Below, one piece after another: positions 1 through 64,000 of a stretch of 64,000 nucleotides of DNA; the first letter of the stretch is position 1, and each line of letters begins with the position of its first letter. Made by a program: the position numbers and the translations under genes. This DNA comes from Raillietiella orientalis (Eukaryota): the NCBI GenBank assembly GCA_036172245.1, contig JAYWIR010000012.1:3968001-4032000 (forward strand). The letters run 5' to 3'. Below the pieces are notes generated by a model, which saw nothing but the letters and a program-made list of their open reading frames with translations, was not told the origin of the DNA and ran no database searches.

Positions 1-1463
1 GCAGGACCGAACGTACCGGAAACGAGGGAGTCCGAGGAGATAGCTCCTTTGGACGACGACTGCCCGCTGTCTTCGGTCGACGAGCACATCCCAGCTTCAT
101 TCGGGAAGACCCTGACGCACTCTCCCGTGTTCGCTGAGGTCTTCATGGGGTGCTGCACATCGTGGACGGGGGTCCCTCCTTCCTGCCCTGGGTACGGCGG
201 GCAGTCCGCGTGCCGGGAGAGAACGTCCCGGGTCGGCGCGCTCCCCTCGCCGGGGTGGGAGAGCCGGGTCGCCCGCGCAGGCGCGGTGCGGGAGGGCGAC
301 CACTCGTTTTGAGCCTCCCTGGCAGACCACCTGCCGAAAAGCCCTCCGTGGGAAAAGTCTGGTACCGACGAAGTCCTGGGCTTGAAAAAGGAGGCTGCTG
401 CCTTCTGAAGCACGGGGACCCTCGCCTGCAGCCTCTGGTGGGCGTGGCTCCTGCCCATCCTCTCCATGCTTGCATTGTTCCTCTTCACCAGCTCTTCCAC
501 CAGAGCGCCGTGCTGGCGCTGGTGAGCGAAGTAGTGGTCCATTTGCATGGTCTTCAGGAACAGTGGGAAGAGGGCACCGCAGAGGGGGCAGCGCTGCTGG
601 AAGAACCGGAGCATGTCGGACAGGGCGTTGCCGGTGGCACCGCTGCCCTCCTCCACGGGAACGTACCCGTCGCCCTGCTTGGAAATGGGGGGATCGGGAC
701 TCTGCGGGTAGTTCTCCTCGAGCATGGAGAAGGGTGGATCCTGGAGGCTCCCGTGAACAGCGCCATCAGACGCGCCGGAAAACACGTCAATCTCCACGTC
801 GTCAGCGAGTGAGCAGGGGGGAGGGGTGGCAGTCGCCTTGGAAATCCCGCCCGAAAGCGTGGTGGAGGCGGTCGGGGGCAGCATTTCCAGGGCGAAGTTC
901 GCATCCACGCTGTCCCCTCCGCCGCCGTTCTCGACGCCAACGCTGCACAGGGATCCGTGCGCAAACACCGAGTTCATGGAGTTCACCACGTTCTCCGCTG
1001 GTGCCAGCAGCATCTCCAAGGAAAAGAGGTTCTCGGGAACGGGAGAAATGCTGGCGTCAGCGAGAACACACGCCGGAGCAGCGTGTAGCGGGGGCGGAGC
1101 CTTGGGGGGAAATTCGCCACCACCTCCTCCGATCACCCCTTCGGGCAGAGAAGGGAACTCCTGCTCTTTCAACGTCTCTGCCGGCTGCTCCGCGCGTGCC
1201 TTTTCCGGGTCTCTTTCCCCCGCGGCGTCCCGGAAAAGTCGCTCGTCCTGCAGGAGGGAGGCAGCTGCGCCGATCCCCTGCGGCGGCTTGCACCGGCAGC
1301 ACCCGCAGCCGAGGAAGGGGCAGGCAGCCGGCTCGTGGGCGTCGAGGCCGCTGCGGTCGAACCCGTGGGCGCGGCAGCTCCAGCACGCGGACCGGGCCTT
1401 CCGGAAGCAGCCGCTCCTATCCGCAGAGCGGTCCACCGAGGCAGCATCCTCGTTGCGTTGCAT
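1..1463 (-). CDS. Divergent DM-domain (doublesex/mab-3/DMRT-like) zinc protein, 3'-partial (>=487 aa, runs off the window)
   Basis: Minus-strand frame from ATG 1463 with no stop seen to the window edge, hence missing from the ORF track; + ORF 150..812 is its antisense shadow. Translation starts MQRNEDAASVDRSADRSGCFRKARSACWSCRAHGFDRSGLDAHEPAACPFLGCGCCRCKPPQGIGAAASLLQDE. This gives C-x2-C-x2-H-x9-H-x4-C-x4-C-x-C-x2-C (1290-1385), close to the DM zinc-ligand pattern. A second motif CPLCGALFPLFLKTMQMDHYFAH lies at 522-590. The start is uncertain because the frame stays open upstream. Confidence 0.72.
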   Translation of the reverse strand, partial: MQRNEDAASVDRSADRSGCFRKARSACWSCRAHGFDRSGLDAHEPAACPFLGCGCCRCKPPQGIGAAASLLQDERLFRDAAGERDPEKARAEQPAETLKEQEFPSLPEGVIGGGGGEFPPKAPPPLHAAPACVLADASISPVPENLFSLEMLLAPAENVVNSMNSVFAHGSLCSVGVENGGGGDSVDANFALEMLPPTASTTLSGGISKATATPPPCSLADDVEIDVFSGASDGAVHGSLQDPPFSMLEENYPQSPDPPISKQGDGYVPVEEGSGATGNALSDMLRFFQQRCPLCGALFPLFLKTMQMDHYFAHQRQHGALVEELVKRNNASMERMGRSHAHQRLQARVPVLQKAAASFFKPRTSSVPDFSHGGLFGRWSAREAQNEWSPSRTAPARATRLSHPGEGSAPTRDVLSRHADCPPYPGQEGGTPVHDVQHPMKTSANTGECVRVFPNEAGMCSSTEDSGQSSSKGAISSDSLVSGTFGP

Positions 1464-1559
1464 GTTCCCGCGGAGACGGGGAGTGTTACGTGCTGCCGGG
1501 AAGGGGGGCTCCCATCCTTCCAGATTCCAGATATTGGATGAGCAGGGATCGGTGGAGTC

Positions 1560-1595
1560 CTGTGGAGGAGAGAGAGAAGGAGGAAAAGTTAAGAG
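1560..1595 (-). promoter_or_regulatory. 3' splice acceptor upstream of the DM-like ORF
   Basis: Minus strand reads CTTAAC (branch-point-like), then TTTTCCTCCTTCTCTCTCTCCTCCA polypyrimidine tract ending CAG|G. The exon would start at 1559, 96 nt before the ATG, in phase 0 with the ORF. Confidence 0.6.
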
Positions 1596-2914
1596 GTGTT
1601 CGGTCCCCCTCTCTTTGGCGAGGAGAGGGGGACCACCTCCCTCCCTCCCGCTGGCCATTATTCTGTGGCGGGCACACCATCCCTCGGGGTGCTCCCCTTT
1701 CATCGTCGTTTGACCTCTCTGGCGGCGCCTCCAGCTACAGGATGCCGCGCACGCGAGAGAGAGCAGGGAACGAACGAGAAAGCGCGCTCCAGGAGGTACA
1801 TGGCTGGTGGCGGCGAGCCAAGGGCCCCGGCCGGAAGCCCGGAGGTGGCGACAACGACTGAAGAGAACACGTGGGGGACAGGGGTGGAGGGCCAAGGAAG
1901 GGAAGGGGCGCTCATGAAAGACGAGGCAAAGGATCCTGGGTTTCCTTCCCCCTCCCGGCTCTCCACTCTTCTGAGGCCAGGGAGAGGGAGAGCGGAAGAG
2001 GGGAGGAGAAAAATCACGGCGTGTGCCTGCGGGCGAGAGGGAATCACGGGGTCGGGTCGCGCCCTTCTTTCCCCGCCCGCTGCGTCGTGGCCGGAAGCGG
2101 CAGGACAGCGTCCCGCATCGGTCGCTTCTGGGAAGACAGAATCGCCTGGTCCAAATCGTTCTTCTGATGCGAGGAGGTGAAGAACAGGACGCCTCGCCGC
2201 TAAGTAGCGGAGATGGCCTCCTTCCTGCGAGGGGTGTGGAGGGGTTTTCCTGCTCTCCCGCCCTTTACTCGGCCAGAGGCGCGTGCAGGCGGAATCACCG
2301 GTCTAGACAACTGGATGACCGTGGCTCCTGGGTTACGCAGTATGCCGGGAGGCGGCCCTTCAAGGGCCTGAAAAAACAAAATCGGCACTAGCGACATCCG
2401 AGGAATCGACACGAACCAACCCCAAAGGGGCGAGCGATCCCGTTGGAAAGATGGGTCTAAGCAGAAGAAGTGGGGTCGTTGCAGAGACGACACTGCAAAC
2501 GGGGATGCAGGAAGAGATCCCTCGGCATGGTAACCCCAGCTCACCAGAAAGGCCGCTCTCTCCCTCGTAGTCGGGGCTTCCAGGAGAGCCACAAATAGTC
2601 GCGCTAATCTTTTCTGCAGAGATGACCGGAGACGCCCCGGGCGTCTCCCCTCGCTTGCGTCCCCTCTCCTCCACCCCTTTCTCTACACAAGTGCTTCGTG
2701 CGCACCTCTTCAACCCTTCGCAAGGATTGCCGACATTTTACGGGGGAGGGAGAGAGGAGAATCCCTCTTCCTCTTGGTCCAGCCTCCGGGCCCTTTTCGC
2801 TCCTGCCCTCGGAAGAAACCTCAGCAAGGCCGGGTCCGCAGCTTCCATCCCTGCTGCGTGTCGACAACTCCCATGGAAAATTCCTCTCTTTCCTGTTTTC
2901 CTCCTCCTGGCTCC

Positions 2915-2934
2915 GTATACAATGTATTACAAGT
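2915..2934. promoter_or_regulatory. DSX/DMRT-type binding site (paired), copy 1
   Basis: GTATACAATGTATTACAAGT; core ACAATGT matches the DSX/DMRT consensus AC(A/T)A(T/A)GT. Confidence 0.5.
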
Positions 2935-3844
2935 GAAGAAACCGTCGCTTGTTTCCCGTTGCTCGAGGGCACAGGCAGGAGGATTCCAACCTCGTTCGCG
3001 CACCACGTGAGTGCTGCTGTCAGGGAGGAAGTAACGTGGGCGATACCCCGAGTCACGCCGTGACACGGGGCGGTCCTGGCGAACCCTCCGAACATCCGAA
3101 GGCGCGAGTCGCCCCAATCGAAACTCTCGATGGGATCCGGCGTCCCCTGGATATCGTGGTGGTCCACCTCGTCGTACTCCTCTCCCCCTCCTTTCCTCGA
3201 AACGCGGAGGGTGGGAAGGAGAACGCGGGGGCTCCCGCATGGCTTTTGCGCGCGACGCATCGAGGTGAACCTTCACGAGCAGCGGAGCGGCGGGAGAAGG
3301 GGTCGAGGAACGGCGACTCCGTCGCATTAGGCTGTTGGGGACCTCCGGGCCGCGTTCCAAGGGGGAGGAAGCGAACACGAACGCGCGCTGCATCGGCGTG
3401 GAGGGAAGGAGGAGAGGGGTATGCGAGAGGTTCCTGCGCGGCAACCAACAGAACCTTCTTCCCTCCCTACCCCCTTCTGCCCACATCCTGAAGCGCCAGG
3501 AGGGAGGAAGTAGCGAGCATTCCCTCTGATCGGGTAGGGAGAAATGCCGGCAGGCGATGGCGCCGTGACGAGAGCAGGGTGGCAGAGCACTTCCGGAAAA
3601 AAGTCCCTCCCTGCTGCACCCGACCTCACCTTCCTGCGACAGCGAAGCAGGAGGGAGGACTATCCGCGGTGGATCATACTCCAGGAGTTTCTGCGCTTCC
3701 TCCCCGACGGAGAGATTCCAGGAGGATTCCTTCCCTGCGCCCTGCCCCTCAGGGCTTCAGCTAGCAGGGCACGAGGCGCTGCGGCGTTTTTCTGAGTGCT
3801 GGCGAGCGGAACGTTACGCTGGTTTCGGGCTGTCGGCATCGCCA

Positions 3845-3863
3845 TTACAATGTAATACAATGT
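3845..3863. promoter_or_regulatory. DSX/DMRT-type binding site (paired), copy 2
   Basis: TTACAATGTAATACAATGT: two perfect ACAATGT cores 10 bp apart. Confidence 0.6.
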
Positions 3864-5010
3864 GAGGCATCGGCAATGGCGCAAAAGTAGCGCGCAACTG
3901 CGTCCCGCCTCGCGCGCGGGAAAAGCCGACGGCGGGATGCAGAGACCGACGACCCTTCGAAATGGTAGAAGGGGGGGGGGGTAGAGAAGGAGGAGAAGAG
4001 ACTGCGATGCACAAGATGAAGCAAAATGGGGACGCAGTCTTTTTGCTCTCGAAGCACACGCCCGCTTCCTCCTACGGCGCCCCCTCTTTTTTCCCCGTGC
4101 GAGCTGCTACTCCTCTCGTTCCTGCCGGGTCGAAACTTCGCGAACCTCCCACGTTCTTCGCCCCGCCGCAAGAGGGACGCCACCATCCGCACTCCCCCTT
4201 CTTTCCGATGGACTTGTCCACCACCTCCAAGGGCGCGCTCCCGTACCCATGATGGGTTCCTGGCAACGTCCGACAGCGCGCCATGTCCAAAACAACAACA
4301 AAAAAAAAGAACACGCGCAAAAAAAAAGGAGAGGGAGAGAAAGAAAGGCGAACCCCCCGCCGCCAGCGAGCGCGCCAGTCGCCAGCGTGAGAAACTCGAG
4401 AACTGCGACACGCCGCCGCGGTCGGCGCGCCAGCTGCTGCCGACTTCGGGAAAACGCCTTTCCTTGCCTCTGCCTTTACGTCCGACTGGCACGGGGGGAT
4501 CGCGAGTCGGTGGTTGCCAAAGGCGCCCCCCCTTCCTCACCCTCTCCCGCTCCCCAGTTGCACGACCTACGGGTGCGACCGCCTCTCCGAAAGTTTTTCC
4601 CCATCCGCCCGGAAAGCTCGCTCCCTTCCCGACCCGGGCGTGGCCTTGTCTGCAATGTGGCCTTTCTCCCTCCCTACTCCCCACGACCCACAGAAGCGGC
4701 AGGCTCTCAGCTGCGCGCGCGCACAAAAGGTTCCTCTCTTACCTTGAACGGTCTAACGGCGGAGCGCAACGGCTGCCGGATTCGTTCCTTTGGAATGCAC
4801 TCGGGGGTAGGGGGGGGGACCCGCTCGCGCCACTTGCCCGTAGGCCAAATGCGCGCCCCCGGGTCGCAGGGGAGGGTTATGTGAACAAGGAGGCCGCCCG
4901 CACTATCAGCGTAGGGCACACGTCACGTTCGGGGAAGGCGGGCAGCTAGCAGCAGGCAGGCATCGTTGGTTACTTTGCGTCGTCGTCGGCGGGGGACCTC
5001 TTACTTTTCC

Positions 5011-5029
5011 TTACAATGTAATACAAAGT
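5011..5029. promoter_or_regulatory. DSX/DMRT-type binding site (paired), copy 3
   Basis: TTACAATGTAATACAAAGT: ACAATGT plus ACAAAGT 10 bp apart; first 16 bp identical to copy 2. Confidence 0.6.
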
Positions 5030-7104
5030 TCCCTCTCGCCTCCACTCCCTCCCCTCGCTCTGCACCTCTTTCAGCAGTAGTGTATGGCGCATGTGCCTGC
5101 TACTCTGTCACCCAGAGGGGGTCGCGGCTACCTCGTCGACTAAATGACCCCACCAACGCACGCACCCCCGTTGTTCGGTCGGGAGGACCTTCTTTCTTGG
5201 GGGTGGGGGAGCGCGGGGGAGCAGAAAGAGGAAAGGGGGAGCGCGCATGCGTGAGTTGGCCTCGCAGCAGCGAGCGCATCGCGCACATCGTGCGCTTCCG
5301 GAAAGGAAAGGAGAGTTGGCGCAGGAGAAGCCGCTTCCGAGCTGACCCCAAGATCGCACGCTTGTGGAGGAGGGGTGGGCCTGGAATGCTCTTCTGCAGT
5401 GCCAAATCCTCTTAATAGAATGCGTGCACGGTCAAAGACACTGCGCTCTCACATGTTCGAATTTCCCGGGCGGCGCTTGGGGAGCATCCGGAGGCTCTCG
5501 CCCCCTCCCCCCCTTAACCCACCCCCATTAAAGGGGGACTTCACAGTGCACCTGGTAAACAGGAAAAGATAAAAGGGAAGAGGTGGGCATAAGGGAGAAG
5601 GGAACTCTCGGGGGTTCAAAACCGGACGCCCACGCGGGATGCGACCTTGCTCCTCCCCTCCCTCCTGCGCTTTCCACGCTTGCATCGGTGCGGGAGTCGT
5701 CGCGTGGAGACCCGGTGCTCCCGGAGAGCGCCCACTCTCCGGAGAACGGGAGACGCATGCGCGGCGCCGCGACCGCTGCAGCGGGGCCCACGGAGGGGGA
5801 ATAGGAAGGAGGTATCGGAATTCGGCCTGCCGACCTTCTCGTGAGCAGCCGCGCCTCTCCTGCTGCGCCGAAGGGGCCAGCACCGCCTGACTTGCGGGGC
5901 TTCCCTAACGCTCAGACGCAGGAGCTCCTTCGGGGGGCCACCGTCCTGAGGCATGCGTGTGCAAAAGGGGGAGGGATGCAATGCAAGGAACAGAAAGGAG
6001 GGAGGTAGAGGGAGCAGGGAAAAAAAGAGGAGAAGGAAGACGACAATGATGATGGGAAGGAGGACGAAGAGGTAGAAAGGGGAAGAATGTTACACGGATC
6101 CGGTGTCCTCCCATGTGCTAAGAATTTGAGGGGTGCACCTTTATCCGTTGACCCCTTTGAAGGGCGGCGGCAAAGAAATGCAATGAGAAGGGGAGGGGAT
6201 GGAACGACACTGCCGGTCGCTCCGGGAGCTTCCGCAACGCGGGAGGGAGGATGGGACTGCGTGTGTGCAAATCCAGCACGGCGGAGGTCACGCGACGCGC
6301 GTGAGACAGTCTGCAGCAGCAGCAGCGGAGCCTTATTCTGTCACCGCCGCGCGAAAGCGTTCCACGGATGTCAGCGGACGGAGGTGCCGGGTGCCACGCC
6401 GCCGCCCACCACTCGCCTCCCCCTCTCGGGAACGCACGCTCTGGCAGAGCGGCGGCGGCTAGGAAAGCACCGCGCAACGGTCTTCCCCCGCGCATCGTGT
6501 GCGCTCCCGGGGGATCACGAGGTTTGAGGGTGGTGGAGGGTGAGGGGCGGTTCACAACCCCGGCGCCGGAAAGGGACCTGCAAGAATGGCGGCGCCGCGA
6601 ATAATGAAGCAGTAATGGCGAGTAATGACCCTAATTGGAGTTGCAAATGTGGAGAGCCAGCCCCCCCCCCTCCCAGTCACTAAAATTTTCCCAGAAAGGA
6701 AAAAGAATGGGGGAGAGGAGGGGGAGGAGGAAGAAGCAAAACCCAGTGCGTTCTGCAGTAGTCCACCTCACCTTTCGCCGACGTAGCCAAGGCAACGGCC
6801 CGTACGAGGATCGGCGGCCACACTCCGGAAGCACAGGAACTGAAGCGGCTGCAGCGAAGTGAAGCAGCAGCAGTTTATTTGGCTCTCCTGCCCCTACCTC
6901 ACCCCCACTTCTCTTTAAGCGAACGGCGGAATGTTTTTGCAAGGTGGGATGAGGGTGAGGAGCGCCGAGCGCGGTTGGAAGGGAAGGCAGTCGGGATACC
7001 GGATTTCCCGTCTGCCGACCGCGAGGGCGACAGGAGAAGGAAGGAACGCGCTAGGACCCGCTTGCGAACGGAGAGGGAGGCGGCGACGACTGGCGAGCGG
7101 GAAC

Positions 7105-7123
7105 TACATTGTAATTCAAAGTA
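7105..7123. promoter_or_regulatory. DSX/DMRT-type binding site (paired), copy 4
   Basis: TACATTGTAATTCAAAGTA: ACATTGT (reverse complement of ACAATGT) plus a degenerate second core 10 bp later. Confidence 0.5.
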
Positions 7124-7759
7124 GCTCGTTGTTCACGAGCTTGCCGAAGCCTCCTTCTCCCGGTTCCAGCGTCAAGAGCCCCTGAGCCTCGGGGGCTTCA
7201 CCCGTGACCTTCGGCCAGCACGTCCCCGCGAGTGTGCGGGCGAGACTGCGACTGTTGCTGCCCCTACAAGCCGTTCGCACGCGCCGGCCTCGCCTCGGAA
7301 TCTCTCCATTTGCGCCAAGTCCAGCAGGCCGGGAGCGCGCGGAGGGAGAGGAAAGCGCAGAGGGTGCGCCGCGGGAATTTCAATTCTAGGGGGCAATCGG
7401 ACAGGAAGCGCTGCGCCTCCCCCTCCTTTCTTCTATCGGCGCGGGGACCTCCCCGCTTCCTACTTCAAGAAGAAGGGCAAGAACGAGAGAGAGAAAAGAC
7501 GCTGTTTTCCTTCGCAGAATCGCTGGCATCCTTGAGGCGAGGACGAAAGGGGACCGCAAGCCTGCGCTTCCGTAGCCGATGGCGATGCGCGCGCGGAGTC
7601 GTCGTTTCATCCGAACGAAAACCCTCATTTTCCTTATAGGGGGCGAGATGAGGGGAAGCGGAAACCGGAGGGCGGGCCCTCTCGCACTCTGCGCTCATCT
7701 TCCTATAACCCCCTGCCTCTTTTGGGGAACAGGGGTGAGTTGAAGGACCTGAGCGGAGT

Positions 7760-8170
7760 GGCGCTGGCGCGAGTGGACGCGCACGACCCGCGGGCGAACG
7801 AAACCGCGCGCGGGTCCGGAAGCGGCCGGCCTTGGGGCGGTGGCAGCGGCGGCGCTCTCTCGAAGCCACGTGACCACCCGCCGGCCGGTCGGCAGTACCG
7901 GGAGACGAGAAGGTTCGGGCGTGCGCGGGTTGACGCGAGGCGTGCGCGCGCCTCACTCCTCGCCCAATGAAATTGCCGCGGCTTCCCCCGCAAGAGTTCA
8001 CCAATCACGTCGGCGAGCGCCGACCCCTAGTTGGCTGTCTGGGGAGTTCCCTCGCGGTGCTAGCGGCGCGGGCAGGGCGGCGCGCGCTGTTCGCTCGGTC
8101 GCCGCCGGAACGAGGCGGCGGTGTCGTCCTGGTGACGATCCGGAATGCTACCCTGGCGGATGACGCGCTC
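7760..8170. promoter_or_regulatory. CpG-dense promoter-like segment with CCAAT boxes and E-box
   Basis: Very CG-rich; CACGTGAC at ~7867, CCAAT at ~7964 and ~8001. No transcript evidence. Confidence 0.25.
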
Positions 8171-11100
8171 GCCTCCTCCCCCTCCCCCCTCCCGCCGCCG
8201 CACGGAGGCGCGTGGGATGAACAGGTGTACCTTCGGACTCGAAGAGCGCGCGCCTTTCAAAAAGACCGGTTAGGGGTTCAAATGGGGACGGAGAACGAGC
8301 AAGTGCTTTACCGCCTACCTCCCCCCACTGTTAGCACCGCTGCCCCCCGCAGCTCACGAGCTCGTGCCCCTCCATTACTGGTAGGTGGCGGTCTCCATCT
8401 CTGCGTCTAGATGCAAAGACGGGGAAGGAGAGGTGGAAAGCTCAGAATGGCGACCTTTCGGCGTCCTTGGAAACTCCGGAATCCGGCTGTAATGGGGGGG
8501 GGGGGGGGAGAGATCGTGCTAACCGTGGATCAGATGCGCCTTCCGGTTCCGGCATGGCAGCTGCCACCTGCCGGCAGAGAGCGTCAGCGGCGGCAGCGCC
8601 GCGTGGGCGGAAGGCCATCTTCGCGCCGTCGTCCCGGGCTCACGCCCCACACTTCTCGTCCGCACAAACGCTCAGGTGGACGCGGGTCGAGGGAGGCAGT
8701 GCTTTCGCTTTGATTTCGGCGCGCGGCGCGAACGAGAGGCTCGGTTTCCATGGAGATCCTTCCTTCCCCCGTGCCTTCCTCCTTCCCCGCATCTCGGCAG
8801 CTCCCGGAACTGCCAGCGGAGTTGTCTGACCCCTTCCTCTTTCTTTTTGCATTTTCGAAGCCCCCTAATGAGCGAGGAAGAGGCGGCCGCTACCCCCTCC
8901 CTCCCTCCCCTCTGCATGCACGCTGCCCCTTTTGCTGAGTTCCCTCTTACCTCTGGCACGCCTGCGGTCCAGACAACGCTCCTGCTGGCAAACGGTCTCC
9001 GGAACTGCTCTGCTTCCACGGGGCTGCTTCTCAGAGAGGGCAGGAAAGGGGATTGGGCGTGGGGTGGAGTGGGAGAGAGGGAGACAAGACCGCCAACCAG
9101 GGGAGGTCTTGCCTTGAAACTGCCGAGGAGTTGCCGGGACCCAAGAGTCCCGGAGGTTGGCGGGGATGGCTCTCGGGGTCTCCTACTGGCAGCCGGGACG
9201 CATGTCCGCCGCCGCCCCTCTTCGGCGCGCGCGCACACCCCAGCCCCGCCTTCCTCTTCCTGGGGTGCTCTTTGGGAGCTCGGCTGCACCACCGGCGCCA
9301 CTACTGCTGCGAAGAGCCGGTTGTCCTCCTGGATACTCTTCCTGCTTCTGTTGCTCCTTCTCTGGTAAGCGAGTACGAGCGCCGCCGCGACCCTCAGGCG
9401 GCGTGGCAAGCAGGCGGCGCCCAGGCACGCAGTCAGCTCGGGTGGAACTGATGAGAGCTGCGAGAGCAAAGCCCTTACCCGCCGTCGCTAGGGAACGAGG
9501 AGGGGCTTCCTGAGCGATTTTCCGATGGGGGTGGTTGCGTCCGCCTCTCCGAGAGGGCGCGCGTCTACGCGAGCGCGGCTCGTCCCCTCCCAGGCACAGG
9601 CGGCGGCGTCTCCGAGCTCGCCGCCCGTCAGAGAAGCCCCGCTGTGAGGGGTCAGAAAGGTCGGTTCCTTCACCCCCTCCCCCTCTCTTTCCCTTCCGTT
9701 TAAGAGGCGCCGGGAACCGGGCTGGACGAGGGACGCCAGTCTCCCCCTTTCCTAACCCAAGCGGGAACTTCCCCGTTTCTCCTCCCCGGACTGCCCTCCA
9801 CACCTTATCTCCCAGCGTGGCGAAGACGGACTCACCCCTCCTTCCTCCCCCCTTCCTCCGTTCCTTTCGTCCCTTACACTCGGCGTGCCAGACGGAACGC
9901 GTCGCGTGCACCATTCTTCCACATGGTGCCGCCATCGCCGCGCGGATCAGATCGGCTGGGACGATCTCTCTGCAGCCCCTTCCGGTGTAGTCGTCCCAGG
10001 TCGCGTCCGCCCCGCCCTGGTGGGCTCGGACGAGATCGAGAGGAGTTCCGCTTCCGGGGCAGCCTGCCCTCCTCCTCCGCTTCCAAGCCGCATCCGTCGA
10101 TCCGCGGCGCGGCGCGACTCTTCCAGGAGCGCCGACGCCGACACCAACTGGCGGCAGCAATGGGGCGCACACCCCCAGCTTTCACCGGTCCGGCAAGACG
10201 TAGGGCGGATTTTTTTTTTTTTTTTTCTAAGAAGAAACGCAGTGCACGTGCCCTCACCCCTCGTGCCAAAGTCCACGCCGCGCTTAGCCGCCGGGTCACC
10301 GACCCAGGACGAATCGCTTCACGACAGTCTCTCGCGCTGGCTGGGGCGGTCTGCCTTGCTCTCCCCCCCACAATTTTTTTTTTTTTTTTCTGCGATGGAG
10401 TGCACCCCAGTAGAGAGCATTCTTCCGCGATTGTTCACCACGACTTTTTTTTGTTGGTACCCCTCAGCAGCGCTTTCGCGGACTTCTCCATTGTCGACCT
10501 TTGCAGTAAAGAAGGACGGGTCGCACGCACCGATGGGGGTCACTAGTAACCCTTCCTCCCCGTCTCACTTTCCGCAGGCCCAGTCACCTCCTAGCTGCCT
10601 CGCCAATCGTGGGTCAAGGTTCGGCAGGCGGACGTCTTTTGCAGGTACTGCACTCTCGTCGGGGTCCGCCGCGCCACGGAGTCGGGCGCTGCACGAGAGA
10701 GGGGTCTTGGCGGCGAGGAAGCACCAGTAGGTCGCTTTCGCGCCCCAGCCGTGGGTCTGGATTGCCACTCGAACCCCTGAAGCGTGCGTCTGTTCCTCGC
10801 GCGTGCCACGCTTACATCCCCGGATTCGCTTTCGACCGTGGCGCATCCTCCGGGTAACAGTCCCACCCCTGGTCTCTACACGAAATCTATGTTTTTTAAA
10901 AAATCATTTTTCATCATTTGTTTCCTGTCTCTCGTTGCGAAATCCATCTCGCTGATTCGAAAGCCGCCAGGAGCTCGAGTTTCACCGCCGTCGGAACGCG
11001 CTGCCATCTAGAGGGAAGCGCTCAAACCACAAGAACCCAGAATGACCCAGAACCCCTGGACCCACGACGACCCCAGAATAGCTCTTAATTACCAGCCGCA

Positions 11101-11859
11101 GCTCTCGACCCTCTCCATGTGCTGCTGATCATGCAGGTTCAGGTCCTGAACGCAAAGACCTGTGTGGTACGAACCGTGTGCTTGCAGGTGACGTTGCGTT
11201 CGGAGTGACTGGTGGGTAAGCGAGTGAATGGGAAGAGGAAAAGGGCGGAGACATTCCATTCCCACTTGTTACAGCCGCTTTTCTGGTTTCTCCTTTGTTT
11301 TTGCTTTTTTTTTTGTTTTATGTACAGTCTGGCGTACAATATACAACTTTGCAGAATACACAGTCACACACTGACTTTGCGCCTAATCACCTTCACTTCC
11401 TTCCTGCTCTTTTCCTCTCTGCCTTGCCCCGACCGGCAGGTCTCTTTTCCGGCAGAGCGTCCAGAGGACAAAGTGGTAGGCGAGGGAAGCTGTCGGGAGC
11501 GTGTGTGTGGGAGGGGAGAAAGGGAAGAGAGGCCAGGGGATCCCCTTGGGCCGTCAATCGCCCCTTCCTCCCGCGCCGCCACACTGCCCAACCGCCGGCA
11601 AATCGCACTCAGGACTGAGGCGCAGAACGCCTGGAGGGACGGTGTCCGAACCACCACAGTTCCCGGACTCCGGTGTCTACCTGTCGTGTCCGCCGCTGGG
11701 GAGTCGCAAAGCTTCCTTATCTCTTCCTCCTATATACGCTGCACTAAGTCATGCTTGGTCACGTTTGGCGGGTGGACATCGGCATTCAGTGCCTTCATCT
11801 CTCTTGCTGCACCCTACGCCGGCTGCCGCAGCCATCTCACAAAGAAATTGAAGTCACGT

Positions 11860-11990
11860 GGTGCACACTGGTAACCTTAGTGCCGCCACCGCTCGATGTT
11901 GTGGAAAAATTCCGCCTTCCCCCTGGGGACTATTTCATGCCGTCCTCCTTTCAGAGGGAAATTACACAAAACGTCTTTCGTTCTCTTCGC
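11860..11990 (-). mobile_element. Degenerate non-LTR retrotransposon ORF1 (gag-like) knuckle remnant
   Basis: Minus frame ...GGRHEIVPRGKAEFFHNIERWRH*GYQC resembles CxxCxxWGHxxxxC. Confidence 0.3.
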
Positions 11991-14469
11991 CGCCTGCTCC
12001 CAGCTGGTACATGACCTTGGATGAATCACTGCATCCCCGCAGCCGGAAGGGTCTCCATCAACCGCTCTTACGCCTGGAAGAAGCGAGCGCGACTCGCTTT
12101 TTCCGCGACCCCAAGAAGCACCGGGAAGTGTGCAGCGTCTCTTCGAGGAAGCGCGAAAGCCTGGTTTGGCATCAGGTGGGGGAGCTGCTCGTCTTCCCCT
12201 CCGACCGCGCTCCGCCGGCGGTTCGGGAAGCCGTGCCAAGGCGCTCCGATCACCGAAATCCGGCGGCAATCCATTCGCTTGATTATCGCCGGAAGGCATC
12301 CGTCGATGCTTCCATCAGGGAAGCCACCCGTTGGAGCGGACGGACCGCCGATAAGATATATGAGGGCCCGCCTCCCTCCAGGGGCCGCGAGCGGTTTCGT
12401 AGTTGCGATGAAAACTCGCCCGCGCATCCAGCCACGGGTTGCCATGGAGCCCGCGCACGCACGGCGAGCGATTCCGCGCGGTCCCTCCTAATCTCCGACC
12501 TGAGGATTCCATTCGACGAAGCAAGGGGTGAGGAATGAGACGGGAGGAGAATTCGCGAAGCGAAGACGTTGGAAGACGACCCGCGAGGACGCGCGCCAGC
12601 GTCACTTCCGGGTTATCTTTCGATCGTTCCTCTTCCAGAGCGCCTCGCATCGAGCGAGCGTTTGCTCTGTCCAAAACGAAATCACGCCGTTGATTCTGGC
12701 AATGCTGAAATTCCGGATCTGCTTCCTCCAAGCGCCAGCGCAGCAGGTCAGAGCTGGAATCCGAAGAGATTTTTCCTTCCCGAGAGTGGATTTAGAGCGA
12801 TCTTCCCTGTGCGAAAAACCAACGGAATGTACTCAAAGCGAACTGTACAGATTGTAAATTAAACACAGCGTGAGATTTACGTCTGTTAAGAGAAACCAGC
12901 GTAACGCAGTGGAACAGCCTGAAGAGTGTGAAGCAAACCCTGAGGCTCCGGAAACTGGTAGAGAAAGACGCACGATGTCAGGTGTGGCCACACCCAGAAA
13001 GGTGGTGAAGAGAAACCGTCATGTGAGCAAGAAATAAAGGGGTACCAAGCATGAAAAGTACAGACAAGCGGGGCAGGAACTGGAGCTGTTAACAGAAGTG
13101 TCGGCAAGCCAGCAACTTTCGCATAAAGATGCTGGTTTTGTCAACCCCAGCAGGTGTAGTTTGACAACCGGTAATGACGAGGAGTTTACTACAAAAATAA
13201 TAAACGTACATGTGTAGGGCCATCGGCCCTACAACGTCCGAAAATGTTCGGAACCACCTGCTTCGCCTCGGCAGTGGGAGGGGGAGAGGGGGCAAACAGA
13301 AATAAAAATAAATCGAAAAATCTATATACAAAAAAAATGGGAGGGTTAGGGAAAGGATCAATGTATGCTAAAGGGAGTCCCTTGCGTCCTTTCCAGGATG
13401 CCGGCAAGTTCCATCCGAGTACGCCTCAGGTAGGACCATCTGGCTGCCGTCCGCAGGAAGCGCCGGGCGAAGCAGGTGGCGTCCCCATCATGCCGTCCTC
13501 CTCTCGAGTGGCTATAGGCCGCCACAATCCCGCGTAGGCAGCAGCAAGGAGCTACTGGGGATGCGGCAGACCCCAGTGCAACAGCAGGAGTGCCGAGTCC
13601 CGCCAATTCTGGGGGAAGGTCCGGTTGTTCTTCAGCTCTGGGGGGCCACTCGAGGTCTTCCTATAGGATTCCCAGCAGCTCATCCTAGTGCAATAGTCCT
13701 TTCGGTGGTGCACTTGGAGTCGCAGCGTCTAGCTAGCCACCTAGTTCCCTGGTCTTCTGACTGACTTCGCAACTGACCTCCTATTTGGCCGGCTGGTTAC
13801 CGCCCAGGTGCTCCCTGAGGGGGGGCAATGCCGCAGCTAGCAGGTTCGGTCGGGATGAACCGCGCGTTCTCGGAGAGAGTTATGTGTACGGTTTTTACTT
13901 CGCGATTCTGTCACCAAAGTACAAGCTGAAGAACTGTACGAGCTGTCAGTCTGTTGGGTTTGGTAGGAGCGGCAGTCCCCGCCGAAGAGACGTGGGGAGC
14001 TGCATGGAGTCGAAAGGCTTGAACCGGAAAAGAGGGATCTGTGAGATCACAGCTGTGAAGCATGAGCAAAAGATGCAGACAGAGTCCAAGATACGAAAGC
14101 GGCGAGACAGATCAGGCTGAGAGAGAGGGATGGATAGATGGTGGAGGCAGCGGGAGAAGAACGAGAAGCAGCGCTCCATGCCCCCAAACGCCCCTTGGGG
14201 ATGTGTCCTCCGCACGAAACGTCTCCATAGGAAAAATCAGGGTTCCCTGCTATTCCATTCCCTGCTTTCCGCATCCTCCCCCCCCCCTTCGCCAGCCTCG
14301 TGCCTCTTCCCTTTCGCTTATGCGATCCTCATGCTTCTCTGCAGAAGCAGCTGCAAAAAACGGTTGTCGAAGAACAGACGGGATACGAAGATTCTCCTCG
14401 TCCGGAGCTGCGACGGTGGCAGAGGTGCCATTCCTCTCTCATCTGCCGCGGGAGAGGAGGGTCCGCGTG

Positions 14470-14530
14470 GGGGAGCGGTGGCCACGTGGCACCGAGCTTC
14501 GCGAGTTCGAATCTCGTCCGGGGAAGCATC
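14470..14530 (+). repeat. tRNA-derived (SINE head-like) fragment
   Basis: A-box-like TGGCCACGTGG (14479) and a T-arm GCGAG-TTCGAAT-CTCGT with B-box GTTCGAATC (14505-14513). A related sequence GGCTTCGCGAGTTTGAATCC lies at ~28064. Too short between the boxes to be a tRNA gene. Confidence 0.3.
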
Positions 14531-14886
14531 GACGCCAGAGAAATGGCAGCGTGTTTCATGCCTCCAGCGGGATGACTCTGGTTGGCCGATTCGGGTGCGG
14601 CACGGGTTGACACCCAATCACTCCAGGGCGTTTATTTATAAAATTAACATCCACGTTCTGTGCCAGGACGTTTGATCCTGCCACGTTACGTATGAATACG
14701 AAAAGGAACCTGCAGGGGGTTGGCACGCAGGCCGGTGGGGTTCGCCTTGGCAGCAGAGGGGGAGGAAGGACAAACAAAAAGAAAAAAAAATAAAGCAAAA
14801 AAAATACAGTCAAAAAAATGGTGGGTTCGGGAAGGGATCACCTGGATGATGTCCTCTGCACCCTTGTGAGAATGCTGGCAAGTTCC

Positions 14887-14913
14887 TGTTTCAAGACTCC
14901 CAAATGGGGTCAT
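14887..14913 (+). mobile_element. Degenerate ORF1 CCHC knuckle remnant
   Basis: CFKTPKWGH resembles CFKCxKWGH. Confidence 0.3.
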
Positions 14914-15099
14914 CTTGACGATGTCCTCATGAATAGGACAGCAAAATTTATGGCGTCTCTATCGCTCTGGCGTCCTCTGAAGTTGCTCCATGCAGCCACG
15001 AGCCCGCCGCGTGGACAGCAAAGTGCTGCTGGAAATTAGGCCGCGTGAGGACGTACCCTCTGGAAACCCTTTGCCACGGCCCTGTAGGGACCCCTCGCC

Positions 15100-15725
15100 C
15101 CGGCAACACTAGTGGAAGCTGGAAACCCCGAGCATGACTCCACTGACTCGCCTGGGTGGGAAGCTGATCTCTGGGGTCCTTCCAGGGATCATGGGGCCGG
15201 TTCACTTCGGAATCCTCTTCCCCCCGGTTGAGAAAATGGAGCTGTTACCACGGAGCTGGTCGGTACCCACCTCGTGGGTTGGATCCAGAGTGCAAGAAGC
15301 GCGCGGCTTCCTTCAGGGAGCGCCTTCCAGAGAAATCGGGAAGCGTCCCCTTGGGGTTCTTTTCAGAGGAGCAGGAAACATGGAGCGGGTTGCGTCTCCT
15401 TTGCGGGTTCTCTCCAGAGAGAACAAGGGGTTCCTTTCGGGGTTCCCTCTTTCCAGTTTATTTTAGCTTTTCTCTGCTCCTGCTCACTGCGGTTGTTGCA
15501 CCCCTACATGGGTAGAGTCTGTCCGTAGAGAACAGGGAAGAGCTTCCCTTCGGAGTTCCCTCCCAAGCGTAAGAGAGGGACGGACGCCTTCCTCCGGAGC
15601 CTTCCCGGATTCATAGGGTGGTTTTTCAGTGTCAATCCCTAACTTGAAGAGTTGACATGCACCCTTGGCTGTCGTGGACAGCGTTGAAGAGCTCTGTGAG
15701 CTGCTAGGAGAACAGTCCTTGAGTA
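15100..15725 (+). repeat. Dispersed GC-rich repeat family, copy 1 (ORF1-derived)
   Basis: Shares CCAGAGTGCAAGA...CCAGAGAAATCRGGAAGCG...GGGGTTCTYTTCAGAGG with 28.3 kb, 54.8 kb (partly) and 60.9 kb. Shares TTCATAGGGTGG...CTAACTTGAAGAGTTGACATGC...GTGGACAG with 32.7 kb and, less exactly, 60.7 kb. Confidence 0.85.
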
Positions 15726-16119
15726 CCTGCCGAAGAACAGGAAGAAGGGAAGGGGCTGTTTGTTTTCGCCGTAGGGGGGCGTTCCCTGGAACGGGTGGGT
15801 GGGTTTATGCTAGGAGGGTACCTCGCGTATTCAGCAGCCTCCCTTCCAAGGGTACAGGGTGCGGGTGGGAGGGAACGATAAGCAGGAGAGTTTAGTGGGC
15901 TGGGATCAGCGTTTCACGAAAAAGTAGGCCGGTTCCATTTGCTGGAGAAGAGAAGGAGGAGGGGGGAGGGAGGAACGCAGTGCTTCTCAGGAGCTGGAGC
16001 GGCTCTGGGACGTCGCTTCTGGTCCTCTGCCCCAGTCTAGAAAAGCGACAGGGGAGGGGAGGTCATCATCGGCAGAGTCCTCCCCCTTCGCCCCACCTTC
16101 CTTTGGGTGGAGAGACCTG

Positions 16120-16365
16120 CTCGGTGTACCGCAACCCTATCCCTCCTCTCTACCCACCCGAAGAAGAACTCGTGGTGCCTCCTCTGCGTGAGGACACCTC
16201 GGTGTTTCCATTGTGGTGGGAACCACGGGATGTTCTGCTGTTTCTGCACCGCGGATTCCGATGCACCCATCGCCGACACCTGGTTTCCCGAGGGAGAAGC
16301 ATCTCTGAACTGTTTCGTGTGCAGAGCGATCATCTCGTTCGCGCACCCCTTGTTGGATGCTGCAG
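16120..16365 (+). mobile_element. Degenerate LINE ORF1 zinc-knuckle cluster
   Basis: PRCFHCGGNHGMFCC (CX2CX3HX4C, 16203-16241), followed by NCFVC..(frameshift)..SDH; typical second and third knuckles of I/Jockey/R1-type ORF1. Confidence 0.55.
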
Positions 16366-18879
16366 AGCCCACGAGGGCACGTGGCGGCGACTCGCTCCGG
16401 TGGTCCTCCACCCGGAGGGCACCGCTGTGGACCTGCCGCGGCGCATCCTCACTCAAGGCGGTCCAACGGCAGGCGCCTTCATTGCAACGAGATGCTGCAC
16501 CTGCACCATCTTCGCAGCCCGCTCCATCGTGAATTTCCGTTCGTAGCGAAGAGAGGCCGTCCGCATGGCATCCGCCTTGATGGGGACGCCTGCAAGATGG
16601 CCTCACCTTCAGCAAGAAGAAGTCTCCAGGGAGCCGCTTCTAGGAAGGAAGGAACGAACGACTAGAATAAAAGACCCCTGTCCCCTCCCCCTGAACTTCC
16701 TTTGCCTTCAGTTGAGAACCAGCGTGTTCCTGACTGGTCCATTTTTATTAAATGAATGCCTCCGGGGCGTGGACCGGACGGAAACTTCCTTAGGAGCCGG
16801 TCTGCGTGCCGATTGTCATCTCCAATGAACTACTTTCTTTCTCTTCGTCTTCTGGAGTCTCTTGTATCCAACGCACGCTGTTCATCTAACCGTTGGCATA
16901 TTCTTCCAACGGACGTTGCCGCATGACCAGGACGAATCCCCTCCGGGTTTCCCGGCGACTGCGTGCAGGGAGGTTTCCCCGTTCCCGCAGCATCTTCAGG
17001 GCCAGAATGCTTCCTTGTTTCCCGTATCCCAGAAGTTGCCCGCGGGGAAGGCCGCTGAGCGGAAGGCAGGAACGAGTAACCCAAGGCGGCGCAGGGCAGG
17101 GAGAGGGCCTCCTTGGAGGAGGAAGCGAGGCGTTGCCGTGCGGCACCGCGGGAGCGTCGGCGCGGTTTCAGCACGCTCACGCGTTTCCCCTGACGCAAAC
17201 TTCGCCAGGAAAATGAGGAATGGGGGAGGAGGGAAGGAACTGCGCCCCCTGACCTACTGGTCGCTATGGAGGGATGCTGAAGGATGTTTCTTCCGCGGGG
17301 CGTAGTCGAATTCCCCCACCCCCTTCCCCATCCCGCCATCCGGCGCGTGCCCTGAAGGCAAGGAGGATCCACGCTTCTGCTGCCTCGGAGGGGCCCAGAG
17401 GGGCGTCGACGGCAGCTCTTCCCGTCCCAGGGGCAGAGAACCACCTTTGCTTCGCCTCACCCACCGCCTCCTCACTTGTCTGCCTCTCCATTTCCCTGGG
17501 TGATCCACTTGAGATCGGTCGTGCAGGAGCGCAGGTACCACGCGATTGGCAACATCCTCCCCCTCCTTCCTGGGGCGGCAGGCCAACGGTATCGGGAGCT
17601 CCCCGGTGCAGGCACCAGGTCGTCGGGGTCACTCCGTACAGTTCACCCGCAGGGGAACCTCCAGCTGCTGCTCCTTGCCGTTCGGCGAACCGAGTTCCGG
17701 GATATGGGAGGGAGGGCCCCGCAAGGGGCCCCCAGAATGGACGCCGGCTGGAAGGGAGGAAGGAACTCTCAACCCCCTTCCTCCCGATGCAGACCCGAAC
17801 CCGCCACTCTGGACCCTCGAGGTCTGGTGAGCTGACCGATCCGCCTCAGGTGAACTTCTCGGATCCGCGGTTCCTCGAGTCTGCTTCAGAAGTGGAAGCG
17901 GGAAAGGAGGGAAAGGAGAAGGGACGGACGCCGGTCCGTGAGCAGCGTGCCGACAAGGCGCTCGACCGGTGCTGTCATTGGCCCTTGCAGGCGGCGTTTC
18001 CTTGGCAGCGGCAAGGCGAAAAGAATACGAGCATGGAGCATTCCCGAACCCGGGAAGTTCCCCTGAGGCGGAGGACGTCCTTCTCGGTCCTTCCCTCGTA
18101 GAAATCGGTGGGATGGTCGGGGCGGTGGTCGCGTCCAGTCCAGTGCTGCCGGCTCCGTCGCACCCAGAGTGGCTGCTCCCGCTTCCTTCCTCATCCCACC
18201 CGGGATCAACTTCAGGAAACGAAGGCGAGTCCTCAGCAGGACCTGGAGGCTCCTCCACTCGTGATTGCTAGGGGAAGTCGGGAGCATCCCGGTCTCCATG
18301 CAGCGGAGGAGGCGCGCCTGAAAGGAGAATGGGGAGGGATGGGGGAAGAGATCTGTGCTCCGAGGACGCCTCATCCGGAGGATCAGTCTTCGCGGGGATA
18401 GGACAGGCGGTTGGCTACAGTGGAGACGGAAAGCTTTCCAGGAAGCACGTGGGGCACATTAAAAAAAAAGAAAATGGCTTTTCGGCCTTCCTTTGGAGAG
18501 GGTATGGGGAACACCGAGTGGATCACCGCCCACGATGAGGGAATTCTTAAGAAGCACACGAGAACGATACGGAGATGGCGACAGGCAGGGGGAGGACGCG
18601 GAGGATAGGAATTACCTCCACCCACCACCACCACCCTTACCCCCTTTTTTGATTTTTTTCTTGAACTGAATGCACTGAGCAAGATGTGACCCCTTTTTTC
18701 TGGCCCTGCTGGTGAGGATGCCGTAAGGCCAACGCAGGTGAAACGCAGGTGGAGGGACTCATGTCCGGTCACGCCGGGGGCATTCATCTCCATAGGAAAA
18801 AAAAAAGCGGCAGGACATGACGTCGGGCTGAGTGGAAGAATTTCGTAGGGGGTGCCGATGAGGTCCGTAAAAGCAACGG

Positions 18880-19105
18880 AGGGAGATGGGGAAGGGGGCA
18901 AGAATGCAGAGGGAAGGTCGAAGGGAAGGAGCGAGGGAAGGGATGAAGGGAAGAGGAAAATGGGGAAGGAAGTTCGGAGGAAAGGAGGGAGTTGGAGAGA
19001 GAGAATGGGGAGGGAAGTTCGGTGAGAAGAGAAGAGAGGGACAGAATAGAGAGGAGAGAGGGGAATGAGGATTGTTCATGTGCTTGGGAGGGGTAGGATA
19101 GGGAT
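18880..19105 (+). repeat. Polypurine (GA-rich) low-complexity tract
   Basis: About 200 bp almost entirely G/A with many GGG runs; a similar tract lies at ~5960-6090. Confidence 0.85.
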
Positions 19106-22100
19106 CAGTAGGGATAACCCTCTGCCGTTCCGTCGGGTCCCCTGTGCCCTTCGCGGGACGGCCTTCTTCCGACGGGGTCCCTGATATGTCCGTCTCGTCG
19201 CGATCCGCTGGAAGGGGGTCCGCGTGTGGGCGTCTCTATTGTCCTGCAGCCGCTCCCGGCCCCGAAGTTGCAGCAGTACTTCTTCAGGGCGGCAGCAGAG
19301 CGCTGCGGTGGCGGCTGTGGGTGGCGTGACGCTGCGCGCAAGGGGCTCTCCTCGGCGGCAACTGGGGATGTCCGCTGGGATAGGGAGAGTCTTGGAGGTA
19401 AGTCCTTACAGTGCCCTCTCAGGGACAACAGCGACAGGGCGCGGGAGAGATCCCTCAGCCCCGCACCTGGTGCAGTTTGGGGAGACGCCCCCCTTCGTCC
19501 GGTAGTTTTCTTTTTGGAGGAATTGGGAAAGGATGGGAAGAAGCGTCCCGAGTCCATTGCAGCCCCCCCTCCTCATCCCCAGCAGCAGCACCGCTCTCCC
19601 CACGGGAGAGAAACGGCGGCTGCCAATCGCCGGGATGGGTGACGTCGTAACGAGGGCGGCGCGCTGACGCGGCGACACCCGGACGTCCCGCCCTCTCAGG
19701 CTGCTCCCCTCTTCTCGTCGGAGAGCAATTCTGCGCCCCTCCTCAGGTGGCCGCACGAGGAGTCCCTGCTGTTGGCCCAGTCGCGGCTTCCCGTGCAACC
19801 AGCGGCACCACCACCGGGAGAGGCACCGTCCTTCGTCTGGCGATGGCGCCACTGAGTCACCTGCGGAGATCGAGGCGGAAATTTCCATGCGCAGACGCAA
19901 CCGGCCTGCGGTGACCTTCACGGGGTGCGGAAACGCCTCGCGACCGCTCCGTTTCGTCCCGAAAGCATCCCAGAGGAGCCTCCTCGCCTGCTCCTCCGAC
20001 CGCGCCAGGTTGCGCCAGGAGGATCGTGTCACACGCGGGCTGCAGGGGACGTGGCGGAAGTGAACGGAAATCCTCGTTCCTTCCCCCTTTTCATGTGTTC
20101 GTCTACTGCTCCCCCTCCATTCACATCTCCCTGTCCTGCGCAGCTGGGCAAAAGGGAAGGGAGGCGGGCGTCTCACGGGAGTCCCCAATGCAACATCAGC
20201 AGCGCCGAACGCTTCTACCCCTTTCTCTGGGGTCAGCTCCGGTGCGTCACGAGGAACGCCGGAGTGCGTAGTCCTGCAGGACGTCCTCGAGGGAGGGATC
20301 GTCGGTCATCGACATGCGGTTCTGCCTCCGAGGGGTTTCCCGAGGCCGAGATTACCCTCCCATCTCGCCGGCAGGCTGGTGGGAGCCACGAAAACGGAGG
20401 TGCGGGAGTAGCGACAGCCGGGCACGCATTGTGCCCCACCCAGCGCCTTTCCTGCTCTTCCTGTCTCTGTGGAATCGCAGGAGGCGGCCGGGTGCATTGG
20501 GCGCTCCCCAGGTGACCCCCATCCCCCGTTCCCACCGCCCCTCTACCGCCGAGCGTTGGCGTTCGTGGGGCGACGGGGATGCGCAGCCGAGGAGCACGGG
20601 TAAAACTCCTTGGCGCCTTTCGCCTTGGCGCCTAGAGGGTTGTGTTGCGAGGGCGCCACCCAGGACGCGGGTTGATTTCAGAGGTCTCGAGGCATCGCTT
20701 TCGCTCCCCTTCCCTTTCCATCTCGAGGTCACCGTTCTGACTGCCACGGGCGACCCCGGACGATGTCCGGCGGAATCTCGCGCAACGTGTTGAAACCCCT
20801 GCATCCCCCATCATTCCCCTCTATCCAGCCTCTTGCTCTCCCTTAGAAAAGCTGACCGCAGCGCGAGTTCGGTGGCGTGACCTCCTCCCGAGGATCTGCG
20901 ACTCGTGCGGATCGACGGCTCCGGTGGCCAGGTCACTCGCATGGGCTTCCGGAGCCAAGCGGGGTCTTCAGGATCTCCTCCTGAATTTAGAGAGGGCAGC
21001 GGCGAATACCCCCGCTCCTGCGCGGCTCACCGAAGGGGGAAGGGGGGGCTGGGGTTCCCGACGAGTCTCCCTTTAGAGCATGCGACCATCCAAAGCGGCC
21101 CTCGGGATGACCTCCGCTGCGGCGCTTGGTCGCTCTACCTCCGCTCGGAAAAGTCAACACCTTTCCCTTGGACGGAGGGGTATGGACCTGTTGAGGTTCC
21201 CGAGGACTCCGACTATTCGCTAGCGCGACCTCCGGCTTCCAGCGGAGGCGGCGAAATCCCCCTCTCCTCTCCTTGGATGACTCCCTCGCGGCGCCCGTTC
21301 GGGAATCCCGTTTGGGAAAGGAACGAAGTTTCCCGGCTGGAAGAGGCGGACTAGGTCCCGGCCCGCTCCAGAAAGGATCCCCGCATTCGTAGGATCCAGC
21401 ACGAGGAAGCGCTGGTCAAGAAAGAACCGTGGCTGGCTTCTTTCCCTCAGGGCATTTCCTCCTTGAAGGCCGACGCTCTCACTCGCGCCGCTCACGAGGT
21501 GCGACGTGAATCTCCAGGACGCGCGCGCCGCCGCTCGACGAGTCGGCAACCAAACCACACTTGCGGAAGACAGGTGGCGACCGGATGAGAGCCTGAAGCA
21601 GGATGGAGGGACCTCGGTGGCAATCCAGGAGCGCATTGAAGCCAGACGTAGAGTTCCAGGGAGTGGGAAGGCTACCTTTCCTCTGACCACCCAGGAGCGC
21701 CGAAGAGCGTTCGCCGTGAGAGCCCTGGAACTGAGGGGGGATCGGGCAAACGGCAGTTCCCCGAGGAGAGGGGAGAGCGCCGGAGAGGGAGCGGCTGAGC
21801 TGGGGCGCCCAGTCCTTCCGGGACTTCAACGTTGTGGCCGCACCCGCCCGGGCAGCGAGGAGAGATCTCACCCGGGCGCTCGAAGGGGGGAGGAGAAGTT
21901 GCGAACGCTGCCGGCAGTTAGCAGGGCAGGCCGCGTGCACGGAACATCGCCCGTGCTGGGAGCGTCCTCAGCGAGCTGGAGGAGGGCAGCAGACGGGAAG
22001 AGACAATGAAAGCAGGGATTTTTCCTTTGTGCCGTTCACTTGCATCCGTCTCCCCCTTCCTTCCCCTTCCCCTCCATCCTGTCCCATCTCGTCCGCTATC

Positions 22101-22589
22101 CTATCGGAATGCGTGGGGAAAACCTCGAGCCGCAGGCATACCCACCCGAAGGGCTTCGCAAGATTGGCGGGTGCGGGCGGTGCCGGGGGGAGGAGGAGAG
22201 AAGGGGTCCTTGGCGACGGAATCTGGGGCAGCAAGCGGAGTCGGCGGTGCCGAAGGTGCTCGTCGGTTCCGTCAGGACGACGCGGGAGGCGCTGCTGCAG
22301 AAGGAAGAGAGAAGGGGGCAGCGTCTTCTGGAAGGAAGGAAATCGCGTTCAAATCCCCGCCGCGGTGCGGCAAGTCGGGTAAGGGCGGCAGGGGGTGAGC
22401 GTCCTCCGGAGGGGTTCCTCGAAGTAGGAAACGCCTGCCCGTCCCTGCCCAGTCCCTTTTCGTCTACTCTAGCACTCCTGAGGAGGGAACCCTTCCCTAT
22501 TGGCGCGTTTCGAGGGGAGGGTTTCCCACGCTCCCGAGCGCTGCCGGTTGCAGAAGGCAGATGGTCAGAGGCGGCGCTGCTCCCATCGG

Positions 22590-22700
22590 ACTCCATGCGT
22601 CCAACCTGCAGTCCAGCTGGACATCGCTGCTCGGGAAAGATCACAGTATTTCCAGGGTCCAATCCACGCTGCAGGACTCCCCACGGCGATGGTTCGTGCT
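22590..22700 (+). mobile_element. Degenerate ORF1 knuckle remnant
   Basis: RPTCSPAGHRCSGKITVFPGSNPRCRTPHGD resembles Cxx(C)xxxGH...PRCxxCxGxH. Confidence 0.3.
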
Positions 22701-25700
22701 GCCGCAGGCGCTTTCCCCCCTGCTTCCTTGGCTCTTCCAGGGCTCCCGGACGGCTACCTCCCTTACGCCTCATCTCAGAGGGTCAGGCCGGTAAGGCGGG
22801 CTGCCTGAAGGCCACCCTCTCCCAGCGTTCCGGTCCGATCCTGGCCGCCAGCTTGCTGGGTCCTCCGGCGACCGCGCGCCGCTGACGAGGACGCGGATGA
22901 CGTCCCAGAGAAAGCATTGTGACCTCCGGGGAAAGAGCGTTCCTGGTGAGATGCAAATTTCGCAGTGGGAGGTGGAAATTCTATCCGTCCGTCCGTCTCC
23001 TGGCGGGGGAGGAGACAGGCCGACGACGGGATGCTAATATCCCCGAAAGGGGAGGCGCTCTCTGAGGCGAGCCTCCACTTCCCGAACGTTCCCTCAGGAA
23101 GTTCCCTCACCCCCTTCTTGGCCCACCCAGAGCACGAGTCCTGCCGTGGATCGGAGTTCTTGGAGACATCTCTTGCAGGCGCTCCTCCAGAGTGGGAGGG
23201 GTCCGCTGCCAGTGGTCGCGGGTCCGGCGTGACCCCTTCCTCCAGGAGCGCCCCCGAGGTGGCTCCTCGGCTACGCACCCGCTCTCGGGGATGCCCTGAC
23301 TAGCGACCCCTTCGGCCCGTCCTTCTCTCCTCTAGATCATCATCCAGCTGCCGGAACCCCCGTTGGCGACTCTCCCCCCCCTTTCCTGCGCAGACGACAC
23401 CCGAGACTCCCTTCGGGAAACAAGCGGGTAGCCGCCCACCTGCTCCTAAAGGATGGTCCCTCAGATGAGTCTTACCGCGGAGAGGTCGAGTGGGACCGGA
23501 AGAAGGATGTTGACTGGGCGCTGACGTCGAGCCGATGATGCTGCAGGGGGGCTCCCCGAGGTCTGGTGACCGTCGGAGCTGCATCCTTACGTCGAAGGGG
23601 GATGGGGGTAGGTGAGAGGGGAATCCTGAGGGCTTCCAGCCTTTCCCTCCGCGATTCTCCCGCAGGCCAGGGCTATCCCGCCGCAGCCTGCCTTGAGCAG
23701 GACTTCCCGCAGTGACATCAGTGGCGAGCTGGACCTCCCGATTCTTGCTCCCGTCAGGTTCTCCCTTTTCTTCCCTCGCCCTGGACTCCTGACCTTCCTG
23801 GAGCTGCACTCGAACGCCGGGCCCCTCGCCGGGAGGAGAGAGTCTCCCCCTCCACTCCGGCGCTGCGCGCGCAGCACCCGCGCACCTGCTGCGCATCCGA
23901 TCGGCGCCACCCCCAGAAGGGATGCCCGGATGAGTCTGCAGGTCCGCCAATCTCGGGTGGCCGCCATCCTGCCGAGAGTGGCGGCGCCCAATATGCGCAG
24001 TGCCATCTCCCGCGCCCTACACGGTGGGTCATGGTGCTCCGCGGAGAGGGTGCGGCGCGCTACCCCCCCCCTCGCGGTGGACAGTGCCCTGAGTCTCCTT
24101 GCAAGGCGACCTTCGGCTCGTCTTCAGTGCAGACGTCCGCGTCGTCGCCGCTTGTCCGGTCGCTCGCCTAGCGAACCCTCGGCGGCGACCTCCCTGCTGG
24201 ATGCTCCGGATTTTCCCCCGATCGCCTGGGGTACCAGCCCTCCCAGACCACTATAGAGCAGAAGTACCACCGGAGGTTGCCTGGTCACGCCGTTCTCTTC
24301 CCTCTCCACGAGCCAGGGTCCCCCGGGTGCGGTTTCTGCGCGTGCAGAGGAGCTTTTCTCGGTGATGCTAGATCTCCCTCCTCCTCGGGGCAGCAGATCG
24401 TCACCAGGAGTGGCTGTGATGCTCTGGCGCCCCTGATGACGACGGAAGCAGCCGTCGGTCTCTCGTTTGCCGGCTTCCTCCGGCAGACGGCGGAGGCCGG
24501 AACGTGCTTCCGGTAGGGTCGTCATGAGACTTCTTTCCGACGCTCCAACCGATAAGCCCTTGCGCTCTCTACCTGGTTGCCCTGCTGCATTCCGCCCCTT
24601 TTCTAGAGCACACGGCCGCTGGAGTCGTGGAAAGGCAGGGAGGAACAAAAAGTCTTTGATGGCATCCGGTTTCCAGGATGGTTCCCGAGGAACCCTCTTC
24701 CTGGCCCGATTTCCTCGTGTGTTCTGAGCAGTCAGAGTCGATGGTCAACGACCACTCGGGGTCGCTTCCTGAAGCAGCACGCATGCCCACGTTGCACCCC
24801 TTGTGACCTCCCTCTTCTTCAGATGAGGCCGCAAGGGACTGCCCCGGTTTCGTCGGCTCAGAGCAACAGCAGCACTCCGGAGAAAGGGAAAAAGAGAGGA
24901 AAAGAGGTGGAGGTTTGGGAGGAGGGGGGTGCGTGCGTCGGAAGGGGCTCTCCAGCAACTCCCCACTCGCCTCTTCCGTTTTTCCTTCTGCCCGACATAC
25001 CGTCCACCCGCAGGGTGAACGCCATGCTGCGGTGTTCTCTGCTTTTCAGCTGCTCCCGAAGGTCCGTCCCTTCCTCCCCTTCCCTCACCTGCCCGTTCAG
25101 AGGGTGACCTGGAAAGATCGAACTGCCAACCTGTTTCGAGATGGAAAGTCGAGGAGAAGGAGGAGATGAGGGTGACCCTGGAATTCTTCCGACCCCAGCC
25201 ACGCCCAAGGGGTTCCCCCCCTCCTCCCCTGAGCGCGCGGTAATCTTTCGGAAAAGGGGGAGGGAGGCAGTCCCGTGGGAGCGCGCGCTGAGGATCCCGA
25301 ACCCGGCAGGACGAGCCTCGCTCTCCGCAGCCACTCCCTGCCGAGGGACCGCGCCGCCTCGCGCGCGGGCGCGGACAACGACACGTGGCGCTCTCTCTCT
25401 CTTGCTGGGGGGGAGGGAGGAAAGGAAAACCTCCTCGGGCAGCAGGCACGGGAGTTCGCGTCCCTCGGGAGCCACGGAGATAAGCGCGAGCTGCTGTTGC
25501 CGCCGAGAGCCCCGACGCTTTGCGAAACTCCCCGAACCTCAGGGGTTGGCGCCCGCAGAGCGCTCTCCTCTCCTCCCCTCGCCGCTGAAGATAACTCCTC
25601 CCTCCGAGTCGGCTTCCGGCCTGGCTCCAAGGCCGGGAGCAGCTCGCTTGTCTGTAAGGCCTTTGGAAAGGGACGGTGTTGCTCCTTTCTTTCTTTCTTT

Positions 25701-26064
25701 CTTCTTTCTCTCCCCGGTGGCAGCAGTGCCGCTTCAGCCAGGCTGCTCACACGGTCCACGGCTCGGCTTTCTCCGTGGCTCGCGGGGATGTCACAGTGTG
25801 AATGGGCTGGACCGGCAGGCGTCCTCCTGCTCGCCTCCTCGCCCGTCCATCGCTCGTTCGGCCATGCCTTTTTCCTGCAGCGGCACCGCCAGGGGTTGTT
25901 CCGGCTGTAGCAGCATCGGCCGCCGCGGCTTCCGCTCCCCCGAGGAGGAAGTGCGGGGGGTAGGGGGCATTGCTCGGTTCGCAAGAAGAGGAAGTTCCGC
26001 TCCGGCTCTTCTCCCGCTTCGCCGAATGAGCTGCTGTGTTCACCTCCCGCCAGAATTCATAGAT

Positions 26065-26175
26065 GGCACTGCCGTCGAAGCAGGAAGGAAGCAGCAGCGA
26101 GCCCGACCAGCACCAGTTTGCAGCAGCGAACCTTCTGTCTTCCGAACAGGGCATATCGCACGGGTCCGCCACCAT
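26065..26175 (+). mobile_element. Degenerate ORF1 knuckle remnant
   Basis: TAVEAGRKQQRARPAPVCSSEPSVFRTGHIARV resembles VxIGxxxxxVRP...CxxCxRxGHIARxC. Confidence 0.35.
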
Positions 26176-27399
26176 CCGGATCAAACAACCTCGAGCCCCC
26201 CCCTTGCTCTTCCCGCGTGGATTCCCACTGCTCGAACAACCGCGCGACATCTTTCAATAATCCTCGACACTTTAGATGAGAAGGCGCGTATCGGAGCACA
26301 TCCTGGAGCCTCTACGAGGGATCGCTCTGGTGTGCGTTTATCAGCTGCATCCCGCCGCACCGTGTGGAGCAGTTTCGAGGGACCTCCACGACCGTGGAAA
26401 CGAGGCGCAGATACCTGGGAGCCAGGCGAGGGTTTTTTCCTCCCCCTCCCTCCTCCCAGAGGTGGAGGGAGGGGGCGCTCCCTTTTCCCCACATTAGGGG
26501 CGCCTCGGCACCTCACTCCAATACGAGAAGGACGTATAGGCATCATGAACCCTCGGCGTCGCAGTCTTGTGCTCCCTGCTCCCTGTGGGCAACCCCGTGC
26601 ACGCCGTCGAAGCGCCTGTTCGTTGAGCAGCGCGAGTCCGCGGCAATAGCAGCTCCCTGCTGTTGCCTTCGCGGCACGCAGCGTCGCCGGAAGGGGTCGA
26701 TCTCCAGCATCTTGGGGCGTGGGATTCCGTTGGTGGATGAGTGAGTCCTTTGCACGCCCTCTCATTCTTCGAGCATTCTTTTGCGATGGACGCCGCGGCG
26801 CCTACGGGTGCAAATGCAGCCTTCCTCATCCCATCGTACCCCCTGGCCTCAGCGTTGCCTTCCTTGAGGGAAAACTTTAAGATCGGGAGGCGAAATGCAG
26901 GATGGAGGAGAAAAGGACCAAACTACTCGCCGGCCGGCCGGCAGGGAGACACCACGGACGCTGCGACCCCGCCGAAAGGATTTCCACTCTAGGTCGAGCT
27001 ACTTAGAATCTCTCCGGAGGAGGTGAGATGGCCCCCAGAGTGCTGGAACTGTAGTACTCTCCCCCTCATGTGGCAAGGGTTGGCGCCGTCGGTCTTGCAT
27101 CGGCGGTCCCAGTGCGGAGAGCGTCTTCATCGCTAGACTCGGGGGAGCGTCGATGTGAGGAGAGGGAGACCATGCACCTTCCTGCTGGACCGCGCCGCCT
27201 CTCTGACCCCTTTGGGATCGCCTGGAAGACGACCCTCCAAATCCTGGTGGGCAGGCCCGGGGACTTCTTCGAACGCCTCTTCGTGCGTGGCTCTGCACCG
27301 CCTCCACCCGCATCCTTCGTATGGTGGCGGCCTGGACCGCAGTCAAGGAGGCCGACCTCCACCAGTCGGGAATCTTTTCGAGGACCGCCACGAGATGGC

Positions 27400-27485
27400 C
27401 TCACTTGGGCCGTACCAGGAGCAACTTCGCCAGCATACCAGACAGGATGCAGAGGATGCCTGGCAGTGAACCACGAATCCTTCCC
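27400..27485 (+). mobile_element. Degenerate ORF1 knuckle remnant
   Basis: PAYQTGCRGCLAVNHESF retains CX2CX4H (27448-27474). Confidence 0.35.
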
Positions 27486-28094
27486 GATCCCCCCCGTTCT
27501 CCCCCGAGAAACACTTTTTCGTCCTTTTTTTTGTTGTTTCCGGTTTTCCCTTTTCCTCGGCTGCAGGAGTGGACCTTGCAGACCCCGCCGGTCTGAGCAC
27601 CAGAAAATTGGCGGGTTGGACGAGTTTTTTTTTTTTTTTTCTTAGGACTTGATGGTGGCACCACCGGCAAATCCGAGTGAAGAACCCAAAGGACTCGTCC
27701 GCTGGATCCAGCTTCTGGGAGCTCTTCCTTCAGAAGATCTGGTATCGCATGCTGTCCTCGCAGACAGACAGATCCACTCTTCCCTCTTAGCAGCAGAGAG
27801 CAGCGCTGCTGGCCCCGCATCGGGGCATCCTATGCGGAGCACCGTCGATCCCGGGGAGAGCGGGTGCGAACGGTGGAGGAGCGGGAGTACTACCCTCGAA
27901 GCCCGAAGGATCCCGCAGCCTCCTTCGTGGGCCCGGCGAACGTCCTTGGCATCGTCAGGTGCAGGGACAGGGTCCCAACATCCGGCCCTCCACGTTCCCC
28001 TCGTGCTTTTGGGCTGTGCTGCACCTACCAGCCCGCGCAGCTGCGGCCTCTGCAGCGGCAGTGGGCTTCGCGAGTTTGAATCCTACCCGGAGAA

Positions 28095-28620
28095 GGTGCG
28101 TCGCGGGTTTCGAGTTCGGCCCAGGCGATGGCGATGACTAGGCTGTTGGGGTGTGGCGGCACTGGTGAAAGCCGCAAACCCCGGATGGTTCCGGCGACCG
28201 TCCGGGGGTCGGAAGCTGACCCTTTGGAATCCTCCCAGGAGTCACGAAGACCGGCCTTCAGGGTTCCCTCCGGCTGTGAAGGTGGAGTCGCACCATCGCC
28301 TAACACGGAGCTGGTTGGTGCCTCTCCAGAGTGCAAGAAACGCGCTGCTCCCTTAGGAGAGCGCCCTCCAGAGAAATCAGGAAGCGCCCCTCCGGGGTTC
28401 TCTTCAGAGGTGGAGGAAACAGCGAGCGGGTTCTTTCCAGGAGATCCCTCCGGAGAAGAAACGAAGAGCGGCCTTCTCCGGCACCTCCTCCTCCTGAAGT
28501 GGGAGGGGTCGGCGCTCCTTCCCTGGCACTGGGATCTTCCCTGCAACGCACTCCGACACCACTGGACGCTGGCGAGGGCGATCCCGGACTGTCGCAGGTG
28601 TGGGCAACGGAACGCCTGCT
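28095..28620 (+). repeat. Dispersed GC-rich repeat family, copy 2, ending in knuckle remnants
   Basis: Aligns by eye with 15.1-15.4 kb and, inverted, with 60.85-61.18 kb; ends PCNALRHHWTLARAIPDCRRCGQ. Confidence 0.8.
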
Positions 28621-30879
28621 AGTGGACTGAGTTACCTTCCAGTCCCTGTGGGAAGGACCCTCCGGATCCCGATTGGCAGTCCTTCAGGGACGTCTTACGT
28701 CTCCTCTTCGTGCCTTTGCGAAGCGCAAGAGGAACGAACTGCTCCCTCCGGAACCCTCTTTCCCCCAGTCCGACCCGCGATAAGGTGAATTTTCAGGGCA
28801 CGTTGGGGGCTGAGCGCTGGGTTGCCCCGCCGGACAACCAACACGGGCAAATGATGAGGCGCCCTCCTCGCCCTTGGTGTTGCACTGCCACCTCCCTCGT
28901 GCCGTCGTGGCCGTCCCGGAAACGCCGCAGGAAGAAAGGGGCCACGGTAGGTACTCCACTTTCTGGACGACGACTCTCATAAGAGTCCGACCGGGCGATG
29001 CGTGGAAAGGACTTGCCAGGATCTTGGGAAGGATGCAGAGGACGCCGAGCAGCGATCCCTTTCCGAAGGATATCCCCTTTCGCATGCCCCATCCTCCATG
29101 CCCCCCTTCGGCGGCAGACCTCGCCGCTCCGCGCACTGGCATCCCGGCAGGTTCCGGACTTCTTTGAGCGCGGTAGGGTCGAGGGTCCGACCACTTAGTT
29201 TTAAGGAGTTTATTGTTTTCATGAGGAAATCACCCGGCGTGCCGGACGTTCGACCTCGTCTCACTGCTCTTCGCTTCGGCTCGCCCTTCATCCCATCCAC
29301 TCGACTCCCTCCCCCTGACTCACCTTTTTCCTCTCAGAATCCGCATCCGTGTAAAGACGTTCTTCTTCTCCCCTTCCTCTTCCTCGAAAAAAAAAGGGAA
29401 GGTCCCGCAGACGAAAGTCGGTCGGTCCGGGAACGTTCGGCAGTGCCCGGAGAGAGCGGCATCCGACCCTCGGGCTGCAGCAAAGAGGGAACTCGCGCCC
29501 TTCTGGTTTGTTTCTATGGACCCGGACATAAATAGAGGAACCAGCTGCCGCTCCAGGAGGGGTGTCCCGGAGATGGAGGAAGGAGAGGAGACTGCCGCCA
29601 CGCTCCTCACGCGGTCCGCGCGCAGGCGAGGGACATCCGGCCTCGGACCCCGCGATGGCGGGGAGCCTGCACCTATGCTGGCACCAATTCCTGACTTCTC
29701 AGCGAGGGAATGGGTGGAAGACCATCCCACCTCTCTCCGCCACACCTCCTCCAGTGCCATCACCGGCTCCTCGAAGAGAGAAGGGTGGCCACTCGCCCCG
29801 TTTTCCCCTTCCTGGAGGGCCGGACCCGGCTCGCTTTTCGTTCCGGTTCCCGGGATAGACTGGTTGCAGGCACCCTCAGCCGTCCCTCTGTCCCTGCAAA
29901 GTCGCCGCTTCTGCTCTGACCTGACGGGAGTATGCCGCAGGGTCTCGTCTGTGCATCTGCAGCCAGAGGCGAACCCCGGAGTGCCCGCCGGGGACGGACC
30001 TTCGGAAGGCAGGGTCAGACTGTGGACGTCCCCTTTCTCCTCCTCCTCCTCCTAATGGAACCGGGCGAAGAACAGCTCTAGCAACCGAGCCCGGAAGTCC
30101 TTTGAAGGAGACGGAGAGGGGGGGTCCATTCCATGGTGGCCGGCAGCCGCCTCGCCCGGAGAGGGACGACGACGCGCTTCCGACTTCCGGGAAGGGGATC
30201 GCTTGATGATTGACGATGCCCCCGGTCGCACCGTGCGTCGGGGGAGAGCCGTCACGCCGTCGGTTCTCCCGGATCCCTTAGAAGGAGGAGGAGGAGGAAG
30301 GGGACATCCCCCATCCGACCCTGGCTTCCGAAGGGGCGGCGGTTCGGCACCTTTCGCAGAGTGCCAGGCGCGGTTCAAGCTCCCAGCGGTTACCGCTGGA
30401 TGGAAACAGCCGCCTCTGTGTCGCCTCCTTGGGGTAGTCCGTCATCACTGGCCGCCCCCTACACGCGCACCGTAAGTGGCTCCGACGTAGGTGGGAGTCC
30501 CATATCTCGGCCTCCTGCACGAGGGGAGTGGGGGAAGAAAGAGGACGACGCCACCTGCGACGCACTCGGGTGCCTCACTGTTGGGGAGCAAATGTCACGG
30601 CACGCACCCTGATGGAAAACGAGATTCGCGGTGAGATGGGGTGGGCGCTGCAGAGCCTCGTCCTGTACCGCGCGGTCTTCACCTTCCCCCTCTGAAGGTG
30701 CTGCTGCTGCTGATGATGGCATGGCACCACGTTGAGGGAAGGAGGGTGTTCGAAGGGTCGCGCATGCGCTCTCTCCGGAGAGGAAGAAGTGTGTCGACAC
30801 GCGGTGCCGATCCTCCCCTACTAGGAGGGAAGAAGGGGGGGCGTGGCTCTCAACCCTATCGGGACGTCTCCTCAGTCAG

Positions 30880-30955
30880 GGAACGACGACGGGTCTCACG
30901 GCCCGCATGCTGGAGGCGAATTCGCGAGACGCGGCACTACGACCGGAAGTCGCCG
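30880..30955 (+). mobile_element. Degenerate ORF1 knuckle remnant
   Basis: VRERRRVSRPACWRRIRETRHYDRKSP resembles VRE..PxCWRCxxxGHxxxxCP; a similar PRCWRSTPSGD lies on the minus strand at ~26685-26715. Confidence 0.3.
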
Positions 30956-32639
30956 ATCTCCCCGTTTCGAGAGAGAGACCTTTCCCCTTTCCCTCCCTTT
31001 CGTCCTCCGGCTGCGACTGCTCGTCTCTCGGCAGTTCGCGCGGTTTTTGCGACCTCGCACACCGCCGGGACTTGTCTTCGCCTCCGGCACTACTTTCCCC
31101 GGTCTGAGTCCGTGAGTGGGGAGGGTGGGGAGGAAGGAAATCTTCGGGTTGCCACGGCGCCCGGACCCGCTCGCGAAACTCCCCACAGGTGATTAGTCAA
31201 CGGCGATCTCGAAACGGCGGTCGGAACGCTCCAGGCCGTGGACCCGCGAAGGGGGAGTAGACTCCCGTGGAAGAGGGGCATCTCCACGGGGCTCGCGCCG
31301 CCTTCACGGGGGCACCACCTCTCTGAGGAGGCGGTCGGGGTGAGGACCCCCAGTTCCTTGGTTCGTGTTCCCCCTTCTCCTCCCCTGCCTTCCTCCCCCT
31401 CCTTGCGGAAGGAAAGACTGGATTCACAGGTTGTGACAGCTCCAGCCGCGCTCCCCTTTAATCGTCGCGCGGCTCACAGGAGTCGCTTCGCTCTCCCGAC
31501 CGCACGCGATGGTTCTGCGCTTCAACGGAGGGATTCCGTTCGGAAACGGCACTGGAAGAGCAAGAGCAGCGGCAGGGAACGCCGTCTTCTCCTCCCTATG
31601 TCGGATTCCCCCGCGCAGAACCCACACCACGACGGACACCGAGCGTGCGCGCGCCCTTCTCCTCCGTCCGTTGCCGCTCTAGGCTTTCCGAACCCGTCGT
31701 GGTAGCGCCCGCTTCCGGGATTGTGGAGATCGGAGATGTGCAACTCTCTCGATCATCGCGCGCAGCAGCGACCGGGCTGATCGGCGGAAATGGCACTATC
31801 CCCTGGTTGGATAGTGTTCGACCCTGAGGGTCGGTAGATAAGAGGAAGGGGGGGAGGGGAAGAGGGCTGTTTTGCTCTGCGCAATAGGGTTGCCATTCTC
31901 TATGCTCAAGCGTGGAGCTAAGAGGAGGCAAGGAAGGTGCTTCAGAGAAGGGGGCACAGGGACGATCCCATGTGACCCAGGAATCTGGGAGAAGGGATTG
32001 AGCATCAGGGAACTCTCTGCAATTCTGCAGTCCTCCCCGCCCGCCTGACGGGAAGGGGGAGCAGGGAGGTGCTCGACAAGGGCCTGATGGTATCTGCTGA
32101 TACGTCATGTCTACCTCTCCAGCGCTCCCTAGCCGCGCGTCGGACAAGAGCCCTCGGAGGAGGCGAGCACCCTGCTCGTCCAGCATGCTTGGTCCCGCTC
32201 TGCACCAATTCGAGAGAGAAGGTTTCAGTTTTCTGGGGAATTGAAAGTGGGGAGAGGGATGGAATCTCCATGGAGATTCCGTGGAAGTCCCTCAACCATG
32301 CGGACCCCACCCAGCGCTTGCTGTTGCAGCTCGTGGTCCCTCACAACGGGTACGGAGAGGCAGCTCCGGGTACTCCAGCGCACGACAGATCACTCCTTCC
32401 CCTCCTCTCCCCTCGCGCGCGCAGCAGTATTGTGGCTCTCCCACCAACCACTTTGGAACTCACGGGACCCTTTCCTGCAACGCTGCATGAAGGGGCGTGC
32501 GCTGGAGTTGGGATTCAGGCCTTTTGTTGGGGTCTCCCACCCATTTGCCAAGGGTAGGACTGGTTCCTTCAGCAAGTGCGCACGACTGATTGTTTCTGAC
32601 GTCAGTTCCCTCGGCAGCTGCCACCTCCCATCGGCATCT

Positions 32640-33300
32640 GATGAGTATTGAAGAACCGTTCGTCTCCAAGGGGGGCTCACGAAGCTCTTTAAACACTGTC
32701 CACGCCACCCGAGGGAGCATGTCAACTCTTCAAGTTAGAGTGTAACGTTCGGGGACCACCCTATGAAGAGCAGTGTATCTGCATCCCAGGAAACCTGGAC
32801 CACGGCTAAGCTCCGCTCTGTCGAAACCTATCTCCGGTCCACTAGCGGGACGCATGTATCTGGTAGTCCATCTGCTCCGGCGTTCAAGTCCCGAACCATC
32901 CCATTCACCTATTTGACCCTACCATCCCAGGAAGGAGTAGATGCCTTTCCCACAACTATCTCGCGCGCCAGCGTAGCCTCTTTGCAGTCTCTCGACTGCC
33001 TCAACGGACGCAGACTCGCCTCCCCCCACGGGCGCCACAAGGTCAGGCGGATGTCTTGGATGGAGAGCACTCCGTATAATAAAGAGTGCAACCAAGCGTG
33101 GAGAGCGGCAGGTCTGCCCAGCCCAACTCAGATACACTCAGGTCTCACATTCAGAGGCGAAAAGAACGCACCTTGCACTCTGTATATCCTGCAGCCACCG
33201 TAAGTCGTGCTGCCGCGTACCAGGAGCGATGGGATTTCAGTCATTGGGTCTTCGGTGGAACGTTTAAGGCACAACCCTCGGAGATCACCCTCAAACAAGT
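32640..33300 (-). mobile_element. Degenerate R1/Jockey-type ORF1 remnant containing the repeat-family FIGW block
   Basis: Minus frames give IPSLLVRG...LAVVQVSWDADTLLFIGWSPNVTL*LEELTCSLGWRGQC. 32680-32768 is an inverted homologue of 15610-15700. Confidence 0.55.
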
Positions 33301-34830
33301 TGGCAGCATCCCTCGAAGCACGCCCCCCAAGGGTGGAATACGCATTTCGTTGGTTGTCAGTGGGGCTGCACCATATAGGAAAAGAAAAAAGAAAAAGACG
33401 TCCTTTCGAAAGAAAAGCTCTGAACCCTCCGAACCTCAGGATCTGGCTTATCAGGGGCAGAGCCAGGGATTGATGTGGAAAGATGTTCGCGAGTCCCGTG
33501 TTTTGATGAACTGCGTGAGGTGGGAGGACTGGCGACGACAGGAGTCTCTTGGAGCCCCCGAAGAGTGATTCTCCGTTGGTCAGCTGGGAATTACGCTTTT
33601 CTTTCAGCCGCGTACCGCAATTGGGAAGCTTCTTGTCGGGTGCACCATTGGGTATGTGATGCACTTTCCGGTAAAATGCAGCAGCTTAATCAAGGCACTT
33701 CTTTACAACGACGGAGCACGTCTGGAAGATACTGATCCAGAATAAATCCAACCTTCCCACCTATCAGTTTGGGAAAGCTATCGCAGACTTTCAAGATGAC
33801 ATCAAGAAAATGTTTGTTGGAAAACGACTCCAATAGAAAGCCATCGGATTGTGTCTGCCCTTCTCGAGTCCGTCTTGCCCCGGTCCTTGATCCCAGTAGA
33901 GGTCACAGGGATCCAGACCCTCTCCTCCCTCTAGATAAAACTGAACTTTTTTTAAAAAACTTTATCACCTCACCCTCACTTTCTATCTACCGTACAGGCA
34001 TTTGCCCTTGGCAACCTTCTTCCTCTACAGGTTTTGGTGTTCTGTCCGTTTATTTGATGTTGAAGAAACGCCCCTGAGGAACCAGGTGGCAAGGATTAGT
34101 GCTGCAGTGTTTGTCATAATACCAGTATTGGAACATTTTTGGAATCCCAGAAGGCAGCGGCTGTCTTTAAATCAGCGTAACTCCATTCACCGTAGTAATG
34201 CAAATATCGAAGGAATTGAGGAAATAACAGTAACACAAAAAAAAGAACTAAATCTCGTCGCCAACTACACGTAAACGGGAAGGGAAAAGAGGAGATGCTT
34301 ACTTCTTCGTAGCATAATATCGGAAAACGCATTAACGAGAACACGTTTAAGAGTTCCCGGAACCAAGTGGAACCCATCTTCACATTCTCCTAGCCATGCT
34401 GCTTGCCCACCACAATCGATGGGTTTCGAAGTGCTGCTGCCTCGCCCTGGAGCCGACCAGGAGAGCGAGACCACGGGGTCCTTCAAGGATGATCCAAAGC
34501 GGGAAGGAAGGGGTTTATGGAACAGGAGCTCAGGAGCACAGAGTTCAAAAGACATGGAAATCGTAACAGCATGCTGGCTCGTGCAGCCCGTAGCACTTCA
34601 TGGCACAGCTTTCATTCATCGGAAGCCGTGTGTACATGAATGAGGAACGTGTGCCCGCCCAGAGCCGTGTACACATAGTAAAGCTGTAGTGCCCATGTAA
34701 ATATAATTGTAAGCATCCGTCATTAAGGAAGCTGTGGTGCCCATGAAGGACCGCAGATTACTGTTTTGATAACGAATAGCCTCATGTTCCCATTCTCTTA
34801 CTGCAGAAGTTGTTATGTCAAGTATGAGTC

Positions 34831-37117
34831 ATGACAGTTTTGTCCGATTTAACAAATTTCGATGAAAGAAACTACCATTATGAGGAGGAGCAACGGTTGT
34901 TTATACCCAGGCATTTCAAGGAAAGATGTGATTATGACTTTCATAATAAATGCCTCAACGGAAAGCTTTGGTGTATAACAGATATATGTGGAATTATTTG
35001 TGCAATTTTCACCTGGCTCCTAATTTTCTATGCAGAATTCGTTGTGGTATTTGTTATATTGGCTTCTCATTCAAATCACGTGTATAAAATTTTCAATCTT
35101 GTTCTGTTCAATGCCTTGGCCTTTTTAGCACTGGTTTCTCATCTTCGTACAATGTTGACAGATCCTGTAAGTTCTGAGACAGTGATTGAATGCATTGATT
35201 CGTTTTCAAGAATTTTTGTGTATGGGAATTATGATCAAATGTGTAGCTCTGAAGTGGGAAACTTTTTTTTTGAAAAAGGTGTTTTCTGTTTCTGTTAGAT
35301 TTGTCAGTCATTCCTCTCGGTTTGGGGGATAAATTATAATTAGTGATGAATAGCTCCAAAGTAAATTTCATTGATTTTTTCCTAGGTAAAAAATTTGAAT
35401 ATCTTGATTTTATTGATAAATGCTTAGATATGAAGTAATGTGTATTCAAAATTTGAGTTTTTACAGTAGCTGTTTCAGAAAACTCATAAGCATGCCCTTA
35501 GTTTACGTTTACATGTCTCCTTAGTATTCTTCCATCTCGCTTTAATGAAGTGTTTGTAAAATTCCTAAAATAAATATTTTCTATTTTTGAGTTTAGGGAG
35601 CAGTTCCACGAGGAACTGCGACAAAGCAGCTCATCAAAGATATGAGTTTACAGGAAGGACAAGTAATTTTCAAATGCCTGAAGTGCTGTAGCATTAAACC
35701 TGATAGAGCTCATCATTGTTCAGTCTGTCAAAGGTTTGCATTGAGTTAAGATGACTGATCTTGAAGTTTTGGTGATCATAACAATTGCTTTGTAAAATAT
35801 TAAGTTTGTTTACAATTTTATTCCAATTGCATTTTGAAGCATAAAAACCTGCAGTAGTTATTGTGAATATTACCATTATTGTGATTTTAAAGTCCTGAGC
35901 ATCAGAAGCAATCAATATGTATTGTTCTTGTGACTTTAAGAATGCAATATTTGTTATGTGATTTCCAGTATTTCTTCTAAGTGATACTTAGACAAAATAA
36001 AGTACCTTCTTCCTTTATGTTGAGTATTATTTTGGAAGTAATGACTATTTGTAAGTGTGCTCCTCAGTAAGTTTGAGGAGTTGTTATTGTTACAATACTT
36101 GAATTTTGTGATTAGATGGATGTTGGATTAACTAAGCATGTTCACAAGTTTGTTTGTTTGTTTATTGCAATGCAAGACATTTTTGTATTTGCGTAAATAG
36201 AATCCAGATGAGATTTTGAAACATACATCATCATCTTTGAAATTTCGCCCCATGTTTTCCTAAAGATTGAAAGAAATGAGTTGAACAATTTCCATGATCT
36301 TTAGTCATCAGCTCTAGTATTTTAATTTATACTATATCAAATCTAATATTTTCGGTTGATTCAATTTTTTTTTCTTAATTTACTGTTCAAACAGTAGTTT
36401 TAATTCTTCACTGCTTGCAGCACAACAAGCATTTTACAATACTTTGTAAGGAAACGTTTGCATATTTTTAGAGGGGCAGTTCATTTTCTTAAAGTGTCTT
36501 AAAGTACAAGTGAATGAAATTGTAGTCTCATGTAACTGTTGCTTGCAGATGCATTCGAAAAATGGATCATCACTGTCCATGGGTTAACAACTGTGTTGGA
36601 GAAAACAATCAAAAGTTTTTTGTGCTTTTTACTGTGAGATCCCATTGTTGGTAATGTGTTGTATTGCACACCAAGTTTTTTTTTTTTTTCTTTCTAGTTT
36701 TATGTTGCTCTTAGTTGTTTACACGCATTATTCTTAAGCATCAATCAGTTTGCAATATGCATTGGAAAAAATTGGAATGGTTGTACTTCTTACTCACCCC
36801 CTGTCACTGTGATGTTCCTCATGTTTTTATTATTTGAAGCCCTCCTATTTTTTATATTTACTCTTTGTATGTTAGCATCCCAGATACAGGCTATCTGGAC
36901 AGACCAAACAGTAAGTTTATGATGTTCCCTTTGTTTGAAAATTATTTGTTTGCATCCTTAGGGTATAGAGCAGCTAAAGAAAGAAACCAAATGCCTAAAG
37001 AAATCCAAATGGAAAAGTATCCAATCAGTATTTGGTAGTTTTTCTCTCACATGGTTTTCACCATTTTCTTCATCACCTTCTTCCTTGGCATATAAGCATT
37101 ATCTTCATCCCATATAA
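34831..37117 (+). CDS. ZDHHC3: DHHC palmitoyltransferase, ZDHHC3/7 (GODZ) family, 5 exons, ~308 aa
   Basis: Exons 34831-35166, 35597-35733, 36549-36633, 36698-36910, 36962-37117, all with GT-AG introns and in frame. Motifs [64 protein letters not shown] and [11 protein letters not shown]. Confidence 0.96.
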
Positions 37118-37599
37118 AACAATTCTGAATGTGACTGTGGATCAACCCAGACTTTGTTAGCAAGTGAGTATGAGACCAATGTAGTCTATTGTTTTTTGTA
37201 CTGTTCAGGCAAAACTTTGATTTCCATTTGTTTGTAAGGCCACAGTTTTAGTCAATAGCAGCATCACAAATCTAAAGTGGCAGAACAATTGCATTACTGA
37301 GGGAAGTTACAACATTGTGGATGCAAGGATGTGGGAAACAAATTAGCAAGATTCATTAACTGCAACCGGAATTTGAAGAGTAGCTACCAAAAAGATTCGA
37401 GTCTACGGAAGAGGTATTTCATGAACAGCAACATTTGTGGAGTATTGGCTTGATCACGTACACTTGTTACCAGCGTGCACAGAAGAATCACATAAAAATC
37501 CAGAATGTGGACTTGTAGATTTGGAAGATTCGGAAATTTGCCCTTTGTGTGGAGAGTTTAATATGTGACGCAAAGTTTTACATGGATAGGTTCCACCCT

Positions 37600-38650
37600 T
37601 GCTAATCCACTTTAAGCAAAAACAGTGGAACTTGAGTATGATCAGTTTTCTCAACAGGTGGATCATAATCGCCATCCATATCCCGATGGTAGATGCCGTG
37701 TATTTTCATTTCGTTCAAACGTACCATTACATGTTGAATGTTGCAACATCTAAGTCAGCAATTCTAGCATCATTCGATTACTTGTGATCAGAGTTCATGA
37801 ATTTACAAACATCAGTAATGTTTATAAAGTTTTTGTAGCTCTCCATTGCATTGATACGGAAGTTTAGTAGTCGTTCCCCGAATATAGCCATGTACTGATT
37901 GCAAATAAAAAATAAGTCAGCGTTCCTGAAATCCCCAATAGTAGCGTTGTATGAAGAAACCTGAAGTTGTAACAATAGAATAAGAAATAAGCATTACATG
38001 TTTGTATGGAAATAATCGATGGTAATAAATTCCATAATGTTTATGAACGGCATCTGTATGCAGATGACGTTCTGTATCGGAATTACTTCAGGCAGATGGC
38101 AATCCTTTGAATCATTAATAAAAAAAATTTTTTATGCAGTGATGGTAGATTCTTTTGCGTGGAATTTGTTGTTGGCGGTTTCATTTTATCTCATGCTTGT
38201 TGCCAGGATATTACATTTCGTTGTGGTCACCCCGATTTTCGGATTCCCTTTCATTTGTTCGAATCATGAGCTCCGAATACCTAAAAGGGCTCAAGTTCAT
38301 TGCCTTGGCTTTGGGAGATGCGTCCGAATCTCAATTATGAAAATTTGTGGCGTTTCTCCCAACAGCCATCAAAGCCGTGACGTATGCTTTAACGTGTCCA
38401 ATAAAATCGCCGGGATCAAATATCGAAAAACTGCCTTTCAAGAGTCAGAGTTTGAGCAGACTGAAGTATGGAAAATGTCAGCCAAAGGAGGGGGAAAAGA
38501 AAAGAAGAAAAAAAAAAAAGAAAATGAGGAATAAATTAGAGCTGATTTCAAAAGCTTGTCGTATCTTTCAGCTTGTATTTCGAAAAGACGAAAGGACTTT
38601 GGGAAAAGCAGCCCAGATGCGTTTCCATTCACGTGAATCTGTTGTGGTGT
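37600..38650 (+). mobile_element. Heavily decayed non-LTR retrotransposon reverse transcriptase
   Basis: Ordered remnants across frameshifts: VDAVYFHFVQTY (~vDavylDfsKAFD), VSVPE (~SGVPQ), IMFMNGI, LYADDV (~38054-38071), KLPFKSQSLSRLKYG (~LYKSxIxSRLEYG), KLELISKACRIF. Confidence 0.7.
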
Positions 38651-40504
38651 GATGGGAAGTGATGACATCCTGTAAGCTACTAAAAAGATGCCCTTGGCCT
38701 TTTCACCGACTTCACATTTGGCCAATCATGTCGAAACTTTTGTTGGTTTGAAGTGGTCGCTTCCTTTGAGGTATACCACGAGGCACATACCGCTTTAGGA
38801 CAGCTTACAAAATTTCGAAATGCCAGAATGCCAACTTATATTTTAGTTTTTAAAAAAAAGTTCTTGATTTCAGGTTGACACGCCAGTTTTTTTTTTTTTT
38901 TTTTTTTTCGAAAAATTTCTTCACTAAGATTGAAGCCCATAAATAACCATTGTTCGTTAGTGTGGATTTTCTTAGGGTGCGTGAAACATTCATACATTCA
39001 CATGAAACGAAAATTATGTGGTCTTGGATATTAAACATTAAGTAGTTTGCTCTTCAACTCTTCAAGAACGGAAGAGCAGCGTGTACAGTAGCATTTGTAA
39101 ATTTCTGCATTCTTTCTGCATTCACTCAGGAAGGGCGTAGCAAAGGCGTTACTTCTTTGTGGTAGAACCACAGTTTATACAAAAGGGTAGCTTTGTTTAA
39201 TCGAAGATCTTATTTCATTGGACTTTTGTTTATATTTATCATTCGTCTCGGAGCTTTAATCTGCAGCCACAGAATCTTGGATTAAAGGTAGCCGACGCCA
39301 ATCCCATTCGCCTCCGATCAAATGAGAAAAAATGAGAATGAGAACCACAATCTTCTCAAGCATTATCTTTACTGCTTACGTGGTCACATAAAGCTTCACA
39401 TAAGTACAGCATGTGTTTCTGTAGAATAACTTTCATCTCCGCAACTAAAAAACTTCAGGATAGCAACATGCAAATGTGAACTTTCCTACGTGACGTATTA
39501 GCTTGTAGATGGACAGTGGTGTGCTTCAGTGGGCTGGGATTCTGAAATATACGCACCAGTGACTCGTTTTCACCCTCCAAATGCTTTGTCCCTTTCATTT
39601 CCTTCAATTTGCTTTTCCTTCTGTAGTGAGCCACCATGACACTAAATAAGTGGATGATACCAACGCCCACACGTTGCCAACCTAATACAAAGCTATACCC
39701 AAACCCGAGTTGTAAGACTATAGAATGTTCATAAGTGTTCTCAGTGGTAGGTCTGAGAACGCATGGAGAAGAATTTCGACACGCCGCTGCATGAAAGCCG
39801 AATTACCCATCAATTTAAAGATTGGGACGCAGCTTGCCTAAGGGCGAAAATGACAACTTGTCCATCTGCAAAAATATGGTTCTGGCGGACCTGAAGGAGT
39901 TGGCTGTGTTATATCTCAACACACTCACGAAAGCTTTGTAACAGGAATTTTCATTAAAAAGTTTTCAGTATAATTCTCACCTTTGCAAATGGAAGAAAAA
40001 GCAACACGAACTCGAGTTGGAGCCTCTGATTATCGAAAACATCATCCATCGGTTGCTTTAAACTCAAAAGAGTACGAATGGTCCCGCAGGAAGCTACAGG
40101 ATCTAGCCTAATCTTTTACCTATTTCTCAGTAAACTTCAATGATACTTTTTATGAAGTTTAGGTCAAACTTACTATATGAAACAGTAGCGAGAGTGAGCA
40201 ATGGATTACCCCTCAGCGTTATGTGTTAATGGTGTTCTGTTGCAGTTGGGACTTTACAAGAAGCACGCAGAGTACTGTTTATTTCTGTGGCATAATGATC
40301 GTGCGTAAAATGCAAAATAGGAAATTCCTAATTATTTGATTAAAGAAGTACTTCAGTAAGTGTAGACTAGACGTTCATTTGGCTGTTCCCTTATATTGCT
40401 TCGGGTGATCGGGAATGTAAGGCGTTTGGTAAAACGAAAGAATTGCCCGGTTGGGGCCTCTAGAATTCGAAACCACAAGAAAGTGAATTGCCAATTCATA
40501 ACCA

Positions 40505-40660
40505 TGATTTACGATATCTACGTTGTATCCGAGCACAACTCGGCCAGTAAATGCTGGGCTGATCCATTTTTCAGTCGCTTGCAACTGCCCCTTGTGTTGA
40601 TGGTCCTTATAACATTCACATGGAACAGATGAGTGAGTATATTGCTTAGGGCATCCAAAG
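40505..40660 (-). mobile_element. Possible LINE RT C-terminal remnant
   Basis: AIYSLICS...GAVA...ARIQRR resembles lYxslIxsxlxYg...lxrlQrr. Confidence 0.3.
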
Positions 40661-43115
40661 GCGTTATGCATGCCTGCTTCAGTGCCAGAAGATGGGAATG
40701 ATAGTAAAAGACAGTATGTGGAAGTAAACATACTGGAATAAACTTCTAGGAGCTTGGACTTTTTTTTTTGGAATAACTCCCAAGGCGCAGGAGACTTCCA
40801 TTTGGACCCCATAAGACGTTAGGGGTCTTGTCACAAGCAAATGTTATGTAAAATTTGTATAGCTACGTGTTAACTAAGTACAGCTAATAAACAATCATGT
40901 AAACAGGATCATATTTATTTACTGGTTGTTATTCAATCCTTTTATCAATTTTTGGTAGTATGCTTAATGCAAAATCTCAACTGTTCTCCTTCTGGCAAAA
41001 GTCCCTTTAAAATTTGCCCCCAAGGCTGCGTCTCGTTTCTCATTCCATTCCTCTACATTACTACCATCTTCCCGATTTTCGATACCGAAGAAACTACCAT
41101 CTATACCATTTTGCCCCTCTCGCTTCTCGTATTTTGTGTATTTCCCATCACGAACACTAGTCATTTTACTGATTCTACTATTAACGTACGAACAATTTGC
41201 TGAAATAGTTTCATGATGTCATAATAGCATCAGAAAGCATCAACAGTTGTCAGCTTTTAGCTAACCCTATCTCACAATTATGAGCATTTTAGCTCACTTT
41301 TTTCGGGTCCACTGTTATATGACTTAGCTTTGAAGTAATAGCAGGTACTGTCAAGAGACTCCATGAGCTTTTAACCGATTCGGTTACCGTTCACTACTTG
41401 TCAATTAGCACAAGTGTGGATTCTTTCACGACGATACTTGGGAAAAGTACAAGTTCTGTGTGATCAAACTTCGAGATGGTGTCTTACTCTCATCATTCTC
41501 TGGTCTCCAGCTACCAGAGGATAAATGTTTCATTTCCTAAAAAAAAAAAAAGATTTTTTTTTTCGTTGTGAGCTTTTTTTTTTTTTTTTTCGAAAGCCAA
41601 ATGAATTTTGAATTGGAAGAGTAGGAAACATTTTGGCCATAATTACGTGGGGAGAATTACACTAATTAGGAATCTCGTCAACATATTTTTAAAACCAGGT
41701 TGTTTACGGAGTTATCCTGATGAAACGAGTAAACTACATTAAAAGTACATTGGATAACTATTGATAGGTTGGTAATTACAAACTGCTCCATATGTTCCAT
41801 CTTATTGGTAATGGTTTCTTTGAAGTTTTGGAAAGGAACTCATCTCGAAATTTCATAGGTTCTTTCACTAGAAATGAGTATCACAATAGAACTGCTACCT
41901 GTACCTCAGATAATTACACTTCTCAGATGAGAACAAGAAATAATGATAAAGTCCCTGGATGCAAAGAACTACATCTTGCCATAAACACTTGTCAAGGATG
42001 CATCAGTAATCCCTTTCTGGATAACCACAAGAGGAAGACAAGGTTCATACATGCCAGTCAGACATCCGGAATCCACAAAAGATACCTTCGCTTCTTCAAG
42101 ATGTCCAAAACTTTTTTTGTCACGAAGCAATTTGAATGCATTGTCTTTAATTGGAGGATGGGAGGTATAAGTGTCATCAAAGCTTCAAACAATGTTTAAT
42201 GAAAAGTCAAGAGTTATGACAGCAAGGAATATTTGTAGACTGTTATTCCCCTCTACAACTAAAAGCTACAAATATGTGGGCATGATTAATAAAAATTTAT
42301 TTAATTATTTACATTATACATGTGGGCAGGTTTAGTAAAAATTTGAAAATCCTCAAGTAAAAAGCACCAATCTAACTGAAAAGATCATTGATTGCAATTA
42401 TTGATCAGTCTCTTAAGTGTGGAGTAAAAAGTTCTGCGAGCTCTGCAGAACACATTAAAAAAGACATTTTCAAGTTCCTTAGAAACATTCACAAAACAAT
42501 ACTTCTGTAGAGGAAGAAACTATACTGAATAAACAAAAGTTGCAATTCTGAAGATATTGAACATCTTTTCCAGTGAATTCAACACTTAGAATTCAAAGAA
42601 CTGAACATCACTAGTTGAAACAAACCTTTACCAAAAAATGGGTGAAAACATACATAAGGAATTATGAATGCACGGTTCTTACAGAGCATACTGTTTTGTA
42701 TTTCATTTTGTGAGACGAGCCCTTAGTATTTTTTTGCACACCATCGTAAGATGCACACGAAATAAAAGATTGTTCACTAGGTTATTAGCATAGCAACAGA
42801 AACCAACTTCATGAATTCCATCTCACAGTTAGCTAAAAAACCGTGCAGTCAAATTAGTCCCTAATCCAAGATATCTTTGAAAATTTCATGCTGGGAATTG
42901 GCCGTCACAAGGAAAATACATTTTTGGAAGAGATTAATTGGGATATTTCCCACTTTTCGAAACCTAACACAAAATGGAAACTTTCAATTCGAAATTTGAG
43001 CAAATGCATTACAGTATCTGCTACCAAGAGAAGTTTAATTTAGTTCCTTGTATCAAAGATCTCTCTGTCTTCAGACTTCTAGTTTCAGATACACAAGTCG
43101 ATTTACTCAGAAAAG

Positions 43116-43406
43116 TCAAAGATTTTTTTTTTGCAGGCAGTCATCTGCCATGAAAAGCCAAAAGTCACCACCCACTTCTTGAGAAATTAATTTTAATAGA
43201 ATTTTGGATGCACGCGAACTTATTGGGCTGAAACTCCTTTGCAAACAGTTTTGGAGTGTTCCTGTGGTGCCATTTAAAAACATTTTGCAGGTTCTTTGAA
43301 ATAACGAGGAGCAACAGATATGTTCTCGAATGGAAATATAACTAGTCCTCAGGAAATCAACATCTAAATGTTCAGCTGTTTTGTATAAGTAGTACTTATA
43401 TTTCAT
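43116..43406 (-). mobile_element. Possible decayed LINE RT core
   Basis: GTLQNCLQRSFSPI...LLKLISQEVGGDFWLFMADD resembles GxxQGcxlSP...lL..l....G...lxYADD. Confidence 0.4.
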
Positions 43407-44158
43407 TTGATTAAGCTGCTGAAAATTAGTGCTTTTGCTTTCTTATGCACACCAACAGACTGGAAGAATGTAAAACAAAGCTGCATCTTGCCAATCACAC
43501 TATGATCACACTATCACTGCACACTGTAAACATTTGTAAAACAAAATTTTGCACCTTGTAACCAAAAAAAGTTCCTATCGTTCATGCAAACATGTACATC
43601 CGACAGTGAAGGAAGAAATATGTTGGTGGCAGAACACACTTCCCTTTCTTCATTTACATCACTCCATAAGCCATTTGAACTATGTTCTTACCACAGGAAC
43701 AAGAAATACAAACTCCAGAAGCAAAAAGAAACCACAAAATAAAACCTCATGTAGTGAAGTAAATATAGGGGAATATTACTTCCACCGAAATCAGGGGTAA
43801 TGATGGTGTCTACAACACTTTGGGGCAACCATTCCATTAAAGATACAGCAGAAGGCTTCACATAGTAACCATCACCACATGAATGTAAGATGTGAAAACA
43901 AAAAGAAACTCTGGCAAAGATCATTCACTATGGAAGACCATCTAAAAAGCAGTTTGGACTGTGTTTTGGAGTTGAATAGGACCACATAAAACTGCACTTT
44001 TGGGTCATAATGGAGAAGAATCGTCTAAGATGAGATTTACAATAAAAATCATAAGAAATTCAAACTAATTTCTTTAAAACAATTTGGAGATGTACATTGA
44101 AATCATGTATGTATTGGTAATGTGAAATCCATCAGATGACAAAAAAAAAACGGCTAAA

Positions 44159-45460
44159 TCAAAATCCTGTTTGTTTTCTGAAATGCTGCTGCAATTTGTT
44201 GGTTTTCAATTGTAAGCGTAATTTGCTCTTTGACAGTACTCTATCCATGAAAACCATATTTTGTTTTCTAAAGACATTACAATAAAATCAATTTTATAAA
44301 ATTATCACATGTAATGCCTACCGTCGCAAGTCCATCTGGGTAGTATTTTTGTGACACAGACTTTGGCACCATGACACTTTTCTCTTATTACATATTGCAT
44401 AATGAAATGATGGGAGTTTTTGTCTAAAATCAAAATTCTTCACATAAACAAGGACATGAATCTACTACCCTATAGTATTCATTAGTTTTCTGTGTATAAG
44501 TGATTAAATAAATCAAATCTGAAGCAAAAAAAAAAATTATGAAACTTTCATTACAAAAAGATTAAATACAGTTACATATACATAAAGCACAACACCGATG
44601 TAAAAAAGCTAAATGCGTGTATTGTGAAACACATGGATAATGCTTAAATAATTAACTTATTATAAATCATAGGCAAGTTACCTGTAGTATCGAATAAATG
44701 ATCGATGACCAACAGTATTCCCTGAAGGAAGAACTAACTGATAATCCACATCATTTGCATCTCCAATATCTGCTTCAGCATATTCTTGCTCAAATGAAAC
44801 ATCACCATAATCATAATACTTTTCATATTCAGTCATAGAAGTATCCTCATAAAACAGCTTTGTATGACCTTTGTTCAGCATATGCTTATGTACAGCATCC
44901 AAAGACATAAATCTTTGTCCACACCATAAACACTGGAAGTTCACTCCAACTTTCATATTCAGATATATCATTAACCCTTCCAAGTCTTTTACACACTCCA
45001 CATCAGGAATAAAAAATGAATGAGATACCAGCATATGAGCCAGAGTTTGATTCAAGGATAAGCTTTCATGTTTGCAAAACAAACACAAAAGACTGGGACT
45101 TTCTATCACATCTTCCCATTCATCGGACTCATTTCCATCAATTAAATCACTTTCTTTGCGCTTGACATTTTCGATATTGTCTCCTAATTTCTGATGTTTT
45201 TTGGAGTTTAAATGATTGCTCAATGAATTCTGTGAACTGAAGTTTTTTTGGCATTGTGAACAATAAAGTGAGCAAGTCTTCTTTTCTGTAGAATTCTGCT
45301 GGGCTTCTAGTCGAGATAAGAATCCTTCTATAGTTACAGATGGCAATTTCGCGACTTTTCTTTTTAAATTGTACCTATGCCAATCACTTTTATAATGCTC
45401 CCTGTGTAATTCAGGATCATTAAATTTTACTTGGCAAGTAATGCAAGTAAGCTTGCTCAT
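44159..45460 (-). CDS. ZNF622: ZNF622/Rei1-family cytoplasmic pre-60S maturation zinc-finger protein, 3 coding exons, ~329 aa
   Basis: Exons 45460-44682, 44423-44322, 44267-44159. Motifs CITCQVKF...HYKSDWHRYNLKRKVA, CLFC...HMLVSHSFFIPD, CLWC...HMLNKGHTK, LVLPSGNTVGHRSFIRYYRQ, and C-terminus KTNKLQQHFRKQTGF*. Confidence 0.96.
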
Positions 45461-48400
45461 TGTTACCAAGGGGCAAAACAATTCTCCTTTTTCTTTTATT
45501 CCTAGAAATCAGATTCAACTGATCAAAATTTTGCTCCTATAAAATTACCAATAAATGCCAAGATGTGGGAAATGATACTACAAACTAAACATTGTTTGAA
45601 TAATACCACCAAAACTTTCTCTGAACAATCGTTCTCCTGTGTTTTTAGTCATAAGTTTACCAGAAGTCCAATCCTTGAAAGCTGTTGTAAATCATAAACA
45701 TGTTTTTATTCTGATGTATATTTTGAACTTGTGTACCTGGGGAATATCAGCTGGTTGGTGGGCCTGTTGTGATTCCTATCTGATACAGAAGCAGAAAACT
45801 TATTTAATTCTCAAATAAATTAATAAAACGACTAAAGAATTCAAAAAATATATGATTTTACAAACGAAATGGAAAAAGAACTGAGAAAAGGAAATACACA
45901 TAAAAGTGGAAGTACCCCACACATATAAGCAAAAATGAATGTAGTTAATTTAGGAACGACGTGTTTCCTGGAACTTAAAACGGGGAAATACGAATGTAAT
46001 GCTTACAGTAGAATATGGCTACAAATTTCTTCGTACTTGGATCAACTCCTTAGCAATAGAGCATGCATCCACAATAAAACACCCATGTCATTACCTAACG
46101 ATTTCGGAAATAAAAAATTGAGGTTCTGCGCACAGCATTGCTGGAAAAAGAATACTTAAAAAATAAAAAAATAAATGCATGCAAGTTTCAGTAACTTTAT
46201 GAAATGGTTAACATGGGCAAGTGCTTTTTTAATCCTTTGTGAAACAAGATAAAAATAGTGTTTGTCATAAAAACAACATGGATTGTACGAAGCAACGTGA
46301 TTCACCCTTATAAAAGGCACCAGCCTTGGGACTTACATCGGGAGACGTTGGGCATATTGAATTTCTATATTGGAACACAACCAATATAGACATTCAACAT
46401 GGAAGATGCTCTTTCAAGAATCAGTCCAGAAAAGATTTTTTGCTTTATGAAGATGAACAGCACAAAGTTTTACGTATGACAACGAAAACACAATGTCAAA
46501 ATGAAACGAAAAAAGAAAAATGCAAAGCTCAAAAGACAAAATTGGCTTGTACTTTCATCTCTTTTGAATTTGGAAAGCACCCTTACACCTCAGGGGAAAA
46601 AAATCAACATTTATCCAAGGATATCATGATAATTATTTATATTGATTTGTGACAGTGATCATATAAGAGCATATTTTGGAATGTAGTTTGGCATCTCCTA
46701 AAAGTGGTTTTATAGGTTTTATATCAAAGTCTCCACATTCCGATCAGCCTGTTTTCTGATTTCCTTTGGAAAAGATGACATCCATTCTGGATAAAGCATT
46801 GAAGGGCAGACAAAACTTGTATTATGTAGGGATTCTTCTCGGAACATCATTTGACATTTTATCCTGTACCCAATTCATCTTATAATTTCTTTTTCAGTAA
46901 GCACTTTTGCGTTTGTTCATAAACATATTTTAAAATATTACAACAAGTATCATTCATGATTTAAAAACGAGTGAAATGAATCTATTCAATCAGCCAACAT
47001 TCCATTTTCTGCAAATATTCTTATCTGGAGAATGAGAATCCTCTATATTATATTTCATTGCTATGTTACAGAATCCAAACCAAAAGCAAGACCACTTCTC
47101 GGATACAAAAAAGAACTTGCATTACTTGGGTATCTTTTTATTTCACGTTGCACACAAGGTGAATATGGTCATTGAATTAGTTTGGTACATCGTATCTACT
47201 TGCTCAATATAGTGGCTCAAAGTATAGATTTAGATGTTTTTCTTTTGCATAAATGATTAACCATTATGGTTTCCTAAATTTTCACCAAGAAATGAATTGG
47301 TTTTTGGTGAATAAACTTCTGGATATTAACGTGAGAGCTGAGATTCAAAGGAACTCGTTCCGTTAACTAGAGAACGAAACATTTTATAAAAGACATTCAT
47401 ATACAATTTTGAAAGAGTTGGAGGAGTAGTTTCAGAACGCATGTATTAAAAGTTATTAGAAGCTATCAGTACTCAGTATCGACTAAATTCATTCATTTTG
47501 ACGTGTATGTGTGATGAATCTCGGAAGCATGAATAACGGACTTGATTGAAGAAAGGTCATTCATTGAGATTTTAATCAGACATTGGTATCGAATGATGCT
47601 CATTAATTTTATAGGGAATCAATCACAGATCTTTTTATTTGTATGATGGTGCATGTTAAGGAATCTGTGGTCGAAAATAGGCAAAAGAGTTTCAATGTTC
47701 ACGTGAAGACGTTGAAGGACTGTTTTCAGAGATTTGATTAGATGTTGTTGAATCAATCAGAGAAGATTCAAGATTACTGGCTATGCAATCATTTTAAATG
47801 GTCCAAGTTGACTAAGATATATTATACTCAGATGCGTGGAACAAATGTTATATGGTATAGATGAAATGCTACTTTATGTAATACCACAAGTATTAAGTTT
47901 TATTCCATATATAGATTTTATGCTAGGTATAGATTCAGAATGTCTTTCTGCATTCATGTAGAAATACACATTTTCAGCTTATTCTTTGATGCTTTTCTGT
48001 CATGAATCTTTTTTTATTTTGTTTCAGTGTCATCTGCATTTCAGAATTGAAGGTAGGCTCGTTGAGTACATATACTGCATCCACTCTGAGGAAAAATAAA
48101 TTTGTTTTGATTTCGTTTTCGGAGTTTTGGATCTCTCCTGCAATCGTGTAACCTTCATTTTAAGGCTGATTTTATTGCTGCTAAGATGTAGCTATTTAAA
48201 ACTTCGATCTTGAATATAGTTTTACCTGAAAAACACCCTATTTGAAATATTTAAATTAGCAATTTTTCATAAGTTTTCCTAGTGTTGGTGGAATTTCGAA
48301 ATTGTCGAATTCTCGTTTTCTAATTGGTTCTATATCTAAGAAAAAGTTGAGAAATTTTAAAATGAGTTAGGTTCTCATTCTAAAATGCAGTATCTTGAAG

Positions 48401-48892
48401 GAAACTATATAATAGAAAATAAGAGAACTTAAATTCTTGCATTTCGTTTCAAATGCTGAAATTCGCTATACCTTTAATGAATCAATCATAATTGATATCA
48501 AGCATTAAATATTGTTTTTGTCGATCTTTCCCTTTTTTTTTTCCAATTTTTTCGGAGAACAAATCGTTTGTTTGGTACCTTTCATGAAATAGCAGAATAA
48601 TTGCTTTACAAAAGCTGAAAATCGTAGATCTCAACAAAATAAACTGATAAGATTAGAGAAAAAGGAAGTTTTTTTCACGATCTTCATGCATGAAACCTTT
48701 TCTCAATCTTGAAAGGTTGCATCTGCTTACGTAATTTTTTCTCCGACTGGCAATCGTGCGTTAATTTATTCTATCGTTGTGACGCACGTTTTAACGTTAT
48801 TGTTTAATCACCACATAGGAAGAGGTAGTGTATAGATTTATACTTAAACGGTATGTGATCTCTGAAGGTATAAAGAATTAACATATGTCCAA

Positions 48893-50208
48893 ATGACCTC
48901 ATCGGGAAAACAGCGGCAAGCGAACACCTTGAAAAACGTTTTTTCTAAATTAAGCTTCGAAGAATTACAGGAGCTAAAATCAGATTTGGGATCAAAATTG
49001 TTTGAAGAAGCATACTTTTCGAAGAACAAAGGTAACAGACGCATTTCAGCAAGAGAAAATAAAAACAGGTATCCTTTGTCGAAGCAATATTTATAAAGTC
49101 TTTAAGATCTTTCCACATATTTATCACTGAATTCTAATCATATTTATCATTCCTGCATATTTATCACTGAATGAAGGAAAAGTTGATATTTACAATATGA
49201 TTAATTCTTGTACGTATCAGGCCAAGGGAAGAGTCATCAAGACAACCTGCATCCCAGTTCCGAACAGTGGTCGAAGTTCCTACCAATATTAGAAGAGACC
49301 CTAGATTTGGTAACCTCTCTGCAACATATAATCAAGAACGATGGAAGCGTTCATATGGGTTTATTAGAGAAATCAAAGAAAAAGAAAGAAAGGAGTTAAA
49401 AAAGGAGCTCAGGAACGAGCAAGATGCCTTAAGAATTAGGCAGATTAAAATGTTGTTACAAAGAATGGTAAGTTATTAATTTCAGGGTGCATTCTTCATC
49501 ATGTAAGAAATAAATTGATATTAGGAAAACCAACAACTGGAAGAAAAAAAGCGAGAAGAGAAAAAGAAAAGAAGAAGAGATGAAATTGGAATTCAAAAGC
49601 AAAGATTGAAGGATGGTAAAAGACCTCACTTCTTAACAACAGGTAAGTGTGTCGTTTTTCATTTCAATTTTCGGTATTGTACCTTTACTGTTTTTATATA
49701 TTGAAAGTTTATTGAGGTTAGATCTCTTTGCCTCTGCCTTTTTATGCTCATGTGGATTATTCTTCAGTCTTTTGTAAATGTATTAATTTAGATGGATGAA
49801 ATTAAGATTGCTTAGCACTCAGAGCTTCCTATTTTAAGACTTGAAAATGTTGTTCAGCTGCTAACAACTGGCTGATTTAGAACTGGCTGATTTAGTATAG
49901 ACAGATTGAGTACTGTGGGTATTTGTTAACAATAGTATTGGTCGCAATCATGAATTGCATTTCAATGCCTTTTTTTTTTAGTTTTTCATTTAATCAAAAC
50001 TGAGTCATCTCTGAGTTTACCATTTTCAGGTGAAAGGAAGGCTATTGACATTATGGATCAGTATGACAGGATGAAAAACAATGGAAAACTTGTCAAATAC
50101 TTGAAACGAAAGAACAAAAAGAATGCTATGAAGCAGTTAAAATTACTTCAGACTAACAGTGGCCCAAAGCGTCTGAGAGAACATTTTTCTGGTGCTAGTG
50201 AAAGCTGA
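48893..50208 (+). CDS. RRP36: rRNA processing protein RRP36, 4 exons
   Basis: Exons 48893-49068, 49221-49467, 49525-49642, 50030-50208. Motifs LSFEELQELK, ENKNRPREESS, RDPRFGNLS, SYGFIREIKEKE, LLQRMENQ, GKRPHFL, KLVKYLKRKNKKNA. Confidence 0.93.
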
Positions 50209-51454
50209 ACATCATTAAGTCCAGTGTTTTTCTTGAGATGCACTTTGTTTTCCTCATAATCTCAAGATTAATTGAGGTGCTAATGAAGAATTTGTTACTG
50301 GAGTTTTTAGTCCTTTCTTTCATGAAAGGTTACCATGTTAAAATATGAAATTTTGATATTTGCAACTCCTTTTATTAGATGCAAGCACATGTATTTTGTG
50401 TACTAAAATGATTTGAATTAATAAAATAATATTAGGTTCCAAAAATCCCATATAAACCCTAAAATTGATGATATTTGTAATTTTTCTTTATAGGTCAATG
50501 CTTCACATACCTTTGTTTTTTTTGTGTGTTTTTGTTAATTGTTATAGAGGGACGTCTCTATTTGAATAAGTAATTTGCATCATAGTGCTTCAACGTGTTT
50601 TACTGTTGATTATGTTTTTCCCAAAAATACTTCAGATTTCGGTATTTGCTTGACTGCCTGTTTTTTATTGGTTAGTTTTCACTTTTATGAACTCAGTGTG
50701 CATGTTTCTTCAAAGTAATTGCGCATTACTTTCAAACTTTAGAATTCTTTTAAAGCCTTTGAAATGTTTATATTCTGTACACAATTGTTTACCAGAGAAA
50801 CTCTCTGTTGGGTGACTTCCAATCATTTAAATTCAATTCAGAATCCCAAATGTGGAGTGAACTGTATTAACTGAGTACGACGTTCTATTCCCCAATTGTA
50901 CTCTGTGATCACAGTCCAGTTTACTTTGTTTTAATTCGGAACATGGCTGCAATTTGACGTACTCCTTCAATTTGGAGAATGTTGTTGCTCTGTTCATGAC
51001 TGGACAAAGGTATGTCTTCAGTCCGCCAGTAGGACTGGTGTAGTTGTGCTGTGAATTGGTGATTCGACAAGATAATTCGCTGTGAATAAACCGCAACTCT
51101 TGCTGTTAAAAAAAAATATCTTGACTGAATTTGATAAAAAACATTAATATTACGATGAATAAGAAAATTAAGTGAAAAAGAATTCTTTATGACCAACGTC
51201 ATGTACACGTCACTTTGATCTGAGCCAAAAGGCCCCCAACTGTACTTGATGCCCTATAACGATCCCAATTGGCGGAAAATGACCTACACCACGGGCTCGT
51301 ACTGAGGTCATTCTTCGCACAGGATGGGAAGGAAACCGTGGTCAGGAAGTGCTCCGCGGGTGTCGATCCGCGCCGGACAGACGACGACGGTAGCACCCGG
51401 CAGGAATGAGTGGAAAATGTAAATATGGGTATTTCCCTTCAGCTACAGTTCTTC

Positions 51455-52000
51455 AGTAACCTAACGATTGCAACATTCGATGCTGCTCCATTTCAAAAAA
51501 TGTAATAACGCAAGCACGAACGATATCGAATTTCGACAAGCCGTCCACAATCTGGCAGGGAACCACTCCAGCTGAGGATTTCTCAGGTTTTCGTGTGCAA
51601 GGTGGATCACAGCCACATAAAACACTTTCCACCCGTTCATTAAAGTTCCGAAACAAAGTTCAGAAAAAGAATGCGTGGGAAGCGCTTTCATTTTCACCAT
51701 CCCTCAGCCTTTTTTTTTTGGCTTTCTGCAGCAATTTCGTTAAACAGAAATAGTATCGAATAATAGAAAAAGAGCATTTTGGCTGAAGGATTGACACAAC
51801 ACGAGCATTCCCAGGTTTTCATACTCCCTGTATGCTTCCAGTCTGCTCCCATGCTTTCGACGATTTTCAGGATTTATCTCCATCAGCCAAATGAGCGACG
51901 TGCGGATCGTTTTGTCGTAAATCCAGCTTTGGAGTCGGCCACCGCCTTAGGCTGTGAATTTCTTTTGAACCATAGTCTGATAGGAGGTGTGCCACAAGCC
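51455..52000 (-). mobile_element. Decayed RTE-clade retrotransposon RT
   Basis: Ordered remnants KAGFTTKRS (~QxGFrxxRS), ILKIVESMGADWK, CVNPSAKMLFFYYS (~GCvlSPxLFNxYS), SVLCGC, and TFFEMEQHRMLQ (~AFEMwcxRRML, typical of RTE). Confidence 0.6.
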
Positions 52001-53899
52001 CTTGAAAAGTTTCTTTTCACCCCAGCAATTTTTGGGGGGACTCGAAAACAAGAATCTCAAAAGTTATATAGAAAGCCATATGGAGTTTACCATTTTATTC
52101 ATGAGGGTGGCCAAACATTATAGTGGTGACATGTAGTCCTTTTCGTACGACCCCCCCCCCTCTTCGCATGCGCAGTTCCCGAAGCTGCTCCATGCAGCAT
52201 CCAAAGATGTGTGTAAAGCTATGATGGAAAAGATTCGGATCCTACGGACGAGAGCCAAAGCAGCCAACAGAGCGGCAACACTTCCCTACCTCAGTAGAAC
52301 TGTAAGCATCACTGCACCAAGCAATAGAAACGAACTGAGAAAGATTGTGCAAAGCAAACGAGCTTATCGATGCTGTTGAAACAAAAAATAAATTGAAACT
52401 CAGAACGCACCCTAATCTTCACAGATGTGAAAGAAGCTGGATAATCATCATCGCAAATATCAATCCACATGTATTTCTGACATACCTTGCGTCCACTGAC
52501 ATAATCTCATGTACCATGTTTTAATTTTCATGCAATCCCAATCGGCATGCTGGTCTCGACAGTAGATAATTTCCCCAAATGAGTTCATCTGAAGAACATG
52601 AGGTTGGTTGGCTTATATTGAGGAATGCCATAACTCAGAAACTGACTGGCTTCAATTTCTGACCCTCCTAGCAACTATGCCTTTTTTTCTCGAAAACTCT
52701 TGGGAGTTCTTGCCTTAGGGCGTGTACAAAGGAAACTTGAGAATGTCAGCTCACGGATGTTCAGATAGGGATGTTTTAAAAAATATATTTTTTGAATATT
52801 TAGATAACATTATTTTTTAAAAAAAATTATTCATCTGAGGAAATTACAAAAGCAATAATCAGAGACAATACCATCCGCAAGATAAGATTTGACCAACTAC
52901 GAAGACTTTCAACAACTGGTAACCGGAATGGCGTCAGGGTTACCTTCGCGACTCCTTTCCATTCTTTGCAATTGCTGTGCCAAAGATTTATCAACCAACT
53001 TATTGTCATTTCAGATTACTTATATAAACTGTTTTAATTACAAAATGGAATTACGAATTATGAAAAGGAAAGAAAGAAAAAGCTTGTTCATTCCAGTTAG
53101 TGGAGAAATATTCGAGTTAATTGTTCTTCACTAATTACTTTTCACTACTTAAAATTCTTTCCTTGAAAGAAAGGGATTCGGAACGCAACCGGCACGTTGA
53201 TTCCCAGAGGGGCAATCGCCACGGGCACTTAATTGAAGAGCACACATTTTCTCACCACGCAGAAGAACTTTGTAAAAATTCCTGAGCCCCTCCACAATTT
53301 CCCCGACGCGAATAACCAATTGTGTTAGAATATTCTGTCTGTTCCTACAACTGCGCTGGGCTCGACAAAAATTCATATCCGGCAATTCAACTGCCAGGAA
53401 TCCTTGAGAACAGCTATTAGAGTAAACCAATTAACTGGCATAGTTAGAGACGACGGCTGCACGGGTACTCACGAGGAGGCTACAACCCAAACGGAAGTGC
53501 GGAATGGTGGATCCCATCGATGGAAGTGCGGAGCTTGTCGCTAAATAAATCCGTTTTTCTTTATGCTATTGTCATCTGCACAGGGCTGAAAAGCAGCCTT
53601 TAAATTCACTGCATGTCCGAGGCACCGCACATCAGGAGGACTGGGAAGGATCAATAATTATGAGAGTTTACTGCGAGACTGCCTAAGGACGAACATTCGA
53701 GAGACGCTCTCAGAGAGCCGAGTGGGGAACAGATAAGTCTTCAGGAGACAAAACTCAACACTCACAATAAGGCGGGAAGGTAGTTGGAGAGCTTCAGCGA
53801 CCAACAGTGGGCCGCCAACCAGCCTGGAGCATTGCTCGCCTCCTCTTGCGGAGAGAGTTGGGCCAGTGGACGGCATTGGACCGGTGGATCAGAAACGAC

Positions 53900-54600
53900 A
53901 TTGCGGCCATCCGACATCTCCTAAAGACCAGGTTTTCCGGCCGAGTGCAACCCCCCCATCCCGTCCCTCGTATTTACACGCACACCCCTCCGGACATGCG
54001 CTCCGACGCGCACATCGGCGACCTCCTTTCGTCCCCTTCTATGGACGAAGGCTACTTTGCATGCTTATCCTCGCAACAAGCAACCCGAAGTCACCAGGTT
54101 CAAAGGCAACCAGCAGTGCGATCAGCAGCAAACTGATCGAAGAGAGGAACACGATTTCTGCTGCCGGTAGGAAACTTTAAGGTTGCTGAAACCGATAAGC
54201 TCCTACGAAAGGCTTTCCATTGTGGCTTCCCGCTCTTGCACGTGGGACCTGCAGTGAAAGCTGTTCCGGATTCATGCGTTCCCCACGCATCACCGGGGAT
54301 GCTGTTTCCCACCATCTGGAGGCGTAACGTCCACTTCACGATTCTTCGAGTGATTTATGTATGGACAGAGAGGCATCCAGGCTCAGCGGATCCAAGGCAC
54401 GTTTGCGAGCGGGACTTACGAAACGGCTTCGCTGGGTTTGGACCCTGGCAAAAGGTCCCGATAGGGCGGTCGAGCCAACGACAAGACGGATGGAGTCCGA
54501 CGCCGAGACGGGCGATCCTTGGGAAGTGCTTTGCGCGGCGACGTTGGGAATGTTCCAGCAGCAGGATTTCGCATAGGCACGTTGTCAGTCACTTCTGGAC
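53900..54600 (+). mobile_element. Degenerate LINE ORF1 remnant
   Basis: RVQPPHPVPRIYTHTPPDM, then DLRNGFAGFGPWQKVPI (~LxxGxvxiGxWxrvxv), then KCFARRRW (~CFxCqrwGH). Confidence 0.45.
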
Positions 54601-54779
54601 CATGTGAGAGGATGCGAATGGTGCGAGTCGTTGCCGCCTACTCAACCGGGAAACGATGGAAGAGCAGATCAATCTTCAGGAGCCAACGTCCTTCTTTCCG
54701 AACCACTTGCGAGTCCGACTGCCCCACGTCTCCCGCGGTGAAGAGACACTTCTCACCTTCCATTCCCACCACCCTCATA

Positions 54780-54910
54780 GCAGGAAATCAGGAAGCACCC
54801 CTTCGGGTTTCCCTTCAGAGGAGGAAGCGAGGAGCGGTTCCCTTGTGGATTCCCTCCAGAGAAGAAATTCCAGTAGCCTTTCCGGGTTCCCTTCTGAGAA
54901 GAGATGAGGA
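54780..54910 (+). repeat. Dispersed GC-rich repeat family, partial copy
   Basis: GAAATCAGGAAGCACCCCTTCGGGTTTCCCTTCAGAGG matches 28374-28410. Confidence 0.75.
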
Positions 54911-55337
54911 GTGACCCCCTCCCTCTACGAGGTGGTCCCTCCAGAGGGAATAAGGAAGAGTGAGGAAGGAAGGTGCAACGTGTCCCAAAGAAGCAGGCAT
55001 CTGCCAGGCCATCTCTCTCGCTGCAGCTCTGTCCTTCGTATGGACCTCGCGGCTAGGTGAAAGGAGGTTTCCTGCAACACAGAGCGGGACGTTGGGAGCT
55101 CCAAGCGTTGGCTCTCGAGGACTGCTTTGGAGAACAGAACTCTTCGCATCGCTCTGGATGAACTCATGGCCTCCACCATCTTCCTGGAAAAGCTCGGTGC
55201 TGCTTCTGGTGGCCATGCGCGGCTGCATTTTTTGTCGTTTTTCTCTCGTGCCACCAGCACTGATACCACTGTCGCCCGGCAGCGCCAGTACCTTTCCTTT
55301 CCAATAGGGAAAGAGGACGGAAGTGAAACAGGACTCT

Positions 55338-56154
55338 GATCCCACGGGACTTTTCGAGCTCAGGACAGGGGAAACCACAGACTCAGAGCTGCTGCTGCTG
55401 CGTCGAGGGGATTCCATTCCCTTTACCCCCGCGACAGCTCTTCAAGCCGGCAGTGCTCGAATCTAAGCGAATCCGTGGAAGATTCGAGGGCATCCACGAA
55501 GTTCCTGCGCCCCCTCAGCGTGCATCTCCCGGCCTAACCCTCCAGCAGGCGCCTGTGGTTTCCGGATGAAGGAGGTGGTGCCTTATCTCCAAATGGTGAC
55601 CCGACCGTTGCCTTCCGTGTGGGGAGCATTTGGTACACTCGGGACTGCTTCTTCTTTCTGGTCCTCGGCTCTTTCGGTGCCTCGCCTTTCCTTCGGTCTC
55701 GACCCCTGGACTTCACCAATGCGTGCACCCTCCTACGGGAAAGAGGCAGAGAGCCGGCACCGGACAGTCACCATCTTTCCCGTTCCCCTTCGCCCCCCTT
55801 CTTCCCTTTCCCGGGACGGGAGGGTTCAGAGATCGGCAAGCAGAGGCGTTACTCCACGGAGGCGATGGCACTGGAAGGGACTGGCACGTGCTACTCTTGG
55901 GCCGAGTGCTTGAGGGACTCTTCGCACGTGCACCTCATTCGCACGCTCCGGCTGCTGCATTTCCTGAGGAGTGACGTCCTCATGGGGGGGATGTTGGCGG
56001 ACAGCTCCGCTCTTGCCTGAAATGCTTCCTGATGCCCGTCGATGACCGCCGCCGCATCCGATTCGCCGGCACGCTGGTCGCTCCTGGCGACGAGGCGTTG
56101 GCTTTTCTAAAAATAGGCAAGCAAACCAGGGCATCGATCCCACGGGACTTTTCG
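55338..56154 (+). repeat. 19-bp perfect direct repeat flanking ~780 bp
   Basis: GATCCCACGGGACTTTTCG at 55338-55356 and 56136-56154, with weaker similarity just upstream of both. Confidence 0.85.
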
Positions 56155-56769
56155 GGTCCCCGAGGCGGGGGAGGTGGGCTGTGAGGGAACCGAACCGACG
56201 ACCGAGGAGGTCGACTGCGAAGAAGGACATGCAAGGTCAAGGACAGGGGACCATAGGAATGGATAAATAAAAGGGGGAGGGGAAGAGATCGCTGCTTGCA
56301 CACGCTGCGGTGTCGTCTTTCACTCGCGGTGGTACGTGAGGTCATTTCACCGCATCCCTGGCCTGTGGCGAGGCGCCCACAACCTCGAGTCCTCACTGGC
56401 TCGCTCTCCACGCATGTTGGCGAGCAGCGATCTCCCTGGCATCGCGCAGGACTGGGCGAATCGGTGAGGCAGGAGAACGCCCGTCGAACTCCTCGAAGCC
56501 GCTGCTCTCCCGCGGTGGGCGGAGCTGCACCCCTGTCCGTCACCCAGTGGCTCCGGGAAGAGAGCGGCAGCACCACCGTAAGGGGGGAGAGGGGACTGTG
56601 GCCTCGAGGCGCGCGCGAAGGGGTGCGGGGAAGAAGTAGAGTCCTCCTCACGCCCTGTCGAGTGGGCGGTGGCATTGGTCTCTCCGACGCCGAGGGCTTC
56701 CGCATCCCAGTGGTCCGGCAAGCGGCGCAGCGGGAGTGTCCGACTAACCCACCGACGGCATCGAACGAA

Positions 56770-57150
56770 AAGTGACGGACCCCTTCAACCGACTGCACGC
56801 TTACAAGGCGCTGGGGCACACGTGACGTGCGTTCCGGTGCTCCGTCTCCAGGTAGTGCTGCTCGCTCGCTGACCGTCTCTTTCTGGCAGAGCGGAGAGGA
56901 ACGCTGGTGTCGCTCTGCACTCATCGGGTCGTTTGCAGTTCCTTCAGGATGCACATGAGTGTCAGTGTAGCAGCCACTGTTACCGATCCCCTTCGTCAGC
57001 AGTTCAAGCAGGGTCACCTTTGCCATGAGAAAAATCGCCAGCAGGAGCGCCAGAAACCACCTGACGATCGAGGTGACATCCCGAAACGCCGGGTGCAAAT
57101 GGCCTCAAGCCAGGGTATCCCTCAGCAGCAGACTGAAAGCCGAGGAGGAC
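56770..57150 (+). mobile_element. Degenerate triple-CCHC LINE ORF1 C-terminus
   Basis: LHAYKALGHT, VCSS/QDAHECQC, SS/KQGHL/AM, then IEVTSRNAGCKWPQAR. This follows the three-knuckle plus xSYxEAR layout of I/Jockey-type ORF1 if small indels are allowed. Confidence 0.5.
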
Positions 57151-57943
57151 CAGCTGGAGGTGGTCTGTTCGCCTCGCTTCCGGGGGAGGGCCCGCTGCTT
57201 CCCGGGAAACAGCAGCAACCTTCGTAAGGCCTTAGGAACCGGGAATCCGGGACACGAGGGAGCGCCGAGGGAGTCGAAGGCGCTTAGCAATCGCTGAAGA
57301 GAGGGCCCCAGGGGTGGAACGGCACAGCATCAAATGTGCAGCCCCCCTGGAGCACAAGGGGGCAGTTCGCGTCCTCCGGGCCCACCTTCTGCCAGACGCC
57401 GACCGGAGCTGGTGCTCCTCCGGGAAACTGGCCGATGGCTCCGGGAGGTGCTGGGAAGGGGAAAGGGAGGAGTGCGAGCACCATAGCCCGGCCGGCGACG
57501 AGGTCGCGAAAGGGACTGAAGACCCCGTCCCCTCCGCAGAGGTAAGCCGACCATCTCTCGCGTTAAAGTCCCGGGTTCCCTCCACGCCCCGGCGCCCCTG
57601 GCCGATCCATGAGTGTGCGCTGGAAACTCTGGACGGGTCGGCGCCCGTAACGGGAGAGCCTCCGGAAATCGGAGAGGGCCGAAGAGAAAGGAAAGACGGC
57701 TCGAAACTCCTCATCCGCTGGCGCCCCTCTGCTCGCACGGCTAAACGTCAGTCGGATTCGGCGATCGGCGCGTCCTCTGCCGTTGAGGAGCGCGCGCGAC
57801 TTCGCCTGCAGCGAGCGACCTCCGTCGCGTACGCATTGCCCGCGGCCCTTCCCGCGTCAACCCGCCGCGCTCGGCGGGCGTCGGGTCGCCAGGGCACACG
57901 AGCAAGGCCGCGAAGGCGACCTCCAGGAGCAGCGGCAGCATCA

Positions 57944-59945
57944 TTTGGATCGCCGTTCCCGAGGGCTTCCTCCGGACCCACCGGGACGCCCCGGAGACGC
58001 CCGAGCGCGCGCGCGCGCGCTCGGGAAGCGGTGCGCCGCCCGCAGCACCGGGATGCTCCGCGATCCCCTTGCCCCCCCTCTCCCCCTCCCACTTTCTCCG
58101 CTGCATCGCGCCCACCGGCGGCTGCGTGTGGTGCGCTCCCGTGCCGATCCATCACGAAAGATCTTAAAAATACATGCAGGCGCTCGTAGTATGTACAAAT
58201 TTATGTATGGGTTCGTGTTTACATAAATACATATTATAAAGATTAGAATATGTGCCTTCTAGGTATATTGATATATATTTATAAATATATTAATATACAT
58301 TTTTATTAATATCTATTAACATGCATATTATTGAGATTATTCTTAACTTGTATATATATACAGATAAATGTACTTAAAGATTAATAGATAGTCCAATATA
58401 TATTATGATCATAAGTCAAGTATACACATGCCTTTTGGGTTTATTGATATGCATTTATAAACAGATGAATATAGGAATTAATTTCAGTATACAAGTTGAT
58501 AAATATTTATTAACGTGCTTGTTATTACTATAATTTCAAGTACGTTTATTATATATTAATGCATATTTCTATGTAGAGTAATGTATATTATAAAGATTAT
58601 AAATATACATGTTTCTTATACATATTAATATGTATGTTTATATATAAATTAATATATAGAATTATGGACATTATTAAGAGAATAATATATGTATATACGT
58701 TCTTATTATAGATATTACTATCATTAATATGTTCATTATATATATTCATATATAGATAGATAGATATTATAAAGGTTAGACAAGTTAATACACGTGTTCA
58801 TAATATGTATTCATATATAGATAAACACATATTATAAAGTTTGGAAAAATAGTATGCTCATTATATACATTAATATGTATATTGGTATATAAAGTGATGT
58901 ATTGATTAATATATAGATCAATACATATTGTAAAGATAAAAAAATATATGCCTTTTATAAGTAGATTAATACACAAATTCATTTTAACACATATGATTAG
59001 CAGAATACAATATACATTATTAATGATTTATATAATATACATTTATTGTTGTAATAAACGTATGTGAAATGGATATATTAATGTCGAATTAGGAGCATGT
59101 ATACACACATGTACAGATTGCACGATCAAAATGCCGAAAACACCCTTCGTCGTTTCCTGAGGAATTTTCACCTTTGAAGTGTTATGTTGAAGTGATGGGA
59201 AAAACGACATACAAAATTTCCTTTTCGTCCTTTTCATTTCGTTGATTATTTTTTCCCACTGCTTCTGATTTTGCCATTATTTTGATTTCCTATAATGCGA
59301 CATTGTATATTCATTTAATATACACATAATTTGTATGCATATTAAATGAATATGAATGGCGTAAAGATTAGAAAAAATAAAAATGTATGGATAGATTCCA
59401 GATTAATGTATGTATTCAATGTATACATATATAATCTATCCCTATATATTAATGTACATAATAAACATATGTATCCATTTTTGTAATCTTAATATATATT
59501 CATCCATCTATTAATCTCTTTCCCTACATGTTAATCTCTATGTATTTATATGTGAATATGTCTAAAAAACGTATTACAAATAATCTTCATAATATGCATG
59601 TTAATAAATATTAACAAATACGTGTGTTAAAACAAATTCGCATATTAATCTATACATAAATGTATATCTTAATATACATACTAATCATACATTTTTATAT
59701 TCTATGATGTTCATAATATGTAGCAATCCATGCATTAATCTATACATACGTTAATGTACACAATTAACGTGTGCATTTATTTTGAAGACGTTTCGTGATT
59801 TCGAACGCATGGCGGAGGACGCGCGTCGCGGGCGGCGGCCGCCACGAGGCGCTTCCGAGGCAACGATCGCTTCACTTTCCCACCCCGGGCGTACCCGGGT
59901 GGCAACCCCGGCGTGCCCGGACGAGAGGGAGCGCCGATTACAAAA
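57944..59945. mobile_element. Foldback-like element with long imperfect inverted arms and an AT-rich, internally repetitive interior
   Basis: 58151 ATCACGAAAGATCTTAAAAATACATGCA versus the reverse complement from 59799, ATCACGAAACGTCTTCAAAATAAATGCA. Inverted similarity continues inward (TTAATATYTATTAACATGCATATTAT) and outward into GC-rich DNA (57944-58005 versus 59885-59945). No transposase ORF. Confidence 0.75.
58000..58025. repeat. Perfect 26-bp palindrome with (GC)8 core
   Basis: CCCGA(GC)8TCGGG. Confidence 0.95.
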
Positions 59946-59972
59946 ATAAAATAAAATAAAATAAAATAAAAA
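59942..59972 (+). repeat. (TAAAA)n microsatellite
   Basis: About five TAAAA units directly abutting the right foldback arm. Confidence 0.95.
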
Positions 59973-60689
59973 CGGGCGAACAATGAAAAAGGGTCGAACC
60001 CGTGCCGACAAGAGAGGAAAGGGGTCCGAATCCCATTGGGGACAGAACTGGGGAGGAAACTGGCGGGCTGCGGAAGGAGGGAGGGTCAATAAATGAACAA
60101 AGAAATGGGACCGGGGAACAGGGCCGCCCTCGAGATGATGAGCATGATTCCTGTGACGGCCTGCGTCGGGAAGGGGAGGATGGGGCGCTACCCACCGTCG
60201 GCGCCCCACTTTGTCCGCGATTGCCCCGGGCCTTTCTTTTATTGCGCATTCCAATTGGAGCCCTTCCGCCGCCCTTGCGCGGCGGAAGGGCTCCCTCGGG
60301 CGAAGGGCTATGCCCTTCGTTCCTCTCGGCAGCCCTCGCCGCCGCTCGCCTCCTCCTCCTCGCACACGGGCGAGGAGGAGGAGGCGCTGCCAGATAGCCG
60401 GAAGTGGCGAGCGGTCTTCCGGAATAGGTCCCGGAAGGAGGGGAGTCCCCTCGGCCTGCTGCAATCCCCACTGCGGTACGCCGCCAGCTCCGTCCACCGC
60501 TGGCGGAAGCATTCCAAAGACGCACGCGAAAGAGTCGGCGGCATTGCTGCTGCTGCATAGCCCCGGGTTAAGACATGAACCGAGCGTCTCCCCGGTAACA
60601 TGGCGGAGCCCTCACTGGCGGATGAGGGGGAGGGAGGGAGGAGGGGCGTTCGCCATGAGCCGAAGAACCGTCCGCCTCCTTACGGGGGG

Positions 60690-61185
60690 CTTTTCAATGC
60701 CGTCCACGTCGCCCGGGGTTGCGTGTCAGCTCTCCAAGATAGGGGTTAACCCAAAGGGACCACCCTATGAATCCAGGTAGGCTCCGGGGGAAGGGGTCCG
60801 TTCCTTCCTTACTCTTTGGTGGGGATCCCTCGCCCTGGTTGCCTCCGGAGTGACCCTCTGGAAGGGATCTGCTCCCTGTTTCCTCCCCGGAAAAGAACCC
60901 CGAAGGGACGCTCCCAAATTTCCCTGAGGGGTCGCTCCTCGGAGGGAACAACGCTCTTGCACTCTGGAGAGGCATCAACCAGACAATTCGCAATGAGGAG
61001 TCCTCCTTGAGGGGGGAGAGAGGAACGACTACTGGATTCCTGGAAGACTTCGGAGGGGTTAACTTCCAATCCCGGCCCGCCATCGGGGGGCTTCCGGGGG
61101 TTTCTGGCTTCCACCCGTGCCGCCACCGTACCCGAATAGCCCGACCAGCTCCAACCTGCGGGGGTCATTCGAAACGCACCACGCA
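60690..61185 (-). repeat. Dispersed GC-rich repeat family, copy 3
   Basis: Reverse complement aligns to 28095-28460 and 15280-15680; translates ...LVDASPECK...SLPGFIGWSLWVNPYLGELTRNPGRRGRH. Confidence 0.85.
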
Positions 61186-62271
61186 ACCTCCGACTACTCG
61201 GCGTTGACCCTCCTTCCCCGGGACGTTCCGGGGGGCCCTAAGAGGTCTCTTCGGTCAGGACAAGCGCTCGTCGGGGCGAAGGGTTCTGGGTGGTGCCCAG
61301 AGGGGGACCGCCGCCGGCACGCCGGGAGGCGGCTGGGGCGCATGGCAGGCGGACCCGCAGGCGAGAATCCCTAGTGACACAGGGAACACCCTGGTCTCGA
61401 GAAGATGAAGGGTGGACGCCAGCGGTTGCGTGGGAGCGAAGAAGCCGCCGATTTGGTAGCGTGGGACGACGGTCCGGGAGGGGACGCCAGGAAGGTCACG
61501 GCGGAGATGCTCTGGACGAGGGATCATCCGCATGCAGCTCCGCAGGATAACCGGGAGAACCGGCAAGTGCGAATCCGCTCGTGCGGGCGGAGGCAAAGAG
61601 GCTCTCGAATGCGCAGTTCGGGGCGAAGGCTGCTCCCGTGGGCTCACAAGCGCATGAGTGACCTCTGACCTGACCTGGGGATGGTGCACCACTCTATCCA
61701 TGGGTTCTGCTGCTTCTCCCTGAGACAAGGGGCACAGGGACAGGGGCCCCGGGTGTCCGCGACCTCTTCCTCCCCCATCCCCGCAAAGCAAATGGCCGGT
61801 CATGCTGATCCGCGCGTCTTTGTTGGCTTCCCCCCTCCCTGGAGAGGGACCCCTGGGGGATCCCACCCCCTTCGTATCTTGTTTTCCCCTTTGTCCGGGA
61901 ACTCTGTTCCCGGATAGTTTGTAATAAACGCCCCGGCGCACCCGGGTGACAAAAAGGAGAGGGACCCCTGAGACCGACTGCGGCCCGCTGCCCGCTCCGA
62001 CGGACGCTCATCTCGCCGGAGCGAATCCCCCTCGGGTCCCCGGAAAGCGAAAGGGCCTCTCCGCCCCGAGCCCCGCGAAGACGGGAGAGGGCTGATGTTG
62101 GAGGCGGCGCCGTTGGGCATGCAGCAGAAGGGAGGGGAGCAATGAACATGCTTTGTGTTGGGGGTGGCGTGGAAAGCCGCGGCACGAAAGGGCCGGAGGT
62201 TGCCGTCTGCCGGTCTCCAGGCAACAGCAGGGAGTGCGAGAGACCGCGCGCCTCTTTTCTGCATTTTTTTT

Positions 62272-63948
62272 TTATTTTGCTTCGGTGGGCGGTTGGCCGG
62301 GTTGGTTGGCGCCTCGCGTTTTCCTAAGCACGGCGAGCCTCGCCCTGTAGGACCGGATGGTGTCCCTGAGGTAGCGCAGCTCGTCCAGGTCGCCGAACCA
62401 CGTACCGGGAACGTACGTTACGCACCCCCGCAGGGGTCCCAGTATTTTCCTGCCGATGTTGACTCCGGTCCTGAGCACGAGGAGGCTCTCCAGCACCTTC
62501 ATGAGCTCCTCCTCCCCGAGGTTGACCATCGCCATCACCTTCCGCTGCCTGGACAGGTGGCGCATGTCGACCTTGAGCGTCTTCAGCGCTTCGATGGGGA
62601 ATTCGATGCAGACCTTGAGGTCCGCCTCGCACGCGCAGAAGACGTACGGGCACTCGGTGACCACCACGTTGGCGCCGCCCTTCAGCCTGTGGGCGGCGAT
62701 CAGATTGGTCAGATGGAACTTCAGCCTACTCCGGTACGCCTTGTTCGCGTCGGTGCACAGCATCAGCAGCTCCTCCTTCCGGACGCTCATGGCCCGCATC
62801 CGGTTCAGCTTCTCGTCGATAAAGAAGAACTTGCCCATCTGGAGGCCCTTGGTCTGCCGGACGACGCCCTCCGTGTCCAGGATGCAGATCTCGGTTTTGG
62901 GATTGAGGAACCTTCCCCTCTTCACCATCCTCTTCAAGGGCAGGAATTGCGCCACCGTCATCCCCAGAGACTTGGGCAGCCCGACCGAGCCCTTGGTCTC
63001 GTCCTCCTCTACCTTCATCTTCTTGACCGGTGGGTCATCCCCGTTGCCGCCATTCTCCGCTGCATTCTCCTCCTCGAGGATGTCCTCGTCCAGGAGGTCC
63101 TCGCAGTTCGACGTGTCCTCCTCCGACGTCCCTATCTCGGTCAGGGAATTTGGGTGGTTCACCGGGATGCCCTCCCTCTTGATTCGACTCTTCTTGCGCG
63201 GATCCCGGCGGCTGCTCTCTCGATACTCGTCGCAGCCCTCTTCGTCCTCCGACTCTGTCTCCGGGCCCGCCACCATGGGCATCATCGCCATCAGGCTCTC
63301 CGCCTCCTCCGCCTCCTCGTCGACCACGAACCTCTCCAGGAACCTGCAGGCCTCCAGGGCACTCGTGTACTCCGTGAGCTCCAGGACGCAGTTGCTGATC
63401 TTCCGCAGCCCGGGGCTGTTCACCGGCCTGTCGTCGTCCACCGCCTTGGTGACCTCCAGCGCAAACGACGCCCTGGCAAACAGCCGCAGCAGCAGCGGTA
63501 GCTTGGCGTCCTCCACGAAGCTCAGGAACGCCACGCTCAGACCGTTGGAGAGCCGGTCCAGAGTGTCTGGGGTGGGTTCGGGTCCACGCTTGAGACCCAT
63601 CCTCAGCTCGTGCAAACGGACGCACTCGGTCCACCGAGGCGTCCTCCGGTCCTCGTTCGCAGCGGCCTTCAGCTCCACGAAGGGCGCGTAGTACGCCTGG
63701 TGGAAGGAGGGCGTCCCCGTGAACTGCTCCCGCTCCTCCGCCTCCTCCGAATGGGAGGAGGAGGTCGAGGGAAGGGCCAGGCGCCGCTCCACACCGCCAG
63801 CGCCGCTTCCGGAGGTGCCTGCCGTTTTCTCCCTCGGGGTGGCGCTCGCGCTCGAAACCCCTCGCCAGACGCCCACGCCAGCAGCACCACCGTCAGCCGG
63901 AAGCGCCCCGGACCACGTCAGCGAGCTCGCACGATTGAGACGGCGCAT
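62272..63948 (-). CDS. Intronless 558-aa protein with a C-terminal Egalitarian/EXD1-like DEDDy 3'-5' exonuclease-type domain
   Basis: Normal protein composition, strong GC3 bias and long antisense shadow ORFs indicate real coding sequence. Motifs ICILDTEG..KGLQMGKFFFID (ExoI, DTEG at 62866-62877), YVFCACEAD (ExoII), KVDMR, GPL....Y....WFGDLDEL (ExoIII). Acidic linker with NLS-like PPVKKMK. True start uncertain; the family call is less certain than the CDS call. Confidence 0.8.
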   Translation of the reverse strand: MRRLNRASSLTWSGALPADGGAAGVGVWRGVSSASATPREKTAGTSGSGAGGVERRLALPSTSSSHSEEAEEREQFTGTPSFHQAYYAPFVELKAAANEDRRTPRWTECVRLHELRMGLKRGPEPTPDTLDRLSNGLSVAFLSFVEDAKLPLLLRLFARASFALEVTKAVDDDRPVNSPGLRKISNCVLELTEYTSALEACRFLERFVVDEEAEEAESLMAMMPMVAGPETESEDEEGCDEYRESSRRDPRKKSRIKREGIPVNHPNSLTEIGTSEEDTSNCEDLLDEDILEEENAAENGGNGDDPPVKKMKVEEDETKGSVGLPKSLGMTVAQFLPLKRMVKRGRFLNPKTEICILDTEGVVRQTKGLQMGKFFFIDEKLNRMRAMSVRKEELLMLCTDANKAYRSRLKFHLTNLIAAHRLKGGANVVVTECPYVFCACEADLKVCIEFPIEALKTLKVDMRHLSRQRKVMAMVNLGEEELMKVLESLLVLRTGVNIGRKILGPLRGCVTYVPGTWFGDLDELRYLRDTIRSYRARLAVLRKTRGANQPGQPPTEAK

Positions 63949-64000
63949 CCTCGCGCGGATCCTTAAATACGTGCCCCTCCCGCGCTGCGGCGCTCGCGCA

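Follow-up and report, generated by a model that had tools for sequence, protein, structure and literature searches.

Four 19-base palindromic words of the kind bound by Doublesex/DMRT proteins cluster upstream of an orphan gene in an arthropod-like genome

Introduction

The closest described systems to the locus presented here are the response elements of Doublesex (Dsx) and DMRT proteins. The core binding motif of Dsx is given as ACAATGT (PMC8041189), and SELEX with the DM domains of seven insect and crustacean Dsx proteins is reported to yield the 7-nt palindrome ACAyTGT (bioRxiv 10.1101/2024.09.25.614005). These two sources bear out the starting point of an earlier, sequence-only reading of this locus, which took ACAATGT as the core site of Dsx and DMRT proteins. 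For DMRT1 an in-vitro consensus of 13 bp is described, with two inverted arms about a central A/T, and a probe used for this protein contains GATACATTGTTGC (PMC1931443). DMRT proteins are reported to bind DNA as dimers, trimers or tetramers (PMC12186615), and a DSX1 site at fruitless P4 is described as lying several kb upstream of the gene (PMC8041189). The DM domain itself is bipartite (PMC1931443), with intertwined CCHC and HCCC zinc sites according to the SELEX report (bioRxiv 10.1101/2024.09.25.614005). One DM paralogue, Po-iDMY, is described as the male-specific, Y-linked iDmrt1 paralogue of a rock lobster (PMC12154352).

The locus described below compares with these systems in two respects, the DNA elements and the gene beside them. 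On the DNA side, DMRT1 is known to bind near Dmrt genes. On the protein side, DMY, DM-W and iDMY are lineage-specific DM paralogues that became sex switches and, as far as is known, keep a canonical, profile-recognisable DM domain; the present gene shares with them only the idea of a DM-like gene without orthologues, and differs in that no DM domain is recognised in it by profile.

The element cluster

The window, the 64-kb stretch of DNA analysed here, contains the 9-mer TACAWTGTA four times, at 2918, 3846, 5012 and 7105, the positions at which the sequence-only reading had placed it. All four lie within 2918-7113. The features of this part of the window are as follows.

3..1463, minus strand: orphan open reading frame (ORF) P0001, 487 codons from an ATG at 1463, running past the left edge of the window
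1464..7103, no strand assigned: GC-rich (~62%) upstream region in which the elements lie, apparently without coding sequence
2917..2935, plus strand: element 1, ATACAATGTATTACAAGTG, with the palindrome ATACAATGTAT
3845..3863, plus strand: element 2, TTACAATGTAATACAATGT, forming with A3844 a perfect 13-bp inverted repeat, ATTACAATGTAAT (3844-3856)
5011..5029, plus strand: element 3, TTACAATGTAATACAAAGT, with outward-extended symmetry ACTTT...AAAGT over 5003-5029
7104..7122, plus strand: element 4, CTACATTGTAATTCAAAGT, with the central base flipped and the flanks oriented as in the other three

Four 19-base palindromic words of the Doublesex/DMRT-bound kind really do cluster upstream of an orphan gene. 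The expectation for TACAWTGTA in the window is 0.10, and a count of four was reached in none of 100 dinucleotide-preserving shuffles. When strand is taken into account, the four sites are one 9-mer, TACAATGTA, present three times on the plus strand and once on the minus strand. Under an order-2 Markov model this word is expected 0.0027 times between 1500 and 8000 (Poisson p about 2e-12), it is the top over-represented 9-mer of that interval, and after correction for all 131,072 9-mers p is still about 3e-7. An earlier hand estimate of ~0.01 expected hits was, if anything, generous. The sites lie 1.46-5.64 kb from the ATG of the ORF, in agreement with the 1.5-5.7 kb first proposed. The AT-rich islands said to hold them within GC-rich DNA are real, though just ~20-35 nt in length. 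For the shorter 7-nt core ACAWTGT the window has 11 occurrences, of which five are at 2919-7112 and the other six elsewhere, always in AT-rich DNA; the core is absent from the remaining ~36 kb of GC-rich DNA of the window. Among the matches listed in a literature search, the exact 9-mer appeared in primers or unrelated contexts.

The similarity among the sites extends beyond the 9-mer to a common 19-nt element, TTACAATGTAATACAAWGT, in which the composite orientation is identical in all four. Scored with their own matrix, the elements reach 31-37 bits, against less than 12 bits for the best non-element match in GC-rich DNA (excluding the elements read on the other strand), and the matrix scan found no further copies elsewhere in the 64-kb window. 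The core ACA(A/T)TGT is present in every element and T-ACA-W-TGT-A is invariant. The palindrome arms vary. Element 2 has 6+1+6 and is the only one of the four with a perfect 13-bp inverted repeat around the central A/T; elements 1 and 3 have 5+1+5, whereas in element 4 the arms are 4+1+4 with additional outer pairs. Element 2 carries another exact ACAATGT core 10 bp downstream of the first. In element 4 the central A is replaced by T with its flanks unchanged, a tolerance that would be expected of a symmetric dimer site.

Candidate binding factors

From this anatomy we infer that the elements would be bound by a sequence-specific DNA-binding protein acting as a dimer or higher oligomer. Each element is a palindrome centred on ACA(A/T)TGT, with T/A kept at -4 and +4, followed exactly 10 bp (one helical turn) downstream by a weaker, ACAAWGT-like second site, a spacing that would place both sites on one face of the DNA and help proteins to bind there cooperatively. 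Spread across 4.2 kb, the four elements could form an enhancer or silencer upstream of the nearest confident coding sequence. The most likely target would be the orphan gene P0001, which is predicted to encode a zinc module with eight ligands at its N-terminus and a CCHH finger as a second such unit; this assignment is by proximity, in a window that ends inside P0001. On the far side of the elements the GC-rich DNA continues for another 26 kb, in which no genes are recognisable. Our tentative preference is therefore for a model in which the elements are sites for a dimeric or oligomeric factor, with a DM-domain factor (Dsx/Dmrt) as the best candidate, controlling the orphan zinc-module gene. 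It is a serious possibility, held at somewhat less than even confidence.

DM factors are sensible candidates because of the ACAWTGT architecture of the elements and the arthropod-like character of the animal, whose ZNF622 has only pancrustacean sequences among its named best hits. As in the DSX1 site of fruitless P4 and in the consensus for DMRT1, the core ACA(A/T)TGT of the elements is flanked by inverted arms about a central A/T base pair, and the elements lie several kb upstream of a gene; they share T at -4 with the DMRT1 probe (PMC1931443). They differ from those response elements in being present in four copies and in having a fixed second half-site 10 bp downstream, which makes each a 19-bp composite. 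A further difference concerns the outer positions. The Dsx preference can be written as a loose 13-mer, RNNACWAWGTNNY, which just two of the four cores satisfy on both flanks; the -6/+6 positions conform to the Dsx preference in two of four. Nor is the 13-mer enriched in the window, where it occurs six times; 3.86 occurrences are expected, and a count of six is reached in 22 of 100 shuffles.

A rival to a DM factor is an HMG-box protein of the Sox or TCF/Pangolin class, whose consensus is WWCAAWG. The elements would then be paired sites, with two WWCAAWG words per element placed 8-10 bp apart. Seven of the eight half-sites fit (TACAATG five times, TACAAAG and TTCAAAG once each), and the word is found eight times in 2.9-7.2 kb against seven times in the other ~29 kb of 1-33 kb. 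The misfit is the second half-site of element 1, TACAAGT, and across the whole window WWCAAWG is not enriched (80 against 69.9, with 11 of 100 shuffles reaching 80). For an HMG site the exact palindrome T-ACA-W-TGT-A is not required, yet this palindrome is invariant in four of four, and the symmetry of flanks kept through the flip of the central base goes unexplained. We consider paired HMG-box sites unlikely.

The orphan gene

P0001 corresponds to a hidden minus-strand ORF (<1-1463) that had been called from sequence, and its coding-like character is confirmed by GC3 and codon usage. The minus frame is free of stops from 2264 to the window edge. From the ATG onward, GC1/2/3 is 0.65/0.54/0.79, as against 0.61/0.68/0.62 in the same frame upstream (1464-2264). 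By codon usage this frame ranks first among the six, with a log-likelihood of -0.05 that lies above all 34 non-coding control chunks, for which the best-frame maximum is -0.305; the value steps up at ~1454-1544, around the ATG. Since GC3 (0.79) exceeds GC2 (0.54) and the switch falls at ATG 1463, P0001 is likely a real coding sequence that starts there. No homologue was found in a word-indexed search of 5.8 billion sequences (lengths 267-853 aa only), at E<=0.001 among 1.84 billion representatives, or in metagenome or viral contigs, and the ESM Atlas gave no usable match for residues 12-80. Two parts of the predicted protein deserve attention.

1290..1385, minus strand: Cys/His module at the N-terminus, residues 27-58, which resembles a DM domain only in the order of its ligands
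519..593, minus strand: putative second zinc finger, CPLC...H...H, residues 291-315 (phmmer against the PDB, 2mxp_A, E 1)

The N-terminal module, CWSCRAHGFDRSGLDAHEPAACPFLGCGCCRC, is spaced C-x2-C-x2-H-x9-H-x4-C-x4-C-x-C-x2-C, and its predicted zinc ligands are C27, C30, H33, H43, C48, C53, C55 and C58. These eight follow the CCHC/HCCC order of the DM domain (C,C,H,H,C,C,C,C), so this part of the DM-type ligand pattern noticed earlier stands. The canonical spacing does not. A canonical DM domain has x8 and x3 where P0001 has H-x9-H and H-x4-C, so that two loops are each longer by one residue, in agreement with the alignment of 34 P0001 residues to 32 positions of the Pfam DM profile (PF00751). 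That alignment places residues 26-59 on profile positions 4-35 of 47 and scores 11.3 bits (E 0.34), far below the gathering cut-off of 27 bits. DM is the sole family reported for P0001 among 24,736 in Pfam; as a control, 83 stop-free junk frames were taken from this GC-rich DNA, and four of them match one family or another at E<=0.34. Profile positions 36-47, which hold the recognition helix, are unmatched, and the residues after C58 read KPPQGIGAAAS. No DM chain of the PDB was hit at E<=10 by phmmer with either whole P0001 or the 55-aa module, and the module alone hit no PDB chain of any kind at that threshold. A low-confidence AF2 model of residues 1-90, made without an alignment (mean pLDDT 46.7, pTM 0.21), has no helix at residues 59-73.

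The shared features with Dsx, MAB-3 and DMRT are therefore the N-terminal position, the eight ligands in order, and the motifs CR.HG and CPF..C.C..C at conserved positions of the DM consensus. The differences are the two longer loops, the lack of a recognition helix and the score far below cut-off, and neither a DMA nor a Dsx-dimer domain was reported for P0001. The proposal of a divergent DM-domain gene is thus not upheld by the profile comparison, the PDB search or the search for relatives, and DM-domain membership of P0001 cannot be shown from its sequence. The module would either have no relation to DM or be a DM derivative that has degenerated strongly and is without a recognition helix. 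In both cases P0001 itself probably does not bind the elements in the DM manner, because the module is either of another kind or has no helix to do so.

The sequence-only reading had gone further, to a sex-determining feedback or decoy circuit. In such a model P0001 would be a highly derived DM paralogue that binds, or competes for, the DM sites upstream of it in an autoregulatory or decoy loop, possibly as a sex switch. Besides the ligand order, the two consensus motifs and the sole Pfam family, the model can draw on the DM-type site cluster within 6 kb and on a relaxed ligand pattern, composed post hoc, that had no match in the six frames of 300 simulated 32-kb GC-rich sequences. An N-terminal module is described for Dmrt genes generally (PMC6604209), and cricket Dsx is presented as a case of fast DM evolution in which even a ligand has changed (bioRxiv 10.1101/2024.09.25.614005). 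Set against this are the sub-threshold score that junk frames equal, the extra residue in two loops, the unmatched helix positions with KPPQGIG after the last Cys, and the empty searches of the PDB and of the 1.84 billion representatives. The Pfam match and the ligand pattern, moreover, are one line of evidence and not two. A derived DM paralogue in such a loop is decidedly unlikely.

Turning to the second finger, residues 291-315 resemble the ubiquitin-binding zinc finger of CALCOCO2/NDP52 (PDB 2mxp) in the pattern CP.C..FP......DH.F.H. The likeness is weak (E-value 1, without a Pfam match) and serves as a lead only. Combining it with the module, one may imagine P0001 as an arthropod-lineage-specific DM derivative that kept the zinc scaffold, lengthened its loops, lost the helix and added a finger of the ubiquitin-binding type. 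Placed under four phased DM-factor sites, it could act as a non-DNA-binding decoy or dominant negative that titrates DM proteins or dimerises with them. We know of no description so far of such a decoy arm of a sexual-differentiation circuit, and we regard it as a long shot.

The upstream region

Between 1.5 and 33 kb there are no coding-like frames (at least 60 aa, GC3-GC2 of at least 0.22), and the 13 stop-free frames of at least 170 aa that overlap 1464-7103 match no Pfam family at E<=0.001. Scanning the window for Rfam families, tRNAs and tandem repeats gave nothing bearing on the cluster. No viral relatives were found for either GC-rich ORF and no Pfam domain in 83 frames, so there is no support for the view that the GC-rich blocks come from a virus or a mobile element.

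The elements might be functionless, whether as relics of small duplications, as decayed termini of a mobile element or as a chance cluster noticed post hoc. The motif was indeed picked post hoc, and by our own estimate one pair of 19-mers identical at 18 of 19 positions is not improbable per 64 kb; p, however, is about 2e-12 for the 9-mer and about 3e-7 after correction. The flanks of the four elements do not align with one another, the 7-mers common to their surroundings are at background level (16 against a control mean of 16.4), and no secondary motif common to them stands above background. Unrelated flanks around a common 19-nt word point to a short selected word rather than a transposon copy. 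A transposable element or high-copy repeat is not supported by the window, in which homology stops at the motif and there are no further copies. The inverted pair I15 (5002-5020 and 7105-7123, 16 of 19 complementary) might pass for a set of terminal repeats, yet this pairing is automatic because each element is itself a palindrome, and direct reading revealed no target-site duplication beside 5002 and 7123; transposon termini were likewise rejected. A lack of function is accordingly improbable.

That the elements instead act in RNA, where a PUF-type protein or another RNA-binding protein would recognise their UGUA in a long transcript across 2.9-7.1 kb, is very improbable: the composites do share one orientation (four of four) and have UGUA on both strands, but UGUAAUA, to which the Pumilio core is close, is found in just two of the four, no Rfam family matched, and palindromy at the DNA level and 10-bp phasing would go unexplained.

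Conclusions

Should the elements be DM-factor sites, as in the model that we tentatively prefer, they would provide a clean, compact target module of Dsx/Dmrt that lends itself to testing, in an arthropod-like genome from a poorly sampled group, and four near-identical composites with fixed 10-bp phasing could reveal a higher-order DM assembly on natural DNA. A DM origin of P0001, if real, would illustrate the extent to which the domain can decay while its ligands stay, and would make the protein a candidate for modulating sexual differentiation. If neither is true, the locus would represent a regulatory motif cluster beside a taxon-restricted gene.

Four palindromic elements beside P0001

Four copies of the motif TACAWTGTA lie in the 64-kb window (2918, 3846, 5012 and 7105), where 0.10 are expected; 0 of 100 dinucleotide-preserving shuffles reached four, and the sequence-only reading was correct in reporting these TACA(A/T)TGTA sites. 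When strand is taken into account, a single 9-mer, TACAATGTA, occupies all four sites (three +, one -), and the likeness among them reaches 19 nt with a single orientation in 4/4. Within 1500-8000, TACAATGTA is expected 0.0027 times under an order-2 Markov model (p ~2e-12) and tops the over-represented 9-mers, with CAG repeats behind it.

The four 19-nt palindromic elements (window coordinates)
Element 1, 2917-2935, ATACAATGTATTACAAGTG
Element 2, 3845-3863, TTACAATGTAATACAATGT
Element 3, 5011-5029, TTACAATGTAATACAAAGT
Element 4, 7104-7122, CTACATTGTAATTCAAAGT

By direct reading, every element is a palindrome around ACA(A/T)TGT, and positions -4 and +4 are T and A in 4/4. The inverted repeat is a perfect 6+1+6 in element 2 (ATTACAATGTAAT, 3844-3856) and 5+1+5 in elements 1 and 3, the symmetry of element 3 extending outward to ACTTT...AAAGT. 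Element 4 has 4+1+4 plus further outer pairs, its flanks unchanged and its central base flipped. Each element also carries a second ACAAWGT-like site (ACAATGT, ACAAAGT, TCAAAGT or ACAAGTG) whose centre lies exactly 10 bp downstream.

Scored with a matrix derived from the four sites, the elements themselves reach 31-37 bits; the next-best matches in the window are the opposite strands of the elements (14.2-22.1) and AT-rich DNA (at most 16.9), and no further copy was found in the window's GC-rich DNA. The ACAWTGT core occurs 11 times, five at 2919-7112 and six in AT-rich DNA, with none in the remaining ~36 kb of GC-rich DNA. The element flanks do not align (mean column identity 47%, gap-driven), and the 400-nt surroundings have 16 7-mers in common against a mean of 16.4 for random GC-rich control windows. 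The element is therefore a short word retained four times amid otherwise unrelated DNA, and a repeat family within the window is rejected.

Coding character and position of P0001

The minus-strand frame of the orphan gene P0001 is free of stops from 2264 to the window edge and gives 487 codons from the ATG at 1463. GC1/2/3 is 0.65/0.54/0.79 from this ATG and 0.61/0.68/0.62 upstream in the same frame. Under a codon-usage model trained on the window's only other GC3-rich ORF (62275-63999, GC3 0.87), P0001 scores -0.05 per codon, the top of six frames and above the best frame of 34/34 non-coding control chunks (none exceeding -0.305), with a stepwise rise at 1454-1544. P0001 therefore behaves as coding sequence from ATG 1463. 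Because no other frame of at least 60 aa in 1.5-33 kb has a GC3-GC2 of at least 0.22, the elements apparently sit in non-coding DNA, 1.46-5.64 kb upstream of P0001, and the proposed arrangement of a minus-strand ORF with upstream sites is borne out.

P0001 and the DM domain

The same reading had proposed P0001 as a divergent DM-domain gene. Residues 27-58, CWSCRAHGFDRSGLDAHEPAACPFLGCGCCRC, do hold eight ligands in CCHC/HCCC order, which is given as defining the DM zinc module (bioRxiv 10.1101/2024.09.25.614005), and the module is N-terminal as described for Dmrt genes (PMC6604209). A relaxed ligand pattern, composed after the P0001 sequence had been seen, gave 0 matches in 300 simulated 32-kb sequences. 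In the profile check suggested in that reading, Pfam DM is the sole family match and falls short of its cut-off of 27 bits, scoring 11.3 (E 0.34). As a control, 4 of 83 stop-free frames of the same GC-rich DNA reach E<=0.34 against some Pfam family; the DM score is no better than noise, and it reflects the very pattern that was first noticed by eye.

The match spans profile positions 4-35 of 47, where 34 residues stand on 32 positions and two additional loop residues are therefore required. Positions 36-47, the recognition helix that forms the second half of the bipartite DM domain (PMC1931443), are unmatched, with KPPQGIG in their place. Neither full P0001 nor the module alone found a DM chain in the PDB (phmmer, E<=10), an AF2 model of the N-terminus made without an alignment was of low confidence (pLDDT 46.7), and an ESM Atlas search with this region returned no usable match. 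Relatives of P0001 were absent from a 5.8-billion-sequence search (lengths 267-853 aa), from 1.84 billion representatives at E<=0.001, and from metagenome and viral contigs. As the profile, loop, helix, PDB and homologue tests fail, P0001 is not classed as a DM-domain gene; that it is a degenerate DM derivative is possible at low probability.

A second motif at residues 291-315, RCPLCGALFPLFLKTMQMDHYFAHQ, weakly resembles the CALCOCO2 ubiquitin-binding zinc finger (E 1, phmmer against PDB). Between the two zinc motifs, residues ~120-235 (765-1100, -) contain repeated acidic-hydrophobic motifs by direct reading (ENLFSLEMLL, DANFALEML, DDVEIDVF, PPFSMLEE), which resemble activation motifs or short linear motifs for interaction.

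Composition and other genes of the window

The window is extremely bimodal in composition: GC is ~62% in three stretches (1-33 kb, 54.2-58.2 kb and 59.95-64 kb) and ~35% across 34-53 kb. The CpG observed/expected ratio is higher in the GC-rich DNA (0.89) than in the AT-rich DNA (0.63), and GC3 is ~0.31 in the conserved housekeeping genes of the AT-rich block against 0.79-0.87 in the two GC-rich coding-like ORFs.

Other genes
44681-45508, -, ZNF622/REI1 (pre-60S factor) first exon, Pfam zf-C2H2_2 4.7e-33, AT-rich block
49201-49476 and 49954-50205, +, RRP36 (rRNA biogenesis), two exons, Pfam 3e-22 and 2.3e-05, AT-rich block
62275-63999, -, second orphan ORF, 575 codons, GC3 0.87, runs off right window edge

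ZNF622 matches 962 proteins at E<=0.001; in the best 120 of these, all organism-named matches are insect or crustacean (40-51% identity), which places the window in an arthropod-like animal not represented among the proteins searched. ORFs 34828-35295 and 36698-36919 (+), for neither of which Pfam gave a family, may resemble the N- and C-terminal membrane parts of a putative ZDHHC3/7-type palmitoyltransferase. The 62275-63999 ORF, with acidic stretches and a protein-like composition, has no Pfam family, PDB match, Atlas match or viral relative and no homologue in a sequence search (lengths 228-728 aa); it is a second orphan gene, and homologues were found for neither GC3-rich ORF of the GC-rich DNA.

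Beside P0001, 7200-33000 is a gene desert of ~26 kb (56-66% GC), with no frame of coding-like GC3 and no Pfam match at E<=0.001 in frames of at least 170 aa; purine/pyrimidine tracts and poly-A/T runs are abundant. At 58.2-59.8 kb, a 1.6-kb block of ~20% GC lies within DNA of 65-70% GC. Each border is crossed in less than 400 bp, short AT-rich tandem repeats occupy 58602-58665, and the block has the look of an insertion; its three ORFs gave no Pfam match.

Possible function of the elements

The Dsx core is reported as ACAATGT (PMC8041189), and the DM domains of seven Dsx proteins from insects and crustaceans gave a 7-nt palindrome printed as ACAyTGT (bioRxiv 10.1101/2024.09.25.614005). DMRT1 recognizes a 13-bp inverted repeat about a central A/T, with a probe containing GATACATTGTTGC (PMC1931443), and DMRT proteins are described as binding DNA as dimers, trimers or tetramers (PMC12186615). 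Because the four elements agree with this core and inverted-repeat architecture, we tentatively favor, at not quite an even chance, a cluster of like candidate sites for a DM-family factor that would act on the adjoining orphan gene P0001. The sequence-only reading is thus borne out in part: its sites are of DM type in architecture, P0001 is not demonstrably a DM gene, and the proposed sex-determination module stays hypothetical. A loose Dsx 13-mer consensus counts against the DM-family assignment of the sites, being at background level: it occurs 6 times in the window where 3.86 are expected, and 22 of 100 shuffles give that many.

Sox/TCF HMG sites are an unlikely alternative reading of the elements: the HMG consensus WWCAAWG fits 7 of 8 half-sites but leaves the invariant palindrome unexplained. 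The autoregulated DM paralogue envisaged in the sequence-only reading is decidedly unlikely for P0001, and elements devoid of function are improbable. That they serve as UGUA elements at the RNA level is barely credible.

Returning to the DM-family reading, P0001 could, with very low probability, be a DM-derived decoy that has no recognition helix and is under Dsx/Dmrt control, which if true would be of high interest. As it stands, the locus is a predicted cluster of transcription-factor sites next to a taxon-restricted gene.
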